This document shows, in pieces, positions 1 through 60,404 of a stretch of DNA of 60,404 nt. A program made the position numbers and the translations under genes. Within the stretch, counting starts at the first letter, position 1; the number at the start of each line of letters is the position of its first letter. The stretch is from positions 1 through 60,404 of the IMG/VR virus record IMGVR_UViG_3300032144_000011; one strand, 5' to 3'. A model generated the notes under the pieces. It was not told the DNA's origin. It worked only from the letters and a program-made list of their open reading frames with translations, and searched no databases. Source of the DNA: a virus.

Positions 1-184
1 GTCCCAGACGCTGGCCCGGACGCTGTCCCGGACGCTGGCCCCGACGCTGGCCCCGACGCTGGCCCCGACGCTGGCCCCGACGCTGGCCCCGACGCTGGCC
101 CGGACGCTGTCCCGGACGCTGTCCCAGACGCTGTCCCAGACGCTGTCCCGGACGCTGTCCCAGACGCTGTCCCAGACGCTGGCC
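1..184 (-). repeat. 12-bp tandem repeat array, left-edge part; unit GACGCT(GG/GT)CCC(A/C/G)
   Basis: About 15 head-to-tail units read directly. On the minus strand they encode [W/R/G][D/A]SV in frame with the ORF starting at 426. Confidence 0.95.
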
Positions 185-426
185 TGAAATTTCTTGTCGA
201 GAATGATAGCCCGCGTCAGCCCCTGCGAAAGCGGCGAGCCGCACCAGACGATCTTGCGCGGCGGCTTCAAGTCGGCGATTTGATACATCAGGCGGATGGC
301 TTCCTCAGCCCGCGGCCGGTCGGCGGAATCGGTGCAGAGGCCGATCTTCGTCCACTTCTCGACGAACTCCGGAAAGCGCGCTTCCTGTGCCGGCGTGAGC
401 TTGGTGAGTTTTTCCATTTGTTCCAT
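1..426 (-). CDS. N-terminal fragment of DUF6745-like tetrapeptide-repeat protein; runs off the left edge and continues at 60404 if circular
   Basis: Read from sequence: ATG at 424-426, MEQMEKLTKLTPAQEARFPEFVEKWTKIGLCTDSADRPRAEEAIRLMYQIADLKPPRKIVWCGSPLSQGLTRAIILDKKFQ, then ASVWDSV... repeats with no stop before position 1. Absent from the ORF track because it is open-ended. Confidence 0.8.
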   Translation of the reverse strand, partial: MEQMEKLTKLTPAQEARFPEFVEKWTKIGLCTDSADRPRAEEAIRLMYQIADLKPPRKIVWCGSPLSQGLTRAIILDKKFQASVWDSVWDSVRDSVWDSVWDSVRDSVRASVGASVGASVGASVGASVGASVRDSVRASVWD

Positions 427-433
427 TCCAAAT

Positions 434-739
434 TCAATGCCGCGCCGCCGACCCGCCCAGGTCGGGCGTGCGGGCCGCGGCCGCGTCGAGCTCCATCGCC
501 TTGGTGGTGTGGCCGCAGGCGCGGATCAGCAGCGTGCAGGACTGCAGATAGGTGCGGTAGGCGGCCTCGACCCACGGCCCCTCGGCCTTGCCGTCGCCGC
601 GATAGTCGGCGAACAGCGCCTCGGCGATCGCGAAGAACAGCAGCGATCGCTGCTGGCGCGACAGCCGGGCGACATAGGCCGCGAAGCGCGCGTAATCGGC
701 GTCGATCCCGGGCGGCGGGTCGTTTCGCGTGTTCGACAT
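434..739 (-). CDS. Hypothetical early protein (101 aa)
   Basis: C-terminal part of track ORF 434..1174, trimmed to the ATG at 737-739 preceded by GGAGAGGGGGAGA. Ordinary composition (MSNTRNDPPPGIDADYARFAAYVARLS...). Confidence 0.7.
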   Translation of the reverse strand: MSNTRNDPPPGIDADYARFAAYVARLSRQQRSLLFFAIAEALFADYRGDGKAEGPWVEAAYRTYLQSCTLLIRACGHTTKAMELDAAAARTPDLGGSAARH

Positions 740-753
740 TCTCTCCCCCTCTC

Positions 754-1086
754 CTAGTTCGGCTGGTTCGCCGGCATGACCGGCAGGCCGTCTTCGCGAC
801 GCTGGAACCGCCCCTCGAGCGAGGCGCGGTCCGGCCGCTTCCTGCCCATCGCCACGGTCCAATCGATGATCTTGTCGACCATGCCGCCGAGCACGTCGCC
901 GCGCTTGAAGTCTTCGGCGATATCGTGGCGATGGGCATCGCAGACGACCATTCCTGTGACGGCCTTGATCTGCTGCCCGTCGACCTTCGGATGTCCCTCT
1001 GCCCAGAGATTGAGCTCCGGCTGCCACACGGCGCGCGCCTGGCAGTTCATCACCAGGCAGCGGTAGGGCACGGGCGCCTCGCTCAT
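754..1086 (-). CDS. Hypothetical early protein (110 aa)
   Basis: C-terminal part of track ORF 754..1734, trimmed to ATG 1084-1086. ATGA overlap with the stop of the upstream gene (1083). Confidence 0.7.
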   Translation of the reverse strand: MSEAPVPYRCLVMNCQARAVWQPELNLWAEGHPKVDGQQIKAVTGMVVCDAHRHDIAEDFKRGDVLGGMVDKIIDWTVAMGRKRPDRASLEGRFQRREDGLPVMPANQPN

Positions 1087-1910
1087 GACACAGGCCCCGC
1101 GCCCGGGGCGAACTCCGTATCCGCCGGCGGCGGCTCGGGCCCGACCGGCCCGCCCTCCGGCATAGGTTCCGCATAATTTCCGGCGCTTTTTACAGGTGCC
1201 GGCGCACGCTCCAGCGCATCCCGCGTCACGGAAGGCAGCGGCACCGACTGCATCGCCTTCGGCCGCGCGCGGAAGGACGCCTCCTGCGAGCGAGCGCGCT
1301 CGATGCAGCCTTGGATGTCGCGCTCCGACAGCGGCGCGGTGATGGCGTTCTGCAGCGCCAGGTCGTCGAGGTAGAAATCGCGGCGCACGAGATCGGGGTA
1401 GCGCCGGATGTCGGCATGCGGGTTGACGAGGTCGCTGTTGTCCCAGCGGTCGAGGATCTGCGCCTGGTACCACGCGATGCCCTTGACGCGGCTTTCGAGC
1501 TGGTCCCACCAGCCCTCGGCCTTGGCCTGCAGCGCCAGCGGGGTGTGCGCGAAGACCCGGAGGAAGGCGTCGCGGCGGGCGCGGATGCCGTCCCAGTCGC
1601 GGCCCTTGGCCCGCGGCGCAACCTTCCGCGCGCGTGCGGCGTCCGCCGCCGCCTGCGCGTCGAGGCAGGCCGCCCGCAGCGCGGGGATCGCCGGCCACTG
1701 CTTGCCCGCGTGCGATCGCCGCACCCGCTGCCATGCCGCTTCCAGCACCGCCTGCGGGAACTCGGCCAGGTCCTCCTCGTATTGCCGCGCCGCGCCGGCC
1801 GCGGCCTCGGGGCTGTCGGCGTAGCGCGGGCCGTACAGGTCGATCATCGGCCGGACGACGGCGTCGCGCACGAGGCGGCGCTGGGTCTCGGTGACGGCGG
1901 GAAGGCTCAT
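1083..1910 (-). CDS. Hypothetical replication-module protein (275 aa); N-terminus weakly reminiscent of helicase-loader (G39P-like) proteins
   Basis: Track ORF 1083..2714 trimmed to ATG 1908-1910 (MSLPAVTETQRRLV...). ATGA coupling to the upstream HTH gene. The function is a guess from position. Confidence 0.65.
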   Translation of the reverse strand: MSLPAVTETQRRLVRDAVVRPMIDLYGPRYADSPEAAAGAARQYEEDLAEFPQAVLEAAWQRVRRSHAGKQWPAIPALRAACLDAQAAADAARARKVAPRAKGRDWDGIRARRDAFLRVFAHTPLALQAKAEGWWDQLESRVKGIAWYQAQILDRWDNSDLVNPHADIRRYPDLVRRDFYLDDLALQNAITAPLSERDIQGCIERARSQEASFRARPKAMQSVPLPSVTRDALERAPAPVKSAGNYAEPMPEGGPVGPEPPPADTEFAPGAGPVS

Positions 1911-2746
1911 GACGCGGCTCCGGTTGCGGGTGCGGCCTCGGCGTCGCGCTCGAGGACGGCGTTCATGCGGTCGAAGAAGCTGACTTTCGGCGGCCCGGCG
2001 CCGGCTACGGCCGGGGCGGCCGGCAGCCCGGCCTCGCGCTGCGCCTTGGCGCGCGACACGGCCTTGGCGAAGTAGGCGAAGCTTTCGGGCGGCGACACGG
2101 GGATGCGCGCCATCACGTCGCGCACCGCGCTCTCGACGTCCGCCTCCGTCGCCCCGGCGGAGAGCCAGCAGCGGATGTCGTTGCCGACGGCGAAGTTCGG
2201 GTTGCGCGCCGCGTCGGCGCCGATGATGCCGCACAGCCGTTCCCGCAGCCGCTCGACCTTGACCGCGTCCTCGCGCGGGCGCGCGTCTCCACCATCCTGT
2301 TCCTTCTGGACTGTTCCTGACTCTTTGGGTGACATTTCGGGCATGGTTTCGGCCGGAAATGTCACCCCCTCCCCGCCGGGAATGTCGCCCCCCCGACAAA
2401 TTGTCGTAGGCGACATCCTGTCGCCCCGCGGGGCCGGGCGGGCGGCGGCGAGATCGGGATTGATCAGCGGCAGGCCGGGCTGCGAGACGCCGGGGATGCG
2501 GTAGAGGTTGGTGCCGTTCGGGCCGGCGCCGCGGCGCACCTCCAGCTCGCCCAGCCGCTCCAGAGTGCCCAGCGCCCGCTGCACCTGGCGCGCCGACATG
2601 CGGGCTTCGCGGGCAATGGTGGCGACCGAGGGCCAGGCGTTGTCGCCGGCGCGGTCGGCGTGGTAGGCGATCGACAGCAGCACCAGCCTCGCGCCGAGCT
2701 TCGCTTCCGACCACTCGTAGACCCAGCTCTGCGCCTGATGGCTCAT
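1907..2746 (-). CDS. Helix-turn-helix DNA-binding protein, putative replication initiator (O-like position)
   Basis: Track ORF 1907..3049 trimmed to ATG 2744-2746. N-terminus MSHQAQSWVYEWSEAKLGARLVLLSIAYHADRAGDNAWPSVATIAREARMSARQVQRALGTLERLGELEV is a winged-HTH pattern common in phage replication proteins. Confidence 0.7.
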   Translation of the reverse strand: MSHQAQSWVYEWSEAKLGARLVLLSIAYHADRAGDNAWPSVATIAREARMSARQVQRALGTLERLGELEVRRGAGPNGTNLYRIPGVSQPGLPLINPDLAAARPAPRGDRMSPTTICRGGDIPGGEGVTFPAETMPEMSPKESGTVQKEQDGGDARPREDAVKVERLRERLCGIIGADAARNPNFAVGNDIRCWLSAGATEADVESAVRDVMARIPVSPPESFAYFAKAVSRAKAQREAGLPAAPAVAGAGPPKVSFFDRMNAVLERDAEAAPATGAAS

Positions 2747-2925
2747 TGCGGAGCCGCCTCGCCGATGTCGCGGCGGTTGGCGCGCGAGCGGCACTGCTCG
2801 CACAGCCGGTTGCCGCACCAATCGCTGTCGAAGGGCTTGCGGCAGCCGAGGCAGGTGCGCCGGGCCGGCAGCAGCCGGGGCGGGGTCTCGGGCGGCGGGG
2901 GCGGGCGGCGCGGCAGGTTGCTCAT
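2743..2925 (-). CDS. Small Cys-rich (zinc-finger-like) protein, 60 aa
   Basis: Track ORF. Pattern CxxC...C...CxxC. ATGA overlaps at both ends. Confidence 0.6.
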   Translation of the reverse strand: MSNLPRRPPPPPETPPRLLPARRTCLGCRKPFDSDWCGNRLCEQCRSRANRRDIGEAAPQ

Positions 2926-3128
2926 GCGGCCGCTTCCGCGCAGCCGGCCATGGCCACCGCGTCGAGCGCGATCTCCATCGCGTCCGCGTGGCCGAAGCCC
3001 TCCTCGCGGGCGAGCTCGTACTCCAGCCGGCCATAGTCCGGCAGCTCATCCGGGTCGCCGCCGTAATGGCGGCGCAGGCCGGCGACGTGCCGCGCCTTGA
3101 ACTCGGGGTCGGCGTTCAGCGCCTTCAT
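2922..3128 (-). CDS. Hypothetical protein, 68 aa from ATG 3128; possibly longer from TTG 3218
   Basis: ATG 3126-3128 overlaps the VRR-NUC stop (ATGA). The same frame stays open upstream and contains a second copy of the ADPEFKARH-coding 28-mer. Confidence 0.55.
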   Translation of the reverse strand: MKALNADPEFKARHVAGLRRHYGGDPDELPDYGRLEYELAREEGFGHADAMEIALDAVAMAGCAEAAA

Positions 3129-3682
3129 CCGCTCGGACGCCTGCTGGCGATGCCGCGCCTTGAACTCGGGGTCGGCGTGAAGCGGCCGGCGGCGTTTCGC
3201 CGGCGCGGGACGTTCCAATCGGCGAGGATGGCGTCGACGCCCTCGATCGACTGCGCGATCGCGTAGGGCACGCCGAGCCGCTCGCAGTCGGCCTTGAAAA
3301 TCGCTTGGGACTCGCTGGGCTCGAGCCGGGCGCCGGGCGCCTTCAGCTCGATGAAGCCGAATCCGGGCATCCTGGTGATCGTCGGCAGGTGCCAGATCAG
3401 GCACAGGTCGGCCACCCCCGGCTTGACGCCCATGCCCTTCAGGATCGCGGCCTCGATCTTGGAGCGCGCGCCGCCGTTGGGCACCGCGAACCACATCCCG
3501 TCGATGCCCATCAGCGCGAGCGCCTGGACGACGGTCTTCTGCAGCGCGGCCTCGGGCTGGGCGTTGCGGCGCCCTTTCGGCTTAGCCGGACCGGCGGCGC
3601 TTACCGCCAACCGGCTCGTACTGAAGGTATTCCTACCCCGATGTGTTACGTCGCACGCGCGGTTGAGGGTGCGGCGCACCAT
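3125..3682 (-). CDS. VRR-NUC domain nuclease
   Basis: Track ORF 3125..3853 trimmed to ATG 3680-3682. Motifs QKTVVQALALMG...WFAVPNGG...GVKPGVADL...GFIELKAPGARLEPSESQ..F...C..LGVPYAIA match the VRR-NUC pattern. Confidence 0.8.
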   Translation of the reverse strand: MVRRTLNRACDVTHRGRNTFSTSRLAVSAAGPAKPKGRRNAQPEAALQKTVVQALALMGIDGMWFAVPNGGARSKIEAAILKGMGVKPGVADLCLIWHLPTITRMPGFGFIELKAPGARLEPSESQAIFKADCERLGVPYAIAQSIEGVDAILADWNVPRRRNAAGRFTPTPSSRRGIASRRPSG

Positions 3683-3683
3683 G

Positions 3684-3884
3684 TCAGGATGCCGGCTGAA
3701 AATCGAAGAAGTCGCTGGGAGTAACAGCGCCGCCCGTGTGCTTGGAGATCTTCTCCAGCATCTTCCGTCGAGGGGTCCGGTCACCACGCTCCCACTTGTA
3801 GAGGGAGTCCACATGCACGCCGAGCTTCTTGGCCAGCGCCTGCCGATCGACATCGGGTTGGGCGAGATATGCGCTCAATTTCAT
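3684..3884 (-). CDS. Cro/YdaS-like HTH protein, first gene of the leftward early operon
   Basis: Track ORF of 66 aa (LAKKLGVHVDSLYKWERGDRTP). Divergent from the XRE repressor-like gene. Confidence 0.8.
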   Translation of the reverse strand: MKLSAYLAQPDVDRQALAKKLGVHVDSLYKWERGDRTPRRKMLEKISKHTGGAVTPSDFFDFQPAS

Positions 3885-3977
3885 GGCGGCACACTAAGAC
3901 AAAACGTCTACGCATGCAATGGCCATTTTGTCTAAAAATGACCGTTGCGAATTCTCTCCTAGCCCGTCCAATACTTT
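3885..3977. promoter_or_regulatory. Divergent promoter/operator region of the lysogeny switch
   Basis: AT-richer 93-bp gap between divergent HTH genes. AGACAAAACGTCTA at 3897-3910 and TTTTGTCT at 3926-3933 form an inverted pair and recur downstream of the repressor gene. Confidence 0.6.
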
Positions 3978-4250
3978 ATGGCTAAGGGCGATCCCCCAGG
4001 CGCGGACCTGTACAAGCGGTCTTTCGGCGACCGAATCCGCAAGTTGCGCGAGGCGCGCGACTTAGAAATCAAGGAGATGGCAGCCGCGCTCGGGATCAAG
4101 TATCACCGCTACCAGAAATACGAAATCGGCGAGCGGGAGGCGCCCTATTGGCTCCTCGTGCGCATCGCCGACTACCACCGCGTTTCTATCGACTTCCTGA
4201 TTCGCGGCAAAGATGGTGGCAGCCGCATGCCGCAAATGCAGCGTCTCTAA
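3978..4250 (+). CDS. XRE-family HTH repressor (CI-like candidate)
   Basis: Track ORF of 90 aa (FGDRIRKLREARDLEIKEMAAALGIKYHRYQKYEIGEREAP). It is flanked on both sides by the same operator-like motif. Confidence 0.8.
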   Translation: MAKGDPPGADLYKRSFGDRIRKLREARDLEIKEMAAALGIKYHRYQKYEIGEREAPYWLLVRIADYHRVSIDFLIRGKDGGSRMPQMQRL

Positions 4251-4517
4251 AGCGGTAATTTTTTTTCGCAGCCCATTAGACGTTTTGTCTTTACAGCCGT
4301 AGACGCAATGTCTATGGTGCTCTCGTTCCGCCCCAGACCGCACGCCGCGAACGCAACGGATCCGGGGGCCTTCAGGGATAGGCGGCGTCGCAAGCAAGGA
4401 AAGGCTTTCCCGAGCAGTAACGGCAAAACTCCAAATTCGGATCGGGGCGGCTGGCGCAAGCGGCCGCCCCGCAGCGAAGACGGAGCCGGCGGGCGGGAAG
4501 GCGGGGACGAGGGGGAG
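4251..4517 (+). promoter_or_regulatory. Rightward early promoter/operator region
   Basis: 267-bp non-coding gap. TAGACGTTTTGTCT at 4277-4290 is the exact reverse complement of 3897-3910. A perfect palindrome TAGACgcaatGTCTA lies at 4300-4314. Confidence 0.55.
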
Positions 4518-4769
4518 ATGACGGACGTAACCACCATCATAGAGCAAGCCAAGGCCCGCCGCAGGGCGCAAGGCCTTGCCAGCGTCTACGACGGGCTGCA
4601 CGGCCCGCTCGAGATCGCGCACCCGAGCGAGGCGCACAAGCGCTTCTACGATCTCAAATACGCCTTGCGCGCCGAATACGGCAAGACGAGCGCGGCTCCG
4701 AAGGAGCGGCTGGCCGAACTTGATGCGCTCCGCGCCGCCCTGTCCGAGGCCAGCTCCACATGCCAGTGA
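4518..4769 (+). CDS. Hypothetical protein (83 aa)
   Basis: Track ORF 4308..4769 trimmed to ATG 4518 behind GGGGGAG. Confidence 0.65.
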   Translation: MTDVTTIIEQAKARRRAQGLASVYDGLHGPLEIAHPSEAHKRFYDLKYALRAEYGKTSAAPKERLAELDALRAALSEASSTCQ

Positions 4770-5155
4770 AGGACGACATCGGCAAGGAGACGGGCGGCAG
4801 CATCCGCCTGCCGGACCACCTGTACGGCGCGATGAGCACGGACCGACGGCCCCTGAACGATAACCGGATTTACCGACCCGACGCGCGTTACGGCGCGCGT
4901 CGGTCTCCCGAAGACGGCGGCCGCCCGGAACCGGTCGCCGCCATGCGGCGCGCCTCCCTTCCCAAGGCGCTGCGCGTCGCCGCACCCCGGCGCGAGGCGG
5001 CCCGGCTCCCACACGCGGGCTGGCTTCGCGCCGGGGCCGCGTCGCTCGGCATCGGCTTGGCGCTCTGGCTGGTCTTCATCGCATTGGCCGCGGCGCTCTA
5101 CCCGGAGGTCTGGTCACAGGTTCCGGGCGCGGCGCTGCAGGCGGTGTGGCAATGA
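4760..5155 (+). CDS. Hypothetical protein with C-terminal TM segment (131 aa)
   Basis: Track ORF. Start overlaps the upstream stop. Hydrophobic stretch LGIGLALWLVFIALAAAL. Confidence 0.55.
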   Translation: MPVKDDIGKETGGSIRLPDHLYGAMSTDRRPLNDNRIYRPDARYGARRSPEDGGRPEPVAAMRRASLPKALRVAAPRREAARLPHAGWLRAGAASLGIGLALWLVFIALAAALYPEVWSQVPGAALQAVWQ

Positions 5156-5397
5156 GCGGGGACGGAACAACCATGGCGAACGCCGATTACATGGCGAGAC
5201 TTCGAAGCGCGACGCATGGCTACCTGATTGTCTACGACGGTATCTGCAAAGGCATCTGCGTCGACATGGGCGACGAGAGCACCGCCGAGTTCGTCGCCGA
5301 AGGCATCAAGGCCGGCGGACACGTATACCGGGCGCCCATCGCAGTCGCACAGACAGCTTTGTTCGAGCCGTGGCCAAGGCAGGACGGTGGATCATGA
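5152..5397 (+). CDS. Hypothetical protein (81 aa)
   Basis: Track ORF 5146..5397. ATG 5152 forms an ATGA overlap with the upstream stop. Confidence 0.65.
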   Translation: MSGDGTTMANADYMARLRSATHGYLIVYDGICKGICVDMGDESTAEFVAEGIKAGGHVYRAPIAVAQTALFEPWPRQDGGS

Positions 5398-5633
5398 CCC
5401 GCGCCAATCTCGCCACCGAGGGCTGGTACCGCAAGGGCCGCGAGGCGCGCATGCGCGGGCTGGCCAAGGACGCCTGCCCGGCGGCAGAGGGCACGCCGGC
5501 GCGCACCGCCTGGATCGCCGGCTGGGGCCACCGCGACCTGGAGCTGCGGTCGGTCGGGCTTGCGGCGGGGCAGATCGAGGGACCCGCCTTCGCCGAGGCT
5601 ACGGCGGACAAGATGGAGGCGGGCGATGGCTGA
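5394..5633 (+). CDS. Rmf/CrpP-like small protein (79 aa)
   Basis: Track ORF 5370..5633 trimmed to ATG 5394 (ATGA overlap). GWYRKGREARMRGLAKDACP...RTAWIAGW follows the GY.AG..G....CP...R..W..GW pattern of ribosome-modulation-factor-like proteins. Confidence 0.6.
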   Translation: MTRANLATEGWYRKGREARMRGLAKDACPAAEGTPARTAWIAGWGHRDLELRSVGLAAGQIEGPAFAEATADKMEAGDG

Positions 5634-5871
5634 CCGAGACCCTGGCCCGGCATTCCGGATCGAAACCATCGAATTGATCGCGCTGCGGAAGCTGCTGATC
5701 GTCAGCAAGGCCCTCGCGACCAAGCTGGGCGGCAGGGCCGCCATCGAACAGCGCGCGCTGGCCGACACGCTCGGCCGCGTGCTTGACCGCTACGAGGAAG
5801 CCGAAGCGGTCCACGCCGCCCGGATCACCCTGCCCAGCGACGCCGGAAAGATCGAGGAGCCCGCCCCATGA
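5626..5871 (+). CDS. Hypothetical protein (81 aa)
   Basis: Track ORF 5560..5871 trimmed to ATG 5626. Confidence 0.6.
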   Translation: MADRDPGPAFRIETIELIALRKLLIVSKALATKLGGRAAIEQRALADTLGRVLDRYEEAEAVHAARITLPSDAGKIEEPAP

Positions 5872-6284
5872 CCCAGCCCAAGCGCAAGCCGCCCTTCCTC
5901 GTCGTCGAGCCGTCGCTGGACGCGCTCCGCACCACCGCGCGCGACTATGCCGCGCTCAAGGCGCCGGCGCAGCCGCAGATGGCCGCCTTCGCCGCGGGCA
6001 AGGACTACAGCCTGGAGAAGCTGCACATGGAGTGCGTCTTCGCGCTCGGCGTCACGCTGTCCGATCGGCCGGGCGGCGCCAGCCCGGCGGGCGAGAGTTA
6101 CCTCGACTGGGAGCAGCGCGTGCGCGGCCTGGAGACATGGGCCCGGCGCGAGCTGCGGCGCGACGAGTACCGCTACCGCATCGACGCCGCGGTCGCCGGC
6201 CTAGCCGAGTTCGGCGTGCCGGTCGAGGACGTCCAGGCGCTGGTCGAGCGCGCCTACGCCCGCGGCGCGAGGCACCGGCCGTGA
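5868..6284 (+). CDS. Hypothetical protein (138 aa)
   Basis: Track ORF. ATGA overlap with the upstream gene. Ordinary composition. Confidence 0.7.
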   Translation: MTQPKRKPPFLVVEPSLDALRTTARDYAALKAPAQPQMAAFAAGKDYSLEKLHMECVFALGVTLSDRPGGASPAGESYLDWEQRVRGLETWARRELRRDEYRYRIDAAVAGLAEFGVPVEDVQALVERAYARGARHRP

Positions 6285-6550
6285 AGAAGACCTATCTCAG
6301 CGACTGCCAGTCCGTCGGCAAGGGCTTCACGCGATGGAGCCCGGGCCCCCGCGGGTGGGACGAGGGCGAATTCCTATCGCCGCAAGGCATCGTTTCCATC
6401 TACATGCAAAAAGGACATCCGACCCATACGCGGCTGGATTTCGTTTACGGCGGGCGTCTCTACATCCGCACGTGGAAGCGCAAGTACTCGCGCCGCACGA
6501 TCCCGCGCCTCGCGCGCGCGTTCGTCCGCGATGTGGCGGGTGCCCCATGA
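6281..6550 (+). CDS. Hypothetical protein (89 aa, GTG start)
   Basis: Tail of track ORF 5783..6550. GTG 6281 overlaps the upstream TGA. Sequence VKKTYLSDCQSVGKGFTRWSPGPRGWDEGEF... Confidence 0.55.
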   Translation: MKKTYLSDCQSVGKGFTRWSPGPRGWDEGEFLSPQGIVSIYMQKGHPTHTRLDFVYGGRLYIRTWKRKYSRRTIPRLARAFVRDVAGAP

Positions 6551-6816
6551 CCGCCGCCCGCAAGCCCGCCGCCCGCGACGCCGCCGAGGCCGTTTTCCTG
6601 ACCCCGCACGAGCTCGCGGCGCGCTGGAAGGTCTCCGAGATCACGCTGTCGAAGTGGCGCTGGCTCGGCAAGGGGCCGGACTTCATCCGCCTGTCGCGCA
6701 AGGGCGGACCGGTGGTCTACAGCCTGGCCGAGATCGAGCGGCACGAGGCGCGCAACACCGTCGCGGGGGATTATCCGCACCCCGACCCTGCGGCGGGCGG
6801 CGAGGCGGCGCCATGA
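6547..6816 (+). CDS. Excisionase/AlpA-family HTH DNA-binding protein (possible Xis)
   Basis: Track ORF 6334..6816 trimmed to ATG 6547. FLTPHELAARWKVSEITLSKWRWLGKGPDFIRL...VVYSLAEIERHE fits the excisionase-type HTH pattern. Confidence 0.65.
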   Translation: MTAARKPAARDAAEAVFLTPHELAARWKVSEITLSKWRWLGKGPDFIRLSRKGGPVVYSLAEIERHEARNTVAGDYPHPDPAAGGEAAP

Positions 6817-7052
6817 CCGGCGGCTGGCAGGTCCTGGCGGTGCTGCTCTACAGCGCCTTCGTCTTCATCGTCCTCGTCGGTGCCTTCAGCCCGTTGCAGC
6901 CGCGCAGTCAGGCCGAGTGCGACGCGTACAACGCGACGCAGGAGCATCCGACGTTCGGCCTGATCGTCCTGCTGCTCGCCGCGGCCGCGCCGCTGGTCGT
7001 GCTGACCGCGGCGGTCGCGATGATGATCCGTAACAGCCGGAGGGGAAAATGA
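6813..7052 (+). CDS. Small membrane protein (79 aa, 2 TM)
   Basis: Tail of track ORF 6531..7052 from ATG 6813 (ATGA overlap). Two hydrophobic helices. Confidence 0.6.
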   Translation: MTGGWQVLAVLLYSAFVFIVLVGAFSPLQPRSQAECDAYNATQEHPTFGLIVLLLAAAAPLVVLTAAVAMMIRNSRRGK

Positions 7053-7312
7053 ACGCGACCCTCGCCCTCGTCCTGCTCGGCCTCGGCGTCTGGCTCGGCG
7101 GCGCCGGGCTTTTCGTGCTGGCGATGTCCTGGCGGCCCTACCGCATCGGCTGGCGCATCGGCCGACTCGCGCGCGGATGGCTGCGCCGCCTGCGCACCGA
7201 GGGCGACCCGTCCGCCGGCATGGCCTACCCCAGCGCGGTCTACGTCTGGGGCGGGCTGCTTCTGGCGCTGCTGCTGCTGGCCTACCGCCTCCGCGACGGC
7301 GCGGCCGGGTGA
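7049..7312 (+). CDS. Small membrane protein (87 aa)
   Basis: Track ORF. ATGA overlap. Hydrophobic N- and C-terminal helices. Confidence 0.6.
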   Translation: MNATLALVLLGLGVWLGGAGLFVLAMSWRPYRIGWRIGRLARGWLRRLRTEGDPSAGMAYPSAVYVWGGLLLALLLLAYRLRDGAAG

Positions 7313-7320
7313 GGGCGGCG

Positions 7321-7584
7321 ATGACGGCATTCGGACTCGTCTCGATCGCCAGCCGGGAAGCCCGCGCGGACGCCGCGATCCAGCGCTATCGCCTGACCGA
7401 GCGCCAGCTCCAGGTCATCGCGCTGGTCGCCAGCGACAGGACGAACAAGGAGATCGCGCGCAAGATGGGCTGCTCGGAGGCGACGATCAAGGTGCACATC
7501 CGCGCGCTGCACCGCATGCTCGGGCTACACACCCGCACCGGGCTGGCGATGTGGGCGGTCCGGAACGGGCTGGTCGAGCCATGA
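7321..7584 (+). CDS. LuxR/GerE-type HTH regulator, DNA-binding domain only
   Basis: Track ORF 7177..7584 trimmed to ATG 7321. LTERQLQVIALVASDRTNKEIARKMGCSEATIKVHIRALHRMLG is the classic GerE HTH. Confidence 0.8.
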   Translation: MTAFGLVSIASREARADAAIQRYRLTERQLQVIALVASDRTNKEIARKMGCSEATIKVHIRALHRMLGLHTRTGLAMWAVRNGLVEP

Positions 7585-7727
7585 CGCGGCGCCCCTACAT
7601 CCCCCGCCCCGCTTATTCCGGCATCGGCCGGCTCCGGCTGGCGCTGGCGCGCGGGGCCTACATCGCCGAGGCGATCGTCGGCAGGCGCGACTGGCGGCTG
7701 GCGGACAGCCGGCGGGAGGCCGCGTGA
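7581..7727 (+). CDS. Possible small protein (48 aa)
   Basis: Not in track (<60 aa). ATG 7581 overlaps the LuxR stop (ATGA). Its TGA (7725-7727) overlaps ATG 7727 of the methylase. Confidence 0.35.
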   Translation: MTRRPYIPRPAYSGIGRLRLALARGAYIAEAIVGRRDWRLADSRREAA

Positions 7728-8602
7728 TGGCCCGCGAGAGCGCGCCCCCCAAGCGGCCGGCGCTGCGCTGGCATGGCGGCAAGTGGCGGCTGGCGCCGTG
7801 GATCCTCGGCCATTTCCCGAAGCACCGGGTCTATGTCGAGCCGTTCGGCGGCGGTGCCTCGGTGCTGCTGCGCAAGCCGCGGTCGCACGGCGAGATCTAC
7901 AACGATCTCGACGAGTGTGTGGTCAACCTGTTTTCGGTAATTCGAGATCCGGCCAGCGCCGCGCGGCTGGTCGAGCTGCTGCGCTTGACGCCCTTTGCGC
8001 GCCGCGAGTTCGAGCGCGCCTACGAAGTTTCCGACGACCCTGTCGAGGAAGCGCGCCGGCTGCTAGTCCGGTCCTACATGGGGTTCGGCTCCGATGCACC
8101 AAACCGCAATCTCCGCACCGGCTTCCGGTCGAACAGCAACCGCAGCAACACCCTCCCGGCGCATGATTGGGCAAATTACCCCGACTCCCTGAGGGCGATT
8201 TCCGAGCGCTTTCGGGCCGTGGTCGTCGAATGCCGTGACGGAACCGAAATCATGGCGCAGCACGACAGTCCAGCCACTCTGCACTACGTCGACCCGCCCT
8301 ATATGCCGGCAACGCGATCGCCGAAGGCGCGGCGAGGCAAGGAGCGCTATCACGCCTACGCCCATGAGATGACGGTCGAAGACCACGTGCGGCTGCTCGA
8401 TGCGCTACGCGGTCTCGACGGCATGGTCATCCTGAGCGGCTACCCGTCCGCAACTTACGACGCGGCATTGGCCGGTTGGGCGCGGCGGGAGAAGGTTGCC
8501 CTGGCCGACGGCGCGCAGCCGCGGATCGAATGCCTGTGGCTCAACCCGGCCTGCGTCGAGGCGTTGGGACATGGGCCGCTGTTCGCGGAGGTTGCCGGCT
8601 GA
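7727..8602 (+). CDS. Dam-type (D12 class) N6-adenine DNA methyltransferase
   Basis: Track ORF 7724..8602. EPFGGGASV (AdoMet motif) and LHYVDPPY (catalytic DPPY) are present. Confidence 0.85.
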   Translation: MARESAPPKRPALRWHGGKWRLAPWILGHFPKHRVYVEPFGGGASVLLRKPRSHGEIYNDLDECVVNLFSVIRDPASAARLVELLRLTPFARREFERAYEVSDDPVEEARRLLVRSYMGFGSDAPNRNLRTGFRSNSNRSNTLPAHDWANYPDSLRAISERFRAVVVECRDGTEIMAQHDSPATLHYVDPPYMPATRSPKARRGKERYHAYAHEMTVEDHVRLLDALRGLDGMVILSGYPSATYDAALAGWARREKVALADGAQPRIECLWLNPACVEALGHGPLFAEVAG

Positions 8603-8952
8603 TGTTCTGGTACCTCGCCACGCCCTATTCCAGATACGCCGACGGCCTCGACGCCGCCTTCGCGGAGGCGGCGCGCCAGGCGGCGCTTCTCGTCCGGGCC
8701 GGCATCCCCGTCTACTCGCCGATCGCGCACACCCATCCGGTTGCGATCCACGGCGGCCTCGACCCGCTCGACCATAGCATCTGGCTCCCGGCCGATCAGG
8801 CCTTCATGGACGCTGCGCGCGGGCTCGTCGTCTGCATGATGCCGGGCTGGGACGAGAGCTACGGCATCGCCGTCGAGATCGAGACCTTCGAGCGCGCCGC
8901 CAAGCCGGTGATCTACATGGCCCCGGGCTGCGTGCCGGAAGGGCTGGTCTGA
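8602..8952 (+). CDS. DUF1937-like protein (nucleoside 2-deoxyribosyltransferase-like fold)
   Basis: Tail of track ORF 8476..8952 from ATG 8602. MFWYLATPYS...IPVYSPIAHTHP...GWDESYGIAVEIETFERAAKPV follows the DUF1937 pattern as I recall it. Confidence 0.65.
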   Translation: MFWYLATPYSRYADGLDAAFAEAARQAALLVRAGIPVYSPIAHTHPVAIHGGLDPLDHSIWLPADQAFMDAARGLVVCMMPGWDESYGIAVEIETFERAAKPVIYMAPGCVPEGLV

Positions 8953-9560
8953 TGGCGCGCCCGCTGCCCGCCGGCCCGTTCGGCGTCATCCATGCCGACC
9001 CGCCCTGGCGCTACCATGCCTTCTCCACCAAGGGCGAGAAGCGCAGCGCCAAGCGGCATTACCCGGTGATGACGCTCGACGACATCTGCGCGCTGCCGGT
9101 GCGGGACGCGGCGGCGAAGGATTGCCACCTGTTCCTCTGGACCACCGGGCCGAACCTGTTCCAGTCGCAGCGCGTCATCGGCGACTGGGGCTTCCGCTTC
9201 AGCGCCATGGCCTTCGTCTGGATCAAGCTGAGGCCGGGCGCCGACCGGCTGTTCCTGGTGCCGTCGCGGGCGCTGTCCGGCAAGGGCGGCGACTTCCACA
9301 TCGGCATGGGCCACACGACGCGCAAGAACGCGGAATTCTGCCTGCTCGGCCGGCGCGGCAGCCCGAAGCGGATAAGCAAGGGCATCTTCGAGCTGATCTT
9401 CGCGCCCGTCCGCGAGCACAGCCGCAAGCCGGACGAGATCTACGAGCGCATCGAGGCCTATGCCGGCGGCCCCTATCTCGACCTGTTCAGCCGCCAGACC
9501 CGGCCGGGCTGGACCGCCTGGGGCGACGAGGCCGGGAAGTTCGACGGAGTGGCCGCATGA
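8952..9560 (+). CDS. MT-A70-family N6-adenine methyltransferase
   Basis: Track ORF. GVIHADPPWRY (DPPW motif), ...HSRKPDEIYERIE, ...LDLFSR...GWTAWGDE. Confidence 0.85.
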   Translation: MARPLPAGPFGVIHADPPWRYHAFSTKGEKRSAKRHYPVMTLDDICALPVRDAAAKDCHLFLWTTGPNLFQSQRVIGDWGFRFSAMAFVWIKLRPGADRLFLVPSRALSGKGGDFHIGMGHTTRKNAEFCLLGRRGSPKRISKGIFELIFAPVREHSRKPDEIYERIEAYAGGPYLDLFSRQTRPGWTAWGDEAGKFDGVAA

Positions 9561-9775
9561 CCCGACCGACCGAGAAGAAGCTGCCGCCCATGCCCTACGG
9601 CTACGCCACCACGGCGCAGCCGGGCGACTACCACGGGAATGGCCACGTCTACATCGTCGACGCCAACGACCGCAAGATCGCCGCCCTGTGGGGCAAGCCG
9701 GACGAGAAGATGGCGCTCGCCGACCTGATCATCCGCGCCTCCGGCGGCGAGGGCGTGACGGACCCGCGCGCATGA
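9557..9775 (+). CDS. Hypothetical protein (72 aa)
   Basis: Tail of track ORF 9122..9775 from ATG 9557 (ATGA overlap). Confidence 0.55.
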   Translation: MTRPTEKKLPPMPYGYATTAQPGDYHGNGHVYIVDANDRKIAALWGKPDEKMALADLIIRASGGEGVTDPRA

Positions 9776-11544
9776 CCCTGCCGGCCGGCATCCCTCCCGA
9801 AGCCTTCGACCAGCACAGCGCCATCGTCGGCCGCACCGGGTCGGGCAAGACCTACCGCGCCAAGACGGTGGTCGAGCGGCTGATCGAGGAGCGGCGCCGG
9901 GTGTGCATCGTCGACCCGACCGGCGCCTGGTGGGGGCTACGCTCCTCGGCTGACGGCAAGCGCGCCGGCTATCCGGTCATTGTCTTAGGCGGCGAGCACG
10001 GCGACATCCCGATCACCGAGCACGCGGCCCAGCCGCTGGCCGAGCTGATCGCGGCGGGCAACGTGCCCTGCGTCGTCGACCTGTCGGAGTTCATGGTCGG
10101 CCAGCGCCACCGCTTCATGGAGGTCTTCGCCGACAACCTCTACCGCCGCAACCGGCTGCCGCTGCACCTGGTGATCGACGAGGCGGACGATTTCGCGCCG
10201 CAGAACCCGCTGCCGGAGAGCCGGCGCATGCTCGAGCGCGTCGACCGCATCGTCCGCCGCGGCCGCATCCGCGGCTTCCGGGTGATGATGATCACCCAGC
10301 GGCCCGCCGCGCTGCACAAGAACATCCTGACCCAGGCGTCGACCCTGGTCGCGATGCGGCTGATGGGCCCGCAGGACCGCAAGGCGATCGAGGCGTGGAT
10401 CAAGGACCAGGCCGACCCGGACGCCGGCCGGGCGGTGATCGCCAGCCTGCCGACCCTCCGCCTCGGCGAGGGCTGGACCTGGGCGCCCGAGCTCGGCGTG
10501 CTGGAGAAGTCGGTCTCGCCGAAGCTCCGGACCTACGACTCCTCGGCCTCGCCGGAAGACGGCGGAGACACCGTTGCCCCGGTCGCGCTGGCCGAGGTCG
10601 ACCTGTCGGCCATCCACGCCCGGTTCGCCGCCTTCGAGGCGGAGGCCAAGGCCAACGACCCGGCGGCGCTCAAGGCGCGGATCAAGGCGCTGGAGAAGGA
10701 GGTCGCGCTGGCGAAGCGCCAGCCGGCCGCGAGCGCGCCGGACCCGGTGGCGATCGATCGGGCGCGCCAGGACGGTATGCGGGCGATGCGCTCTACATTG
10801 AAAGTCGCAATCGGGGACGCATTGAAATCTGCCCGGCAGGACATCATCGACGCCGCCTCGAACGCTATAGCGGCTGTCTCGCGGCGAATTGCCGACGCCG
10901 ATCTAGGGGAGATCCTGCTGCCCGGAGTGACACCGCATCACGTCGTCTATGAAATGGGGCGGCAAGCATTCGCAGCGGAATATGACAGAAGGAGCGCGGC
11001 GGCCACGGCGAGCGGCGATGGCACCGCCGGCGCGCCTGCCGTAGACGGCGGAGTGCCGCCGCGCCACCAGCGCGTGCTCGACGCCATCGCCTGGTACGGC
11101 GCGCTCGGCATACTGAAGCCGACGCGCGGACAGGTCGCCTTCATGGCCGGTAAATCGCCGAAGGGCGGCAGCTTCAACAACGACCTCGGGCGCCTGCGGG
11201 CGCAGAGGCTGATCGACTACCCGGACTTCGGCACCGTCTCGCTGACGGCCGAGGGCAGCGCCCTGGCGAATCATCCCGGCGAAGCGGGCTCCGACGCCGA
11301 TCTCCATCGCCGGGTTTACGAGGCCCTGCCGCCGCGGCTGGTCGCCATCCTGCAGGAGCTGGTCGACGCCTGGCCCGGCAACCGCAGCCGCAACGAAGTC
11401 GCGGCGGCGATCGGCAAGGCCGCCAGCGGCGGCAGCTTCAACAACGATATGGGGCGGCTGCATTCGCTGGGCCTGATCCGCTACCCGACGCAAGGATACG
11501 CGGCGGCGGACGATAGCCTATTTCCCAACCAGGAAAGGACCTGA
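9772..11544 (+). CDS. P-loop NTPase (HerA/FtsK/DUF87-like) with two C-terminal winged-helix-like repeats
   Basis: Track ORF 9460..11544 trimmed to ATG 9772. Walker [10 protein letters not shown] and Walker [13 protein letters not shown]-terminal duplicated segment GGSFNND(L/M)GRL...L(I)(D/R)YP. Confidence 0.8.
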
Positions 11545-11546
11545 CC

Positions 11547-12095
11547 ATGCCAGACGTAGGCGGTGTCGCCGGCGAGCGGCTGCGCAGCTTCATCCAGCGC
11601 ATCGAGCGGCTCGAGGAGGAGAAGAAGACCATCGGCGACGATATCCGCGAGATCTTCGCCGAGGCGAAGTCGGCCGGCTTCGATCCCAAGATCATGCGCC
11701 AGGTCATCCGGCTGCGGAAGATGGAGACGGCCGACCGGCAGGAGCAGGAGGCGCTGCTGGAGACCTACCTCGCCGCGCTCGGCATGACCGACATCGAGGC
11801 GGCAATCGTCGACCGCGGCGGGCGGCGGGGCGGTTTCAGCCCGCCGGGCAGCCCGGACGATGAGGGCGCGTCGCAGGAGGCCCCGGCGGCCGATGACGAT
11901 GACGCCACGCCCGTGCCGAAGGGCGAAGGCGGCTTCAAGCGCGCCGTCGCGAAAGAGCTGCACCGCACCATGGCGAGCATGGGCACGCCGGCCGAGCTGA
12001 CCGAGGAGGAGAGGGCCAAGGGCATAAAGGCCGCCTTCATTCAGAAAGACGGCACCCGCATGACCATCGCGCATGGGGTCAGCGTCGATGGGTGA
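11547..12095 (+). CDS. GapR-like (DUF2312) nucleoid-associated protein with a long C-terminal extension
   Basis: Track [51 protein letters not shown]...[11 protein letters not shown] closely follows Caulobacter GapR. An acidic linker and extra domain follow. Confidence 0.8.
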
Positions 12096-12318
12096 GTACC
12101 TGGAAAACCTGCATGACGTCACGGATGCATTCGACACGATACGCAACGACGCGGACGAAATGGAGCGCTTGACGAGTTCGCGTTCCTATGATGTCGCGCC
12201 GGTCCCGACCTGCCAGGCCATCCTGGCCTTGATCGCGCACTGCCGCAAGCAGACCGACCGCGTCGAGGCGGCGACGTCGCGCACGCTTGCTAGGAACCCG
12301 GAGCCGACCGATGCCTGA
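12088..12318 (+). CDS. Hypothetical protein (76 aa)
   Basis: Track ORF 12073..12318. ATG 12088 overlaps the upstream gene end. Confidence 0.55.
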
Positions 12319-12802
12319 GCCGATCAAGGGCGATGGGCGCTGCCCGAAATGCGCCAGCCGCAAGACCGCGCGCGCGGAACAGCCGGTCACCGCGTTCTAT
12401 AGCCGGACGCTCGAAGTCTGCGGCAATTGCGGCGCCGCCTGGGAGCCGATCGACCGGACGCTGATCTGGGACCCGGACGACCCTTACTGCTCCTTCAGCA
12501 AGCCCTGCGACAACTGCGCATTCCGGCCGGGCTCCGCCGAACAGCAGGATGTCGAGAAGTGGAAAGAAACCATTGCCTCGCTCAAGGCCGGCGGGCAGTT
12601 CTTTTGCCATAAGGGCGTGCCGCTCGACCTGACTCCGGAGGGTGACGGCTTTGCCTATCCGCGCGATGCCAAGGGGGACGTCATCGTGCGCAAGATGCGG
12701 CTCTGCCGCGGTTATCTCAACATGCTGAAACGCCTGTGGGACCGCGAGGCGAAGTCCGGCAGCGAGACCGCGATCCTCGCGGAGGAGACAGCGCGTGGGT
12801 GA
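12311..12802 (+). CDS. Cys-rich (multi zinc-finger-like) protein (163 aa)
   Basis: Track ORF 12287..12802 trimmed to ATG 12311. Motifs CPKC...CGNC...C...CDNC. Confidence 0.65.
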   Translation: MPEPIKGDGRCPKCASRKTARAEQPVTAFYSRTLEVCGNCGAAWEPIDRTLIWDPDDPYCSFSKPCDNCAFRPGSAEQQDVEKWKETIASLKAGGQFFCHKGVPLDLTPEGDGFAYPRDAKGDVIVRKMRLCRGYLNMLKRLWDREAKSGSETAILAEETARG

Positions 12803-13901
12803 CCGCACAGGAATCGAATGGACCGACGCCACCTGGACGCCGATCCGGGCCCGCCGGTTCGACCCCGCCAAGGGCAAGGTCCGCATCGGCCATCATTGCG
12901 AGCATGTCTCGGAGGCCTGCCGGAACTGCTACGCCGAGGGTATCAACCGCCGGCTCGGCACGGGCCTCGACTACAAGCCGGGGTACCACGATTCCGGCGC
13001 GGTCGAGGTTTTCCTCGACGAGGATATGCTGACCCGGCCGCTGCGCTGGAAAAAGCCGCGGATGATCTTCGTCTGCTCGATGACCGATTTGTTCGCCCGC
13101 TTCGTCACCGACGAGATGATCGACAAGGTCTTTGCCGTCATGGCGCTGTGCCCGCAGCACACCTTCCAGGTGCTGACGAAGCGGCCGGAGCGGATGCGGG
13201 CGTACTTCCGGGGGCTCGACGAGCGCTGCTTCCACCAAAACGACTACCTGACGACCCCGTGGGCGAGGCGGGATAGCGTCGCCAAGATGATAGGCGAGAT
13301 CGCGCTTTCGGTCGGCAAGCCTGACTTGTTGGGCAAAGTTAAACAGCTACCCCTCCCCAACGTCTGGCTCGGCACCAGCGTCGAGGATCAGGCGACCGCC
13401 GACGAGCGGATTCCCGAACTGCTCGCCACGCCGGCGGCGGTGCGATTCGTCAGCGCGGAACCGCTGCTGGGGCCGGTCGATCTGTACAACGGCGATCCCG
13501 ACCCGCGCCTCAACGGGCATCGCGCCAGCAAAACCTTCATCGGCGAGTGGTGGGAGCCAGGCGATGGATCAAAAGCGCCTCCTCGTCGCGGCGTTGATTG
13601 GGTCATCGCCGGCGGAGAGTCCGGCCCATCCGCCCGGCCCTGCCATCCCGATTGGGCGCGCTCGCTCCGCGACCAGTGCGCCGCTGCTGGCGTGCCGTTC
13701 TTCTGGAAACAGTGGGGGGAGTTCGCGCCGTTCGACGCGCCGACAACGCCTTACGCCAAGGTCATTGCCGAGATCCAGATCGACGGCACCGAGCGCTGCA
13801 CGAACTTCGGCACGCCCCAGGGAGCGCTCATGTCCCGCGTCGGCAAGAAGGCCGCCGGCGCGCTCCTGGACGGGAAAGAGCACCGGGAGTTTCCCGCCTG
13901 A
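12795..13901 (+). CDS. Phage Gp37/Gp68-family protein (DUF5131)
   Basis: Track ORF. N-terminal TGIEWTDATWTPI...GHHCEHVSEACRNCYAE and MIFVCSMTDLF are hallmark DUF5131 motifs. Confidence 0.85.
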   Translation: MGDRTGIEWTDATWTPIRARRFDPAKGKVRIGHHCEHVSEACRNCYAEGINRRLGTGLDYKPGYHDSGAVEVFLDEDMLTRPLRWKKPRMIFVCSMTDLFARFVTDEMIDKVFAVMALCPQHTFQVLTKRPERMRAYFRGLDERCFHQNDYLTTPWARRDSVAKMIGEIALSVGKPDLLGKVKQLPLPNVWLGTSVEDQATADERIPELLATPAAVRFVSAEPLLGPVDLYNGDPDPRLNGHRASKTFIGEWWEPGDGSKAPPRRGVDWVIAGGESGPSARPCHPDWARSLRDQCAAAGVPFFWKQWGEFAPFDAPTTPYAKVIAEIQIDGTERCTNFGTPQGALMSRVGKKAAGALLDGKEHREFPA

Positions 13902-14272
13902 TGGCCCAGATCTCGGTCAAGATATCCGACGGTCTCCGCGCCCACCTCGAGGAGGCGCGCGAGGCCAGCGGCCGGCGGCTCGGCGCCGAGATCGAGGCGC
14001 GGCTGCGGGAATCGCTGGGCGCCGTCTCGTCCGACAACCTGCTGCTGCTGCGGCTCGACGCCGGGCTGATGGCGCACCTCCGCGCGCTGGCGGCGGTCGG
14101 CTACTTCGGGCCGGTCGAGGAGACGGCGGTCTACCTGATCCGCAGCGAGATCATCCGTTTCATGAGCAGCGAGGTCTGGCACCGCGACATCTGCCGGCAC
14201 CTGCCGGAGCCGATCCGGTCGGCCTGCGAGCGGATGCCGATTCACAACCGCAACCGCGTGGCGAAGGGCTGA
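13901..14272 (+). CDS. Hypothetical protein, ribbon-helix-helix-like N-terminus (123 aa)
   Basis: Tail of track ORF 13598..14272 from ATG 13901, which overlaps the upstream TGA. MAQISVKISDGLRAHLEEAREASGR... Confidence 0.6.
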   Translation: MAQISVKISDGLRAHLEEAREASGRRLGAEIEARLRESLGAVSSDNLLLLRLDAGLMAHLRALAAVGYFGPVEETAVYLIRSEIIRFMSSEVWHRDICRHLPEPIRSACERMPIHNRNRVAKG

Positions 14273-14276
14273 GTCT

Positions 14277-14636
14277 ATGGACCCGGTCTTCACCAGCCTC
14301 GTCCTGGAGCGCCTCCGCTCGGTGCGCGCCGACCTCTCGGACGAGAAGCGCGCCCAGGCCGGCATCGCGGCCGCGTTGGCGTCGCTCGGCGCGCCGGTCG
14401 AGCGCGAGGTCCGGCTGGCCCCGGGCGACGTCATCGACATCCTGGTCGGGCCGCTCGGCATCGAGGTCAAGCTGAAGGGCGCGCGCAAGGTTGCGGTCTG
14501 GAAGCAGCTCGAGCGCTACGCGCGGCACGAGCGCATCGGCGGGCTGATCCTGGCGTCGAACCTCGCCATGGGGCTGCCCGACGCCGTCGGCGGCAAGCCG
14601 CTCTGGTTCGTGCCGCTGGGGCGGGCATGGCTGTGA
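14277..14636 (+). CDS. Small PD-(D/E)XK-like nuclease-fold protein (119 aa)
   Basis: Track ORF. GDVIDILVGPLGIEVKLKG resembles a D...E.K nuclease core. Lies immediately upstream of the SNF2 helicase. Confidence 0.55.
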   Translation: MDPVFTSLVLERLRSVRADLSDEKRAQAGIAAALASLGAPVEREVRLAPGDVIDILVGPLGIEVKLKGARKVAVWKQLERYARHERIGGLILASNLAMGLPDAVGGKPLWFVPLGRAWL

Positions 14637-16363
14637 CGCCGATCCGCACATATGGCGCGCTGCGCCGGCTGCCCGACGGCCGCTGGGGGCTGGAGGCGAT
14701 CGAGCCGCACGTCTCGATCCGGCTGAAGCATATGTTCCCGGTGATTCCGAAGACGGCCGTGCCGCCCTACGTCCTGCCGGCGACCGACATCGTCGCCGCC
14801 GACCTCGAATGGTTCATGCAGCGCTACCCGCTGCGCGTCTCGGCCGGGGACTTGGCGGCGCTGAGCGGCGGGCGGATGCGCTTCGACGCAGGCCTCGCCG
14901 AGCGCGAGCGCATCCTGCGCCCGGACTACACGGCGCCGGCGCGACCCGGCTTCCGCGACGGCAAGGCGCTGCGAGCGTACCAGGCGCAGGCGGTCGAGAT
15001 CCTGGCCTCGCGCGGGTCGCTGCTCTGCGGCGACGAGGTCGGGCTCGGCAAGACCATCGTCGCCGCCGGCGCCATGATGCTGCCGGGCGCGCTGCCCGCG
15101 GCAGTCGTGGTCGAGCCGCACGTCCAGCGGCAATGGGCCGAGAAGCTGCGCGAGTTCACCCGCCTGCAGGTCCACCTGATCACCGACACGCGGGCGCGCA
15201 GCCTGCCAGCGGCGGACGTCTATCTCTGGCGCTACAGCAACCTCGCCGCCTGGACCAACGTCCTGGGCGAGCTCGGGCTCGGGCTGGTCGCCTGGGACGA
15301 GATCCAGAAACTGCGCAAGGGCACGGAGAGCCAGATGGGCTGCGCCTCGGCGCTGCTGCGGGACGCCGCCCGCTACCGCCTCGGGCTGACGGCGACGCCG
15401 ATCTACAACTACGGCCGGGAAATCTGGCACGTGCTCGGTTTCATCGACCCGGCGGTCCTCGGGAACTACGGCGACTTCGCCCGCGAATGGGCACCGACCG
15501 GCCATGTCCGCGACCCCAGGGCGCTCGGCACCTTCCTCCGCGAGCAGCACGCCTTCATCCGCCGCACCCGGCGCGAGGTCGGGCGCGAGCTGCCGCCGGT
15601 CAACCGCATCGTCGAGACCATCGACTACGACGACGCGACGGTGCAGTCGATCGAGGACATGGCCCGCAAGCTGGCGATCAAGGCGACGACCTCCTCGTTC
15701 GAGGAGCGCGGCCAGGCGGCGCGCGAGCTGGACGTCATGGTGCGGCACGCCACCGGCGTCGCCAAGGCGAAGCACGTCGCCCAGTATGTCCGCATCCTGC
15801 TCGAGGCGGGCGAGGCGGTGATGCTCGTCGGCTGGCACCGCGACGTCTACGACATCTGGCTGCGCGAGCTCGCCGATCACAAACCGGTGATGTACACGGG
15901 CAGCGAAACGGCCGCCGCGAAGGAGCGCGGCAAGCGGGCGGTGCTAACCGGCGAAAGCAACCTGCTGATCCTCTCGCTGCGCTCGGGCGCCGGGCTCGAC
16001 GGACTGCAGGAGCGCTTCGACCTCGTCGTCTTCGGCGAGCTGGACTGGAGCCCGGGCATCCACCATCAGGTGATCGGCCGACTCGACCGCGACCGCGACG
16101 GCGGCCAGCGCCAGGTCACGGCGGTCTTCCTGGTGACCGAGGAAGGTTCCGACCCGCCGATGATGGACGTGCTCGGTCTCAAGGCCAGCGAGCAGGCGCA
16201 GATCGTCGACCCCGCGCTCGGCGTCCAGCAGACCCACAGCGACGGCAGCGCGATCCGCCGGCTGGTCGAGCGTTACCTCGACAAGCGCGGCAAGAAGGCG
16301 GCCGCCGCGGCTGCGGCGCCCGCGCCGCCGCCCCCACCGGAGCGGCAGGAGAGCTTTTTGTGA
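14627..16363 (+). CDS. SNF2-family DEAD/H helicase
   Basis: Track ORF of 578 aa. LRAYQAQAV, DEVGLGKT (motif I), WDEIQKLR (motif II), LTATP (motif III), C-terminal helicase domain. Confidence 0.9.
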   Translation: MAVTPIRTYGALRRLPDGRWGLEAIEPHVSIRLKHMFPVIPKTAVPPYVLPATDIVAADLEWFMQRYPLRVSAGDLAALSGGRMRFDAGLAERERILRPDYTAPARPGFRDGKALRAYQAQAVEILASRGSLLCGDEVGLGKTIVAAGAMMLPGALPAAVVVEPHVQRQWAEKLREFTRLQVHLITDTRARSLPAADVYLWRYSNLAAWTNVLGELGLGLVAWDEIQKLRKGTESQMGCASALLRDAARYRLGLTATPIYNYGREIWHVLGFIDPAVLGNYGDFAREWAPTGHVRDPRALGTFLREQHAFIRRTRREVGRELPPVNRIVETIDYDDATVQSIEDMARKLAIKATTSSFEERGQAARELDVMVRHATGVAKAKHVAQYVRILLEAGEAVMLVGWHRDVYDIWLRELADHKPVMYTGSETAAAKERGKRAVLTGESNLLILSLRSGAGLDGLQERFDLVVFGELDWSPGIHHQVIGRLDRDRDGGQRQVTAVFLVTEEGSDPPMMDVLGLKASEQAQIVDPALGVQQTHSDGSAIRRLVERYLDKRGKKAAAAAAAPAPPPPPERQESFL

Positions 16364-16374
16364 CGGAGGAATCG

Positions 16375-16626
16375 ATGAAACTAGGGAACCGGATTGCGCA
16401 AGCGACCATCGATCTGATCTGGGTCGTATTATTTAGCATGACGGTAGGGCTTTTGGGCTATGGCGTGATGGCTGCAGTCGCCTTGATCGTCATGTGGGGC
16501 GCCCCGATCGGCGAGGGATACTGGCAATTCGCCCGCGGCGCCGGCGCGTTCAGCGCTCTCCTGATGTTGGGCATGGGGATGACCTGGTGGGCAGACCGCA
16601 TTAATCGCAGGGCCGGCGAGGAGTGA
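16375..16626 (+). CDS. Small membrane protein (83 aa)
   Basis: ATG 16375 behind GGAGGA, in the frame of track ORF 14809..16626. Three hydrophobic segments. Confidence 0.6.
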   Translation: MKLGNRIAQATIDLIWVVLFSMTVGLLGYGVMAAVALIVMWGAPIGEGYWQFARGAGAFSALLMLGMGMTWWADRINRRAGEE

Positions 16627-17051
16627 AGGAGGAAGCGCACCGCGCGGCCTGCTTCGTCGAGGTCCAGGACGACCGCGGCCGCATCATCATGTACGCCAAG
16701 GGCGAAGCCGTCTCGATCGTGGTGATGAAGGTGCGGGCGCGCGCCGTCGGCACGGCGCTGGTCAGCGGACACCTGGACAGGAGCAGGTGTTTCGTCACCT
16801 CGGAAGCCGGGGAGTTCCTGGGCGAGGGCCTGGCGGCCGCCGAGCCGGTCTTTGCGACCGAGGGCGAGACCATCACGATGAACATCGTCATCGAGCCGCA
16901 GATCCGCCAGCAATCGATGCCGAAGCGCCCGCGGGAGCGCGCGCCGTTTTCGCTCTGTGCCCTATATGTGCCCAAATGGGTGATTCGGCGACTCGGGCGG
17001 GTAGTTAAGTTGTTGATTTATTGGCGCGCCCGAGAGGACTCGAACCCCTAA
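16623..17051 (+). CDS. Hypothetical protein (142 aa, GTG start) whose 3' end runs into the att core
   Basis: Track ORF. GTGA overlap with the upstream gene. The last ~10 codons lie inside the tRNA-derived segment, so the C-terminus would change on integration. Confidence 0.5.
   Translation: MKEEAHRAACFVEVQDDRGRIIMYAKGEAVSIVVMKVRARAVGTALVSGHLDRSRCFVTSEAGEFLGEGLAAAEPVFATEGETITMNIVIEPQIRQQSMPKRPRERAPFSLCALYVPKWVIRRLGRVVKLLIYWRAREDSNP
16956..16976 (+). repeat. attP arm-type repeat, copy 1 (TGTGCCCTATATGTGCCCAAA)
   Basis: 21-mer repeated with 1 mismatch at 17185-17205, on the other side of the tRNA-derived core. Internally TGTGCCC x2 with 11-bp phasing. Confidence 0.6.
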
Positions 17052-17072
17052 CCTTCTGATCCGTAGTCGGAG
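17022..17072 (-). other. attP core: 3' fragment of tRNA-Arg(ACG), anticodon arm to CCA end; not a complete tRNA
   Basis: Minus strand reads CTCCGACTACGGATCAGAAGGTTAGGGGTTCGAGTCCTCTCGGGCGCGCCA: loop CTACGGA (anticodon ACG), T-arm AGGGGTTCGAGTCCTCT, acceptor 3' strand plus CCA. No matching 5' acceptor or D-arm upstream. Confidence 0.75.
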
Positions 17073-17184
17073 GAAGGCTTTGTCCATGTCTGTCTATCGA
17101 TGTCATTTACGGCGAAAATCGCCGGGTTTCTGCGGTTTCTGTTGCATTCCGGGCAATCGAGTAGCACCCTCGTTGTCCGGCATT

Positions 17185-17205
17185 TGTGCCCTATGTGTGC
17201 CCAAA
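17185..17205 (+). repeat. attP arm-type repeat, copy 2 (TGTGCCCTATGTGTGCCCAAA)
   Basis: Direct repeat of 16956-16976. A tandem GGTTTCTG(C/T) pair at 17125-17142 lies between the core and this copy. Confidence 0.6.
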
Positions 17206-17225
17206 AATCGGAGATCTGATAGGAA

Positions 17226-17495
17226 ATGCTAATCACACGCGAGAGTGATGAACACAAGGGGAAACATGTATTTACGCTGGAATTTTCCGATCAGGATTTA
17301 AAAGAAGCCAAATTCACCGAATGGGAGATTCGCATGTTGCGTTTGCTGGTAGATCAGCAGGCGAAGGAGTTGACGGTCGAGGGCACGCTGATGATTCTCC
17401 AGATGTATGCCAGTGCCATCACCCGCGGGCGGGCGGCGACGATCTACGCCTGCGCCGATAACTGGCCGCTGACCGAGCCGCCCCATGCCCGCTGA
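17226..17495 (+). CDS. Hypothetical protein (89 aa), AT-richer moron-like gene
   Basis: Track ORF with ordinary composition (MLITRESDEHKGKHVFTLEFSDQDLKEAKFTEWEIRMLRLL...). Confidence 0.55.
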   Translation: MLITRESDEHKGKHVFTLEFSDQDLKEAKFTEWEIRMLRLLVDQQAKELTVEGTLMILQMYASAITRGRAATIYACADNWPLTEPPHAR

Positions 17496-18132
17496 CATGG
17501 ACCCCTACCGCATCCTCGGCCTCGGCCGGACGGCCGGCGCGGCGGACATCAAGGCCGCGTACCGCCGGCTGTCGAAGTCCGCGCATCCCGACACGGGCGG
17601 CGACCGCGCGGCCTTCGAGCGGCTGCGCGCCGCCTACGACGTGCTGCGCGACCCCGAGGCGCGGGCGCATTACGACGCCACCGGCGAGATCCGCGCCAAG
17701 GGCCCCGACAACGCGCACGCGCAGGCCATGTCCTGCCTCGCGGCCTCGTTCGACGCGGTCCTCGCGGCCGTCGTGAAGAACGGCCAGGACCCGGCCAAGA
17801 CCGACATGATCGGCGAGATCCACCGGCACCTGGAGGCGGGCATCCATCACCGCGCGCGCGAGCGCGAGCGCTTGGCCGCGAACCGCCCGGGCTGGGAAGA
17901 CATGCGCAACCGCTTCACGGTCGAGGACGGCAAGCCGAACAGCCTCGCCGCCATCGTCACCGCGAAACTGGCCCAGATCGACCAGATGGAGGCGCGGTTC
18001 GCCGAGGGCGACCGCCTCGCCCGGGCCGCGCTCGAGCTGCTGGCCGGGCACCGCTACCTCTACGACAGCGACGTGATGACGTGGGGGAACAATATCCGCT
18101 TCGCGACAAGCTCGACCGCTTGGGGAGGATGA
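17485..18132 (+). CDS. J-domain (DnaJ-like) protein
   Basis: Track ORF. DPYRILGLGRTAGAADIKAAYRRLSKSAHPDTGGDRAAFERLRAAYDVLRDPEARAHYDATG contains the HPD tripeptide and J-domain helices. No Zn-finger or DnaJ C-terminal domain. Confidence 0.85.
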   Translation: MPADMDPYRILGLGRTAGAADIKAAYRRLSKSAHPDTGGDRAAFERLRAAYDVLRDPEARAHYDATGEIRAKGPDNAHAQAMSCLAASFDAVLAAVVKNGQDPAKTDMIGEIHRHLEAGIHHRARERERLAANRPGWEDMRNRFTVEDGKPNSLAAIVTAKLAQIDQMEARFAEGDRLARAALELLAGHRYLYDSDVMTWGNNIRFATSSTAWGG

Positions 18133-18389
18133 GCATGTCCGCTGACGCTGAGGCGTTGAACCTCTATATCGCCGTAGGCGACATCAAGAGCTGGATCGGC
18201 GATTCGGTCCGCGAAACGCAGTTCCGGATCATCCGCGCGGCGAGCGAGTGGGAGGCTTACCGGCTGATCGAACGCAACCGCGACGATGATTTTTTGCCGT
18301 GGGAAAATGTTCGGCTCGCTAGGCTCGACCCGAAGGGCCCGGTCGGTTTTGTAGAGGTCTTCGAGGAGGCTACGATCCATGCCCGCTGA
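18129..18389 (+). CDS. Hypothetical protein (86 aa)
   Basis: Track ORF 18081..18389 trimmed to ATG 18129 (ATGA overlap with the J-domain gene). Confidence 0.55.
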   Translation: MSMSADAEALNLYIAVGDIKSWIGDSVRETQFRIIRAASEWEAYRLIERNRDDDFLPWENVRLARLDPKGPVGFVEVFEEATIHAR

Positions 18390-18582
18390 GGATGAAAATC
18401 CGATTGACCGTTCCGACGCTGCCGATGCGCGGCGGTTCCGCTGGTTATTGGACGGCAACGGATACTACATGGAAGAGAACTTTCTCTGCGGCCATCCCCC
18501 GACCGATAAGTCGGAAAGAGATGATGCGCGCCGGAGAATCGATGCCGATATGATGGAAGACTGGGTTGAACCGAAGGACTGA
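18379..18582 (+). CDS. Hypothetical protein (67 aa)
   Basis: Track ORF. Overlaps the upstream gene end. Acidic small protein. Confidence 0.5.
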   Translation: MPAEDENPIDRSDAADARRFRWLLDGNGYYMEENFLCGHPPTDKSERDDARRRIDADMMEDWVEPKD

Positions 18583-18584
18583 CC

Positions 18585-19802
18585 ATGCCCGCTGACCACA
18601 TCACGTCCCGCTTCGTCGACGGACTCGCGCCCCGGGACAAGGAATACTGCGCCTGGGACGGCGCGCTGCGCGGCTTCCATGTGCGGGTATCGCCATCCGG
18701 CCGCAAGGTCTACGCGCTGCGCTTCCGGGCGCCGTCGGGCGTGCAGCGGCGCAAGAACATCGGCGACGCCGCAGTCACCAACGCCACCAAGGCGCGCGAG
18801 CGGGCGCGGGCGATGCTGGACGCGGTCGCCGGCGGCAAGGACCCGGTCGCCGCCCAGCGCCAGGCGCGCGCCCAGGCGCAGGCGGCGGGGACCTACAAGG
18901 ACGTGGTCGAGGACTTCATCGTCAAGTGGAGCGAGCCGCGCCAGCGCACCGCCGCCGAGACCAAGCGCGTGCTGCTGAAATCCGGCGCTTCCTGGCTCAA
19001 GCGGCCCTTCGCCGACATCACCGAGGCCGACGGCTACGCCGTGCTCGACGCCATCCTGGCCGAGGGCAAGCACGCCAAGGCGCGGGTCACGCTGACCTAC
19101 ATGCGCCAGCTCTGGCGCTGGGCGCACAAGCGCGGGCTCTGCGCCGCGCCCGTCATGGACCGGGTCGAGGTCGAGATCGAGCGCCGGGTCAAGGTCCGCC
19201 GCTACGACGACAAAGAAGTCCGCGCCGCCTGGGCGGTCGCCGAGACGCTGCCGGCGATCGAGGGCGCCTACATCAAACTCTGCATCCTGCTGGGGCCGCG
19301 CAAGAACGAGCTGGCGCAGGCCGAGCGCGCCGAGCTCGACGACCCGGCCAAGCCGACGCTCTGGACCGTGCCCTTCGAGCGCACCAAGTCGAAGAAGAAG
19401 GCCAAGCGCGAGCGCGTCTACCTAGTGCCCCTGCCGCCGCTGGCACAGCGCATCCTGCGCGGCCTGCCGGCGCGCATCGACGCGCCCGAGCTGCTGTTCC
19501 CCGGCTACCGCGCGAAACAGCCGCTCGACCCCGGCACCTGGCTGGCCAATAAGATCCGCGCCGCCAGCGGCATCGAGGACTGGACCTACCACACCTGCCG
19601 CGACACCATCGCGTCGTGGCTGCAGGACCAGGGCTACGACGAATACAGCCGCGGGCTGGTGCTGAACCATTCCGGCCCCGGCACGGTCACCGCCGACTAC
19701 AGCCACGGCTACGCGCTCGAGCTGAAGCGCAAGATGCTCGAGGAATGGGCCGCGCATGTGGCGGCCGTGGTCCGGGCGAAGGGGGTCGAGGTGCTGCGGT
19801 GA
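18585..19802 (+). CDS. int: Tyrosine integrase (DUF4102-type N-terminal arm-binding domain)
   Basis: Track ORF of 405 aa. N-terminus FVDGLAPRDKEYCAWDGALRGFHVRVSPSGRKVYALRFR. C-terminus HTCRDTIASWL...LNHSG...ADYSHGY gives the catalytic R-H-R-Y context. Confidence 0.9.
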   Translation: MPADHITSRFVDGLAPRDKEYCAWDGALRGFHVRVSPSGRKVYALRFRAPSGVQRRKNIGDAAVTNATKARERARAMLDAVAGGKDPVAAQRQARAQAQAAGTYKDVVEDFIVKWSEPRQRTAAETKRVLLKSGASWLKRPFADITEADGYAVLDAILAEGKHAKARVTLTYMRQLWRWAHKRGLCAAPVMDRVEVEIERRVKVRRYDDKEVRAAWAVAETLPAIEGAYIKLCILLGPRKNELAQAERAELDDPAKPTLWTVPFERTKSKKKAKRERVYLVPLPPLAQRILRGLPARIDAPELLFPGYRAKQPLDPGTWLANKIRAASGIEDWTYHTCRDTIASWLQDQGYDEYSRGLVLNHSGPGTVTADYSHGYALELKRKMLEEWAAHVAAVVRAKGVEVLR

Positions 19803-20113
19803 GCGTCGTCAGCGGCGTCACTCTAATTTTCAGCCTCGGCGAAGACGACGACGCGCTCTGCGGCGCGATCAACTGGTGGCTTGACGATCACGGCTTCGGG
19901 CCGCTCAAGCCGCTCGACGATCACTATGGGGGCTCGAAGCACCCGCAGATCAACGCTCTCGGCGGCGGCTACAATGCCTTCCTCGAGGACGAGTTCGCGC
20001 AATTCATCATGAGCCGCGAATGGCGGGCCCCGGAGAATGTCGTACTGGTGATCCAGCCAGAAGAAGGACCGACACGGGTCTTCGCGGGCAAGGGCGTGGA
20101 GGTGCTGCGGTGA
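19799..20113 (+). CDS. Hypothetical protein (104 aa, GTG start) bracketed by a ~28-bp direct repeat
   Basis: Tail of track ORF 19616..20113. GTGA overlap with the int stop. Ends ...KGVEVLR, the same as the integrase C-terminus. Confidence 0.5.
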   Translation: MSVVSGVTLIFSLGEDDDALCGAINWWLDDHGFGPLKPLDDHYGGSKHPQINALGGGYNAFLEDEFAQFIMSREWRAPENVVLVIQPEEGPTRVFAGKGVEVLR

Positions 20114-20307
20114 GCGGACAATATACCGCCGGCCGGCTTCAGGTTATCCGATATGACCCGCGCGACGGCGATCGGATCATCCTGCGCCAAACGCATCACA
20201 ACGGTTCTGACGAGGTTGTTGGCGAAGTCACGTTGCACTGCGACGAGATCGAGGATGCGCTTTACGTGCTGAGCCGAGCGAAGGCGGACAGGGATAAGAA
20301 GCGATAA
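20110..20307 (+). CDS. Hypothetical protein (65 aa, GTG start)
   Basis: Tail of track ORF 20020..20307. GTGA overlap with the upstream stop. Confidence 0.45.
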   Translation: MSGQYTAGRLQVIRYDPRDGDRIILRQTHHNGSDEVVGEVTLHCDEIEDALYVLSRAKADRDKKR

Positions 20308-20332
20308 GCATCCCCCGCCGCATTCTCCGCAA

Positions 20333-20363
20333 TAAAAAAGGGCCGCCCCGTGAGGAGCGGCCC
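20333..20363 (-). terminator. Rho-independent terminator at the convergence of the + and - operons
   Basis: GGGCCGC-cccgtgagga-GCGGCCC hairpin (20340-20363), followed on the minus strand by TTTTTTATT. A second palindrome GTTGACTT/AAGTCAAC lies at 20375-20392. Confidence 0.7.
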
Positions 20364-20408
20364 TAAGTGTCCGGGTTGACTTTTAAGTCAACCGCCGGAC
20401 GACGGCAA

Positions 20409-20702
20409 TTACTGAACGCCGCTCGCCCGGATCGCCTTCCGGAGCGTGCCATAGTCGTCGACCAGCCGCGGCAGCACCAGCGCCGGGCAGCGCTCGCGCA
20501 CGAGCGCGCAGGCGCCATCCGGCGGTACGGCCGGGCACATTCCCTTGAGCTCGGCGCAGGCCTTGGCCTGCTCCTCCGCGCTGTACTCGACCAGCGGCGG
20601 CAGGGTCGAGGTATCGATCGGGGCGCAGCTAGAAATTGCCGGCAGCGAGATCAGCAGCGCCGCCGCCAGGCTTCGTGTTCGCGAAGACGACAAGCTGGGC
20701 AT
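20409..20702 (-). CDS. o-spanin (Rz1-like outer-membrane lipoprotein)
   Basis: Track ORF of 97 aa. Signal peptide with lipobox LPAISSC. Overlaps the i-spanin 3' end out of frame. Confidence 0.7.
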   Translation of the reverse strand: MPSLSSSRTRSLAAALLISLPAISSCAPIDTSTLPPLVEYSAEEQAKACAELKGMCPAVPPDGACALVRERCPALVLPRLVDDYGTLRKAIRASGVQ

Positions 20703-20838
20703 CCTTCTGCTTGATGGTGGCGCGGAGGTTGACGTTCTCCGAGCGCAGCGCCCCGTTGGTGCGGGCCTGCCGCCAGTTGACGTAGAGCGACAGGCCCAGC
20801 ACCGAGACCAAGGCGACGACCAGGTAGACGCTGATCAT
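20629..20838 (-). CDS. i-spanin (Rz-like, N-terminal TM)
   Basis: Tail of track ORF 20629..21507 from ATG 20836-20838 (MISVYLVVALVSVLGLSLYVNW, then a coiled-coil-like segment). ATGA overlap with the upstream gene. Confidence 0.65.
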   Translation of the reverse strand: MISVYLVVALVSVLGLSLYVNWRQARTNGALRSENVNLRATIKQKDAQLVVFANTKPGGGAADLAAGNF

Positions 20839-21455
20839 GCCGGCTGCGCTATCGGGATGCCGCCGACGCTCGGCGCCGCCGCCGGAGCCACGGCAGCCGG
20901 CTGAACCGGCGCCGTAAGCGGGGGCCCGGCGGCGACCGCGGCGATGGCATCGATGCCGAGCAGCTGGGCGAGCTGCGCCTTGATGCGGGTCTCGATGTAC
21001 TGCCCGCCGCCGTTCTTCTCGACCAGGTCGCCGGAGAGCTTGGTGGCGTAGTTCAAGGCCGTGGCCACGATCGCGTTGCGCACGTCGATGTCGGTCAGCT
21101 TGCGGCTGTCGACCATGCTGGCCACCTCCATCGCGCCCCAATGCACGGCGCGGTCGAGCATGGCATCCAAGCTGGCCTTGTTCTGCTCGCTGAGATTGAC
21201 GCCGATCAGCGCCGGCCCCTTGCGGGCGGCCCAGCTGGCGAGGATGAGGACCACCCCCGTGATGGCGGGCAGGATGACGTCTTTGAACAGGCCGCCGAAG
21301 GAGACGACCGTCGATGGCTCGGCCGCCGGGGCCGGGATAGCCTGCGCCCAGGCGAGATTTATGCCGGAGCCGAGGGCCATGCCAAGCAGCGTGGCGGCGA
21401 GGATCGCCAGCGCCAGCGGCGACGCCGCCGCCAGCCTCAGAATGAAGCGTTTCAT
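20835..21455 (-). CDS. Membrane protein of the lysis cassette, putative holin (LL-H-like?)
   Basis: Track ORF 20835..21509 trimmed to ATG 21453-21455. N-terminal hydrophobic leader plus TM VILPAITGVVLILASWAA. Located between endolysin and spanins. Confidence 0.55.
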   Translation of the reverse strand: MKRFILRLAAASPLALAILAATLLGMALGSGINLAWAQAIPAPAAEPSTVVSFGGLFKDVILPAITGVVLILASWAARKGPALIGVNLSEQNKASLDAMLDRAVHWGAMEVASMVDSRKLTDIDVRNAIVATALNYATKLSGDLVEKNGGGQYIETRIKAQLAQLLGIDAIAAVAAGPPLTAPVQPAAVAPAAAPSVGGIPIAQPA

Positions 21456-21546
21456 GGAAGTACCTTTGCGGTTGTGGGAAAGGGGCCGTGTTAATTTTTC
21501 CGACCACAAATGTGGTCGCTAAAAGTGAAGTACAGGTGGCGGCCGA

Positions 21547-21987
21547 TCAGCCGCTCAGGCCGACGTCATAGAACCGATGGACCCCGACGATGGCTGTCGG
21601 CTGTCTCCCTGCCGCCCACTTCGGCTCCGGCGTGCCCGTCTTGAAATAGTGCGTCGCGCCGCCCGTGGGGTTGGGCGCGCGGCCGGTCAGCACGGCCAGC
21701 GCCGCCGCCCGGCATTCGAGGTACACCGGCGCCGTCGGCGGCAGGAGGATCAGGTAGCGGACATTGGGGTCGTTCGCATTGAGGCACGAGAACTGATACG
21801 GATCCGCGCAGACCGCCGCGATCGTGTCGTCCGGGATATCGTCCCGGTTGCGCGACCACCAGCCGGGATTGTTGAAACGCTTCATGATGACGTGGCCGAC
21901 GGCGATCTTGCCGTCCCAGTCCTCGCCCCTGGCCTCGCCGGCGATCGTCAAGGTCATCAGGTGCAGGTCGTACTCGGATAGGGTCAT
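21547..21987 (-). CDS. Endolysin, SleB-like cell-wall hydrolase (Hydrolase_2)
   Basis: Track ORF of 146 aa. LMTLTIAGEARGE...GKIAVGHVIMKRF...PYQFSC...GATHYF matches the cell-wall hydrolase SleB pattern. Confidence 0.85.
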   Translation of the reverse strand: MTLSEYDLHLMTLTIAGEARGEDWDGKIAVGHVIMKRFNNPGWWSRNRDDIPDDTIAAVCADPYQFSCLNANDPNVRYLILLPPTAPVYLECRAAALAVLTGRAPNPTGGATHYFKTGTPEPKWAAGRQPTAIVGVHRFYDVGLSG

Positions 21988-21994
21988 GGTCTCC

Positions 21995-22099
21995 TCACGG
22001 GGTAAGCAGGGCTGCGCCGCCGCCCAGCGCCAGGACGGCCCAGACCGCGAGCGTGGCGACCAGCGCCGCCGCCAGGCCGTACAGCACTGCGGCGCGCAT
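21995..22099 (-). CDS. Possible 34-aa single-TM protein (holin/antiholin-like candidate)
   Basis: Not in track. Read from sequence: MRAAVLYGLAAALVATLAVWAVLALGGGAALLTP. The ATG overlaps the upstream TGA. Its 3' end carries the endolysin RBS. Confidence 0.35.
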   Translation of the reverse strand: MRAAVLYGLAAALVATLAVWAVLALGGGAALLTP

Positions 22100-22509
22100 C
22101 AGCGGTGCTCCTGGAATGTCCGGAATCGGGTCTGGCGCTTGATGATCTGCGCCTCCTTATCCTTGGACTCGTCGATCAGCCGCTTCATGACCGGGATCTC
22201 GAGCCACTGTTCGGGCGTGTTCTTGCCGGCCTTGCCGTTCTCCTCGAGAAATTTGAGCCGGTTCTCCAAGCTGAGGGTCTTGGTCTGCTGGTCGGCCAGC
22301 GACAGCGGGTAGAGGTCGTTCGCGACGCCGTTCGCGAACTCTGCGATCTCGCTGCGCGTCGCCCAGGGGCGGACGCTGTCCCAGTGGGCGCCGGCGGTCA
22401 CGATCGCCGTGCCGGTCGCCGCGACGACCGTGACGAACAACAGGATGCGCTTGAGGCAGCGCTCCACCCAGGCGCCGAAGGCCGCCCGCAGCCCGCTCAG
22501 GTCGCTCAT
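22099..22509 (-). CDS. Membrane-anchored hypothetical protein (136 aa)
   Basis: Track ORF. TM ILLFVTVVAATGTAIVTAGA. First gene after the fibre gene, heading the lysis cassette. Confidence 0.65.
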   Translation of the reverse strand: MSDLSGLRAAFGAWVERCLKRILLFVTVVAATGTAIVTAGAHWDSVRPWATRSEIAEFANGVANDLYPLSLADQQTKTLSLENRLKFLEENGKAGKNTPEQWLEIPVMKRLIDESKDKEAQIIKRQTRFRTFQEHR

Positions 22510-22656
22510 GGCTTAGCGCCTCCGCACCGAAGCCGAACCCGGCCCGACAGTGTTAACCTTTGCACAGCCGGTCATCCTTTCTGGATCAAAGGGTGGTCGG
22601 TCAGGCTCGCCGGGGTGCATCACCACGCCGGCGGGCCGCTCGGGGCCGGCCGACGG

Positions 22657-23469
22657 CTAGCCTGCGATCTCCGTGATCGTCATCCGGCAGGCCGCGACGC
22701 CGCCAAACCGGCGATTCCCGCCGGCGCCGTTCCAGGTCAGCGTGCCGGCCGAATTGCTGCCGACGCGCACCTTGAACGTGGTGAGGGATGTCGTCCCGGC
22801 CGTCATGTAGTGCCGCATGACCGTGTGGAGCTGATCGTTCACGCCGGCCGCCTTGTCGGCGATGGCGTAGAGCGCATTGGCAATCGAGTCTTGGTGCAGC
22901 GCGAAGACCAGGGTCGCGTCGGCGTCGTAGGCCACCATGAGCGACGCCTCGATCAGCAGCTTGCTCGTGGCGCTGATCGGCGTGATCGCGCAGGTGATGA
23001 CCTCGTTGCCTTCGGTGTTCTGGGGGATCGTGTCGTCGACCGGCGTGGTCGTGCTGCCGGTGCCCTGCGTGATAACCTGGGCGTGCGCCACCTGCAGCAC
23101 CGCGCCCTGCGACAGCCCGGTGAGCTGCGATCCGTCGACCGGCGGCAGGGTCGGCGTCGCCGCCGTGTCGCCGAGGCTCTCGAGCCGGACGAGGTCGCCG
23201 ACCTCCTCGCCGACGGTCATCGCCGCGCCTTCCGAGTACGGCACCCACACGTTGCCGACCTTCGACGCCACCGTGACCCAGGCGTCGTTGGCGGCGTTGC
23301 GCTGCTTCAGTAGGTTGTTCGCGGTGTCGAACCACCACATATGCGCAAAGGTCGTGCCGGGCGCCGACGCGCCGGAATTCTGCGAGACCAGCGCGGCGAG
23401 CGCGTTGTTGAGGTCGGCGCGCACGGCGGCGCCGTTGCCGTTGTCCAGGGTGAAGTCGTGCTGGGCCAA
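22657..23469 (-). CDS. Tail fibre protein
   Basis: Track ORF of 270 aa. N-terminus MAQHDFTLDNGNGAAVRADLNNALAALVSQNSGASAPGTTFAHMWWFDT is a conserved fibre N-terminal motif in alphaproteobacterial phages and GTAs (recollection). Confidence 0.7.
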   Translation of the reverse strand: MAQHDFTLDNGNGAAVRADLNNALAALVSQNSGASAPGTTFAHMWWFDTANNLLKQRNAANDAWVTVASKVGNVWVPYSEGAAMTVGEEVGDLVRLESLGDTAATPTLPPVDGSQLTGLSQGAVLQVAHAQVITQGTGSTTTPVDDTIPQNTEGNEVITCAITPISATSKLLIEASLMVAYDADATLVFALHQDSIANALYAIADKAAGVNDQLHTVMRHYMTAGTTSLTTFKVRVGSNSAGTLTWNGAGGNRRFGGVAACRMTITEIAG

Positions 23470-23481
23470 TGCTGATCTCCC

Positions 23482-26400
23482 CTAAGCCGCGAGCCGGTCC
23501 ACGACGACGGACAGCTCGGAGACGTTGATGTTGAAGGCGGGGTCGACGGTCGCGAGGCGCGCCTCGAACTCGAAGCCGCGCGCCTCGAACTCGGCGGAAT
23601 CGAGCCGCTGCCAGTCGGACCAGGCGGGCGCCGTGGCGGCCGGATCGTCATCGGTATGGCGGACCCAGACCTGGCAGTCGGCGGCGCCCTGCACCGTGCC
23701 GTCGAAGTCCTCCCAGCTGTCCATCGGCGTGCCGCGGTCGTCGATCAGGTCGAGCTCGTTGACCGAGATCGCCTCGATATGCGAGGTCAGCCGGACGCGC
23801 TGCGTGTCGCTTTCGGTGGTCGCCAGGTCGAGCCCGGCGGCGAAGCCGTAGACCCCGGCCGAGGCGATGCCGCCCAGGCTGTCGAGGTTCTCGATGGCAT
23901 CGAAATCGGCCACGTCGTCGAGCAGCCCCTGCCCGGCCAGCTTCAAAACCCCGCCGTCCTCGACGGTGCCGTCATGCGCGCCGGCGAAGGCCGGGTCCTC
24001 GGTCACCGTGTCGACGTTGGCGAATTCCAGCACCGAGGCCTGGATCGTCGTCACCGCGGCGATCTCGGCCGAGGGGTTGCCGGCGGAATCGAAGGTGCGC
24101 GCCAGATAGGTGCCGGGCTTGAGCGGCAGGACGGCGACCAGCGCCGTCGAATTGGCCGCGTTGCCGATGCTGGTGCTCTCCGCCCAGGCCGCGCCGGTGA
24201 AGACCGGCGAGTGGCGGAAGCGGATGGTGCCGCCGAAGCGCACGTCGATGTCCGACGGCGGATCCCAGCGCAGCAGCGCCGAGCCGCCGAAGACCGAGAT
24301 GGTGAGCCCCTGCGGCGCCGCCGGCGGGCTGCCCTTGCCGACCACCAGGTGGCCGGCGATGGTCGCCCAGGGCCCCGGCAGCCGGTCCTGCACGCGCCAG
24401 CGCAGGCGGATGTCGATCGTCTCGCCTTCCGTCACGCCGACCAGGGTTGCGCCGTTGAGCCGCCGCGTGGTGACCTCGGCGTCGCGGTAGGGCTCGGCGC
24501 TCGCCGACGGCCGGGACTGCACGTCGAGCACCGCGCCGACCTGGACGAATTTCAGGGCCAGCGGCTGGATGTCGATCTCGACCCGGACCTCGAGCGTGGC
24601 GCCGACCTTGACCAGCGCGCTTTCGTCGGAGCGCACCCGCAGCACGACCGGGGCCGGCACCGTCTCCAGCGCCGTGAGCCCGGTGTCGAAGGGCGGGATC
24701 GTGCCGGTATCGGCGGTGTAGACGCCCGCCTGGTAGGGCACCAGCAGCAGCCGCGCCTTGAAATCGGCCTGCGGCTCGATCGCCAGCACCAGCGCGTCGA
24801 CCGTCTCCGCGCCCAGTTCCCCGAAGCCGAACAGGTCGCCGATGTCGGGGGCCTGCGCGGCCGGGATCGAGGCGGTGAAGAACACCTCCGTCTGCTCGCC
24901 CGGGTCGGCGGCCAGCGCCGCCAGCAGCGCCGGGTTGCCGGGCGTGCGGATGCTGAGGCCGTAGTCGGTGCCGGCCTCCATGGTCAGCACCTCGTCGACC
25001 GTGACGCCGGCGACGTCGCCGTTGGTGTCCTCATGCACCTGGACGATGCGGCCCTGCGCCAGCCCCACCAGCAGCACGTCGTGCGTCACTTTCACCAGGC
25101 TGCCGCGGCGGCAGACGATGTGCTCGATGTCGGCGAACAGCGTCCAGCGCTCCGGCCGCAGCCGCGCCTGGGCGATGTGGAAGCGGGCGTGCTTCCAGAT
25201 CAGGTCGGGGTCGACCACCCCCGGCAGCTCGAGGCCCTCGAAGCGGGTGGCGTTGGCGTCGGAATAGCCGTCGTCATAGACGATGCGCTCGTCGTTGGCG
25301 TAGCGCTGGTCCTCGTTGACGAAGCGCACCCGCCAGCCGTGCGGCAGGTCGACGAAGGCCTTCTCCGCCGAGAAGCCCCAGGAGTTGCGCGGCGTGAAAT
25401 GCTGCACCGGGTAGGCCTGCGGCCGGTCGATCGCCACCGACCATTTGCCGTCGCGCTGGGTCGGCGAGGCGCGGCCGGCGGCGGCGACATCGGCCAGCGC
25501 GTTCCACACCGAGGATTCGAAGTCGCGCACCATGTCGAAGGTGAAGCCGTTGACCCGGCAGAAGTCGTGGAAGTCCTGCAGCCCGTCCAGGTCGATGCGG
25601 GCGTCGGCCAGGGTCTCGGAAATGCCCGCGCCCTGCAGGATCAGCCGGTAGAGGCTCGCCGGGTTGCGCGTCGGTCCGCTTACCCAGGCCGTGCCGTTCC
25701 AGTCCGGCGCGATCGAGGTCACCACCGCGTTCAGCTCGTCGACCACGTTGTTGAGCTGGTCGGTCGCCTTGATGCGCAGCGCGGTCAGCGCCAGCGGCAC
25801 CGGGCTGTCGATCGGCGCCTCGTTCTTGAACCGCCTGAGCGCCGTCCACCAGGACTCGTCCACGGCATGCGTCTGCGCCGGATCCGGACTGATGCGCCGC
25901 ACCCGCACCTCATATTGCCCGCGCGCCACCGGCCAGCGCAGGCCGTGGCGGATGGCCGCCGTCGAGTTGTGCGTGAAGGTGATGGTCGGCGGCTGCAGCC
26001 ACTCGCGCGGGAAGCTGATCGAGGCGTCGCCCGGCACGTCGGTCCACACCGCCGCGCCGACCAGGCGGTACTGCGCCTGCACCCGCACGTCGGTCGCCGC
26101 GCGCTTGCCGGTGTCCGTGGTGTTGAAGAAGCCGGCCGGGAAGCTGATGTCGATGCCGAGCTCGTCGGCGTCGGCCGCCGCCGTGCGGGCCGTCCAGTCG
26201 TCCGCGCCGAGCAGCCGGATCGACAGGTCGTCCTGTTCGACGTCCTGGGTGTAGAGGGTGAGCGGCGCGTCCGAGGGGTAGCCCTGGCGCGTCTCGATCT
26301 CGACCTCGTCGAAGTCGGCGATCGGCGTCTCGCCGATGCGGATGTCGTCGATCTGAAGCGGGCCGACGCCCCAGCAGACCAGTATGCGCACATACTGCGT

Positions 26401-27051
26401 CGCCCCCATCGCCTCGGTGAAGGGCTTGGCGGCGTAGGGCGGCGTCTGCTTGTGGCGGCCCAGCACCACGGGCACGACCTCGAACGACCGAAGCTGGTTG
26501 CGCGCCCCCTCGATGAACAGGGTCGGGCTGTCGCGCGATTCCCCGAAGCCGGTCAGCGCCGGCAGCGACGGCGGGCGGGCGGGGAACAGCACGCTGGTGA
26601 TCAGGCTGCCGGCCAGCGCGATGCCGCCGGCCAGCAGCGTGGCGCCGAAGGTGCCAGCGCCGAAGGCGGAGCCAAGAAGCGGCGCCGCCCCGAAATATCC
26701 CACGGCCAACGAGGCGGCCAGGATGCCGATCATCAGGATCGTGCGGAGCGGGTTCTTGCCCCCGCCCCCGCCTTGCGGAACGACCCTGAGCGTGACCAGC
26801 GCGCCAGCCTTCGGGCGGACATGCGCGTACCACGTCGGCATGATGTAGTCGTCGCCGACGTAGACGTGCGCGAAGCGGCGCAGCGCCGGGTCCGGTTGCA
26901 GGACCTCGAGCATTTCCGCTATGGTCAATCCTTCCCCGAGCGCGATCTGCACCGGTTCCGTTGAGAAGGGTCGGGTGATCGCCGACACATGAACGGAGGG
27001 CCGATCGATGCGCTGGATGTTCGTGGCGGCATTGATGATGAGCGGTTGCAT
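23482..27051 (-). CDS. Host-specificity protein J-like central tail-tip protein, with gpI-like N-terminal segment
   Basis: Track ORF of 1189 aa, directly downstream of the gpK-like NlpC/P60 gene. N-terminal ubiquitin-like plus hydrophobic stretch, then the long J-type body. Confidence 0.85.
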   Translation of the reverse strand: MQPLIINAATNIQRIDRPSVHVSAITRPFSTEPVQIALGEGLTIAEMLEVLQPDPALRRFAHVYVGDDYIMPTWYAHVRPKAGALVTLRVVPQGGGGGKNPLRTILMIGILAASLAVGYFGAAPLLGSAFGAGTFGATLLAGGIALAGSLITSVLFPARPPSLPALTGFGESRDSPTLFIEGARNQLRSFEVVPVVLGRHKQTPPYAAKPFTEAMGATQYVRILVCWGVGPLQIDDIRIGETPIADFDEVEIETRQGYPSDAPLTLYTQDVEQDDLSIRLLGADDWTARTAAADADELGIDISFPAGFFNTTDTGKRAATDVRVQAQYRLVGAAVWTDVPGDASISFPREWLQPPTITFTHNSTAAIRHGLRWPVARGQYEVRVRRISPDPAQTHAVDESWWTALRRFKNEAPIDSPVPLALTALRIKATDQLNNVVDELNAVVTSIAPDWNGTAWVSGPTRNPASLYRLILQGAGISETLADARIDLDGLQDFHDFCRVNGFTFDMVRDFESSVWNALADVAAAGRASPTQRDGKWSVAIDRPQAYPVQHFTPRNSWGFSAEKAFVDLPHGWRVRFVNEDQRYANDERIVYDDGYSDANATRFEGLELPGVVDPDLIWKHARFHIAQARLRPERWTLFADIEHIVCRRGSLVKVTHDVLLVGLAQGRIVQVHEDTNGDVAGVTVDEVLTMEAGTDYGLSIRTPGNPALLAALAADPGEQTEVFFTASIPAAQAPDIGDLFGFGELGAETVDALVLAIEPQADFKARLLLVPYQAGVYTADTGTIPPFDTGLTALETVPAPVVLRVRSDESALVKVGATLEVRVEIDIQPLALKFVQVGAVLDVQSRPSASAEPYRDAEVTTRRLNGATLVGVTEGETIDIRLRWRVQDRLPGPWATIAGHLVVGKGSPPAAPQGLTISVFGGSALLRWDPPSDIDVRFGGTIRFRHSPVFTGAAWAESTSIGNAANSTALVAVLPLKPGTYLARTFDSAGNPSAEIAAVTTIQASVLEFANVDTVTEDPAFAGAHDGTVEDGGVLKLAGQGLLDDVADFDAIENLDSLGGIASAGVYGFAAGLDLATTESDTQRVRLTSHIEAISVNELDLIDDRGTPMDSWEDFDGTVQGAADCQVWVRHTDDDPAATAPAWSDWQRLDSAEFEARGFEFEARLATVDPAFNINVSELSVVVDRLAA

Positions 27052-27388
27052 GCCTTACGGGGATCTCCCAACGCTGGAGGCCAAGAAGCCGGTTGTCGTC
27101 TTCGAGGGCCCGGGCGACTTCGCCGGGGCCGCGCGCTGTGTGCACGGCGAAATTCCGGTGGATTACGTTTTGCAGCCGGTTCGCCTGCGGGAGCGGCGCA
27201 CGGAATCAACGGTGACGTCCGGCGGACCGATGGGCCCCTATGGCATGCAGTTTTTCTGGCAAGTCCGCGCGACGGGATCGAGCCCGGCCCGCATAGAGGT
27301 GCGCAGCAATGCGCCCGTATTCGGCGATGTTTTTGCCGACAAGGCGGTCTACGACGCCATCGCCGCCTGCGGCTTCACGAAGCGGTAG
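27008..27388 (+). CDS. Opposite-strand lipoprotein (126 aa), moron candidate
   Basis: Track ORF. GGAGGG lies 7 nt upstream of ATG 27008. Signal peptide MRWMFVAALMMSGC (lipobox-like). Fills the 297-nt gap between the gpK-like and J genes. Ordinary codon and amino-acid usage. Confidence 0.6.
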   Translation: MRWMFVAALMMSGCMPYGDLPTLEAKKPVVVFEGPGDFAGAARCVHGEIPVDYVLQPVRLRERRTESTVTSGGPMGPYGMQFFWQVRATGSSPARIEVRSNAPVFGDVFADKAVYDAIAACGFTKR

Positions 27389-27774
27389 AACCCCGCCACG
27401 CGCCCCTTCCATTCCAGCCCGGTGAACTCCTGCACGCAGGTATCGACGCCGCGGTCGACGTGCAGGAAGCGATGGCTGTCGATCACCAGCCCGAGGTGCA
27501 TGTCGTTGCCTTCCACCCGCAGCAGGATGGCGTCCATCGCCTCGGGATTCGCCGGCACGCTCCAGCGCGCCGCCGTCTCGCGCGCGATCAGAGCTTCCAG
27601 CCGGCCGCGCTGGCAGGTCGAGCGGTATTCCCCGTCATAGGCGGGAAGCTCGATCCCGAGCACGTCCAGGTGCGCCTGGAACACGACGCCGTAGCAATCC
27701 CAGCCGTCGTAGCCGCGGCCGCGCTCCTTGAACGGCACGCCGACTGCGCGGTTGACGAATTCGGCCAAGGTCAT
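27349..27774 (-). CDS. NlpC/P60 peptidase, gpK/GTA-g14-like tail protein
   Basis: Track ORF of 141 aa. GVPFKERGRGYDGWDCYGVV (catalytic Cys context) ...MHLGLV...FLHV. Confidence 0.85.
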   Translation of the reverse strand: MTLAEFVNRAVGVPFKERGRGYDGWDCYGVVFQAHLDVLGIELPAYDGEYRSTCQRGRLEALIARETAARWSVPANPEAMDAILLRVEGNDMHLGLVIDSHRFLHVDRGVDTCVQEFTGLEWKGRVAGFYRFVKPQAAMAS

Positions 27775-28242
27775 TCAAAAGATCCCGGGGAAGCTGCCGG
27801 GATTGAAGCGCCGGGCCGGATAGGGCTCGCGCGTCAGGTCTTCGACCATCAATTGCCCCTGCACGGCGGCGACGTCGAAGACGACGTTGCGAAGGAGAAA
27901 CGACGACCATGTCATCTCGACCGTGTCCGGCGCCGATGCCATGATCACTTCCAGCGTCACACGGGCCGGCCCGGTCATCTGCCGCACCGCCTGGCCGATC
28001 TCGCGGCTGACGTTGTCGATGGCGAGCTGCGCCTGCGGTGGCGCCTCCTCCTTATCGAACGGCAGGATCGGGGCGAACGGAAAGGCCACATACTCCTCCC
28101 CGCGCGATGTAATCGGCTCCAGGTTGTTGACGACGCGGATCGGCTGCGACAGGGAGTCGTGGTCGATGGTCAGGAGCACGAGGAATACCTCCTCGCTCTC
28201 CGGCGCGTAGAGGGCGCGGCGGGCGGTCTCGGAGACGGGCAT
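27775..28242 (-). CDS. DUF1833-like minor tail protein (gpL position)
   Basis: Track ORF of 155 aa. EVFLVLLTIDH...PIRVVNN...YVAFPF...LAIDNVSREI follows the DUF1833 pattern as I recall it. Confidence 0.7.
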   Translation of the reverse strand: MPVSETARRALYAPESEEVFLVLLTIDHDSLSQPIRVVNNLEPITSRGEEYVAFPFAPILPFDKEEAPPQAQLAIDNVSREIGQAVRQMTGPARVTLEVIMASAPDTVEMTWSSFLLRNVVFDVAAVQGQLMVEDLTREPYPARRFNPGSFPGIF

Positions 28243-28246
28243 GGGG

Positions 28247-30844
28247 TCAGGAATTCGCGTCGATGATGTCGTCGACGGTCACGTTGCCGCCGCGGTTATC
28301 GGCCTTGCCTTTCGGCACGTCGGAATTCGCCTCGGTGTGGTTCTTGTAGAAGCCGGACGAGACCGTCTTCCAGCCGCTGAAGGTGCTGTTACCATCGTTG
28401 AAAACGGCGGCCGTCTCCGCGACGAGGGTGTCGCCCAGGTCGAGAGTGAAGTCGTCGACGTCCTCGTAGCGTGAATTTACCTCGTAAAGCCCGGAGTTTG
28501 TCCGGTTCCAGCGCTGCGATTTCGCCCCCCAGGTCACCGTTGCGCCGCGCGAGAACATGGGGGCGCCGATGCGTCGCCCGCCCAGCTTGGTTATGGTCGG
28601 CGGCGTCGTGAAACTGCCGGAAGCCAGGCGGATGCGCAGAAAGGCCATCTGAGTTTGCCCATAGAGGTCGGCCAGGATCTCGGAGCCGTCGCGGGCGTGG
28701 GTGATCTCGCCGGATTGCTTCAAGCTGTTCGTGCCGTTCGTCAGGCTGCTGACGGCGACCCATCCGCTCGCGGTGTACTTTTCGACCGCCAGAGTGTAGG
28801 TCCCAGCCGCCGCCACGCTGCCCGTTCCGAAAAAGACCTCGACCCGGCGCGGCGTGTCGAGGAATCCCATGACGAGATAGTCATTTGTATTGACCAGATT
28901 GAGCTGCGTCGCGTCGCCGCCGGAGCTAAGCAGCAGATTCTCGGTCACGTTCGTAACCGTCGCCTCGCCATTCGTCACGACCGCGGCAAAGGGCACGCTC
29001 TCAGTGAAATTTCGGCCCATCAGATAGTGAGTGTGGCAATTGTCGATGATGTAGTCCCGGTATTCGACCGGCTGCTCGGAAACGCAGATGATCGCATCGT
29101 TCGGCAAATTGCCGCACGCGAAGCGGCGCACGATGTTGCCGGTCTTGATGCCATCCGTGCGGCTGAGATAGAGGACATGGTCGTTGTCGTTCTCGACCCC
29201 CATGCCGCCGTGCGCGATCCCGGTGCCGTTGCCATTGTCGTCGAGCAAGAGGAAGTCCTCGACGATATTGTCGATGTAGTTGCCGGCGTTCTTGGTACCG
29301 CCGAAATCGTACGGCGCGTCTGCCTCCGCCTCGGCCGCGAAATAGAAGTCCTTGTGGCGGCCGGCGCGCAGCGAGACGAAGCGCCGGACGACCGTGTTCT
29401 GCCGCAGCAACCCGCCGCGCGTCGCCACCGCGTGCCCGTCACCGCCCGCATAGGTCTTGATCGTGCCGCGGCTGTTGGCGATGGTTCCGTGCGTGTCGAC
29501 GATGAGTGCGCCATCGATCCAGTTCAGCGTGCTCGAGACGGCGTTGTTCTGGTAGAGCCCGTTGTCCTGCCCCCAGATGCATGCCCACATGTCCATGTCC
29601 GCCCAAGCCGCAGCCGCAGAACCCTTCTCGGCTATGAGACGCAGCACCAGCGGGTGCGTCGGCGCCACCACATTGTCGTTCTCGTCCTTGATGTCCGTGC
29701 GGTCGTAGGTCAGCCGGCCATAAGACGCCGCGCCCCACTTCCACCCGGCGTCGCTCACGCTCAGCAGGAATAGGTTGGCGTTCAGAAGCTGCTGGCCGCC
29801 GAGGACTTCCAGATCCGTCGCCCCGCCCCAGTTCGTCTGCGTGCATGCCAGCGTGCGGAGATTGGTGCAGCGGATGTTCTTTCCACCGTTGACGAAATTG
29901 AGGAAGTGCCCGCCGCCATTATCCCAGCGGGTCGAGATGTTGAAGCCGGCCGGTGGCGCGCTGTCGTCGACCAGCCGGACGTACATCTTCGTTTTCGCGG
30001 CATCGAGAAACCACTCGCCGGGATTGAGCGTCGTGGCGCTCGTCCCGATCTTGTAAAAGGCCTTTTCCAGGATATCGGTAAAGCTGTCCGTGGGATCGAC
30101 AGCGCTGGTCACCACTAGGAAGGTCTGGAACGGTACGAATTGCGAGACGTTCCGGCCCCAATCGGCCTGGGAGTAGATGTTGCCGCCCTCGTGAACCCAC
30201 GGATCGCCCTTCAGCCCGGCATTCCGGTCGGTCATCGTGCCGAGGAGGATGCCGGGGAAGATCGGATGATCGCTCCGCAATTCCGACCGTTCGCCGCCCG
30301 ATGCGTCCGCGAAATCGACGTAGCGCCCGGCGAAATTGAAACTGCTCGCCTCCTCCTTGTGGACGACGCCGATTAGGAAGTGGATGTATTCGCCCGGCAG
30401 CTTGCGGTTGGTGCCGCCGTTGATCGCGGCCGTCTCCGGTCCCTCGAATGCCGTCCAGGGAAACTTGCCGTTGTTGGCGCCGCCGACGGCACCGGGCTGC
30501 GCGATATAGCGCACGCCCGCCATCTCCGGGTATTCCGAGCGCGCCATCTCGCCCAGCATCGGGAAGCCGCGCTCGCGAAAGTCCTGTGCGTCGGCGAAGA
30601 CGTCGTACACCAAGGCGCTTGGCATGCGGGTCTCAATCGCCGTGGCGATTACGCCGAGATCCCCGACCAGGTCGTTGCTGTCGAGAGCCGCGTCGATGAT
30701 CTCGACCGTCGCGTCATCGGCGGTCGGCCGCCGGGCAAGCTGGAAGCTCGGCCCATAGATCGCCTGCCCGCGCGCGAGCAGCGCCGCCTCGGCGGCGGTG
30801 AAGCCGGTGGCGTCGTTCTTGAGGGCGAAGTGTTGAAGGGTCAT
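28247..30844 (-). CDS. Large tail-associated protein (865 aa), probable beta-helix polysaccharide depolymerase or receptor-binding protein
   Basis: Track ORF, N/G/T-rich with repeated G..I..N-type segments (NFVNGGKNIRCTN, NYIDNIVEDFLLLDDNGNGTGIAHGG). Inserted between the gpM-like and gpL-like genes. No family confidently recognised. Confidence 0.7.
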   Translation of the reverse strand: MTLQHFALKNDATGFTAAEAALLARGQAIYGPSFQLARRPTADDATVEIIDAALDSNDLVGDLGVIATAIETRMPSALVYDVFADAQDFRERGFPMLGEMARSEYPEMAGVRYIAQPGAVGGANNGKFPWTAFEGPETAAINGGTNRKLPGEYIHFLIGVVHKEEASSFNFAGRYVDFADASGGERSELRSDHPIFPGILLGTMTDRNAGLKGDPWVHEGGNIYSQADWGRNVSQFVPFQTFLVVTSAVDPTDSFTDILEKAFYKIGTSATTLNPGEWFLDAAKTKMYVRLVDDSAPPAGFNISTRWDNGGGHFLNFVNGGKNIRCTNLRTLACTQTNWGGATDLEVLGGQQLLNANLFLLSVSDAGWKWGAASYGRLTYDRTDIKDENDNVVAPTHPLVLRLIAEKGSAAAAWADMDMWACIWGQDNGLYQNNAVSSTLNWIDGALIVDTHGTIANSRGTIKTYAGGDGHAVATRGGLLRQNTVVRRFVSLRAGRHKDFYFAAEAEADAPYDFGGTKNAGNYIDNIVEDFLLLDDNGNGTGIAHGGMGVENDNDHVLYLSRTDGIKTGNIVRRFACGNLPNDAIICVSEQPVEYRDYIIDNCHTHYLMGRNFTESVPFAAVVTNGEATVTNVTENLLLSSGGDATQLNLVNTNDYLVMGFLDTPRRVEVFFGTGSVAAAGTYTLAVEKYTASGWVAVSSLTNGTNSLKQSGEITHARDGSEILADLYGQTQMAFLRIRLASGSFTTPPTITKLGGRRIGAPMFSRGATVTWGAKSQRWNRTNSGLYEVNSRYEDVDDFTLDLGDTLVAETAAVFNDGNSTFSGWKTVSSGFYKNHTEANSDVPKGKADNRGGNVTVDDIIDANS

Positions 30845-30867
30845 TGCAACCGCGCTATGCTACAACC

Positions 30868-31041
30868 ATGGATAGCCTGCCGTTCCTACATCCCGACGTT
30901 TTGTGGTTAATTGCATTCGGCTTTGCAATGGCAGGGATAATGGGCTTGCTCGGGCTGCTCCTGGCCCTTCCCGTGCTGATCGCTTCGCACGTCAAGAAGC
31001 TGTTCGCACCAGCGCCGAATTTCCGCATCAGGCAGCCCTGA
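30868..31041 (+). CDS. Possible opposite-strand small TM protein (57 aa)
   Basis: Track ORF 30844..31041, ATG at 30868. TM LWLIAFGFAMAGIMGLLGLLLALPVLIA. Lies in a 183-nt gap. No clear RBS. Confidence 0.3.
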   Translation: MDSLPFLHPDVLWLIAFGFAMAGIMGLLGLLLALPVLIASHVKKLFAPAPNFRIRQP

Positions 31042-33790
31042 CGGCAATCAGAAGGCCGCGCCTGTCACGCGAGACATCGGACCTGAATGCAATCGGGTCC
31101 AGCGTGGTCCCGTGAACCAGCCTGAACGTGCTTCCAAGGCCCGGACCGGCATTCGCCCCAGCGCCAGACGCTTGGTTAAAGGGCTTCTTGTTGGCGAAGA
31201 GAACCCATGGCCCGTTGTTAGTGCCCGTGCCGTTCAGTGGGTTGTCGTCGTCAATGGCGACGACAGCCGCGATGGCCATCCACAGCGAGCTTCCCCAGCT
31301 CGGCGTTATCGACCCGACATCGGGACTCGTGCTACCGCCGCCACCGGCCGTGCCTATTTCGATGCCCGCCAGATCGCCGTACCATGTACCAACGTCAATT
31401 TGGTAGACATGCGCCGCCGCTGTTGCGTTTGCGCTGGTGACGAAATCGACCGTCGCTCCGTCTTCCGTCCCGTCCGCGATTTTCTTGAAGACCGCGAGCG
31501 TGAAGGAGTCGGAGCCGTTCGTGACATTGACCGGCGTTTGCGCCGTCCAGCCCGAAGGCGTGGTAATCGTCCCTGCCGGAGCGCTGGCCAAGTAGTACAG
31601 GCCAAGGATGACGATCAGCGCATCGCCCGCCGCCACGGTCGCCGGCATTGTGACGGCGTGCGCCGTGCCGCTGCTTGCAATGCCCGTTCCGGTCGGCGGC
31701 AAATGGATGCCGAACGGCACATAAGCATCCACAGGCGCAATGGCGAAGCTGATGCCAATAGCCGCGCTGTTGGTGAAGGTGTAACCAAGGGTCTGCGCAC
31801 CAGCCGTCGCCGCATCGAGCGAACCGATGACGATGCGCTCGCCTGCCGTCGCGCCGGAGTCGTAGTTATCGGCTATCGCATGGCCGCTACCCGACGCCGC
31901 GACATCGGTAATTTCCTGCCCAATGACAAGCATGGAAACGACCAGTGACTTGTCGTAAACGGTGGTAATGTTAAGCGACAGCGGAGACGTATCGGACGGC
32001 GTTGCCGTCATGGTCGTGAACGGACCGGGCTGAGCATCCTTGACGGTGAAAATGGTTAGCGACCAGTGCGTGTTGGATGCTGTATCTCCCTGCACGGCAT
32101 TCGTGCCTGGGGCAGGAAGGTCCGCCTCGTCGATATAGCCAATTTCGAAAACTGCATCATTCGACGCGCCGTCAACAGCAAACGGAGCATTTCGTTTGAA
32201 GTGGACGCCGCCGAACGTCAAGGAGTCCAGTTGGGACTCGCTAAAGGGATTATAGCTCGTCTGCTCGATACCGATAATCGCGATGACCTTGCGGTTCGAG
32301 CCCGCGCCCGGATCGTAATCCGAGAGGTACGTCCGGTTCGCGCTGCTGTTCGTCGTGAATGTGGCGTTCGCGAAAGAGCCCGGCACGATGCTCGGCATGA
32401 CGATGCCGCTGATAGCCTCGCTATACACCCCGAACGAGTCCGCGCACGGCTGGATGAAGCCGACCGGCGCGTAGTCGACCGAGCCCGTCGCCGGGGCTTG
32501 GTTCTGGTGATAGGTCGCGTAGCCGCCGTTGAGGTAGACGAGGACCTGGTCGCTCGGGCCGCTGCCGTCGGCGCCGATGTTGCGCGGGGCAAGGCCGGCC
32601 GTCAGCGTGCTGTCGACGAACTTCTCGTAGATGTCGTCGTCGTTAAAGCCGAGTGAGACCGGGGCTTCCCAGTCCTCCGCCAGGCAGCCCATGAAGTGGC
32701 GGAGGTCGCCGGCGTCGCCGGAGCGCCCCAGGTAGCGCGTGCCGCCGAAGCCCATGTAGCCGCCAGCCGCGGTCGGCGGCGCGTTCACACCGTCGATCAG
32801 GCCCTTGAGGCGCAATGTCGCGCTGTCGCCGGAGATGTCGAGGCCGATCGGAACCTTGCCGTCCGCCACCAGGAACGTGTCGGTGCTGGTCACCTGCCCG
32901 ATCAGGTTGCCGGACTCGTCGTACCACTCGGCATGGACCTTGTTGTCCGCCCGGACGACGATGGACACTTCCGGCACCGGCGTCGCCGTGGTGATGTCGC
33001 CCCGCCAGTAGAGCGCCTGCTCGACCCCGTCCAGCGCCTTCTGCCGCCAGATGTGGATGGTGTGGCCGGAGCCCGGCGCCGGGGCCAGCGTGCCGAGCGG
33101 ATCCATGACGTAGTGCTGGCCCACGCCGTCCAGCTCGACCGCGTTGACCGTGCCGCCGGGGACGAGTTCCGCGCCGGCCGTCAGCGTCGCCTGTCCGGTG
33201 AGGGACGCCGCAATGCTGCGGGTCGCCAGCGCCGCCGCCGTCATCTCGGAATTGCCGGTCAGCGTGGCGGCGATGTATTGCGACAGGAACTCGCCCGGCG
33301 CCGCGGTGAGGCTCGAGCTGCCCAGCAGGCTCGCCGAAACCGACAGCAGACGGCCGGCATTCGCCGTCAGCACGGCCTCGCCGACCAGCGTCGCCGCGAT
33401 GTTGCGGACCACGCCGGCGAACAGGCCGGGCAGGATCTCCAGCTTGAGCGTCGCCTGCCAGCGCCGGTTGGCCGGGCTCTGGTCGCCGTGCAAGGTCGTC
33501 CACTTCGGCGGCTCGACGAAGCGGTACTGCACCAGCTCGTCGGTGCGGAAGTCGAGCCACTGGAAGCGCTGCGTCCCGTGCAGCAGGTCGGTCTCGTAGA
33601 AGGCGTCGAAGATCGCGAGCTGCGCGCCGGTCAGGATCAGCGGCGCCTCGACCATGCGGATCGCCGAGGTATAGCGGCGGCGCATCAGCGGCGGGCCGGT
33701 GTCCGGCTGCGAGCGGATGCGCGAGTCCTGCAGCTCGGTCATTACCGGGCCGGTCGGGTATTGCGGCAGATCGACGGGCCAGATGGCCAT
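31028..33790 (-). CDS. Distal-tail/gpM-like N-terminal module fused to a ~790-aa extension (LamG/lectin-like segments)
   Basis: Track ORF of 920 aa. Immediately follows the TMP (ATGA-type junction at 33790). The N-terminal ~130 aa resemble small minor tail proteins. The remainder is S/T/G/A-rich with LamG-like stretches. Confidence 0.75.
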   Translation of the reverse strand: MAIWPVDLPQYPTGPVMTELQDSRIRSQPDTGPPLMRRRYTSAIRMVEAPLILTGAQLAIFDAFYETDLLHGTQRFQWLDFRTDELVQYRFVEPPKWTTLHGDQSPANRRWQATLKLEILPGLFAGVVRNIAATLVGEAVLTANAGRLLSVSASLLGSSSLTAAPGEFLSQYIAATLTGNSEMTAAALATRSIAASLTGQATLTAGAELVPGGTVNAVELDGVGQHYVMDPLGTLAPAPGSGHTIHIWRQKALDGVEQALYWRGDITTATPVPEVSIVVRADNKVHAEWYDESGNLIGQVTSTDTFLVADGKVPIGLDISGDSATLRLKGLIDGVNAPPTAAGGYMGFGGTRYLGRSGDAGDLRHFMGCLAEDWEAPVSLGFNDDDIYEKFVDSTLTAGLAPRNIGADGSGPSDQVLVYLNGGYATYHQNQAPATGSVDYAPVGFIQPCADSFGVYSEAISGIVMPSIVPGSFANATFTTNSSANRTYLSDYDPGAGSNRKVIAIIGIEQTSYNPFSESQLDSLTFGGVHFKRNAPFAVDGASNDAVFEIGYIDEADLPAPGTNAVQGDTASNTHWSLTIFTVKDAQPGPFTTMTATPSDTSPLSLNITTVYDKSLVVSMLVIGQEITDVAASGSGHAIADNYDSGATAGERIVIGSLDAATAGAQTLGYTFTNSAAIGISFAIAPVDAYVPFGIHLPPTGTGIASSGTAHAVTMPATVAAGDALIVILGLYYLASAPAGTITTPSGWTAQTPVNVTNGSDSFTLAVFKKIADGTEDGATVDFVTSANATAAAHVYQIDVGTWYGDLAGIEIGTAGGGGSTSPDVGSITPSWGSSLWMAIAAVVAIDDDNPLNGTGTNNGPWVLFANKKPFNQASGAGANAGPGLGSTFRLVHGTTLDPIAFRSDVSRDRRGLLIAVRAA

Positions 33791-35931
33791 CAGCGCGCGA
33801 CCGTCTGGGTGCCGACGCCGAACGTGCTGCGCATCGCGCGGTGCGTCCGGCTACCCTGGTTGCCGATGTTGCCGGCGACCGCCTCGTCGATCAGCACGTC
33901 GATGGTCTTGCCGCCCCTGCCGTCGTCGCGCTGCTCGGCGCGCGCGCTGGTGCCCGGCGGGGCCGTGATGTTGACCGTGACGTTCGCCGCGACCGCCCGG
34001 ATGCCCATGCGGCCCTGGCTGTCGCGGCCGATGGGCGCGATGACCTCGTCGCCGGCTTCACCCGCCACGCCCATGTTGCCGCCGGCCATGGCGAAGGCGA
34101 TGGGGTCGCTGAGGATTCCGCCGCGCGCGAAGGGGATCACCCGGCCGCCCAGGAAGGCGTTGCCCTTGGCCGAGGGGATCAGCGCGCCCGGCGTGCCGCC
34201 CTGGTCGATGGTGAGACCGCCTCCGCCGGCGCTATCTCCACCGAAGCCGAACAGCCCGCCCAGCGCCGACGCGCCCTGCCGCACCGCGTTGAGCAGCGCG
34301 GTCTGGATGATCAGCCGGCCGATGTCCTTCACCAGCCCGTCGATCACGTCGCCGAACTTCTTGCCCTCCAGGATGGCATCGGCGAAGGCGTTGGACATGC
34401 TGACGTTCACGTCCTTGAACACGTCGGTGAGGTTCTTGCCGGTGCCCGCCAGGTCGTCCTGGCCCTTCTTGACCGCGCGCGCGTAGGTCTCCTGGCTGAT
34501 GGCGCCGGCGGCGAGCAGGTCGTTCAGCTCGGTCAATGTCGCCTGGTACTTCTCCGCCTCGGTGCGGGTCTCCTCGAAGATCGCCTGGCCGCGGCTGCGC
34601 TGCGTGTCCCAGGTCGACTTGACCCGGTCCTCGTATTCCTTCCAGCGGTCGGCCGCGCCCTTGACGGCCTCCTTCTCGGCCTCGATCTGCAGGATCAGCG
34701 GCGACAGGCCCGCGCGGAACGCGGCGTTGACCTCGATGCCGGCCTTCTTGGCCAGCTCGTAGAGCTTCTGCTCGTCCTTGGTGCGCGCGGCCTGCTCGGC
34801 CTCGAACTGCAGCTCCTTGCGCAGCTCGGCGATCTTGCCGGCAAGCTCGGCATTCGCGTCGCCGGCACCCTCGATCGTCGCGGTGTAGAGCGCCTCCTTG
34901 CGCTCGCGATCCTCGAGCGCCTCGCCCAGCTCCTTCATGTTAATGAGGAGCTTCCGGATCTCGTCGGCCTGCTCGCCGAAGACCGACAGGCCGGGCAGCT
35001 TGAGCACGTCCTGGAAGGACATGCCGGTCATGCGCTCGAGCGTGTCCGCCAGCTCATTGTAACGCCGGCGCAGCTCGTCGGCGGCCACGGCGCTGGCCGG
35101 CAAGTGCTCGATGATCCACTGCACCGTCGGCTTGAGCCCGCGGATGAAGGCTTCCGAGAGCGCCAGGATCGACGGCGTCAGCGCCAGGACGGCGCGGGTG
35201 AGGTTCGTCTTGATGATGGTGCCGACGCGCTCGAGCTGGTCGCCGGCCTTCTCGGCCTCGCGCACCATGACCGCGTCGAGCACCACGCCGAGCTCGCGCG
35301 CCTCGCGCCGGAGCCCCTCGATGCCGGCGGCCCCGTCCTTGAACAGCGGCAGAAGCTGGCCGCCGAGCCGCTGGCCGAAGATCTTGTTCACCGCATCCGC
35401 ACGCGCGGTGGCCGATTGCGTGCGGCCGATGGCGTCGGCCAGCTCGTTGAAGACGCGCTCGTTGGATTTCAGCCGGCCGTCGTTGTCGCGCACCGAGATG
35501 CCGAGCGCCTTGAAGGCCTCCCGCGCCTCGCCGGTGCCGCGGCCGGATTCCCCGACGGCGACGTTCAGCCGCTCCATCGCCCGGCCGAACTGGTCGGCGC
35601 CGACGCCGGCGAGCCCGGCCGCATATTGCAATTCCTGCAGTGCCTCGATCCCGAGCCCGGTGCGGTCGGCCATCTTGGCGATCGCATCGGCGGATTCGAT
35701 GGACGACTTGATCAGCAGGCCGATGCCGGCCGTCCCCGCTACGGTGCCGAGCACGGCGTTGAACGACAGCGCCGACCGCAGCGCCGCGCCGAAGCCCGCC
35801 GTGAACGACCGCAGCCCGCCGGTGGCGTTGCGGGCGAACTGGCTAACCAGGCGATCGGAGTCCTTGAGCGCCGCGGCGAGCCCGGCGTTGTTGCCGCCGA
35901 TGGCAACCCTGACGTCGTTCCTGTCGGCCAT
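33790..35931 (-). CDS. Tape measure protein
   Basis: Track ORF of 713 aa. Typical TMP N-terminal region (SIESADAIAKMADRTGLGIEALQELQYAAGLAGV...), long helical body, Gly-rich C-terminus. Confidence 0.9.
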   Translation of the reverse strand: MADRNDVRVAIGGNNAGLAAALKDSDRLVSQFARNATGGLRSFTAGFGAALRSALSFNAVLGTVAGTAGIGLLIKSSIESADAIAKMADRTGLGIEALQELQYAAGLAGVGADQFGRAMERLNVAVGESGRGTGEAREAFKALGISVRDNDGRLKSNERVFNELADAIGRTQSATARADAVNKIFGQRLGGQLLPLFKDGAAGIEGLRREARELGVVLDAVMVREAEKAGDQLERVGTIIKTNLTRAVLALTPSILALSEAFIRGLKPTVQWIIEHLPASAVAADELRRRYNELADTLERMTGMSFQDVLKLPGLSVFGEQADEIRKLLINMKELGEALEDRERKEALYTATIEGAGDANAELAGKIAELRKELQFEAEQAARTKDEQKLYELAKKAGIEVNAAFRAGLSPLILQIEAEKEAVKGAADRWKEYEDRVKSTWDTQRSRGQAIFEETRTEAEKYQATLTELNDLLAAGAISQETYARAVKKGQDDLAGTGKNLTDVFKDVNVSMSNAFADAILEGKKFGDVIDGLVKDIGRLIIQTALLNAVRQGASALGGLFGFGGDSAGGGGLTIDQGGTPGALIPSAKGNAFLGGRVIPFARGGILSDPIAFAMAGGNMGVAGEAGDEVIAPIGRDSQGRMGIRAVAANVTVNITAPPGTSARAEQRDDGRGGKTIDVLIDEAVAGNIGNQGSRTHRAMRSTFGVGTQTVAR

Positions 35932-36548
35932 TTAGGATTCCTTGGGCTTGGCGGCGAAGCCGCGCAGCAGGGTCTTGACCATGCTGGCGACGGCGACCGG
36001 ATCGGGCGGCGGCGGCGGCGCGGGCGGCAGCAGGCCGGTGGCGCGCAGCATGCGAATGCGGGCGAGCAGAGCGGCGGCGATCAGCGGCATGGGGGTGTCG
36101 AGCACGGTATCGGGCGGCCAGCCGAGCCAGCCGGTCCCGCCCTCATAGAGGCTTTCCGCGTAGGCTTCCGGCGTCAGCGGCTCCGCGTCTTGGCCGCCGC
36201 CGGCGCGTTTCCCTCCGCACTCGGCTCTTCCTCGGCCGCGTCGAGCGACAGCGGCCGGCCGCCGTTCTGCAGCGACCAGACCAGCTCGACGCAGGCGCGG
36301 TGCACCGGCACGAGGTTGGCGAAGATGACCTCCTGCAGGGCGTCTTCGTCCTTCGGCGCGTCGGGCCAGGCTTCCCGCAGCAGGGCGAAGTAGACGTCGA
36401 GGTCGCCGGCCTGAACGCGGGCGAGCGCCCCGCCGATGCCGCCGACCTTGCGGCTGACGGCGAAGGCGAGGCGCGGGGTCGGCGGCGCGAGGCGGTGCGT
36501 CGTCCCGCCGATGACGAGGTCGATCTCGGCGACGTCGAGCTTGCTCAT
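35932..36548 (-). CDS. Tail assembly chaperone G-T fusion product via -1 programmed frameshift
   Basis: The -1 frame is open from the slippery site to TAA at 35932-35934, directly abutting the TMP ATG. It encodes ...GKRAGGGQDAEPLTPEAYAESLYEGGTGWLGWPPDTVLDTPMPLIAAALLARIRML... Confidence 0.7.
36174..36548 (-). CDS. Tail assembly chaperone (gpG-like, zero-frame product)
   Basis: Track ORF of 124 aa, between the tube protein and TMP. Confidence 0.8.
   Translation of the reverse strand: MSKLDVAEIDLVIGGTTHRLAPPTPRLAFAVSRKVGGIGGALARVQAGDLDVYFALLREAWPDAPKDEDALQEVIFANLVPVHRACVELVWSLQNGGRPLSLDAAEEEPSAEGNAPAAAKTRSR
36207..36213 (-). promoter_or_regulatory. -1 ribosomal frameshift slippery heptamer G_GGA_AAC
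   Basis: Minus strand reads gag GGA AAC in the G frame, a canonical X_XXY_YYZ site 33 nt before the G stop. Confidence 0.7.
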
Positions 36549-37003
36549 CAGGCGGCCGGCGTCTCGACGATGCTGCCGGACTGGATGCTGATACCGACGC
36601 TCGCGCCGACTACGCTGTTCGCCTCGCCGATGGCCGTGTTGTAGCTCATCACCTTGGCCTTGAAGAGGAAAGTGGTCGGGCTGTTGGCCGTGGTCGCCGG
36701 CGCGTCGTTCAGCTCGATCTTGAAGTTGTAGTCGAAGTCGGTTTCCAGCGCGGCGCGCAGGTCGGCCTGGCCGTCCTCGGTCGCGTCGCGCGCGAGCTGC
36801 ATCGTCATCGTGCCGTCGTTCCGCTGGCCCTTGAGCTTCTGGACGTTGCGGTTGTCGAGCGGCGAATAGGTGATTTCATCGAAGGTCGGGCCGAACTCGC
36901 CCATGTTGAGGACGCTGCCGATGAGCTGGAACGCGGCCTCGGACGCGAGCACGCCGGTCCCGCCGATGTAGATCTTGCAGCCTGCAGCCGGTGATACGGT
37001 CAT
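36548..37003 (-). CDS. Major tail (tube) protein
   Basis: Track ORF of 151 aa at the canonical position upstream of G/GT. Composition typical of small siphophage tube proteins. Confidence 0.8.
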   Translation of the reverse strand: MTVSPAAGCKIYIGGTGVLASEAAFQLIGSVLNMGEFGPTFDEITYSPLDNRNVQKLKGQRNDGTMTMQLARDATEDGQADLRAALETDFDYNFKIELNDAPATTANSPTTFLFKAKVMSYNTAIGEANSVVGASVGISIQSGSIVETPAA

Positions 37004-37033
37004 CGAATGACTCCTCGGGTTAGAAGGCGGGGA

Positions 37034-37444
37034 TCAGGGGGTGCGGTAGCGAACGGTGTAGCGAAGACGGGCAAGCCCGCGGGCCTGCTCGCCGGCGCCG
37101 TCGAAGCCTATGGACGTCTCGGCGAGGAAGCTGTTGAAGGCCCGCCCGCCCAGACGGATGTCGGCCGCCATCAGCGCCTCGATCGTCTCGGCGAGCGCGT
37201 CCAGCGCGTCGTCCGGCGCGCCGTCGGCGCCGGTGGCGTAGAGGTCGATAGCAAGCTGCAGGTCGCGCATCATCCGCGGCGGCGTGAGCGACTCCTGCTC
37301 GGAGATCTCGTTCAGCGTGTAGACGCAGATCGCCGGCAGCTCGGTCCGCTGGATCGGGTAGACCCGCGACGGCACGACCGGCAGGTCGGTGGTCGACAGC
37401 AGCGCCACGACATGGTCGCGGATCTCGGCGCGCGGATGGGTCAC
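37034..37444 (-). CDS. Tail terminator/completion protein (gpU position, DUF3168-like)
   Basis: Track ORF of 136 aa, GTG start overlapping the upstream TGA. Position directly upstream of the tube gene. Confidence 0.65.
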   Translation of the reverse strand: MTHPRAEIRDHVVALLSTTDLPVVPSRVYPIQRTELPAICVYTLNEISEQESLTPPRMMRDLQLAIDLYATGADGAPDDALDALAETIEALMAADIRLGGRAFNSFLAETSIGFDGAGEQARGLARLRYTVRYRTP

Positions 37445-37602
37445 GGCACCTGCTCCGCCAGCGCCCGCATGCGCGAGGCGTAGGAACGGGCCAATGCGTA
37501 GGCCTGTTCCTGGTACTCCGCGTCCGTCAGCTCTCCGGCTTGGTGCCGTTCCAGCAGCACGGCTTCGGCGTCGCGCATCTCTGCGGCGAGGGTGTCGATC
37601 AT
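37441..37602 (-). CDS. Possible small protein (53 aa)
   Basis: Not in track. Read from sequence: MIDTLAAEMRDAEAVLLERHQAGELTDAEYQEQAYALARSYASRMRALAEQVP. Its stop overlaps GTG 37444. Confidence 0.4.
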   Translation of the reverse strand: MIDTLAAEMRDAEAVLLERHQAGELTDAEYQEQAYALARSYASRMRALAEQVP

Positions 37603-37637
37603 GGGTGGCCTTTCGGAAAATCCGCTATATTGGATCG

Positions 37638-37949
37638 ATGCAGCTAAGCCTGGTCACTCACATCGCCCTTGCCGCCACGCTCATTGTCGGCGGGGCGCTG
37701 ATGTTCATCGGCATGCTCGGCTACTTCCGTCGCCCGCACTGGCGTTGGGTTGTCATCGGCGGCCTTGGCGTGCTCTTATTGGCTGGGCTTTATGGTTATA
37801 TTTTTTGGAGGACATTAGGTGTACATCCTCGCGCTCCGAGCCTCGATCCTGCTGCTCAAGGCGATCCAACTGCCGTTCGTCGGCCTCTATATTCTGCTCG
37901 CGCTGCTCGCAGGCTTCTTCGTGATGATCGAGGAATGGCAGGAGGATAA
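37638..37949 (+). CDS. Opposite-strand small TM protein A (2 TM in the first ~60 aa; 3' third overlaps ORF B)
   Basis: Frame of track ORF 37389..37949 from ATG 37638 (MQLSLVTHIALAATLIVGGALMFIGMLGYFRRPHWRWVVIGGLGVLLLAGLYGYIFW). TATATT lies 7 nt upstream. The tail after residue ~60 looks non-coding-like. Confidence 0.4.
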   Translation: MQLSLVTHIALAATLIVGGALMFIGMLGYFRRPHWRWVVIGGLGVLLLAGLYGYIFWRTLGVHPRAPSLDPAAQGDPTAVRRPLYSARAARRLLRDDRGMAGG

Positions 37950-38001
37950 GCTATCCCAAGCCATGGCCGATAAGGGGCTGCCATACGAAGTCAGGGTCTA
38001 G
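37819..38001 (+). CDS. Opposite-strand small TM protein B (60 aa)
   Basis: Track ORF. GGAGGA lies 6 nt upstream of GTG 37819. TM LPFVGLYILLALLAGFFVMI. Its stop shares a CTAG with the convergent minus-gene stop. Confidence 0.55.
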   Translation: MYILALRASILLLKAIQLPFVGLYILLALLAGFFVMIEEWQEDKLSQAMADKGLPYEVRV

Positions 38002-40904
38002 GCAGCGCTCATGCGCAGGCGGATGCGCTTCGGCTGAAAGTCGAAATGCGCCACGCCTTCCTTGCCTTGCAGATACAAGCCGATGCAGGCGAGAATGCCG
38101 TGCGTCTGCTGGTTCGTGTACTCCGTCGAAGGAATATCGAACGAGCCGTTTCCCAGCCATTGCCGCATCGGCATGAAGCCGGGGTCAGGCTCGACCAGCT
38201 TGGCCGGCGCATCGTTCGTCGTCACCGCACCCTTCGGCCACGGCCAGTGCGCCCAGGTTACGCCCCCGTAAAGGAAGCTGAGCACCCACGACCGCCAGTG
38301 ATGCCATCCGTAGGCGCAGACGCCCTCCGGCGGGCGGCGGCCCATGGCCCTGGAGTCTTCGTGCAACAGGTTCTTCGGATTCTTGTAGCCGAGCCCATTC
38401 ATCAGGCAGTAGTTCGGAGGGTTATTGCCAAGCGCCAGCGCCGCACCAGCTTGGAGCACCTCGGCATAAAGGCTCGTGCCGGTGATCACATGAGCCCAGA
38501 CGAGGACCGTTGCTTCGGCCAGCGTAGGGCATGACCCAGTGCCGAACCCGCCATAGGCTTGGGTTGAAATGTGGCGCGTATTGATGAGCGCGATATCCGA
38601 ATTGCCCTTGCGCGATGCAATAAAGCCGTTGGCGGTGTTAATGATCGCGCTGCGCATTTGCGTTTGATAGGTCGCATTCACCCCGGCGTGGCCGACATTT
38701 GCATAGTCCCATTGCGTGGAGCCCGGCGTATGCCCGCCTCCGTTCCCGGCCAGCCCCCCATCCGAGCCGTCCCACCAGTCCTCGACCATGTCCTTGTAGG
38801 TCGAGTTGTCGATCAGCCGATAGAGCGAGGCCGCCGCAAAAACACGAGCGCCGCCGGATCGATTGCCCGGATTAACAAGATAGGACGATTGCGTGGCTTT
38901 GTAGGTTTCCCAGCTCGTGGCCGAGAACTCCCCCGCGCCATCGGCCAGCGTGATTTCTTCCGCCCACAAGGTGTCGAGATCGGCATAGACGGATTCGGCA
39001 TAATCGAACGCCGCGACCGCGCTGGTCTGATACGTTGCGGACAGCGTCAAGAAGCCTTCATCGGCCAGAACGCGCGCCAGATGCGCCGCAGCCGCAGCAT
39101 ACTGATAGGCCGTCAACGGGTCTTTATGCGAATAGGCGAAGGTGACTTGCCGTTCCTTCCAGGACGGCTCATGCGCCGCCGGAGTGTTGGCGGACTCGAT
39201 GCCGCCGATGACGGAGCCATCCTCGATTTGCGAACGCCGCCAGAAGTCGATGATGAACATCGCAATTTGAACGGCATCGGGAAGCGCGTCCGTCCCGGCA
39301 TAGGTGCCGTCCGTAACCAGCGTGGACATTTTCGGGACATTGAAATCGCTGCCGTTCGCAGCCGAACCGACGATCTCGTGAACACTGAGGAAGAACCGCG
39401 CAAGGTTAAGGTGCTGCGTGCGGCGGTCATGATCCCCCGCGTCATGCGTACCACCCCAATAGGGAACCTCGGTCGCTGTAATCCAGGGAGACGCCGCGCC
39501 GTTGTTGAACGTGACGAACCCGCCGCCCTCTGTGCTCCACGACAGTGGTAATTTGCTTTGCAGCAAGGTCAGCGTCCCGCCCTCGCTGACGGGCCGATGG
39601 CACATCGGGCGTTCGTAGCCGAACCGATCGTCCAGCGCGACGCCGCAATAATGCGCCACGACCCCGCGCATCCCATAATCCGCAAGCCTCGCCCACACCG
39701 CCGTGTCGATGCGGAACAGAGGCGTCACGCCAAATCCGGGCAGCCAGATGCGGTAGTCGCCCGGCGGCAGGGTGATTGCCCCGATATCGACATTGTAGAC
39801 ATCGGTTCCGACCGTATTGCGATAGAATGTGTCATGAACAAAGCCGCCACTCGTATATGTGCCAAAACTCGTCGTGTTAACACCGAACGAGAATGTCGTC
39901 TCGTCGATGACGGTAATGGCGTCTGAAGTAACCTGACGCCGGAAGCTGTTGGCGCTGTCCATGCCGAGAATATTCGTCAGGTATTTCTTCTCGTCCGTCG
40001 AAAACCCATGCGGGCCGTCTGTCGTAACAACTCCAGGGTTGGCCTTTGTAATTGCGGTGATTGCTATTTTGTTGTTGAGGCTTGCGACCCTGTTCTGGTC
40101 GTCATTGAAGAGATCGCTATAAGTTTCTAGCGTATCCCCCGCTATTCTGAATTCCGCCGTGATCTCGTGCTGAACGGCGCCGTTCTTGTCGATGAGATAG
40201 AACGCCCCCGTCCACGCATTGTAGATCGTCGGATCGAACATCCCTTCCCGGCCATCGCCATTGTCGTAACCGGGAAGCCATTGGTGATACGTCGCGTGCT
40301 TCCGCTCGTCGTCAAGGCCGTAGCCGTTTTGATTGATATGGATGCCGGGGCAGATCGTGGTCTTTTCGTTAAGCGTGAACTCGTGATCCGCGGGGACGGC
40401 GTATTTCCCGCTGCCGATCAGGTCGGGCCATGGAATCGTATAGGTGCCGTCCGCGAGAACGCCGCTCAGATGCAGATAGACGTAGTGCTCGACACGGTAA
40501 ATCTGCGTTTCTTCCGAGCCGTTCCGGGTAAAGCCCTGATCCTCGAACAGCATCCGGTAATAGACATTGGTGACCGTCAGCCCGCCAATGGTGCCGTAAC
40601 CGGCCACATTCAGGATTGCTTCCCGGTCGAGATAATCCGGCGTCGCGGAATCCATCGTGCGGAACGTCAGCTTGTCGGGGGCGACCAGGAACCCGTTCAC
40701 GCCATCGATCACGGTCCATGTGTTGTAGGCCGCCGTGGACATATCGGCGAGCGTGCCGGTCGTCGCCCCCTGCGCCCACTCCTGAGACGACGGATAGGCT
40801 GTCGCGAGATTTACCAGCCCGCCATGCGTGATCTCGCCATCGAGAATGATTGCCAAAAGAATGTCTGGGGCAACGCGCTGGATCTCGGAGACGGTGACGG
40901 TCAT
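37998..40904 (-). CDS. Large virion-module protein with GH9-like (alpha/alpha)6 endoglucanase domain
   Basis: Track ORF of 968 aa. YWGGTHDAGDHDRR resembles the GH9 GGW.DAGD.K catalytic-Asp motif. A C-terminal ...STEYTNQQT... stretch is in the position of the GH9 catalytic-Glu motif. The N-terminal ~400 aa are beta-rich. Confidence 0.75.
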   Translation of the reverse strand: MTVTVSEIQRVAPDILLAIILDGEITHGGLVNLATAYPSSQEWAQGATTGTLADMSTAAYNTWTVIDGVNGFLVAPDKLTFRTMDSATPDYLDREAILNVAGYGTIGGLTVTNVYYRMLFEDQGFTRNGSEETQIYRVEHYVYLHLSGVLADGTYTIPWPDLIGSGKYAVPADHEFTLNEKTTICPGIHINQNGYGLDDERKHATYHQWLPGYDNGDGREGMFDPTIYNAWTGAFYLIDKNGAVQHEITAEFRIAGDTLETYSDLFNDDQNRVASLNNKIAITAITKANPGVVTTDGPHGFSTDEKKYLTNILGMDSANSFRRQVTSDAITVIDETTFSFGVNTTSFGTYTSGGFVHDTFYRNTVGTDVYNVDIGAITLPPGDYRIWLPGFGVTPLFRIDTAVWARLADYGMRGVVAHYCGVALDDRFGYERPMCHRPVSEGGTLTLLQSKLPLSWSTEGGGFVTFNNGAASPWITATEVPYWGGTHDAGDHDRRTQHLNLARFFLSVHEIVGSAANGSDFNVPKMSTLVTDGTYAGTDALPDAVQIAMFIIDFWRRSQIEDGSVIGGIESANTPAAHEPSWKERQVTFAYSHKDPLTAYQYAAAAAHLARVLADEGFLTLSATYQTSAVAAFDYAESVYADLDTLWAEEITLADGAGEFSATSWETYKATQSSYLVNPGNRSGGARVFAAASLYRLIDNSTYKDMVEDWWDGSDGGLAGNGGGHTPGSTQWDYANVGHAGVNATYQTQMRSAIINTANGFIASRKGNSDIALINTRHISTQAYGGFGTGSCPTLAEATVLVWAHVITGTSLYAEVLQAGAALALGNNPPNYCLMNGLGYKNPKNLLHEDSRAMGRRPPEGVCAYGWHHWRSWVLSFLYGGVTWAHWPWPKGAVTTNDAPAKLVEPDPGFMPMRQWLGNGSFDIPSTEYTNQQTHGILACIGLYLQGKEGVAHFDFQPKRIRLRMSAA

Positions 40905-42577
40905 CAGTCGCTCGGGCTATTCGGCGCGGCCGAAAGAGTCCCGGTCAGCGTCCCGCCCGAAACCGAGCCGGCATTAGTATGCCAAGATGCTGCTGCCTTG
41001 TTGTGGCAGAATTTAACTTGCGCCCCGGTCGGCCCGGAACCATCCGTCAATAGATCGACAGGCTTCCCGGCCGCATCGATGAATTTGCGCCGGTTCGCCT
41101 CGACTGTGATGTCCATTCTGGCGGTCGGGTCAAACCAAAGTTCGGCCACATAGGCAACCAATTTATTCGTGGCGCTGTTATCGCAGCCCACAAAAAGCGA
41201 TGCCATCGTGTAGTCAATATTTCCGCTTGCCAAGGTGTTAGTCGTCAAATTGGCTGAGTAATCCGCATCATTCACGTACACCGATATTCCGGCGGCCGTG
41301 TTCCACGATAGCTGTAAATTAAACCATGTATCGACGGGGCAACTCGACACGGTCGCGGATATCTTCGTCACGTTCGAAGCGTCTCGCGCGAAAATCCCAA
41401 CGACACCAGAAGTGTTGTTTACATAAATAACGAAGCGATTGTTGGTCGTGGTCGAGATATCAAATATGCCGTATATGCCGGATGATGGCCATGTCGGCAA
41501 GCGCAGCCAGATCGAAAAAGTGCCTACCGCCGCGTCAGCAAGAGAGGCGCTCACATCCCCGTAAGCGATATGCTGGCTACCGGTAAAATTAACGGCGTTC
41601 GCTACATACCCCGCCGCCGCCACCTCCAGCGTGAACGTCGCCAGGTCGTCGGTGCTGCCCTCGTCGTCCGTCACCCTTACCGACAGGCTGGCGAAGCTGC
41701 CGCTTTCCGTGGGCGTGCCCGAGACGACGCCGGTCCCGGAGTCGATGCTGATGCCCGCAGGCCAAGTGCCTTGCAGCGAGAAAACGTAAGGCGTAACGCC
41801 GCCTGTAGCGGACGCGGTGAACCCGGCGTAGGCCGTGTCTTCCGTGGCGGTCAGCACAGGCGTGCCGGAGATGGCGAGAGCGGCGTTGACAGTGAAGGCG
41901 TAGCTTTGCAGCTCGGTGAAGGTGCCGTCGTCGCGCCAGACGTAGCCCCTGACCGTGTGCGCGCCCAAGGCGAGCGCGCTGAGCGTCACCGGGCAGCTTG
42001 CCAGCGTGGCGGTCGTCAGGTCGGCAGTGCCGAGCACCGTGCCATCGGCGGCGATCACCGCGGCATGGTCGCCGGCCAGCACCGTGGCGCCCGACAGGTC
42101 GAGCACAACGTCCGGCGTGGTGTCCGAGGTCTGGTTGCCGACGCCGACCGACAGCGCGACCGGGCCCAGGCTCTGGTTCATCGTGTAGGGCACGGCGTTC
42201 GAGTGGGGGCTCTCGCCGCCGGCGTTGACGTGGGTCATGGTGATCATCCACGCGCCCGCCGGGATCGCATCGAAGGTGCCAGCCGGGACCGCGCCGCCCG
42301 ACAGCATTTCCGAGGTAAGCACGAAACTGTCGTGCAGCGTCGCCCCGGCCGTGTCGCCCGCGTCGAGATAGACGCGGACGGTCTCGCCCGCCTGGGCGGC
42401 GTCGTCGAAATCCGCCGCCATCTGCGGGAACGGGTCGTTGCTGAGATGATCGCCCGAGGTGCTGCCAAGGTCCGAGGCCGGCAGCAGCGTGAGGATCGGC
42501 GCGAGCGGGGCCGACGGCGGCTCGGCCGCCGGCGACGCCACGAAGCCGAGCCGCGTGCGATCGCGCGGGAAAATCAT
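40904..42577 (-). CDS. Ig-like repeat plus LamG (concanavalin-type lectin) domain protein
   Basis: Track ORF of 557 aa. A...GGVTPYVFSL.GTWPAGISIDSGTGVVSGTPTESGSF is the putative-Ig (dystroglycan/cadherin-like) motif. The C-terminal FSIWLRL...VYVND... stretch is LamG-like. Confidence 0.75.
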   Translation of the reverse strand: MIFPRDRTRLGFVASPAAEPPSAPLAPILTLLPASDLGSTSGDHLSNDPFPQMAADFDDAAQAGETVRVYLDAGDTAGATLHDSFVLTSEMLSGGAVPAGTFDAIPAGAWMITMTHVNAGGESPHSNAVPYTMNQSLGPVALSVGVGNQTSDTTPDVVLDLSGATVLAGDHAAVIAADGTVLGTADLTTATLASCPVTLSALALGAHTVRGYVWRDDGTFTELQSYAFTVNAALAISGTPVLTATEDTAYAGFTASATGGVTPYVFSLQGTWPAGISIDSGTGVVSGTPTESGSFASLSVRVTDDEGSTDDLATFTLEVAAAGYVANAVNFTGSQHIAYGDVSASLADAAVGTFSIWLRLPTWPSSGIYGIFDISTTTNNRFVIYVNNTSGVVGIFARDASNVTKISATVSSCPVDTWFNLQLSWNTAAGISVYVNDADYSANLTTNTLASGNIDYTMASLFVGCDNSATNKLVAYVAELWFDPTARMDITVEANRRKFIDAAGKPVDLLTDGSGPTGAQVKFCHNKAAASWHTNAGSVSGGTLTGTLSAAPNSPSD

Positions 42578-43068
42578 CAGCCGGGATATCCCGTCAGGTC
42601 GACGCGGAAGGTCTCCTCGCTCGCCGGGGTGAAGACGCTGCGCGTCTCCAGCAGGCCGTAGATCGTCGCGGCCTCGAAGGGGATGTCGCAGTTGGCCCAG
42701 CCGACGGCGTCGTCGGAGCCGGCGGCCGTCACATCGACGTCGACGAAGCCGATGCAGTTCGCCAGCGGCTTGACGAAGGCGGCGTTATCCCCGGCGCCGG
42801 GCACCAGCGATGCCTTGAACAGCCAGACCCGGATGGTCGGCGTGGCGACCGCCTGGTTGCTCTTGCGCACCTTGACGCGACGGATCGTGCCGGCGCCCCA
42901 GTAGGCCGCCCACTGCAGCAGGGTCACCGAGCCGGCCGTGGCATTGTCGGCGATGGCATCGCCGATGTCGTAGGGCGTCGTGTTGCCGAGCCGGTTGAAG
43001 CTGTTGACGACCGGAGTGAGCTCGCGCGTCAGCGGGCCGACCACGGGACTGGATCCGTCAGCGGACAT
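42577..43068 (-). CDS. Hypothetical structural protein (163 aa)
   Basis: Track ORF. ATGA-type coupling with the downstream gene. Confidence 0.65.
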   Translation of the reverse strand: MSADGSSPVVGPLTRELTPVVNSFNRLGNTTPYDIGDAIADNATAGSVTLLQWAAYWGAGTIRRVKVRKSNQAVATPTIRVWLFKASLVPGAGDNAAFVKPLANCIGFVDVDVTAAGSDDAVGWANCDIPFEAATIYGLLETRSVFTPASEETFRVDLTGYPG

Positions 43069-43080
43069 GGGCGTTTCCTT

Positions 43081-43515
43081 TTAAAGCAGGCCGACGACGA
43101 GCGATGCGGCCGGGAAGCGGATGACGTCGCCGTCGCCGGCCGTCTTCGGCGTGGTCAGCGGGCCATGGAACAGCGGATTGCCGCCGCCCACGGTCGAGCC
43201 GCTGTGCGTGATGGCGTCGTGGATCTTCATGGCGACCGCCTCCGACCATGCGCCGCCGTCGGCCGCCTCGAAGGCCCATTCCTGGTCGTTGTCGGTGAAG
43301 CCGCCCGCCGCGACCGCGAAGGTGCGGCCCGTGGCGTGCTCGATCTCCAGCCGGGCATAGGCGAAGGTGGCGGCCAGCTCGGTGCCGCCGGTGCTGTCGT
43401 TGGTCGGCGTAGAGTAGAGCGCCAGGCCCAGCGTCGTCGGCGGGGTGTAGTCCGCGTCCTTCAGCACATGGTCGAGCAGCTCGGACGCGAGGAAATCGGC
43501 GAGATTGTTGGCCAT
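43081..43515 (-). CDS. Hypothetical structural protein (144 aa)
   Basis: Track ORF. The N-terminal MANNLADFLASELLDHVLKDADYTPPTTLGLALYS pattern is a recurrent uncharacterised phage family (recollection). Confidence 0.65.
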   Translation of the reverse strand: MANNLADFLASELLDHVLKDADYTPPTTLGLALYSTPTNDSTGGTELAATFAYARLEIEHATGRTFAVAAGGFTDNDQEWAFEAADGGAWSEAVAMKIHDAITHSGSTVGGGNPLFHGPLTTPKTAGDGDVIRFPAASLVVGLL

Positions 43516-43857
43516 TTAACGGACCCTCCGAAGCGGCTTGTGAGCGTTGGGGCGGCGGCCGTGCATCATGCCGTCCTCGACCGGACACCAGGTGCCGCAC
43601 TTGACGCACTCGATGCGCCGGATGACGCAGGCGCCCTTGTGCTGGCCGAGCAGCGGGGAGACGATGACCTTGAAGCCGACGAAATTGCAGTTCGGGCAGC
43701 TTGCCGGCAGGCGTTCCAGGTGCGGCAGGAACAGCGACGTCGCCAGCTTGAGCGTGGGCGGCGCCTTCTCGACGGCGGCGGCGGGGTCGGGCGCCTGGAC
43801 GGCAGCCACCAGCGTCCCGGCCGGGCGCAGCCTGGCGCCGGTGTCATGGATGGTCAT
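43516..43857 (-). CDS. Zinc-ribbon protein (113 aa)
   Basis: Track ORF. CPNC...C...CVKC. ATGA overlap with the upstream gene. Confidence 0.5.
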   Translation of the reverse strand: MTIHDTGARLRPAGTLVAAVQAPDPAAAVEKAPPTLKLATSLFLPHLERLPASCPNCNFVGFKVIVSPLLGQHKGACVIRRIECVKCGTWCPVEDGMMHGRRPNAHKPLRRVR

Positions 43858-44183
43858 GGCGCCTGCCGCAGCCGCAGGGCGAGCACGACGCCACCCTCGG
43901 AATCGGGCCGCACGTCGGTAACGGCAAACTCCGTGCCGCGGATGTCGACCCGGTCGCCCGGGGCGACGGCGCCCACGGCGTCGCGGCGGCAGGCCACGCT
44001 GATCTGGTAGTCCGAGATCGCCACGTTGCCGTCGCCGATCAGCTCGTAGTAGCGCGCGTCGAACACGCCCTCGACCTCGACCGCCGCGTCGCCCGCGCGC
44101 GTCAGCGTGAAGCTCTCGCCGAAGACCGAATTGATGGCGTCGGTCAGGCCGTCGAAGAGCGCTAGACCCGTAGGCTGCGGCAT
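43854..44183 (-). CDS. Head-tail connector / head completion protein
   Basis: Track ORF 43854..44258 trimmed to ATG 44181-44183. FDGLTDAINSVFGESFTL...VEGVFDARYYEL...GDRVDIRGTEFAVTDVRPDSEGGVVLAL matches the head-tail joining pattern. Confidence 0.7.
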   Translation of the reverse strand: MPQPTGLALFDGLTDAINSVFGESFTLTRAGDAAVEVEGVFDARYYELIGDGNVAISDYQISVACRRDAVGAVAPGDRVDIRGTEFAVTDVRPDSEGGVVLALRLRQAP

Positions 44184-45181
44184 TCGAACACTGTCTCCTT
44201 GGCGTCCGCGTGGGACTCCTGCACGATCGGGAAGACCACGCCGAGCTGCCGCCGCCACCAGTGGGCGCTGCGGCGCACGACGATGTCGGCGCCCGCCGTG
44301 CGGACGCGCACCCGGATCTCGGCCTTGCGGGCCAGGTCGGTGATCGCGTGCGCGACCTCCATGGGGTTGGCGCGCAACTCGAGCCCGGTCACTTCCTCGA
44401 GCTTCGGGTCCGGGGCGGGCCGCTCGACAATGACCGGCGCCTCTTCCGCCTCAGCCGCCGGCGCGGGAGCGGCGGCTTCCGCCGGCGCTTCCGGCTCATG
44501 GTCCGGGGCGGCCTCGGGCTCGTCTACCCGGTGATCCTGCTCGAAAACGGCTCTGCGTGGCGTCCTGGCCAAGACTTCCTCCAACGTGGTTTTCGGGAAA
44601 CAGTTCAGCGCGGAGCCCGGATAGCAGTTGAGCACGGTCACCCCGTGCTGCTGCAGCGGCGCCGCCATGCGCGCGATCGCCGGCATGAAGCGCTGCTCGT
44701 AGGCTTTGTCCTTGACGGCGCGGCGCGGCCGGCCGTCCCAGTTCTCGCCCTTCATGTCGAAGCCGAGCAGGACGATCGGGTCGCAGCCGAACAGGAAGGC
44801 GAGGTTGAGGCTGTTGCCGCCGGAGCAGACGCCGCCCAGCTTCGTCGGGTCGGTCGACAGCCCCATCTTCTGATCGCTGATCAGCACCTTGACGTCGTGG
44901 CCCTGGGCCCGGCTCACCGGGCCGCGCGTGACCTTGAACGGCCCCTTGTGCAGATGCAGCCGCGGGCCGTTCGCCGGGTGCTTGCTGTCGCCGTCGCACC
45001 AGAACTTGTCCGCCCAGTAGAGCACGTCCGCCCAGGGCGCCATCGTCAGCCCGGCTTCCTTGATGGCGATGACCCGCCCGCGGCCGCGCAGGACCGCCGC
45101 GTCGAAGCCCCGGAGCGAGGATCCGCCGCCGATGATGAAACAGGGCTGCCCGGCCCAGAGGCGCGGCACGGACCAGGTCAT
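44162..45181 (-). CDS. DUF115/Maf-like (MptE-like) putative glycosyltransferase with Pro/Ala/Glu linker and C-terminal domain
   Basis: Track ORF of 339 aa. PCFIIGGGSSLRGFD...VIAIKEAG...ADVLYWADKFW and GGNSLNLAFLFGCDPIVLLGFDM follow the DUF115 pattern. Confidence 0.7.
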   Translation of the reverse strand: MTWSVPRLWAGQPCFIIGGGSSLRGFDAAVLRGRGRVIAIKEAGLTMAPWADVLYWADKFWCDGDSKHPANGPRLHLHKGPFKVTRGPVSRAQGHDVKVLISDQKMGLSTDPTKLGGVCSGGNSLNLAFLFGCDPIVLLGFDMKGENWDGRPRRAVKDKAYEQRFMPAIARMAAPLQQHGVTVLNCYPGSALNCFPKTTLEEVLARTPRRAVFEQDHRVDEPEAAPDHEPEAPAEAAAPAPAAEAEEAPVIVERPAPDPKLEEVTGLELRANPMEVAHAITDLARKAEIRVRVRTAGADIVVRRSAHWWRRQLGVVFPIVQESHADAKETVFECRSLRV

Positions 45182-45960
45182 TCAAGGATGCGCCACATCG
45201 TGCCGTCGATCATCTCGCGCTCGTCGAACTGGCAGTAGGCCAGCGCGGCCAGCCACGGCGCGCGGTCGGGATAGACGGGCGTCTCGATCAGCGACAGATC
45301 GGTCAGCCCCACATGCCGCGCAGCGGAAACGGGATCGACGAACACCGGCACGCCCATCACCGCGGCCTCGACGGCGGCGATCGAGCCGTGCGTCACCAGC
45401 GCGTGCGCGCCGCGCAGCGCCTGGTCCAGCGGGACCGGGTCGTATTTGCGCCGCACGACGACCGCGCGATCCGTCAAGTCCTTGAGGATCTCCAGCGTCG
45501 CGTCGAGCCAACCCTCGATGCCGTGAAACCGCGCGTAGGTATCGGTCGGCGCGGCGACGACGATATGGCTGCCCGCCGCCCGCCAGGGGCGGACCGGCAG
45601 CATCAGCTTTTGCAGCCGGTCGGGCGGCCGGGGCCGCAGCGTCTCCATCTGCCAGGCCGACCGGTGCCAACGCCAGTAGCCGTGCCCGGGGTCCTGGCCG
45701 AGCCCCGCCGCCGCCATCCGCCCGCGCCGGAGATAGCCGCGGTCGATGTAGAGGAAGGGGCGCCCCGCCGCCGCCCACGCCGCGAAGAGCGGGCGCATCT
45801 CGGGGAAGCATTCCGACGCCGGGATCAGGTCCGTCTGCGCCATCGCTTCGACCCGGCGGACGATGCGCCCCATGCGCGCGCCCACCTGGTCGAACAGGCG
45901 GCGCTTCTGCCCCTTCCGCGCCTGCGGGACGTAAAGCGCGACCGACTGCGGATCGATCAT
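45178..45960 (-). CDS. Putative glycosyltransferase (GT-B C-terminal-like)
   Basis: Track ORF 45178..46161 trimmed to ATG 45958-45960. ATGA overlaps at both ends. ...ALVTHGSIAAVEAAVMGVPVFV... resembles GT-B/capsule-synthesis enzymes. Weak assignment. Confidence 0.55.
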   Translation of the reverse strand: MIDPQSVALYVPQARKGQKRRLFDQVGARMGRIVRRVEAMAQTDLIPASECFPEMRPLFAAWAAAGRPFLYIDRGYLRRGRMAAAGLGQDPGHGYWRWHRSAWQMETLRPRPPDRLQKLMLPVRPWRAAGSHIVVAAPTDTYARFHGIEGWLDATLEILKDLTDRAVVVRRKYDPVPLDQALRGAHALVTHGSIAAVEAAVMGVPVFVDPVSAARHVGLTDLSLIETPVYPDRAPWLAALAYCQFDEREMIDGTMWRILE

Positions 45961-46544
45961 CCGCCTACGCGCCGCTGCCAGACCGTGCGGTGCCCCTTGT
46001 GGCCCGAGGTCGGGCCGATGTCCGGCAGCGCCGTGAAGTGGCCGCCCAGCGTGTGCCGGCCGAGGGTTCCGGCGCGGATGTCGAGGATCAGGCGGCCGCC
46101 CGGACGGAGGATGCGGCGCGCCAGCGGCAGATAGGTCTCCACCGGGTAGTGCCAGCCCCACGACAGCAGGCTGACGATGTTGTCGACCGGCGGGATGTCG
46201 GCCGCGCCGATCGGCCAGGGCTTGTAGCGCGCCACGCCGTTGAGGCGCATCATCTCCGCCGTCAGGTGCATGTCGTTGAAGGCGTCCATGTCCGGCCCGA
46301 AGCCGGTGCGCCGGTCGGCCCAGCCGGTGCCGTCCATCAGGTGCAGCATGCCGCCGCAGTGATGCGCGATCAGCGCGGACATGCCGCCGAGGCCGCAGCC
46401 GATGTCGAGCGCGTCGCCCGGCACGAGCCGGTCGCGCAGCAGGGCGAACTCGCCCTCGATCGCCGCGACGTAGCCGTCGGCGCTGGCGACCTCGCTACGC
46501 TGCTGGCGCAGGTAGCGGTCGATGCCGTCAGGCAGGACGAGCAA
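45957..46544 (-). CDS. Class I SAM-dependent methyltransferase
   Basis: Track ORF 45957..46802 trimmed to TTG 46542-46544 behind GGAGGG. Motif I ALDIGCGLGGMS, then LRPGGRLILD. Confidence 0.7.
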   Translation of the reverse strand: MLVLPDGIDRYLRQQRSEVASADGYVAAIEGEFALLRDRLVPGDALDIGCGLGGMSALIAHHCGGMLHLMDGTGWADRRTGFGPDMDAFNDMHLTAEMMRLNGVARYKPWPIGAADIPPVDNIVSLLSWGWHYPVETYLPLARRILRPGGRLILDIRAGTLGRHTLGGHFTALPDIGPTSGHKGHRTVWQRRVGG

Positions 46545-47325
46545 GCAATCCCTCCGCCGATTCCAGAACCTGCGCCGCCGTGATCTTCGCCATGGCGTCC
46601 CGGCAGTGATCGCACGGCTGCAGCGAGCCGCAGGCCGCGCCGCCGGTGAAGATGTTGACGTGGCCGTCGTAGCCGGTCGTCTTCGGATGGATGAAGCCGC
46701 CGAACAGCACGACCGCCGGGATGTTGACCGCCGCCGCCGCGTGGTGCAGCCCGCCCTCGGGGCCGATGTAGAGCGCCGCACTGGCCAGCAGGGCGGCGGC
46801 ATGGCGGAAGGTCGGCGTCGCCATCGGCCGTGCGCCGCGCACCGGCAGCGTCGTCTCGACCGGCCGCTGGAACTGCCGCACGTCGCGGCCGGCCTCCTGC
46901 AGCGCCGCGGCGACCTCGGACCAGCCGTGCCATTTCTTGTTCATCGACTGGCCCTTCGGCGGAAGGTAGCCGTCGACGATGACGAAGCCCGTCCCGAAGG
47001 CCGAAGCCCACGACCGCTCGGCCTCGTCGAAGAAGAATTCCCCCCGGGGCGGCCGGAAGCTCGCGTCGAACACGAAGCGCCGGCCGGCCTTGTGATCCGC
47101 CTTGGTGCCCTTCACGTAGCCGCGGCTGCCGCTGTAGTAGCGCCGCCACTCCAGGTCCTTCGCCCCTTCCGATCCCGGCGGGGCGACGTTCGGGTTGTTG
47201 CGGTAGATCTCCGCGCAATGCGGGCCCCAGATAATGCGCCGGCCGTCGCCGAAGGCCGTGCGCCTGCCGCGCGCTGCGGCGCCCCGCGCCATGCCGGAGC
47301 CCATGATCTCGTCGCCGATCCCCAC
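46528..47325 (-). CDS. Glycosyltransferase family 9 (heptosyltransferase-like)
   Basis: Track ORF 46528..47865 trimmed to GTG 47323-47325. GIGDEIMGSGMARG and LYIGPEGGLHHAAAAVNIPAVVLFGG match GT9 N- and C-terminal motifs. Confidence 0.7.
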   Translation of the reverse strand: MGIGDEIMGSGMARGAAARGRRTAFGDGRRIIWGPHCAEIYRNNPNVAPPGSEGAKDLEWRRYYSGSRGYVKGTKADHKAGRRFVFDASFRPPRGEFFFDEAERSWASAFGTGFVIVDGYLPPKGQSMNKKWHGWSEVAAALQEAGRDVRQFQRPVETTLPVRGARPMATPTFRHAAALLASAALYIGPEGGLHHAAAAVNIPAVVLFGGFIHPKTTGYDGHVNIFTGGAACGSLQPCDHCRDAMAKITAAQVLESAEGLLARPA

Positions 47326-47327
47326 GC

Positions 47328-48026
47328 TCAGGCGGCAGCCCAGCGGTGCAGCACCGCCCGCCACTCGTCGGCGAACTCGGCCTGCTCGAAGCCGGCGAAC
47401 CAGGGGCCCCCTAATGTGAAATGGGCAATCTTGGCGGCCGGGTCGGGCGGGTATTCGCCGATCAGGTGATTCCAGGCCTTCGGCAGCTCGCCGAGCTGCT
47501 CGTCCTTGAGCCAGCAGAAGCGGTGCAGGTCGCGGCCGGGCAGGGAGTTGACCAGGTCGACCGTCAGCTCGGCGTTGGCCGGATGCCCGCAGTTGAACAG
47601 CATCAGGCTCGACCAGTTCTTGCAGGCGTAGAGCTGCTGCGCCTGGCCGTCCATCTTCTCGCCCTCGGCCGGGGCGTAGTCGTGCTGGACGCACATCACG
47701 GCCTTGCTGTCGTCGCGGAGCGCGAACAGCTCGGCCATGGGCGCGCGCACCAGCATGTCGCAGTCCATGAACAACGCCCAGCCTCGGTAGCCGCAGAGAT
47801 AAGGCACCAGGAAGCGGCTGATGGCGAATTGCGTGGCGCAGTAGGCGCCGGAAATGTCGTCCCACATCCGGCCCAGCTTGGTCCGCGTCGGCCGGCGGTA
47901 GAGCCCGCGCGCGCGCAGGTCGTCCAGCACCAGCCCGTGCACCGGCACGCCGGGGTCGAGATGGCGCCAGAGCGACGCGCGCGTGACGGCGAACGCCGCC
48001 GCCTCGCGCGGGTCGAAGCCGATCAT
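47328..48026 (-). CDS. Glycosyltransferase family 8-like (DxD)
   Basis: Track ORF 47328..48083 trimmed to ATG 48024-48026. ALFMDCDMLV (DxD), NWSSLMLFNCGH, WNHL, IAHFTLGGPWF follow the GT8 pattern. Confidence 0.75.
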   Translation of the reverse strand: MIGFDPREAAAFAVTRASLWRHLDPGVPVHGLVLDDLRARGLYRRPTRTKLGRMWDDISGAYCATQFAISRFLVPYLCGYRGWALFMDCDMLVRAPMAELFALRDDSKAVMCVQHDYAPAEGEKMDGQAQQLYACKNWSSLMLFNCGHPANAELTVDLVNSLPGRDLHRFCWLKDEQLGELPKAWNHLIGEYPPDPAAKIAHFTLGGPWFAGFEQAEFADEWRAVLHRWAAA

Positions 48027-48508
48027 CACTTGCACGGAAGATGCCTCCAGGTGCGACCGGAACGAATATTCGTGATCGCGCACCGCGTGACGCCGAAGTC
48101 GGCAGCCACGAGAGGCGCAGGCCGCGTATCTTTCCGAATCTTCAGTACTTGCGCCGCAGTGAGCTTACCCATGCGGGCGCTCTCACCGCATGGACCGGCA
48201 TGTGCCCGTCGACCCTTCTCGGTCATGTCGGACATGTTGTCGTACTGCGTTCCGAGGAAGAGATGATCCGGATTGACGCAGGAACGGACATCGCACTTAT
48301 GCAAGACCTGTAGTCCTTCGGGAATCGGCCCGAAATGGATTGTCCAAGACCAGCGATGCGCATATCCCTCGCCGTAAAGCCGCCGAGAACACACGCCATA
48401 TCCGTGATGATAGAGGGCGCGTGTCCACAGCCAGCAACCGCTATTAGGTTCCGGGATATATCGATGATCGAATGGAATTCGTCGCGCCGATTGATCATAC
48501 CAAACCAT
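48026..48508 (-). CDS. HNH homing endonuclease
   Basis: Track ORF 48026..48646 trimmed to ATG 48506-48508. GCWLW...GYG...HRWSW...VLHKCDVRSCVNPDHLFLGTQYDNMSDM is the HNH_3 pattern. Visibly AT-richer than its neighbours. Confidence 0.8.
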   Translation of the reverse strand: MVWYDQSARRIPFDHRYIPEPNSGCWLWTRALYHHGYGVCSRRLYGEGYAHRWSWTIHFGPIPEGLQVLHKCDVRSCVNPDHLFLGTQYDNMSDMTEKGRRAHAGPCGESARMGKLTAAQVLKIRKDTRPAPLVAADFGVTRCAITNIRSGRTWRHLPCK

Positions 48509-48527
48509 CGGCAACCTGCCTCTCGGC

Positions 48528-49544
48528 CTAGTTGCTGGTCGTCGCCCGCAGCAGCATCTCGGGACGGGTGCAGATGTGGAGCGGGTAGGAATACTGCTCC
48601 GTCCGCACCCACTGGTTCCGGTGCAGATCGCGGACGATCTGGCCATAGACCGGCCGGCCCGGCGTGTTGACGAAGTCGAAGGACTCGGCCGGGCTGTAGG
48701 CGACCTTGAAGACGCCCGGCGCGTTGACCGGGAAGAACTTCGCCTTGCCGGTCGCGACCGCGATGGTCGTGCCGTCGTCCGTCCCGCGGTAATTGTGCCA
48801 CATGATGCCGCCGAACGGGAACGACCGGAAGGCGAGGTTCTGCCGCAGCTCCTGCGCGGCCGCCCAGTTGAGATAGGTGTCGCGCACCAGCGCGTGGTTG
48901 ATCAGCTTGTCGTAGAACGAGTCCTCGGCCAGCGCATGGACTTCCGTCGCCGGCGTCCAGGCGCCCTTCGACGCCACCTGCATCGCGCGGGTGATCGCGT
49001 GGCACTTGCCGCGGATGTCGGTCGTCGCCGTGCCGAGCACGAAGTCGACCTCAGCCGCCTGGGCGATGCTCCACTCGGTGAACCAGTTGCGGATGGTCGA
49101 ACCGTCGGCGTCGAGCACGATGCCCTGGATGGCGCCAAAGCGCATGTTCTCGTGCGTCAGCTCGATGTCCGTGCGGATGCGCATGTTGCGCCGGGCCACC
49201 TCGGCCTGCACGCCCATCATCTCCGATTCCGTGCCGAAGGCGCGGATGCCCTGGATCTCGTGGGCGTAGAGCGTGTCGCCCTTGGCGATGCGCACGGTGT
49301 TGAAATTGCGGACGTCGCGCTTCTCGACGGTCCACTCGTCCAGCGGCGCGCCGCGCTGCGACGTTTGGATCAGCGACAGCACGCTCTCGCGCTTCTCGAT
49401 CGAGATATGCGTCGTCGAGACGGGCACCGGCTCGAAAATGCCGAGAGAGCCCAGGAACTGCGGCACGTAGGGCGTCTTTTCCACCGCCCCGGTCATCGAC
49501 ACCATGTTGAAGGCGTCGTCGTTGAAGATGTCCATGTGGGCCAT
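48528..49544 (-). CDS. Major capsid protein, lambda gpE family
   Basis: Track ORF of 338 aa. MDIFNDDAFNMVSMTGAVEKTPYVPQFLGSLGIFE...IEKRESVLSLIQTSQRGAP... matches the Phage_cap_E pattern. Confidence 0.9.
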   Translation of the reverse strand: MAHMDIFNDDAFNMVSMTGAVEKTPYVPQFLGSLGIFEPVPVSTTHISIEKRESVLSLIQTSQRGAPLDEWTVEKRDVRNFNTVRIAKGDTLYAHEIQGIRAFGTESEMMGVQAEVARRNMRIRTDIELTHENMRFGAIQGIVLDADGSTIRNWFTEWSIAQAAEVDFVLGTATTDIRGKCHAITRAMQVASKGAWTPATEVHALAEDSFYDKLINHALVRDTYLNWAAAQELRQNLAFRSFPFGGIMWHNYRGTDDGTTIAVATGKAKFFPVNAPGVFKVAYSPAESFDFVNTPGRPVYGQIVRDLHRNQWVRTEQYSYPLHICTRPEMLLRATTSN

Positions 49545-49609
49545 AGGGGCCTCCTGCGAACAGGGTTACGGGAAGCCGCGGCGGGTCCGCCGGGCGGGGA
49601 TTGCCGCTA

Positions 49610-50008
49610 TCAGCGGACGATGATCTTGAGCTCGGCCAGTGCCGCGTTGATGAGCGTCTTGCCCGTCTCCGCCGTGTTGTCGCCGGACGGATAGGTCAGC
49701 TCGCTGCCGTTCACCTCGGCGTCGCGGGCGATGTAGACGCAGCCGGCGACGTCCGCGCCGGCGTGCGGGCCGGCGGTCGAGGCGTCGACGTTGTCCCACA
49801 TGATGCCCTCGGGGGCCGTGATCAGCGCGGTGGCGGCGGTGTTCGTCAGAATGTCCTTCGCCACCAGCTTGCCGGCCGAGAGCTGGACGACCTGGCCGGC
49901 GACGAGATTCTGCCCGGCTGCGACGATGCCGGTCTTGCGCGAGCGCGTGCCGTTGGCCTCGGAGACGAGGAACTCGGCCGCGTGCTTGCCTTCGGTGAGT
50001 ACGGTCAT
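49610..50008 (-). CDS. Head decoration protein (gpD-like)
   Basis: Track ORF of 132 aa, immediately upstream of the gpE-type capsid gene. Confidence 0.75.
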   Translation of the reverse strand: MTVLTEGKHAAEFLVSEANGTRSRKTGIVAAGQNLVAGQVVQLSAGKLVAKDILTNTAATALITAPEGIMWDNVDASTAGPHAGADVAGCVYIARDAEVNGSELTYPSGDNTAETGKTLINAALAELKIIVR

Positions 50009-50103
50009 GGGATCAGGCCCTCCTTACGGCCGGATTGGGGTCTCGGAAACGGGGAAAGGGCGGCGTCCGCCGAAGTTTCGGCGAAGGCGGGAGCGAAGGC
50101 GGA

Positions 50104-50775
50104 CTAGTGTTTCGGCGTCTGCGGCAATTTGAAATCGCTGGCGAGTTTTTCCATTACCTTGTCCCAGCCGTAGTTTCCGGCCGGGGTGAGCCCGTTGCCT
50201 CCACCGCCGTTTGCGGTGTGCCGGGCGGCGATCTCGGGCGACTGCATGCTGACCAGCTTGTCGAACAGCACCGTCTTGGCGTGCGCCTTCGACGCGCCGG
50301 CGGCGATCAGGTTGTCGGCTTCCTTCGGGTCGATCGCCGGGTTGATCTTGCGGGCGAGCCCGACCATCTGGCGGATATCGCCGGCCGCGTCGATGCGGTC
50401 ACGCGCCTGCGCCAAGGTCAGGCCTTCCTTGACCAGCGCCGCGGCCAGTTTGGGCACGCCGGCATCGGCGCAGAGCTCGATGATGGCGGGCGCGTCGACC
50501 TGCGCCTGGGCGCTCTGGATAACGAGCGCTGCGGCCGCCGCCTTATCCATATTCTCGTCGTCGTCCTTCGGGCAGTCCTTGCCCTCGGCCGCCTTCCTGT
50601 CGGCTTCCGCCTTGTCGGCCTCGGCCTTTTTCTTTTTCTCGGACTCCTCGTCCTCGGCCGCCTTCCTGTCGGCGTCCGCCTTGGCCTTCGCGGCGGCTTC
50701 CGCCTCGAGACGCTTCTTCTCGGTGGCTTCGGCTTCCGCCTTCTGGGCCGCGGCGCGGCTCATGACTCCGCTCAT
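50104..50775 (-). CDS. Scaffolding-like protein (K/E/A-rich coiled coil)
   Basis: Track ORF 50104..50958 trimmed to ATG 50773-50775 behind GAGGAGAAAG. Lies between protease and decoration genes. Has an internal ~68-bp imperfect duplication in the charged region. Confidence 0.65.
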   Translation of the reverse strand: MSGVMSRAAAQKAEAEATEKKRLEAEAAAKAKADADRKAAEDEESEKKKKAEADKAEADRKAAEGKDCPKDDDENMDKAAAAALVIQSAQAQVDAPAIIELCADAGVPKLAAALVKEGLTLAQARDRIDAAGDIRQMVGLARKINPAIDPKEADNLIAAGASKAHAKTVLFDKLVSMQSPEIAARHTANGGGGNGLTPAGNYGWDKVMEKLASDFKLPQTPKH

Positions 50776-50789
50776 CGCTTTCTCCTCGG

Positions 50790-51701
50790 TTAGATCGCCC
50801 GCATCAGGGGCTGGGAGGCGCGCGTCTCCGCCGCCAGTTGCTCGATCACCTCGTCGGGCGGCAGGACACCCTCGGCGAAGCCGACGTCGACCGCGGCCTG
50901 GCCCATGAAGATGTCCGCCTCGGTCGCCCGCACGGCCTTCTCGCTCATGCCGCGCCACAGCGCGATCCGGCCGGCGAAGATGTCGTAGACCGCGTCGATC
51001 TCCGCCTGGAAGCGCTCCGCCACCGCCGGCGGCAGGTCCTGGAACGGGTTGCCGTCGGCCTTGCGCGCGCCGGCCTGGATGATGGTCGGCTTGACGCCTT
51101 CCATGGCCAGCGCGTCCTCGAAACTGAAATGCACCATGACGACGCCGACCGAGCCGACGCCCGCCGTCTCCGACGCGAGCCAGACCTGCTCGCAGGCCGC
51201 GGCGATGATGTAGCCGGCGCTGAACGCCATCTCGTCCGAGATCGCCACGACGGGCTTGACGTCGCGCGCGGCAAAGATGCGGTCGCCGAGCTGGAAGGCG
51301 CCGTGCACCTCGCCGCCGGCGGAGTGCAGGTCGAACAGGATGCCGCCGACGTCGCGGTCCTCGACCGCGGCCTGGAGCTGCGCGCCGATGCCGTCGTAGC
51401 CCATGACGCCCGACGATTCCCCGACGTAGCGCTGCCGGTGCATCAGGCTGCCGGTGACCTCGATCACCGCCAGCCCGGTCGACGGGTCGTAGAGGAACGG
51501 CTTCTCGCCGTAGCGCGAGAAGCCCTCGCGCATGCGGCGCTCCTGCACCGGTCCCGCCATGGGCGAGGGATCCGGCAGGTCGATGTCGAGCTTCAGCCCG
51601 GCATGGCGCAGCACCACGCCGGCGACCGTCGCCGCCTTGCCGGGATGGGCCAGCAGCGGCGTGTTGAGCAGCCGCTCGAGGATCAGCGGGTAGCTACGCA
51701 T
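50790..51701 (-). CDS. S49-family head maturation protease (gpC-like)
   Basis: Track ORF 50790..51749. ATG 51699-51701 is preferred. ...AISDEMAFSAGYIIAAACEQVWLASETAGVGSVGVV... is the S49/SppA serine motif. Confidence 0.85.
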   Translation of the reverse strand: MRSYPLILERLLNTPLLAHPGKAATVAGVVLRHAGLKLDIDLPDPSPMAGPVQERRMREGFSRYGEKPFLYDPSTGLAVIEVTGSLMHRQRYVGESSGVMGYDGIGAQLQAAVEDRDVGGILFDLHSAGGEVHGAFQLGDRIFAARDVKPVVAISDEMAFSAGYIIAAACEQVWLASETAGVGSVGVVMVHFSFEDALAMEGVKPTIIQAGARKADGNPFQDLPPAVAERFQAEIDAVYDIFAGRIALWRGMSEKAVRATEADIFMGQAAVDVGFAEGVLPPDEVIEQLAAETRASQPLMRAI

Positions 51702-53322
51702 CCTCGGTCTCCCGCTCGCGCTGCCGATCGTCGCCTTCCGCGTCGTCATCCTCCGGCCGCTCGCCGGCGCCCTCGTTGCGGCCGGTGGCGCCCGAGCCGG
51801 AGCCCGCGCCCGATCCGGCCTTGCCGTAGGTCGCGTCGCTGTCGAAGGTCAGGCTGAGCTGCTTCGCCCGCTTGTTCTCGTCGGCGATTTCCTGCTCGAC
51901 CGCCTCGGCGTCGTAGCCGGATTCCGAAACGACCATGGAGCGCGACTTGAAGCCGGCGCGCACCGCCATCTGGGCCGCCTGCACCTCCTGCACGGGATGG
52001 ATGTAGGACCAGCCCTGCGGCACCCAGGCGACGCGGTAGAGGCCGCGTTCGTCGACGCTGCGCGGCGGGACGATCAGGCCGGACAGCACGGCGAGGTCGA
52101 TCCAGCGCCGGTGCACCGGGCGGCAGTGCTGCCAGACCGCGATGTTGTGCTGCAGCATCTCGATATTGCGGCGGAATTCGTTGACCGCGGCGCGGAAGGT
52201 GCGGTCGTTGATCTTGTTCCAGTCGCCCGAAATGTGCTCGTAGAGGATGCCCGCGGCGGTCGCCAGGCGGCGCTGCTGCTGGGTGACGAAGGGCTCGTAG
52301 TTGCCGCCGACGTCGGCCGGGGCGGCGAACTCGATGTCCTCGCCCTCGTCGAGATACTGCATCGTGCCAGGCTCGAGCGAGGCCTCGGCGACGCCCGGCT
52401 CGTCGGCCCCGTCCTCGTCCTGCGCCTGCGCCTCGTTCGGATTGAACGCGCCTTCCGCGTTCGGCCGGGTGACGATCGCCGTGTAGAGCGCGGCGACCTT
52501 CTTGCGGACGAGCTCGGCGTCGTCGTACTGGTCGAAGTCGCGCAGCGTGATCAGCGCCCGGGTCAGCCAGGGCTCGCCCCGGATCTGGCCGGCGCGGCGC
52601 ACCTGGCGGATGTGCAGCACCTCGGACGCCGGCACCGGCACCAGCGTGAGGTCGAGGCCCGGCAGGATGCCCCAGTCCTGCGGATGCTGGCGGTACATCC
52701 AGTAGGCGGTGCGCTGGCCGAAGGCGTTGAACTCGATGCCGTTGCGGATCTCGCGGCCGGCCTCGGCGCGGATCTCGCTCTCCGGGCAGAACTCCGGTTC
52801 CAGCAGTTGCAGCTGCAGCGGCACGGTCAGCATGTCGCCCGGGCGGCGTACGCGGAAGCGGGTGAACATCTCCCCCGCCTCGACCATGCCGCGCACCGCC
52901 AGGGTCTGGATGCCGTAGAAGTCCATGGCGCCGTCGGCGTCGGCCTCGTCGGTCCACTCCAGCCAGAGCTGCGCCAGGTCCTTGTTCAGCCCGGCGTCCG
53001 GCGTGCGGAACTGCGGCTTGATGCCGGTGCCGATCACGTTGGTGGTCAGCGTGCGCACCGCCGATTCGGCATAGGGGTTCTGGCGCACCGCGTCGCGCGA
53101 GCGGCTGCGCAGCGTCGACAGGGCATAGGTCAGCGACGCGTTCGGGCCGGACGGCGCGGACAGCCAGCCCGAGCCGCGCCGGCGCGTGCTGGCGGCGTCG
53201 TAGGACTGCCCCGCCACGCCGCCGCCGAGCGGCTGGTTGAAGGCGTCCGCGTAGATGCGGGTCCCCTTGATGCGGCAGCGGGTCTTGGCAACGGGCAGCG
53301 CGGGGACGGAATCGAGCGGCAT
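51694..53322 (-). CDS. Portal protein, lambda gpB family
   Basis: Track ORF of 542 aa. ...RDAVRQNPYAESAVRTLTTNVIGTGIKPQF... Positioned between gpW and the protease. Confidence 0.9.
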   Translation of the reverse strand: MPLDSVPALPVAKTRCRIKGTRIYADAFNQPLGGGVAGQSYDAASTRRRGSGWLSAPSGPNASLTYALSTLRSRSRDAVRQNPYAESAVRTLTTNVIGTGIKPQFRTPDAGLNKDLAQLWLEWTDEADADGAMDFYGIQTLAVRGMVEAGEMFTRFRVRRPGDMLTVPLQLQLLEPEFCPESEIRAEAGREIRNGIEFNAFGQRTAYWMYRQHPQDWGILPGLDLTLVPVPASEVLHIRQVRRAGQIRGEPWLTRALITLRDFDQYDDAELVRKKVAALYTAIVTRPNAEGAFNPNEAQAQDEDGADEPGVAEASLEPGTMQYLDEGEDIEFAAPADVGGNYEPFVTQQQRRLATAAGILYEHISGDWNKINDRTFRAAVNEFRRNIEMLQHNIAVWQHCRPVHRRWIDLAVLSGLIVPPRSVDERGLYRVAWVPQGWSYIHPVQEVQAAQMAVRAGFKSRSMVVSESGYDAEAVEQEIADENKRAKQLSLTFDSDATYGKAGSGAGSGSGATGRNEGAGERPEDDDAEGDDRQRERETEDA

Positions 53323-53520
53323 CTAGAAGCCCTTGTTGCTGCGCAGGCGCACCTGGCGCGTTCGGACGACGCCCTGCACCTGGCCCTTCATCTCGGCCAG
53401 CAGGCTGCGCATCTCGTCCAGGCTGCGATAGGTCACCGAGCGGTCGCCGTAGCGCACCTGCAGCGCGCCGGTGGCGATGGCCTTCTCCAGCGCGGTGATC
53501 TGGGCGGCGGTGTAGGACAT
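53323..53520 (-). CDS. Head-to-tail joining protein gpW-like
   Basis: Track ORF of 65 aa. ITALEKAIATGALQVRYGDRSVTYRSLDEMRSLLAEM fits the gpW pattern and position. Confidence 0.8.
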   Translation of the reverse strand: MSYTAAQITALEKAIATGALQVRYGDRSVTYRSLDEMRSLLAEMKGQVQGVVRTRQVRLRSNKGF

Positions 53521-53523
53521 GGC

Positions 53524-53820
53524 TTACGCGGCTTCCTCGTCGGGTTCGCGCGCGTCGATCTCCGCAGTGCACGTCAAGCAGTACTGGTCGCTGGGCTCGT
53601 CTTCGCCTTCGGGCCAGGCGCAGCTCATGTGCTTCGTGCAGAAATAGCCCTCGCAGCCCTCTTCGCGGCCGTGATTGTCGTAGATGCCGTGCATGCCGCC
53701 GCAGGCGTAAGACAGCCCGCGGTCGATCTGTTCGTTGCAGCCGGGATGATCGCAGGTTGCCTCGATGGCGTAGCCGATCTCGCGGCCCTTGCTATCCGTT
53801 CCGCAATGTCCCCAACCCAT
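53524..53820 (-). CDS. Cys/His-rich small protein (98 aa) between TerL and gpW
   Basis: Tail of track ORF 53524..54558 from ATG 53818-53820 behind GAGGAG. About 10 Cys plus several His. Confidence 0.6.
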   Translation of the reverse strand: MGWGHCGTDSKGREIGYAIEATCDHPGCNEQIDRGLSYACGGMHGIYDNHGREEGCEGYFCTKHMSCAWPEGEDEPSDQYCLTCTAEIDAREPDEEAA

Positions 53821-53831
53821 CTCGAATCTCC

Positions 53832-55760
53832 TCAGCCTAGGAAGCGGGACCGCACCACGCGGCGGCGGCGGACGGGGCGCTTGACGGCGCCCGGCGCCGG
53901 CGGCGCTGGTGGGGGCGGCAAGGGCAGCTCGGGGCTTTCGGCATGGCGCTGCGGCATCTGGACCGGCGGCTTTTCCTTCGGCCGCCAGAAGGCCTGCAGC
54001 CGCGGCCAGTCGACGTTGAGCGCTACGAGAGCCGCCAGCGCGTAGACGAAGCAATCCAGCGCCTCGTTCCGGGCGCTCGGGTCCTTGTGATAAACGCGGA
54101 CCGGGAAGCCCTTGACGTATTTCGTGATGACCCGCTCGGCGGTAAGCTGCTTGAAGTATTGCGGATCGACCGACTTCGGGAAGTGCACGTAGCCTGGACC
54201 CGGCGCCGCCACGCGCAGCCGCGCGAACATCATGTCCTTCAGCGTGTCGACGCCGATGCTGAACAGGTTGACGCGCGCCTTGTTGTTCTTCGACGCGCGC
54301 TTCGGCCAGGCCGGCTTGCCCTGCCCGCCGAGGCCGCGGATCGGGTAGACCCGGCCAGGGCCCTCGCGCATCGCCGCCACGCTGAAGCGGGACGCGATCA
54401 GCGAATGGTGCCCGCCGGTGTCGACGCAGGTCGCCGCGGTGCCGAGCGCGCGGCCGTCGGCGGTGCGGACCGGCCGGCAGCGCCACTTCTCGACCTCGCG
54501 CCACAGGTCGGGCGAAGACGGGTCGCCGTAGAAGATCACGTGCTCGAGGACCCAGCACTCCTCGCCGATGCCCCAGCCGAGCCGCGTCGCCTCGAGCCGG
54601 TCATCCTGGGTGTCGACGCTCGCCGTGGCCAGCAGGACCGCCGCCGGCGCGGCCGGGCCCCAGTCCTCGGCCCGCGACTGCAGCGTGTTCGGGTCAACGC
54701 GCTCGGAGTCCTCGTCCCAGGTCTCGCCGAGCGACGTGTTGATCCACGTCTTCAGCGTCTCCGGGTGATCCTTCGCCAAGATGAACCGCTCGGCGAGGTC
54801 GCCGAGCCGGGTCCAGGCCGAATAGATCTCGTTGAGGTGGAAGCCGGCGATGCCGCTGAACGGCGCGGTGCCGCGCCACCGGCCGCTGCGGATCGCCTGC
54901 CAGCGCACGGCGTCGGGCCAGACCGAGCCGCATTCCTCGCAGACATAGGCCGCCTCGGACGGACGGCCTTCGGGCCATTGGACCTGCGGCCACTTCAGCG
55001 TCTGCTCGGCGGCGCAGTCCGGGCAGGTGACGTAGAAGCGCCGCTGATCCGAGCTCAAGAACTCTTTCTCTATCCGCGAGAAGCCCTTTACCGTCGGCGT
55101 GCTGGTCACGACCGTCTTGCGGTTCCAGAAGGTCGCGGTCCGGCGCTGCGCCAGGTTCAGCGGGTCGCCCTCGGTCCCGGCCGACGGCGGATAGCGGTCC
55201 ACCTCGTCGGCCAGCACGATGCGGATCGGCCGGGAGGCCAGCGAGGCCGGGCTGTTCGAGCCGGCGACGGTGACATGGCCGCCCGGGAAGATCTTGTGCA
55301 GCAGCGTGTTGCCGCTGTCGCGCGAGCGCGGGTCCTTGACCTTGCCTTCCAGCGCCGGCGTGTCGCGCAGCATCGGCGCCAGGCGGTCCTTCGAGAAGGC
55401 TTCCCCCATTTCCAGCGTCGGCTGGAGCATCAGGATCGGCGCCGGATCGTGCGCGATATGGAAGCCGATGATGTTGAGCAGCGTCTCGGTCTTGCCGACC
55501 TGGGCGCAGGACATCACCACGACCGTCTTGACGCGCGGGTCGGTCACCGCGTCCATGACGCCGCGCATCGGCTCGTTACGGGTCGTGTTCCAGCGGCCCG
55601 GGGCGGCGCTCGCCTCGGGGCTCAGCCGCCGGTGCAGGTCCGCCCACTGGCTCACCGTCAGCCGCGGCGTCCGCTTCCAGTTCGTCGCCGCCCGGCTCAG
55701 CGTCTTCTTCGTCGTCTGCGTCGCCGGCCAGCTCGATTCGGGCCTCGTCGATGGCTGCAT
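53832..55760 (-). CDS. Terminase large subunit, lambda gpA family
   Basis: Track ORF of 642 aa. ...SQWADLHRRLSPEASAAPGRW...VVVMSCAQVGKTE (Walker A context), ...LADEVD. Confidence 0.9.
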   Translation of the reverse strand: MQPSTRPESSWPATQTTKKTLSRAATNWKRTPRLTVSQWADLHRRLSPEASAAPGRWNTTRNEPMRGVMDAVTDPRVKTVVVMSCAQVGKTETLLNIIGFHIAHDPAPILMLQPTLEMGEAFSKDRLAPMLRDTPALEGKVKDPRSRDSGNTLLHKIFPGGHVTVAGSNSPASLASRPIRIVLADEVDRYPPSAGTEGDPLNLAQRRTATFWNRKTVVTSTPTVKGFSRIEKEFLSSDQRRFYVTCPDCAAEQTLKWPQVQWPEGRPSEAAYVCEECGSVWPDAVRWQAIRSGRWRGTAPFSGIAGFHLNEIYSAWTRLGDLAERFILAKDHPETLKTWINTSLGETWDEDSERVDPNTLQSRAEDWGPAAPAAVLLATASVDTQDDRLEATRLGWGIGEECWVLEHVIFYGDPSSPDLWREVEKWRCRPVRTADGRALGTAATCVDTGGHHSLIASRFSVAAMREGPGRVYPIRGLGGQGKPAWPKRASKNNKARVNLFSIGVDTLKDMMFARLRVAAPGPGYVHFPKSVDPQYFKQLTAERVITKYVKGFPVRVYHKDPSARNEALDCFVYALAALVALNVDWPRLQAFWRPKEKPPVQMPQRHAESPELPLPPPPAPPAPGAVKRPVRRRRVVRSRFLG

Positions 55761-56190
55761 CGATCAGCGCCTTGATTTCCGCCTCATCGGTCATCGCGAC
55801 CAGCAGCGGCGCCAGCGAGGACGCGATCGCCCCGAGGCGGATGTTGGCCTTCGCGATGTACTGCGCCCAGACCTTGCCGACCTCCTCGGCCGGCAGCAGC
55901 TCGGCCTGGCGCTGCGCGAGGTCGAGCTCCTGGATCATCGCCCGCGCCTTCATCTCGCGGGTGCGCGCCTCGTCGTAGGTCCCGGGTGGTTCGGACTGGA
56001 AGAAGTCCTGCTTGCAGGCGTGGATGACGTCCTGGATGCGGTAGAGCTTCGCGCCGCGGGGGCCCGGCCTCCACCCCGTGTCGGCTTCGTGCAGACGCTT
56101 CATCAGCGTCGCGCGGTTCAAGCCAAGCGCCACAACGAGCTGACTGATGGAAAGCTCGAGGATCGGGCGCGGCGACGATCGACGCGCCAT
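55576..56190 (-). CDS. Terminase small subunit (Nu1-like HTH)
   Basis: Track ORF of 204 aa. N-terminal HTH ELSISQLVVALGLNRATLMKRLHEA...GAKLYRIQDVI. Acidic C-terminal tail overlapping the TerL start. Confidence 0.8.
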   Translation of the reverse strand: MARRSSPRPILELSISQLVVALGLNRATLMKRLHEADTGWRPGPRGAKLYRIQDVIHACKQDFFQSEPPGTYDEARTREMKARAMIQELDLAQRQAELLPAEEVGKVWAQYIAKANIRLGAIASSLAPLLVAMTDEAEIKALIDAAIDEARIELAGDADDEEDAEPGGDELEADAAADGEPVGGPAPAAEPRGERRPGPLEHDP

Positions 56191-56350
56191 TCACGGACCT
56201 CATCATCAAAATGCTAAAATTTTCTGTCGCTAGAAACCCACCGCACTCGCGAATTACCCGCTCGGGGTGGGGGGGCAGGGTCCCTGACGCTCGCGTGCGC
56301 GCCACGGGCGGACATGCTATGGTTGCATCGAGGCAACGGGAGAGAAACGC

Positions 56351-56539
56351 ATGGTCGCGGGCGTCCTGCTCTGCATCGTCGGCGCGCTGCTCGTCCTCGT
56401 CGGCTACGGCTCGGGCACCACGGTCGTGCACCTGGCCGTCGCGGCGATCGGTTTCGTCGTCATGGGCCTGGGCGCGGTGTGCTGGCAGCTCGGGCGCATC
56501 CGTGCCGCGCTGACGGTCAAGCCCGCGGCGCGCGACTAG
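56351..56539 (+). CDS. Opposite-strand small membrane protein (62 aa, 2 TM)
   Basis: Track ORF. GGGAGAG lies 7 nt upstream of ATG 56351. Sits in a 345-nt gap upstream of TerS. Its stop shares a CTAG with the convergent minus-gene stop. Confidence 0.5.
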   Translation: MVAGVLLCIVGALLVLVGYGSGTTVVHLAVAAIGFVVMGLGAVCWQLGRIRAALTVKPAARD

Positions 56540-57138
56540 CGTGCGTTGGCGAGGGCGCGCTCGAATGCCGTGCGGAAGTTGGGGGCGAAGCGATCGCGCG
56601 CCACGCGCAGCACCCTGTCCTTGAAGCCGAAGCGCGGCTTGTACTGCGTCGACTGTTCGAGGGCGACGAGCAGCACGGGCTTGGCCAGGCGGCGCTTGCC
56701 CTGCGCCCTGCGGTAGATGCCCGGCGGAAGTTTGGAGTGGTCGTTTGGGCCGACTGTGAACGTGCCGCGCTTCCCGAGCTCGCGCTTGATCCCGCCCCGG
56801 CCGATGCCGCCATAGACGGTGCGGCGGATGTTGACCGGCACGACCAGGGGCGCGCCGGGCCTTGGCTGCTGCGCCCCGCCGACTTCCTGCACGGCTAGGT
56901 ATTTGGCCTGGATGTCCTTGGCGAAGACCCAGGCGACGAGGCTTTCCTTGCGCGCAGGCGTGATGGCGATGGCCTTCTGCGTGAACGGCGTCGGCGCGTC
57001 GAAAATCTGCGCCAGCGCCCCGCTCACGGCGGCCTGCGCGTCCTTGGCGGTCTGCGTCAGCGCGACCGCCGTGGCGAAGCGCGCCTGCTTTTCCACCATA
57101 GCGCGCTTGGCCTGCCAGCCCGAGATATCGACGCTCAT
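56536..57138 (-). CDS. Hypothetical protein (200 aa), first gene of the late operon
   Basis: Track ORF with ordinary composition (MSVDISGWQAKRAMVEKQARFATAVALTQTAKDAQ...). Function not recognised. Confidence 0.7.
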   Translation of the reverse strand: MSVDISGWQAKRAMVEKQARFATAVALTQTAKDAQAAVSGALAQIFDAPTPFTQKAIAITPARKESLVAWVFAKDIQAKYLAVQEVGGAQQPRPGAPLVVPVNIRRTVYGGIGRGGIKRELGKRGTFTVGPNDHSKLPPGIYRRAQGKRRLAKPVLLVALEQSTQYKPRFGFKDRVLRVARDRFAPNFRTAFERALANAR

Positions 57139-57175
57139 CTTGCCACGCCCGGTTAAGTTGCGTTAACCTTTCATC

Positions 57176-57454
57176 ATGTCGCGTACGACCATGACCCTGC
57201 TGCTCTGCGCCGCGATCGCCGCGGCGGCGCTTTGGGTAAAGTACGACAGCCTCGATCCGTGCGACTGGGTCATGCCGGCGCTGGCCGCCAAGGCCGGCGT
57301 GCCCGAGATCGTGTTGGCGATGCTGCTGCCGGCCGGGACATCGCCGCAAGACGTCCGCCACGCCCTCGCCGTCATGCCGCGCAACGAGTGTGTGCGGCTG
57401 TGGCTCCACATCCAGCTCGACGGCGGAAACCCGCCGAACGGACACAGGCTGTAG
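57176..57454 (+). CDS. Opposite-strand secreted/periplasmic small protein (92 aa)
   Basis: Track ORF. Signal-peptide-like MSRTTMTLLLCAAIAAAALWV. Sits in a 435-nt gap. Followed by hairpin GGGCGttaCGCCC at 57463-57475. Weak RBS. Confidence 0.45.
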   Translation: MSRTTMTLLLCAAIAAAALWVKYDSLDPCDWVMPALAAKAGVPEIVLAMLLPAGTSPQDVRHALAVMPRNECVRLWLHIQLDGGNPPNGHRL

Positions 57455-57573
57455 TCGGGGTCGGGCGTTACGCCCGTTTCTGGCGGGTTTTCAGCCCCGA
57501 TCGGGGCGGGCCTCGGCGGGAAGGTCTTTCGCGCATCGGCGCTACTCGGGCCCGTCGCGACGCGGCTGCCGGG

Positions 57574-58149
57574 TCAGGATCGTACCGCCTCGACAGCGTC
57601 CGGATCGCATTTCACGGAGATCCTGCGATCGAACACCGTCAGCCATACACGAAGCTCGTCCCCGTCGTCAATATGGACCTCGCCCGTCCGCCCGTCGAAC
57701 GCCGACCCGACGAAGGCGACGGCCTGGCCGGGATCGAGGATCGGCCGGCGCGTGCGGTCCGACGTCGCGATGATCCAGACGCCGTTGTTTTTCTTCTCGT
57801 CCTCGGGGTCGCGCCGGGTGCGGGCGCGCAGGTCGTCCATCACCCGCCCGCGGATCAGCAGCGGCCGGCCCTCGATGTTAACCACGTCCTTGACGCCCCA
57901 GCAGCCCTTGATGCCGCCGAGCGGCTCGCCCTCGCGCAGGGCGACGAACAGGTAGCGCGGGAAGTGCGGGATGCGGACGATGCGCGGGCGCCAGTTGTCG
58001 CGCCGGTGCGGCAGGTATTGCCGCCGCCGCACGCGCTCCATGGGCAGGAAGGTGGCGTAGCCGGCCTCCGCCAGGTAGTGGTCGGCGAGCTCCTCCTGCC
58101 CGACGCCGGTGTAGACCGCGTGCCAGTGCGGGTAGGGCGCGTCGGTCAA
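57574..58149 (-). CDS. NusG/RfaH-like transcription antitermination factor
   Basis: Track ORF of 191 aa. HWHAVYTGVGQEELADHYLAEAGYATFLPMERVRRR is an NGN-domain pattern, with a KOW-like C-terminal half. Located just upstream of the late operon. Confidence 0.75.
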   Translation of the reverse strand: MTDAPYPHWHAVYTGVGQEELADHYLAEAGYATFLPMERVRRRQYLPHRRDNWRPRIVRIPHFPRYLFVALREGEPLGGIKGCWGVKDVVNIEGRPLLIRGRVMDDLRARTRRDPEDEKKNNGVWIIATSDRTRRPILDPGQAVAFVGSAFDGRTGEVHIDDGDELRVWLTVFDRRISVKCDPDAVEAVRS

Positions 58150-58343
58150 GCGCGTCCCTCCTCAGCGTCCAAAAGCCCCCATTCGAGGAGGAGCCGAGCT
58201 TGCTCGCCCCAACTCGTCCCCCCTTCAATTGCCCGTTGCCGTATCTGCTGGAACATTTCGTCGGGAAGATGGACGACGACAGCGATCGTATCCGGCCCTT
58301 TGCGCACGCCTTTGGCGACAGGTCGTTTCTGCGTGTGCGCCAC
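58146..58343 (-). CDS. Ribbon-helix-helix (CopG/Arc-like) protein (65 aa, GTG start)
   Basis: Tail of track ORF 58146..58667 from GTG 58341-58343. ...IAVVVHLPDEMFQQIRQRAIEGGTSWGEQARLLLEWGL. Confidence 0.55.
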   Translation of the reverse strand: MAHTQKRPVAKGVRKGPDTIAVVVHLPDEMFQQIRQRAIEGGTSWGEQARLLLEWGLLDAEEGRA

Positions 58344-58525
58344 TATCGCCCGCCCTTCTTCGGCTGCGGCGCGATTTCGCGCTCCAGCAGCAGGACGGTC
58401 GAGATCTGCGCCGGTACGACGCGCCAGCCCGCCTTGCCGAGGATGTTGAGTTGCTTCAGGAAGGTCTTGCGGGCGCGCTCGGTGTCTTCCTTGTAGAGGT
58501 CGAGCAGCATGTATTCGTAGGTCAT
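58343..58525 (-). CDS. DUF4177-like small protein (60 aa)
   Basis: Tail of track ORF 58343..58690 from ATG 58523-58525. MTYEYMLLDLYKEDTERARKTFLKQLNILGKAGWRVV. Confidence 0.55.
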   Translation of the reverse strand: MTYEYMLLDLYKEDTERARKTFLKQLNILGKAGWRVVPAQISTVLLLEREIAPQPKKGGR

Positions 58526-58800
58526 GGGAGTCGGTTGCCTTCGATGTCGAACATCGGCCAGGGCTCGTCGGCGGGCTCGCACCAAGTACGGTAGACGGCG
58601 CGGTAGCCGGGCAGATTGCCGATCTTGCCCGCGAAACCGACCATGTGTCCGTCGCCGAGTGCGGCAAAGTGCGCCACGCTCGCTTCGCACGCCTCCAGGC
58701 TCGGCTTCTCGTAGCGCAGCACCATCGCCTTGGCCGGCACGTCCGGGTAGTGCGGCCCCCAGGACATCATGGCGACGAACAGGATGGCCTTGCCGCTCAT
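58522..58800 (-). CDS. Hypothetical protein (92 aa)
   Basis: Track ORF. ATGA overlaps at both ends. Confidence 0.6.
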   Translation of the reverse strand: MSGKAILFVAMMSWGPHYPDVPAKAMVLRYEKPSLEACEASVAHFAALGDGHMVGFAGKIGNLPGYRAVYRTWCEPADEPWPMFDIEGNRLP

Positions 58801-59096
58801 GCGTCCCCCAGGGCCGCGCTGATGCGGCGCTTGGCCTCCTGCACCTCGGCGAAGATGTCCTCGACCGGCCGGGCCTGGGCGACCATGGTCATGATCACGG
58901 CGAAGTCGGCGAGCGCGCCGCGCAGCGCCGCGTCCTTGTCTCGCGGCGGCTGCAGGGCGCGGCGGGCCTGGCGGATGCGCAGCTCGCTCATATCCATCAT
59001 CCGCGCCGCCTCGGAAAGAGACGGCCCGGCGCAGGAGCGCGCCGGGCCTGGGGAGGGGGTTCGTTCCTGGGGAGGAATGGCGGCGTCATAGCCCAT
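58797..59096 (-). CDS. Hypothetical protein, possible HTH (100 aa; start uncertain)
   Basis: Tail of track ORF 58797..59591. In-frame ATG 59094-59096 follows an AT-rich 77-nt gap. Contains PSLSEAARMMDMSELRIRQARRAL. Confidence 0.45.
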   Translation of the reverse strand: MGYDAAIPPQERTPSPGPARSCAGPSLSEAARMMDMSELRIRQARRALQPPRDKDAALRGALADFAVIMTMVAQARPVEDIFAEVQEAKRRISAALGDA

Positions 59097-59173
59097 CCGC
59101 GCGTCAACTGCAATGGCGTTTATTTTAGGTATCATGCCTAGTTTCTCCGCGAAAGGCCGGCTACGCGCCGCGG

Positions 59174-59512
59174 TCAGTCCTCCACGCGGCGGAAGCCTTC
59201 CGCCACATGCTCCCGCTGACGCCGCACGCGGTACGTCCCCGGCTGAAACAGGATCGGCTCGTGTGTGTCGAAGGAGCGATGGTGCTCCAGCGCCGTCGGC
59301 TCGCTGACGACGAGGAAGCACTCGTAGATTTCCTCGGGCAGCCGGTACATCGTAACGGCCTTGCGATCCATCACGTGGTGGTGGCCGGTCTCGCTGTGGG
59401 CGACGATCACGTGGTTGCCTTCCGGCTCCACCGCGACGGCGCCCGCCGGCAGGGAGTCGACGCGCTCGACATGCATGTCGCCTTGCGCGCAGGTGTTCTG
59501 AAACGTCTTCAT
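59174..59512 (-). CDS. Hypothetical protein (112 aa), His-rich beta-type
   Basis: Track ORF. GDMHVERV...VIVAHSETGHHHVM...HHRSFDTHEPILFQPGTYRVRRQRE is a recurrent phage family of unknown function (recollection). Confidence 0.7.
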   Translation of the reverse strand: MKTFQNTCAQGDMHVERVDSLPAGAVAVEPEGNHVIVAHSETGHHHVMDRKAVTMYRLPEEIYECFLVVSEPTALEHHRSFDTHEPILFQPGTYRVRRQREHVAEGFRRVED

Positions 59513-59523
59513 TGATCCTCCTG

Positions 59524-60404
59524 TCAGGTGCGGATTTCGGGTTTCGGGAAAGCGCGCTTGTCGAAGCCGTAGGTCCAGGCGTTCGCCTCAAGCGCGGTCT
59601 TCATCGTCGGCGGCACAGGAAGGGCGAATTTTCGGCCCGTGCCGCAGAGAACCCGGAGAAAGCGCTCGCGGCCCACATCCGGGATATCGACCTCGACCAG
59701 CTCGCCGATCATCGGATCGCTGTCGGTGTCGATCGTTCTGGCATTCAGCTCGGTCAGGATGCGCGCCCAGCCCACAAGCTCGCAGGCGACGCGGCGCTGT
59801 TCGATGTTGCTCCAGGTGAGCGCCGTCTTCGGCGTGAGCGATTCCTTGCGCTCAATCCATTCGGCCGGCACGCGGACACCGTTCACGGCATAGATCGCCC
59901 AGCCGTCCGGATAGGCGACTGCGGGACCGGCGACGGAATGCAACCGCCCGGCCGCGTTCCGCTGCAGCACGTGATGCCGCTCCGAAACCCAGCAGATATG
60001 CTCGTGCGGCAGCGCCCATCCTCCCGAGCGCGCGAGAAGCCACAGCCCCCGCAGCCGCTCGGTCTCGGCTCCAAGGCCGCAGGTCTCATGAAAAAAATCG
60101 AAAAAGCCCAACCAGGATGCGTCGTGCTGTCCGTAGACGCTGGCCCAGACGCTGGCCCAGACGCTGTCCCAGACGCTGGCCCCGACGCTGTCCCGGACGC
60201 TGGCCCGGACGCTGTCCCAGACGCTGGCCCGGACGCTGTCCCGGACGCTGGCCCCGACGCTGGCCCCGACGCTGGCCCCGACGCTGGCCCGGACGCTGTC
60301 CCGGACGCTGTCCCAGACGCTGGCCCCGACGCTGTCCCCGACGCTGTCCCGGACGCTGGCCCGGACGCTGTCCCAGACGCTGGCCCGGACGCTGTCCCGG
60401 ACGC
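59524..60404 (-). CDS. C-terminal fragment of DUF6745-like tetrapeptide-repeat protein (enters from the right edge)
   Basis: Track ORF 59524..60111 is open upstream. The same frame reads ...SVWDSVWASVWASVYGQHDASW(L)GFFDFFHE... through the 12-bp repeats to position 60404 without a stop. Confidence 0.8.
   Translation of the reverse strand, partial: VRDSVRASVWDSVRASVRDSVGDSVGASVWDSVRDSVRASVGASVGASVGASVRDSVRASVWDSVRASVRDSVGASVWDSVWASVWASVYGQHDASWLGFFDFFHETCGLGAETERLRGLWLLARSGGWALPHEHICWVSERHHVLQRNAAGRLHSVAGPAVAYPDGWAIYAVNGVRVPAEWIERKESLTPKTALTWSNIEQRRVACELVGWARILTELNARTIDTDSDPMIGELVEVDIPDVGRERFLRVLCGTGRKFALPVPPTMKTALEANAWTYGFDKRAFPKPEIRT
60136..60404 (-). repeat. 12-bp tandem repeat array, right-edge part
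   Basis: About 22 units of GACGCT(GG/GT)CCC(A/C/G), plus one degenerate unit at 60124-60135. Same unit and phase as 1-184. Confidence 0.95.

Follow-up and report, generated by a model that had tools for sequence, protein, structure and literature searches.

Why would a tailed phage keep a cellulase-family enzyme and a lectin-type protein among the genes that complete its head and its tail? In the window, the whole 60,404-nucleotide stretch of viral DNA analysed here (IMG/VR record IMGVR_UViG_3300032144_000011), which belongs to a temperate lambda-like siphovirus, probably of a Hyphomicrobiales-type alphaproteobacterium, four consecutive minus-strand genes encode proteins of 144, 163, 557 and 968 amino acids, exactly where a sequence-only reading had put them (Table 1). 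As this reading had also claimed, they lie between head-completion and tail-completion genes, with an FII-type head-closure gene on one side and a tail terminator, followed by the tail tube and tape measure genes, on the other. This placement can be refined, as a 113-aa ORF, whose product has a weak match to Zn_ribbon_NrdR as its sole match, stands between the FII-type gene and the block and abuts the 144-aa gene (TAAATG), and a gap of about 400 bp with small membrane-protein ORFs on the opposite strand and a 53-aa ORF precedes the terminator. The four genes are coupled, as had been described: the 163/557 and 557/968 junctions are TGATG (one-base overlap each), and at the 144/163 junction a 12-nt spacer contains the ribosome-binding-like motif AAGGAAA.

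Table 1. Positions of the block, its flanks and the protein regions and residues discussed in the text.
Feature	Position	Strand	Evidence or remark
FII-type head-closure gene	43854..44258	minus	upstream flank; PF05354 Phage_attach E 2.4e-15; phrog_82 head closure Hc1 E 1.4e-16
113-aa Cys-rich (Zn-ribbon-like) protein	43516..43857	minus	from translation; overlaps FII stop (ATGA)
144-aa gene	43081-43515	minus	first of the four-gene block; ORF confirmed
163-aa gene	42577-43068	minus	ORF confirmed
557-aa gene	40904-42577	minus	ORF confirmed
557-aa protein, residues 1-322: Ig-like region (Big_13-like repeats + He_PIG)	41612..42577	minus	He_PIG E 9.8e-8
557-aa protein, residues 323-557: probable LamG/ConA-like lectin-type domain	40904..41611	minus	hhalign; homologue match
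968-aa gene	37998-40904	minus	ORF confirmed
968-aa protein, residues 1-280: beta-rich N-terminal domain	40065..40904	minus	family-wide conservation; AF2
968-aa protein, residues 289-357: E1_FCCH-type beta-barrel	39834..40040	minus	PF16190 E 1e-7, 32.4 bits
968-aa protein, residues 360-950: Ig-like (CelD_N-type) + GH9 (alpha/alpha)6 catalytic domain	38055..39827	minus	PF00759, profile, Foldseek
968-aa protein, putative acid E928	38121-38123	minus	STEYT; invariant in alignment A1
968-aa protein, residues 951-968 + stop: C-terminal extension ending KRIRLRMSAA	37998..38054	minus	
Small membrane-protein ORFs	~37638-37949, 37819-38001	plus	gap after GH9 gene; GC 0.57
53-aa ORF	37441-37602	minus	downstream flank; between GH9 gene and terminator
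Tail terminator	37034-37444	minus	downstream flank; phrog_4204 E 1e-22
Low-GC island	37600..41700		GC 0.50-0.64 versus ~0.69; fine composition profile

By sequence and by model the 968-aa protein is a genuine (alpha/alpha)6 enzyme of family GH9, which upholds the earlier call. PF00759 matches residues 478-852 with E 1.2e-13 and 51.7 bits (curated cut-off 27.7), the family profile finds GH9 chains in the PDB with E 7e-36 to 1e-18, and structure prediction yields an (alpha/alpha)6 barrel (AF2, pLDDT 83.3, pTM 0.87, helical from about 497 to 948) for which Foldseek ranks 1-45 against the PDB are all GH9, a GH9 xanthanase among them, with a target-normalised TM of 0.69-0.79 against Ig-GH9 enzymes. 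The HDAGD motif seen previously is residues 487-491 (DAGD at 39432-39443); D488 and D491, in WGGTHDAGDHD, align to GGWxDAGDY of PDB 5u2o, and this pair is kept in 148 of 152 relatives, while 144 of them have Glu at the position of E928 and 142 combine all three residues as D/D/E. The catalytic acid of characterised GH9s lies in a motif NE[VI][AT] towards the C-terminus of the barrel. As the Pfam, full-profile and C-terminal-profile alignments made with HMMER all stop short of the Glu and leave it unaligned to the PDB GH9s, the assignment of E928 as putative acid rests on its invariance and position. From the second GH9 signature, GxNPxxxS[FY]xxGxG...P.HHR, the part G-x-N...TG-x-G aligns to AaCel9A (E 5e-6) and BoGH9A (E 5e-4); the HHR triplet, which varies across the family, reads LHE, then D850, in the 968-aa protein, and this enzyme may therefore not have the activity or specificity of characterised GH9s. 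Ahead of the catalytic part, the N-terminal domain has P13, D85, H140, K202 and W209 conserved across the family and is modelled as beta-strands with pLDDT mostly above 80, and the FCCH domain, of a type also found in phage tail proteins, matches PDB 2lzj (E 0.0035). The protein lacks a signal peptide, no recognised particle-binding or trimerisation domain was found in it, and its C-terminal extension has low pLDDT in the monomer model.

Full-length cellular relatives of this protein occur in Hyphomicrobiales and in proteobacterial MAGs, where they carry a Sec/Tat leader ahead of the N-terminal domain; the whole 968-aa architecture is common to these secreted enzymes. Four of the five examined adjoin Wzy, GT or polysaccharide-export genes of heteropolysaccharide loci, the EPS-type neighbours being Wzy_C, GT2, GT4, Poly_export, Polysacc_synt or, beside one homologue, an ABC+HlyD pair (L001, Aureimonas L041, Methylobacterium L100, L123, L038), and no cellulose-synthase gene was seen next to any of the five. 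Since there are also at least 50 leaderless relatives, and nine IMG/VR loci, the enzyme type is, judging from these sequences, not unique to this phage. The leaderless members begin at the mature domain, and most have 35-44 residues after the Glu, versus 19-35 in most leader-bearing members, the extension often being a basic tail such as RIRLRM. The same tail is present in the GH9s of the viral contigs L147 and L022, at 28-31% identity, and absent from the cellular homologues, whose sequence stops 19-31 residues beyond the Glu. In L011, a 1492-aa protein whose gene immediately follows tail-fibre-like genes has the GH9 as its C-terminal part; L015, L002 and L022 offer similar settings. That GH9 is not a usual type of phage depolymerase agrees with the absence of any match to the barrel among 50,697 phage records, and of any structural match to it in BFVD, where the FCCH domain alone was matched. 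The GH9-like family of EPS loci appears to be uncharacterised, as no description of it turned up in full-text literature searches on GH9 together with phage or EPS.

The 557-aa protein had been taken for an Ig and LamG protein, and of this the Ig part stands: He_PIG (PF05345) covers residues 239-319 (41621-41863) with 32.8 bits against a cut-off of 24, and has pLDDT 95-98 in an AF2 model that is confident for residues ~160-320 only. The Ig region is 53% identical to the product of the gene upstream of the GH9 gene in L022. The LamG part has profile-profile and transitive Pfam support. Residues 323-557 have no direct Pfam match even at E<=10, but hhalign aligns them to six PF13385-annotated domains (probability 84-87%, E 4e-6 to 8e-6, ~155 columns), and a free-standing, 31%-identical homologue in L151 matches PF13385 with E 3.7e-5 and 24.4 bits, slightly short of the cut-off (27.6). 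This part, all-beta at low confidence in the AF2 model, is probably a LamG/ConA-like lectin domain; its GC3 is 0.62, versus 0.90 in the Ig region of the same gene.

One of the two proteins that had been left as unknown can now be assigned, as the 144-aa protein matches PF23140 'Podophage GP4 fiber I protein gp80' with E 1.9e-25 and 90.1 bits (cut-off 27), its residues 5-141 of 144 aligning to profile positions 2-127 of 128, and PDB 8jou_a with E 3.8e-5 over residues 10-140. Like those for GH9 and He_PIG, this Pfam score lies far outside the range of chance. Homologues are present in 118 phage records, and the four contexts examined contain fibre and carbohydrate-enzyme genes; I propose that this protein may be a virion-proximal fibre or anchor component. 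The 163-aa protein stays without family assignment, with no match in Pfam, PHROG or the PDB. Its homologues precede an FCCH protein in L150 and a LamG-like gene and a BNR/Asp-box protein in L151; the one in Caulobacter phage Lullwater stands ahead of a 'lipase'. It is proposed to act as an adaptor that links the distal proteins to the base.

The block recurs in a sibling contig, L147, where it again stands between the head-closure gene and the terminator. Across the flanking and base genes, identity between the two ranges from 75 to 96% (FII-type gene 79%, 113-aa protein at the same position 88%, 144-aa protein 95%, 163-aa protein 96%, Ig region of the 557-aa protein 85-92%, 53-aa ORF 90%, tail terminator 96%), whereas the position of the lectin domain holds unrelated sequence, the GH9 is 28% identical to the 968-aa protein, and the moron site is occupied by a reverse-strand GT25 glycosyltransferase instead. 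The lectin domain, the GH9 gene and the moron together form the low-GC island, an exchangeable cassette in which GC3 drops as well, and L147 has a matching island. The plus-strand stretch 37638..38001 is the moron slot at the edge of this cassette. The conservation of the base genes, together with the swapped lectin, GH9 and moron, points to a base that is conserved and a binding-and-cutting tip that can be exchanged.

The best explanation, to which I assign a probability of roughly 0.6, is that the block is an accessory-appendage module, whose virion-proximal base is conserved and whose exchangeable tip binds and cuts polysaccharide, with host EPS as its target. The 144-aa Gp80-family protein, its 163-aa neighbour and the Ig-like N-terminal part of the 557-aa protein would make up the base; the LamG-like domain of the 557-aa protein and the 968-aa glycanase would form the tip. 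This glycanase may descend from, or share ancestry with, secreted glycanases of bacterial Wzx/Wzy exopolysaccharide loci. Incorporated into the virion and attached at the neck, with the basic C-terminal tail of the phage GH9 as a possible docking strand, such an appendage would grip host EPS or capsule by its lectin and Ig domains, while the GH9 domain would hydrolyse a beta-1,4-glucosidic backbone by the inverting mechanism of its family (D488/D491 as base, E928 as acid), which would open a path for the phage to its receptor. The tip could be swapped, and so matched to different host polysaccharides, by recombination at the junction of Ig region and lectin domain on one side and, on the other, downstream of the GH9 gene, where the reverse-strand moron slot adjoins. 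A structural appendage is favoured because translational coupling joins the genes within the run from head closure to terminator and Gp80 is a solved component of GP4 fibre I, because homologues of the 163-aa protein precede other carbohydrate-active proteins and the Gp80 homologue of Bcep22 precedes a virion protein, a pectin-lyase-like protein and tail fibres, and because the pair of an Ig-protein gene followed by a GH9 gene recurs in L022 and L015.

Alternatively, the module may be virion-borne but located elsewhere, in tail-tip/baseplate side fibres or head fibres; the place of its genes in the neck cluster would then be incidental. In the podovirus-like L015, the Ig/GH9 pair directly adjoins tail-fibre genes and homologues of p920 and p865, which the window encodes after its tape measure gene, and this speaks for attachment at the tail and not at the neck; moreover, He_PIG+LamG proteins take the last tail-gene position before the lysis genes in L148, and PHROG 240 gives relatives of Gp80 the label 'head protein', while in mycobacteriophage CRB2 they are found among minor tail genes. 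However, the position between head-closure and terminator genes is identical in two related phages, the Gp80 fibre of GP4 is carried at the neck, by an adapter ring that encircles the head-to-tail adapter (PMC11445570), and lactococcal siphophages have neck-borne collars that bind or degrade carbohydrates (PMC6669499), so that I regard a site elsewhere as possible, though doubtful.

Another conceivable reading is that the GH9 protein, possibly together with the 557-aa protein, acts outside the virion, as a soluble late enzyme freed at lysis that loosens EPS for the spread of progeny, or as an AMG lodged as a moron. Its architecture is identical to that of free secreted cellular enzymes and includes no known anchor domain, the cassette is low in GC with obvious morons next after it, and a viral GH9 has elsewhere been interpreted as an AMG (PMC10465536). 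I nevertheless consider this unlikely, as the GH9 gene is translationally coupled (TGATG) to upstream structural-type genes, the product has no signal peptide and shares a distinctive C-terminal extension with 50 leaderless relatives, and other phages fuse a GH9 to tail-fibre proteins or flank it with them (L011, L015, L002, L022).

The appendage reading leaves its substrate to be considered, for which the earlier proposal had been a beta-glucan such as cellulose fibrils or EPS. EPS is probably the target rather than cellulose, because four of the five cellular relatives reside in heteropolysaccharide loci and none was seen with a cellulose-synthase neighbour, a comparison that draws on the gene neighbourhoods of relatives ~30% identical; GH9 xanthanases show that the family is able to cleave the backbone of a bacterial EPS (PMC10881899). 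The same appendage aimed at bacterial cellulose (bcs-type fibrils) in the biofilm matrix seems improbable: most characterised GH9s are endo-beta-1,4-glucanases with cellulose or CMC as substrate, the best structural matches of the model include CelD, CbhA and AaCel9A, and a rumen viral GH9 is active on CMC (PMC10465536), but the closest full-length cellular relatives belong to Wzx/Wzy loci with several glycosyltransferases, the divergent GH9 of the sibling suits variable heteropolysaccharides better than invariant cellulose, and the HHR signature is not kept in its canonical form in this family.

The closest enzymes known are the Ig-GH9 'theme B' proteins, namely CelD and CbhA of C. thermocellum, Cel9A of A. 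acidocaldarius, the xyloglucanase BoGH9A of B. ovatus and a Paenibacillus xanthanase (1clc, 1ut9, 3ez8, 6dht, 6fhn). The 968-aa protein shares with them an Ig-like domain followed by the (alpha/alpha)6 barrel, the DAGD pair, the GANxxGxxxxTGxG stretch of the second signature and, judged by position, a Glu shortly before the barrel end. Unlike them, to which it is ~12-18% identical, it has an additional N-terminal region of ~360 residues (beta-domain plus FCCH barrel), LH[E/x]D for HHR, no secretion signal, a basic C-terminal tail and a place in a phage late operon. Glycanases encoded in EPS loci and acting on the cell's own polymer, such as ExoK/ExsH of S. meliloti, PlyA/PlyB of R. leguminosarum, BcsZ and PslG, belong to GH16, GH8, GH39 and other families, not to GH9; the cellular homologues of the 968-aa protein resemble them as signal-peptide hydrolases beside Wzy, GT and export genes.

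Virion depolymerases, such as P22 gp9, the K1F endosialidase and the Klebsiella capsule depolymerases, are typically trimeric beta-helices or beta-propellers with an N-terminal anchor of their own. The proposed module would resemble them as a virion-borne degrader of host polysaccharide with a conserved proximal part and a horizontally exchanged distal specificity part, but its (alpha/alpha)6 barrel belongs to a polypeptide of its own, in which no anchor was detected and the cellular architecture is unchanged. A classical tailspike depolymerase is excluded by this barrel, and by an N-terminal domain common to the secreted cellular homologues.

The block also resembles GP4 fibre I and Bcep22 gp60-gp62 (PF23140, 8JOU), both in its 144-aa family member and in the gene logic of Bcep22, which runs from Gp80 to a virion protein to an enzyme. 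However, GP4 (of Ralstonia) and Bcep22 are podophages with fibres on a 15-mer adapter ring, whereas the window phage is long-tailed and lambda-like, a homologue of the 93-aa adapter of GP4 was not recognised in it, and its enzyme is a GH9 and not a beta-helix. The NPS (collar/whiskers) of lactococcal 936/P335 phages is non-essential and joins a near-identical N-terminal region to exchangeable C-terminal modules that are carbohydrate-binding or glycan-hydrolase-like (PMC6669499). Yet it is one trimeric protein of Gram-positive phages, with a BppU-like N-domain and a coiled coil, in contrast to four separate proteins without detected sequence relation to it in a phage whose host is probably Gram-negative. 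Membership is excluded, as the four proteins have no BppU-like or coiled-coil match in Pfam, PHROG or the PDB; the two AF2 models (968-aa and 557-aa proteins) show no long helices outside the GH9 barrel. The resemblance is functional and positional only.

The four consecutive, coupled genes that the sequence-only reading had recognised, encoding proteins of 144, 163, 557 and 968 aa, were recovered as open reading frames with exactly the boundaries it had proposed. Their placement between head- and tail-completion genes holds as well, with an FII-type head closure upstream and a tail terminator (phrog_4204, E 1e-22) downstream. A one-base TGATG overlap is present at both the 163/557 and the 557/968 junctions, and the 144- and 163-aa genes are separated by a spacer of 12 nt carrying an AAGGAAA motif. 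From upstream, the reading frame of a 113-aa protein (p113) abuts the 144-aa gene, and its start overlaps the stop of the FII-like gene. The Cys-rich p113 has no family assignment and keeps its position in L147, the contig of a sibling phage (contig 28912 of Logan ERR13655530); its pattern resembles a zinc ribbon, which would be unusual among neck genes.

The late operon of the window (60,404 bp, 69% GC) is lambda-like. In order of transcription it starts with a gpA-type terminase, lambda-type portal, S49 protease, gpD and gpE, followed by two glycosyltransferase-like genes, the head closure, p113 and the four-gene block; past about 400 bp with small opposite-strand reading frames follow a 53-aa protein (p53), tail terminator, tail tube, tape measure, large proteins of 920 and 865 aa, DUF1833, NlpC/P60 and gpJ. 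The tyrosine integrase on the plus-strand arm indicates a temperate phage. Both window ends share an exact overlap of 35 bp inside a 12-nt tandem repeat, and the genome is probably circularly closed; together with the integrase, this overlap makes the window probably a complete temperate phage genome. The repeat encodes a Pro/Asp/Ala-rich protein that probably spans the end junction. No tRNA genes were found anywhere in the window, and a promoter and terminator scan of 36-45 kb gave nothing exceeding shuffled expectation. One glycosyltransferase-like gene belongs to phrog_4603 ('sialyltransferase', E 1e-24), the other matches DUF6716 weakly, and the first of the two is 84% conserved in the sibling; situated within the head module, they might serve virion glycosylation. 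The 270-aa protein after gpJ, with a weak match to the Pgp3 C-terminal, TNF-like trimer domain (E 8e-5), is a possible distal tail fibre or actual receptor-binding protein. Judged by the capsid protein, the nearest isolates are Synechococcus phage Yong-M2-251 and Aurantimonas phage AmM-1, and neither has a comparable block after the capsid gene.

Features of the window, with identity to the counterpart in sibling contig L147
Feature	Position	Strand	Identity to L147	Remarks
12-nt tandem repeat	1-184; 60136-60404			about 15 and about 22 copies
Integrase with Arm-DNA-binding domain, DUF5131 protein, SNF2-type helicase, HerA/FtsK-like ATPase	18585-19802, 12795-13901, 14627-16363, 9460-11544	+		plus-strand arm
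270-aa protein	22657-23469	-		after gpJ
Second low-GC island	28.2-32.6 kb			covers 865-aa protein and C-terminal half of 920-aa protein
865-aa and 920-aa proteins	28247-30844, 31028-33790	-		after tape measure gene
Tape measure			89%
Tail terminator	37034-37444	-	96%
p53			90%
Two small membrane-protein-like ORFs	~37638-37949, 37819-38001	+		low-GC gap directly after GH9 stop
GH9-family protein, 968 aa	37998-40904	-	28%
Ig/LamG-like protein, 557 aa	40904-42577	-	85% (residues 1-349)	C-terminal domain unrelated
p163, 163 aa	42577-43068	-	96%
Gp80-family protein, 144 aa	43081-43515	-	95%
p113, 113 aa	43516-43857	-	88%	zinc-ribbon-like CxxC...CxxC
FII-type head closure	43854-44258	-
Two glycosyltransferase-like genes	44162-45181, 45178-46161	-		between major capsid and head-closure genes

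The 968-aa protein had been taken for a GH9-like enzyme with an HDAGD motif, and this is borne out. Residues 478-852 match PF00759 at 51.7 bits against a cut-off of 27.7, and residues 289-357 are an E1_FCCH barrel (both Pfam). A profile of 25 family members finds the PDB GH9 structures J30 (E 7e-36), the xyloglucanase BoGH9A (1e-27) and CelD (9e-27); a single-sequence PDB search had matched the FCCH domain only. The top 45 Foldseek matches in the PDB to its AlphaFold model (pLDDT 83, pTM 0.87) are all GH9 (TM at most 0.79), a Paenibacillus GH9 xanthanase among them. Exhaustive HMMER searching yielded 1,245 relatives (172 with E<1e-30), and a second, word-index search with the family alignment yielded no further ones. 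As dozens of relatives of about 950 aa align end to end at 30-36% identity, the entire architecture, from N to C a beta-rich N-domain, FCCH, an Ig-like domain and the GH9 barrel, is one family. Retention of the catalytic Asp and Glu positions is supported with a qualification for the Glu: D488 and D491 (DAGD motif) and E928 (STEYT) read D/D/E in 142 of 152 relatives, but the HMMER alignments to PDB GH9s stop short of E928, so that the catalytic acid is assigned from invariance and position. A C-terminal sub-profile aligned the second GH9 signature to the PDB, with the catalytic Glu outside the alignment. The canonical HHR signature reads LHED in this protein.

Two proteins of the block had been considered unknown. 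This still applies to p163, which is without family assignment, whereas Pfam places the 144-aa protein clearly in PF23140 (90 bits; 'Podophage GP4 fiber I protein gp80'), and a search against solved structures matches it to GP4 chain 8jou_a with E 3.8e-5. The GP4 particle carries its fibres I and II on a ring of 15 adapter subunits round the head-to-tail adapter (PMC11445570). Gp80 homologues occur in 118 phage records: in Bcep22 followed by a virion protein, a pectin-lyase-like protein and then tail fibres, in a Manatee Spring siphovirus among fibre and carbohydrate-esterase genes, in Roseobacter phage CRP-4 before a putative fibre protein, and in mycobacteriophage CRB2 among minor tail genes. 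p163 has no similarity to the genes adjoining the Gp80 homologues in Bcep22, CRP-4, CRB2 and MW202476. Its own homologues precede other carbohydrate-active proteins, namely a 736-aa FCCH protein (locus L150), a free-standing LamG-like gene and a 732-aa BNR/Asp-box protein (locus L151), and a 'lipase' in Caulobacter phage Lullwater.

For the 557-aa protein, the proposed Ig part is confirmed by Pfam (Big_13-like and He_PIG domains), and the LamG part is supported indirectly. Its C-terminal domain has no direct Pfam match to LamG, but is probably LamG/ConA-like, judging from hhalign probabilities of 84-87% against six PF13385-annotated domains and from the L151 homologue, which matches PF13385 at E 3.7e-5; BLASTP against a PF13385-bearing protein was uninformative, and the AF2 model is confident only for residues ~160-320. 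The last ~30 residues (40904-40990; WHTNAGS..GG.T..G.L..A..SPSD) are kept in the L151 LamG-like protein (L151 1421-2188), which is only 31% identical overall and is followed by a different enzyme, the BNR/Asp-box protein. This conserved end could be an interface for whichever enzyme follows. In the siphovirus-like contig L148, a 551-aa He_PIG and Laminin_G_3 protein (10001-11656), whose He_PIG domain is 76% identical to that of the window, is encoded by the final tail-module gene before the lysozyme gene, and hence the same Ig/LamG blocks also serve at the classical tail-fibre position.

Gene order from FII to tape measure is identical in L147, including the GH9 gene, a reverse-strand gene and a 54-aa gene before the terminator. 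The sibling differs in the lectin domain and the GH9 protein, and at the cassette edge, where its reverse-strand gene encodes a GT25 glycosyltransferase and the window has the two small membrane ORFs. With the GT25 gene at this site, the gap resembles a moron slot whose genes may alter the cell surface by lysogenic conversion; the second of the small ORFs (37819-38001) is equipped with a GGAGGA ribosome-binding site. In the window, the segment that differs falls on a low-GC island (37.6-41.7 kb, 0.50-0.64 vs 0.69), and GC3, at 0.90-0.92 for Gp80, p163, Ig region and terminator, is 0.62 in the lectin domain and 0.74 in GH9. A conserved proximal and a swapped distal part are the signature of receptor-binding appendages. 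With siblings about 90% identical around the swapped lectin/GH9 cassette, nature has provided an experiment from which recombination boundaries can be tested and a docking motif suggested.

I propose that Gp80, p163 and the Ig region would form a base that holds the appendage on the particle; the neck is the simplest site, as the gene position is conserved and GP4 offers a precedent. Polysaccharide would be bound by the lectin and Ig domains of the 557-aa protein, and the GH9 protein, docked via its C-terminal tail, would hydrolyse beta-1,4 linkages of host EPS, the appendage tip being retargeted by recombination. Alternatively, the base might sit at the tail tip or on the head. The tail tip stays in contention through the podovirus-like IMG/VR contig L015, where homologues of the 865-aa and 920-aa proteins (47% and 25% identity; L015 1669-3099 and 9238-11448) flank a Big_13/GH9 pair, and through the second low-GC island over these proteins in the window. 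From the L015 arrangement, several host-recognition modules seem to move together between unrelated phage types.

The GH9 protein could also be a soluble enzyme outside the virion, or a plain AMG or moron. Including the 968-aa protein, at least 50 family members are leaderless, that is, they lack a Sec/Tat signal peptide and begin directly at the mature N-domain; most have a C-terminal extension of 35-44 residues, whose end is often basic and alternating (KRIRLRMSAA for the 968-aa protein, ARIRLRMNSAAA for the sibling and locus L022, RPRIRIR for L011, KRIRRQVVVTT for member P0069). The gene contexts examined (L002-4, L011, L015, L022, L024) are phage-like. In L011 a 1492-aa protein, with tail-fibre-like genes before and a terminase after it, has GH9 as its C-terminal part; in L015, which has a T7-type portal, GH9 lies among tail-fibre genes; in L002-4 it is the final late gene, adjoining an integrase. 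The Ig-protein and GH9 gene pair recurs in L022 (Ig region 53%, GH9 ~31% identical to the window) and L015. The AMG or moron explanation is down-weighted because the gene is translationally coupled, its product has no leader but carries the C-terminal extension, and in other phages GH9 is fused to fibre genes or lies beside them. The sole viral GH9 in the open-access literature searched is one from the rumen, treated as a cellulase AMG (PMC10465536); 'GH9' in an Erwinia jumbo-phage paper is a strain name, a gut-phage review contains GH9x families only, and a 'family 9' text match elsewhere was 'family 90'. The expectation that GH9 is not a usual phage depolymerase is upheld, as the barrel had no match among 50,697 deposited phage records, of which Pantoea phage PdC23 matched by the FCCH domain alone, nor a structural match in BFVD.

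A genome scan with a hand-made DNA pattern for WG[GA]xxDAGDWD (one genome per species) gave at least 120 loci (L027-L146), all listed ones encoding relatives. Among the matches listed, this Ig-GH9 set extends over Planctomycetota, Verrucomicrobiota, Acidimicrobiia, Cyanobacteria and Alphaproteobacteria, with LH.D in place of the HHR signature common to the group. Among the loci listed, the full-length architecture is found in the Hyphomicrobiales Aureimonas sp. ME7, Methylobacterium sp. BTF04 and Ectorhizobium quercum, and in MAGs labelled merely Proteobacteria or not further identified. Cellular members carry a Sec or Tat leader and end about 19-31 residues past the catalytic Glu. They adjoin EPS-synthesis genes in four of the five genome or MAG contexts examined and in the Logan contig of member P0002; neighbours are Wzy-type polymerases, GT2/GT4 glycosyltransferases, a Wzx-type flippase, and Poly_export or an ABC plus HlyD pair. 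By gene content these are Wzx/Wzy exopolysaccharide loci, and their GH9 enzymes are likely an uncharacterised subfamily in Hyphomicrobiales. The phage enzyme likely originates from the hosts' own EPS-processing glycanases. Known GH9 enzymes cleave the beta-1,4-glucan backbone of the bacterial EPS xanthan (PMC10881899), which together with the EPS-locus relatives suggests a captured EPS glycanase targeting host heteropolysaccharide. The earlier suggestion of a beta-glucan target such as cellulose or EPS is thus narrowed towards EPS: cellulose as substrate fits this context less well, no cellulose-synthase gene being seen next to the cellular homologues in the five contexts and the P0002 contig.

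On bacteria with capsules or slime, depolymerases determine the host range of a phage, and they are also sought as anti-biofilm enzymes; nearly all characterised ones are trimeric beta-helix tailspikes. Phage-borne GH9 enzymes, with their leaderless members and nine IMG/VR loci, are a recurrent, undescribed class. The broader reading, to which I assign a probability of 0.3, is that long-tailed lambda-like alphaproteobacterial phages carry a GP4-type, Gp80-based collar appendage with whole cellular enzymes plugged on non-covalently. In the window the enzyme would be an EPS-locus GH9 glycanase that has lost its signal peptide and gained a short, basic strand for docking at its C-terminus; a BNR/Asp-box or FCCH-domain protein would take its place in other phages. 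If true, 'adaptor plus captured enzyme' would be a general route to depolymerase appendages, distinct from the self-anchoring trimeric tailspike, and the reading would define a previously uncharacterised GH9 subfamily processing Wzy-dependent exopolysaccharides. Independently of this reading, the locus suggests that siphophages, too, bear Gp80-type fibres, whose solved example to date is from a podophage. Virion-borne depolymerases are commonplace, and the concept is ordinary. Neck-borne collars that bind or degrade carbohydrate are known from lactococcal siphophages (PMC6669499). New, and directly testable, are the GH9 fold, the EPS-locus origin, an architecture in which the enzyme is a polypeptide of its own with a putative docking tail, and the cassette swap between siblings.

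Follow-up and report, generated by a model that had tools for sequence, protein, structure and literature searches.

The window analyzed here, a stretch of 60,404 nucleotides from a temperate phage of an alphaproteobacterium, carries in its head module a cluster of five genes (g1 to g5) that is one version of a widespread cassette of Maf-like, GT8, GT9, methyltransferase and KpsC-like enzymes. On balance, we lean towards the reading that this cassette serves the late, cytoplasmic glycosylation of one or more virion proteins. The preliminary description had proposed a candidate virion glycosylation system, and a candidate it stays: embedding in the head module, a fusion of the Maf-like domain to the head-tail attachment protein FII, and the precedent of mycobacteriophage Corndog favor the proposal, but the enzyme families would also fit remodelling of the LPS core. 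The functional reading is one of guilt by association, with both the acceptor and the glycan putative. The cluster and its neighbors are as follows.

49610-50008, minus strand: gpD (PF02924)
48528-49544, minus strand: gpE major capsid protein (PF03864, 5e-85; GC3 0.95), the upstream boundary of the cluster
48026-48508, minus strand: HNH homing endonuclease between gpE and g1 (PF13392, 7e-16; GC3 0.60)
47328-48026, minus strand: g1, GT8-like retaining GT-A glycosyltransferase, 232 aa (phrog_28018, conserved motifs, homologues)
46528-47325, minus strand: g2, compact GT9 (heptosyltransferase family), 265 aa, GTG start (PF01075)
45957-46544, minus strand: g3, class I SAM-dependent methyltransferase, 195 aa, TTG start (motif I, homologues, PDB profile)
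45178-45960, minus strand: g4, GT-B-fold glycosyltransferase, 260 aa (AlphaFold model, Foldseek)
44162-45181, minus strand: g5, Maf/sialyltransferase-like protein of the PF01973 superfamily (phrog_4603, homologues, Foldseek)
43854-44183, minus strand: FII-type head-tail attachment protein (PF05354, 1e-15; phrog_82 'head closure Hc1'), the downstream boundary

The five genes are co-directional and overlap or abut throughout 44162-48026. Their placement between gpE (with its HNH insert) and a connector gene, as first described, agrees with the coordinates and with the PF05354 match of FII. The six junction types reported earlier were likewise recovered from the coordinates: a 1-nt overlap (TGATG) between HNH and g1, a 2-nt gap before the GTG of g2, a 17-nt overlap between g2 and g3 when g3 is read from its TTG, ATGA at both g3/g4 and g4/g5, and a 22-nt overlap of g5 with FII. 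Gene calls in an independent assembly agree with those of the window except at g2, where the gene caller chose a GTG at 47364, 39 nt upstream, giving 278 aa and an overlap in place of the gap; g1 is 235 aa in the JGI gene call. The starts of g1 and g2 are ambiguous, and the tight packing is unaffected either way. Within the cluster, neither a sigma-70-like promoter nor a credible terminator was found.

Each of the five genes has many homologues. Their GC3 values (0.91-0.95) equal those of gpE and gpD (0.94-0.95), while that of the HNH gene is only 0.60, which indicates that g1-g5 are real and resident genes and that the HNH gene is a recent insert. The latter is foreign and lies outside the cassette; it is missing from the corresponding position in two relatives (L004 and L007). 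No hydrophobic segment was detected in g1-g5 (Kyte-Doolittle 19-residue mean, maximum below 1.6), and judged by their sequences all five proteins are soluble.

Profile and fold searches upheld the glycosyltransferase and methyltransferase assignments of the preliminary description, with refinements for g4 and g5. A Pfam search with g1 itself gave no match; the protein matches phrog_28018 (6e-57) and has more than 8000 homologues at about 60% identity, some of them with PF01501 or labelled 'LPS biosynthesis glycosyltransferase'. The family keeps the motifs DxD and HFTxGxPW, with D88xD90 and H202..G206.P208 invariant, and its profile matches the WbbM GT8 domain (5e-4) and glycogenin. These features bear out a GT8-like enzyme, probably a UDP-hexose transferase. 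The GT9 assignment of g2 holds as well, with a PF01075 score of 33.3 bits against a cut-off of 22 and an alignment confined to the C-terminal half; weak matches include the RfaQ, WaaC, WaaF and TibC-type models in NCBIfam and WaaF and TibC in the PDB. For g3, Pfam methyltransferase matches are sub-threshold, and the class I methyltransferase assignment is secured by motif I (DIGCGLGG, with G49 and G51 invariant), by Methyltransf_23 matches in 29 of 60 homologues, and by a profile whose PDB matches are all methyltransferases (best 2e-6). The g3 family comprises 1079 cluster representatives.

The sole Pfam match of g4 is a weak one to DUF6716. Its family is without a Pfam model, and none of its more than 320 homologues at about 50% identity is named. 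The AlphaFold model (pLDDT 91.9) agrees with the GT-B-like fold proposed earlier. Foldseek places it nearest to KpsC (4e-5) and WbbB (6e-4) among PDB structures, at TM-scores of 0.44-0.55, and among BFVD models it matches CcrColossus gp128 and Tetraselmis virus 'capsule polysaccharide biosynthesis' proteins. A sequence-level search of the PDB with g4 found no match, so the predicted kinship to retaining beta-Kdo transferases of the KpsC/WbbB type is by fold alone.

The g5 protein combines a Maf/sialyltransferase-like domain (residues 1-210), a disordered Pro/Ala/Glu linker (211-255) and a small alpha/beta C-domain (262-335), much as had been described. It matches phrog_4603 (1e-24), and PF01973, which g5 itself does not reach at E <= 0.1, is matched by 86 of 105 homologues. 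In the model (pLDDT 88.6; linker below 55) the top Foldseek match is Maf 5MU5 (8e-5), followed by MptE, CstII, PmST and ST8Sia, and the family shares with Maf the motif GGGxSL and invariant D52 and D142. The C-domain aligns to the methyltransferase half of two DUF115-methyltransferase fusions (P0019 and P0024), and from this alignment it appears to be a vestigial relative of the C-terminal half of class I methyltransferases.

How general is the association with head genes? In four close relatives (L004, L005, L007 and L014) the order gpE-[cassette]-FII-x-Gp80 is retained and the content of the cassette varies; g5 is never missing, and FII is always its neighbor. Relatives of g5 are encoded on at least 523 IMG/VR contigs; the carriers include rhizobial prophages, such as those of Sinorhizobium fredii, and cultured Caulobacter phages such as CcrColossus, CcrSC and CcrBL9. 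Of 51 distinct g5-relative loci, 39 have a recognizable head gene no more than six genes upstream, a lower bound given the crude labelling. By Pfam, the 125 upstream neighbors include portal (about 23), capsid (about 23), prohead protease (about 18), cement (5), connector (5) and collagen (11) proteins, and the 119 downstream neighbors are methyltransferases and other glycosyltransferases, then head-completion and tail-tube proteins; many of the loci are mutually related, and these counts are not numbers of independent events. The head types involved belong to distinct Pfam families (lambda gpE/portal_2, HK97 Phage_capsid/Phage_portal, Mu gpT/portal_3 and Phage_capsid_4), and the occurrence of the cassette in at least four unrelated head types implies that the head-module position was reached repeatedly.

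Relatives of g4 occur on 180 viral contigs and reveal a conserved order, Maf-GT8-GT9-MT-MT_24-x-KpsC-like, located between capsid and portal genes or behind a portal and a collagen-like gene. Among 37 distinct loci of this kind, GT9 is found in 30, GT8 in 30 and MT_24 in 31. A collagen-like protein gene often adjoins the cassette. Moreover, in one lineage the Maf-like domain, FII and an HCP-like region are joined in one ORF of about 500 aa (L017, L018, L180), and the presence of this fusion in two divergent contigs, 73% identical, argues that fusion to a virion assembly protein is maintained. The closest cultured gpE phages are without the cassette, which marks it as an accessory addition to the head module. 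Two clusters are placed otherwise: that of Pelagibacter phage Mosig lies among early and nucleotide-metabolism genes, and that of CcrColossus follows the tail genes and precedes the lysis genes, away from the head genes. Overall, the survey of neighborhoods finds the cassette nearly always set within head or neck modules, in phage lineages that are unrelated. Its wide distribution and its occurrence in cultured Caulobacter phages go beyond the preliminary description, and in those phages virion glycosylation is directly testable.

If virion proteins are indeed the target, the cluster would encode a late-expressed cytoplasmic pathway of glycan assembly, and its targets (capsid, decoration, head-completion or fibre proteins) would be modified before the head is assembled or while it forms. 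The Maf-like g5 would start the glycan on an acceptor Ser or Thr from a CMP-activated ulosonic acid (nonulosonic acid or Kdo). It is the one member constant across all versions of the cassette, and the only one of the five with a direct protein O-glycosyltransferase among its characterized structural relatives. Elongation with sugars of the Kdo, heptose and hexose types would fall to KpsC-like g4, GT9 g2 and GT8-like g1, and g3 would methylate a sugar. Donors predicted for these steps (CMP-Kdo or CMP-nonulosonate, ADP-heptose, UDP-hexose and SAM) are standing pools in a Gram-negative host, which would account for a cassette without sugar-biosynthesis genes. Possible benefits to the phage are shielding, stability or adhesion. 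One candidate acceptor is gpE; compared with that of cassette-less relatives, gpE of cassette-bearing phages has neither a C-terminal extension nor a Ser/Thr-rich insert. We know of no particle glycosylation described for phages of Gram-negative bacteria.

The main alternative, though a rather unlikely one, is that the cassette acts on the host envelope towards the end of infection and remodels it, such that an altered receptor on the dying cell, debris and vesicles spares the progeny. Here, lipid A-core or a capsule primer, on the cytoplasmic side of the inner membrane, would receive Kdo-, heptose- and hexose-type sugars from g4, g2 and g1, a sialic-acid-like cap from g5 and a methyl group from g3. 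GT9, GT8 and Kdo-transferase-like enzymes are the classic tool kit of the LPS core and also serve capsule assembly, as the nearest models of g2 (RfaQ, WaaC, WaaF), the naming of g1 homologues and the KpsC/WbbB-like fold of g4 all recall; CstII-type lipooligosaccharide sialyltransferases are among the fold matches of g5, core-level modification works without a flippase, and the Mosig cluster sits outside the structural genes. However, it is difficult to reconcile this alternative with a cassette that is conserved within the head and neck operons of four or more head types rather than at att-proximal or module-boundary moron sites, that often adjoins a collagen-like structural protein, and whose Maf-like domain can be fused to FII. 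To our knowledge, LPS made in the minutes before lysis does not replace receptors already in the outer membrane; moreover, with no internal promoter found in the cluster, these late-operon genes would be silent in lysogens.

It is very improbable that the target is instead phage DNA (glycan-bearing hypermodified bases), a protein of the host (flagellin or pilin, for example) or an oligosaccharide, whether free or secreted. Viruses encoding DNA-hypermodifying glycosyltransferases are known (as cited in PMC12619734), and Maf, the characterized relative of g5 by fold, acts on flagellin. Nevertheless, DNA glycosyltransferases are usually grouped with replication genes, and no hydroxymethylase, thymidylate-synthase-like or other base-hypermodification gene was found among the early genes of the window (D12 methylase, DUF1937, HerA-like ATPase, GapR, DUF5131, SNF2 helicase, DnaJ and integrase); a non-virion target also leaves the head-module position and the FII fusion unexplained. 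Least credible of all is that g5 is an MptE-like pyrophosphokinase or other nucleotide-dependent enzyme in a mixed metabolic moron lodged in the head operon: PF01973 is named for the MptE 6-hydroxymethylpterin diphosphokinase, and MptE (8sd5) is the second-best fold match and sole weak sequence-profile match of g5, but the first fold match is to a Maf glycosyltransferase and the next six to sialyltransferases, the genes on either side of g5 relatives consistently encode glycosyltransferases and sugar-type methyltransferases, and pterin-pathway genes were not found nearby.

Returning to virion glycosylation, several known systems offer comparisons. Chlorovirus PBCV-1 makes the glycans of Vp54 with viral cytoplasmic glycosyltransferases, including a methyltransferase domain. 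Such viruses thus decorate a major capsid protein with their own soluble glycosyltransferases and sugar methyltransferase, and g4-like folds occur in the giant Tetraselmis virus 1; these are viruses of eukaryotes, however, with unrelated capsids and enzymes. The gtrABC/oac O-antigen conversion modules are also sugar-modifying genes of temperate phages with Gram-negative hosts, but they are att-proximal, lysogen-expressed and encode membrane proteins, whereas g1-g5 are predicted to be soluble and lie inside a late head operon.

Among bacterial enzymes, g2 resembles the GT9 enzymes WaaC/WaaF/WaaQ, g1 the GT8 enzymes RfaI/RfaJ/LgtC and g4 the GT107/GT99 enzymes KpsC/WbbB, and the predicted donors (ADP-heptose, UDP-hexose, CMP-Kdo) are again host pools. 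The phage genes differ in lying in a head operon without LPS or capsule gene neighbors; g2 is about 80 aa shorter than a canonical GT9, and g4 is a fold match only. The autotransporter heptosyltransferases TibC/AAH illustrate that protein glycosylation in the cytoplasm, here O-heptosylation, is within the reach of GT9-type enzymes. The TIGR04414 model and the TibC structure are among the weak matches of g2, at 18.6 bits against a cut-off of 200, and membership of g2 in that family was rejected with scores so far under the thresholds. The Maf flagellin glycosyltransferases (Magnetospirillum Maf, PDB 5MU5, PF01973) share with g5 the fold and motifs of the catalytic domain and are soluble cytoplasmic enzymes. 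That domain is about 210 aa in g5, against 632 aa for the whole of Maf; g5 is without the flanking domains of Maf and has instead a disordered linker and an apparent methyltransferase remnant, its donor and acceptor are putative, and its gene stands beside those for capsid and connector instead of flagellar genes.

Mycobacteriophage Corndog offers the closest precedent, even though its enzymes are not homologous. Virion glycosylation cassettes of mycobacteriophages have been reported for Corndog (gp35-gp38), Che8 and Myrna (Freeman et al. 2023, as cited in PMC4351075, PMC11600133 and PMC12363180). The Corndog genes, an O-methyltransferase and three glycosyltransferases between the genes for portal and protease, reportedly modify the phage's capsid and tail-tube proteins (Freeman 2023, cited in PMC11600133 and PMC12363180), and the mycobacteriophage enzymes are described as expressed in infected cells and missing from virions (PMC11600133, PMC12363180). 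No sequence similarity was detected between Corndog gp35-38 and g1-g5, whose glycosyltransferase families differ (Maf-like, KpsC-like, GT9 and GT8-like), as do the Gram-negative host and the gpE-FII position, and the modification here is predicted from the genes. What the two systems have in common is an O-methyltransferase and several glycosyltransferases set inside a virion structural operon.

Five soluble enzymes of the folds described below are encoded, tightly packed, in the head operon of this phage, where they form a candidate system for glycosylation of the virion. The window, with a GC content of about 68%, carries the same 12-nt tandem repeat at both of its ends, inside an ORF (3-184, about 15 copies; 60136-60404, about 22 copies), and is for that reason probably a complete circular phage genome broken within a 4-residue protein repeat. 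The genes for a tyrosine integrase and for a GapR-like protein, a kind of protein typical of alphaproteobacteria and of phages that infect them, indicate that the phage is temperate and its host an alphaproteobacterium, and the rhizobial and Caulobacter relatives discussed below point to the same kind of host. No tRNA or att site was found in the window, and a profile search of genome contigs with the g5 alignment returned only three loci from MAGs, with no host assigned. The early region (7724-8952 and 11547-13901) encodes a D12 N6-adenine DNA methylase, a DUF1937 protein, the GapR-like DNA-binding protein and a DUF5131 protein.

The late operon runs on the minus strand in the order gpA-type terminase, gpW-size ORF, lambda-type portal, S49 protease, scaffold, gpD, gpE, HNH endonuclease, the five enzyme genes (g1 to g5) and an FII-type gene. 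The features needed here are as follows.

18585-19802, tyrosine integrase
49610-50008, minus strand, gpD
48528-49544, minus strand, gpE (capsid)
48026-48508, minus strand, HNH homing endonuclease, exactly between gpE and g1
47328-48026, minus strand, g1
46528-47325, minus strand, g2
45957-46544, minus strand, g3
45178-45960, minus strand, g4
44162-45181, minus strand, g5
43854-44183, minus strand, FII-type head-tail attachment gene
43081-43515, minus strand, Gp80-like "podophage GP4 fiber I" protein

The preliminary description had placed a cluster of five coupled genes in the head module, and this is confirmed by the re-derived junctions, by an independent assembly and by third-position base composition like that of the structural genes. 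The junctions are of the types claimed: a 1-nt TGATG overlap between HNH and g1, a GTG start for g2 after a 2-nt gap, a TTG start for g3 within a 17-nt overlap, ATGA at both g3/g4 and g4/g5, and a 22-nt overlap of g5 with the FII-type gene. A second, independent assembly of this phage comes from another sequencing run, and automatic gene finding on it gives identical calls for g3, g4, g5 and FII and starts g2 39 nt further upstream, so that the sole uncertainty is whether g1 and g2 are separated by the 2-nt gap or overlap. No sigma-70-like promoter or convincing terminator was found inside the cluster, with a sigma-70 consensus scan that is ill-suited to DNA of about 70% GC.

GC3 is 0.91-0.95 in g1 to g5, 0.94-0.95 in gpD and gpE, and 0.60 in the HNH gene. 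The five enzyme genes are long-term residents of the phage genome and the HNH gene is a recent homing insertion; in two related loci (L004 and L007), the g1 homologue directly follows gpE and the HNH gene is absent. Five extra genes lie between the FII-type gene and the gpU-like/tail-tube genes (37998-43515, minus strand). Three of them are a 113-aa ORF, the gene for the Gp80-like protein and a 163-aa ORF. The other two, in which GC is clearly lower (58-62%; GC3 0.74-0.78), encode a He_PIG Ig-domain protein of 557 aa and a protein of 968 aa that combines GH9 glycoside hydrolase and E1_FCCH domains. The region looks like a recently acquired head/neck fibre with a polysaccharide-degrading domain; a matching arrangement, with LamG and GH9, occurs in L004, and these proteins are themselves candidate glycosylation targets.

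What are the five enzymes? The family assignments made from the sequence alone held up under motif, profile and fold tests, with g1 kept as "GT8-like" and g4 as a fold resemblance only. None of the five proteins has a membrane-spanning or hydrophobic segment. Single-sequence searches of the PDB gave no matches for g1 or g5, the g5 family profile found only an insignificant match to MptE, and the g4 family profile found nothing relevant among PDB sequences, KpsC and WbbB included. Fold comparison was needed because these searches failed to place the proteins.

The g5 protein itself has no PF01973 match at E <= 0.1, and 86 of 105 aligned homologues do match. Its model (pLDDT 88.6) consists of an N-terminal catalytic domain of about 210 aa, a disordered Pro/Ala/Glu linker (211-255) and a small alpha/beta C-domain. 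In a Foldseek search the catalytic domain has a sialyltransferase-like (GT-A variant) fold, with the Maf flagellin glycosyltransferase 5MU5 as best match (8e-5), followed by MptE, CstII, the Pasteurella sialyltransferase PmST and the human sialyltransferases ST6GalNAc2 and ST8Sia3. The flanking N- and C-terminal domains of Maf are absent from g5, as is any flagellar context, the neighbours being capsid and connector genes. Some relatives are fusions of DUF115 to a methyltransferase, and it is with the C-terminal half of their methyltransferase domain that the C-domain of g5 aligns; the C-domain looks like a methyltransferase remnant.

For g1 (232 aa), Pfam gave no match at E <= 0.1, PF01501 included, and phrog_28018 matched at 6e-57. 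The family exceeds 8000 members at about 60% identity, some of which carry PF01501 or the JGI name "LPS biosynthesis glycosyltransferase"; we call g1 GT8-like, not a member of GT8, because PF01501 is carried only by some homologues and not by g1. Its DxD motif (FMDCDM; D88 and D90 invariant in 23 homologues) aligns with the DxD region of the WbbM GT8 domain and of glycogenin, its C-terminal motif HFTLGGPW (HFTxGxPW in the family) has invariant H202, G206 and P208, and the family profile finds the WbbM GT8 domain best (5e-4), then glycogenin and a streptococcal GT8.

The match of g2 to PF01075 (33.3 bits against a gathering cut-off of 22) makes it a GT9 enzyme, with ADP-heptose as predicted donor. 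Only the C-terminal half aligns (residues 126-228 to positions 115-229 of 247), and at 265-278 aa g2 is about 80 residues below the canonical heptosyltransferases, which are two-domain GT-B proteins of about 320-350 aa. The g3 protein, itself under the Pfam cut-offs, is by its motifs and family a class I SAM-dependent methyltransferase: motif I reads DIGCGLGG with G49 and G51 invariant, 29 of 60 homologues match Methyltransf_23, and the family profile finds SAM methyltransferases exclusively in the PDB.

The g4 family, with more than 320 members at about 50% identity, is conserved and without annotation, and Pfam, PF05159 included, gave only a weak match to DUF6716. The AlphaFold model (pLDDT 91.9) is a two-Rossmann, GT-B-like structure for which the top 11 Foldseek matches in the PDB are all KpsC or WbbB (E 4e-5 to 1.6e-3, probability about 1). 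The TM-scores to these retaining beta-Kdo transferases are 0.38-0.55. In a viral structure library g4 matches CcrColossus gp128 and the "capsule polysaccharide biosynthesis" proteins of Tetraselmis virus 1, and D73, R74, H186, H191 and E198 are invariant in the family. Judged from its model, g4 resembles the beta-Kdo transferases (GT99/GT107); we do not file it as a member, because the link has no sequence-level support.

The survey of gene neighbourhoods proposed in the preliminary description was anchored on g5, relatives of which are encoded on at least 523 IMG/VR contigs. Genes were called in 80 loci and labelled with a small reference set, and 39 of the 51 distinct loci (a lower bound) have a head-module gene within six genes upstream. 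By Pfam, the three genes upstream of g5 relatives encode mainly proteins of the portal (about 23), capsid (about 23), prohead protease (about 18), cement (5) and connector (5) classes and, unexpectedly, also 11 collagen-repeat proteins. The four genes downstream are mostly methyltransferases and glycosyltransferases (GT2, GT1-like, GT9, GT-D, DUF6716), beyond which come head-completion and tail-tube proteins. Since the head systems at these loci fall into separate Pfam families (lambda gpE/portal_2, HK97-type, Mu gpT/portal_3 and Phage_capsid_4), the cassette occupies a similar position in unrelated head modules.

Close relatives with a lambda-type head keep the order gpE, cassette, FII, x, Gp80, and the content of the cassette varies. 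L004 and L007 carry g1, g2, extra methyltransferases, g4 and g5; L005 carries GT8, a gene of no assigned function, a g3-like methyltransferase and g5; L014 has two such unassigned genes and g5; and in L027 g5 is followed by GT4, GT2 and GT-D-like genes. Thus g5 is the constant member across these cassettes. The cassette is absent from the two cultured phages nearest in gpE, Synechococcus phage Yong-M2-251 and Aurantimonas phage AmM-1, and is therefore an accessory insertion.

A second survey, anchored on g4 and covering 180 viral contigs, gave a consensus of Maf-like, GT8, GT9, class I methyltransferase, Methyltransf_24 (of the sugar O-methyltransferase type), a protein of about 215 aa without assigned function, and KpsC-like, sometimes with an NAD-dependent epimerase before the KpsC-like gene. 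The consensus cassette sits in the capsid-portal interval, or else downstream of the portal and a collagen-like gene, and ahead of a head-completion gene; g1 to g5 are accordingly a compact, re-ordered version of a recurrent module. No g3 homologue was detected in this set, and g3 matches the methyltransferase of these cassettes at motif I only.

The module also occurs in named phages. In Caulobacter phage CcrColossus (L001, 8833-13386), gp126 to gp131 are homologues of g5, a protein of no assigned function, g4, g1, a methyltransferase and GT9, and the five homologue types adjoin, there and in its relatives, between large tail proteins and lysis genes. CcrSC, CcrBL9, CcrPW and Bertelyvirus are further Caulobacter phages with all five homologues. 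Most of gp126-gp131 are annotated as hypothetical; genes of this type go unmentioned in the phiCbK-group genomics paper, and full-text searches found no discussion of them in the Caulobacter phage literature. A nine-gene version lies between the capsid region and the head closure gene of "Tetraselmis viridis virus S20" (L002). That virus was deposited as an algal virus, but its genome is that of a typical siphophage, with terminase, portal, protease and tape measure, and its true host is probably an alga-associated bacterium. In a Sinorhizobium fredii prophage on contig AJQP01000090 of assembly GCA_000261905.1 the cassette lies between a gp6-like connector and the head completion gene, and includes genes for a PMM-like HAD phosphatase/mutase and a cytidylyltransferase (L012:10723-11861); the cassette at L105 includes an NAD-dependent epimerase (7342-8004). 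Such sugar-nucleotide genes suggest that donor supply is sometimes phage-encoded.

Two further observations tie the cassette to virion proteins. First, an ORF of about 500 aa joins a Maf-like domain, an FII (Phage_attach) domain and an HCP-like region (IMG/VR contig L017:9986-11491, with the same coordinates in IMG/VR contig L018; L180:922-2424, a JGI contig encoding P0015). The two versions come from different samples and are 73% identical over their full length, so that the fusion is a maintained one and no artefact of assembly. Second, about 20 related loci, including the S. fredii prophage, encode a collagen-like protein between the portal and Maf-like genes (for example L054:7138-8166, L058:1797-2951, L012:7760-8752 and L130:2878-3717). 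It has a coiled coil in its N-terminal part, G-X-Y repeats of the GKDG/GxP type and a C-terminus that is conserved, resembles CBM5/12 and ends in KRGRDGK. In the lineages concerned this protein may be a head fibre and may accept the glycan. No obvious O-glycosylation repeat was seen in these proteins, in which GKD and GxP triplets are abundant and not GxT as in BclA. There is no collagen-like ORF in the window, and comparison of gpE from cassette-bearing and cassette-less phages showed no acceptor signature in the form of a C-terminal extension or a Ser/Thr-rich insert.

The cassette is recurrent, its head/neck location is recurrent, and in one case its Maf-like domain is fused to a head-completion protein. 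We lean, by a little, towards the view that it glycosylates one or more virion proteins, which remains, as first proposed, a candidate function, now supported by the recurrent location, the FII fusion and the precedent of mycobacteriophage Corndog. The cassette would be co-transcribed and co-translated with the head proteins late in infection, and an oligosaccharide would be assembled on a virion protein in the cytoplasm. The Maf-like enzyme would be the initiating protein glycosyltransferase, because it is the invariant member, is sometimes found alone beside the capsid gene and has as its best structural relative an enzyme that glycosylates protein directly. Extension of the glycan would fall to the other three transferases, and its capping to the methyltransferase. 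By family resemblance the donors might be CMP-ulosonic acids, ADP-heptose and UDP-hexose. All three are standing pools in a Gram-negative host, which, if the resemblance is a guide, would explain why the window's cassette has no sugar-synthesis genes.

Late remodelling of host LPS is a serious alternative, although we regard it as rather improbable. The same enzyme families build LPS cores and capsule primers, and a related cluster in the T4-like Pelagibacter phage Mosig (L179, 6833-12667), comprising two methyltransferases, GT8-like and g4-like proteins, a sulfotransferase and another glycosyltransferase, sits amid early and nucleotide-metabolism genes and is a counter-example to the head-module rule. 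Against it, however, stand the repeated embedding of the cassette in head operons and not in att-proximal or boundary moron sites, the fusion of its Maf-like domain to FII, and its position beside collagen-protein genes; moreover, the cassette is expected to be silent in lysogens, and a late-expressed enzyme would have little time before lysis. Glycosylation or hypermodification of DNA is unlikely, as no hydroxymethylase-type (base-hydroxymethylation) genes were found in the window. A non-glycosyltransferase role for g5 as an MptE-like kinase, despite the MptE matches, is made unlikely by the ranking of fold matches and by the neighbours of g5.

Virion glycosylation can be extended to a broader proposal, which in all its parts together is possible but on balance doubtful: that the cassette is a widespread and so far unrecognised virion-glycosylation module in phages of Gram-negative, especially alphaproteobacterial, hosts. 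Here the Maf-like enzyme would use a CMP-activated ulosonic acid to O-glycosylate a protein of the head, the neck or a fibre, and the KpsC-like, GT9 and GT8-like enzymes and the methyltransferases would extend this to a methylated glycan like the LPS inner core. The glycan would be built wholly from host LPS-precursor pools, so that the virion would exit with a coat of sugar like that of the host core. The collagen-like protein encoded beside the cassette would be the acceptor in many lineages, and in one lineage the enzyme is tethered to the head-tail attachment protein.

The module is widespread and unannotated, its carriers including hundreds of environmental contigs, rhizobial prophages and Caulobacter jumbo phages. 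If virion glycosylation is its function, a glycosylated virion would be a common trait of proteobacterial phages, and the chemistry would differ in that enzymes of the Maf-like and Kdo-transferase-like kinds would modify proteins. The large unannotated families of g4 and of g1/phrog_28018 would both gain a function, and new protein-glycosylation enzymes drawing on universal Gram-negative sugar-nucleotide pools would be useful for glycoengineering in E. coli, a host that supplies CMP-Kdo, ADP-heptose and UDP-glucose. Such a function would also matter for how stable phages are, how they adsorb and how they are recognised by immune systems, both in phage therapy and in the ecology of soils and waters. 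Since cultured carriers grow on the genetically tractable Caulobacter crescentus CB15, the question can be tested directly.

How does the cassette compare with known systems? O-antigen conversion of the gtrABC type involves membrane proteins encoded by att-proximal, lysogen-expressed genes. The preliminary description had set the cluster apart from such genes, and g1 to g5 do differ: they encode soluble proteins inside the head operon, about 25 kb from the integrase gene. To our knowledge, virion glycosylation by phage-encoded enzymes has been shown in only a few actinobacteriophages, where it dampens antibody recognition. The earlier statement that no such system had been described for phages like this one also stands, in that full-text literature searches returned no report of virion or capsid glycosylation in phages of Gram-negative bacteria.

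The closest system is that of the mycobacteriophages, which likewise have a glycosyltransferase/methyltransferase cassette inside the virion structural operon. In Corndog, genes for one O-methyltransferase and three glycosyltransferases lie between those for the portal and the protease; the enzymes were detected in infected cells and not in virions. [quoted passage not shown] Searches for homology between g1 to g5 and the Corndog/Che8-type enzymes gave nothing with phmmer at E <= 10 and a best blastp E of 0.09; as far as sequence comparison goes, the present cassette is like the Corndog system in architecture and not homologous to it. Phage-encoded glycosylation of virions is thus already known, and what would be new here, if the candidate reading holds, is a different enzyme set in phages of a different host group.
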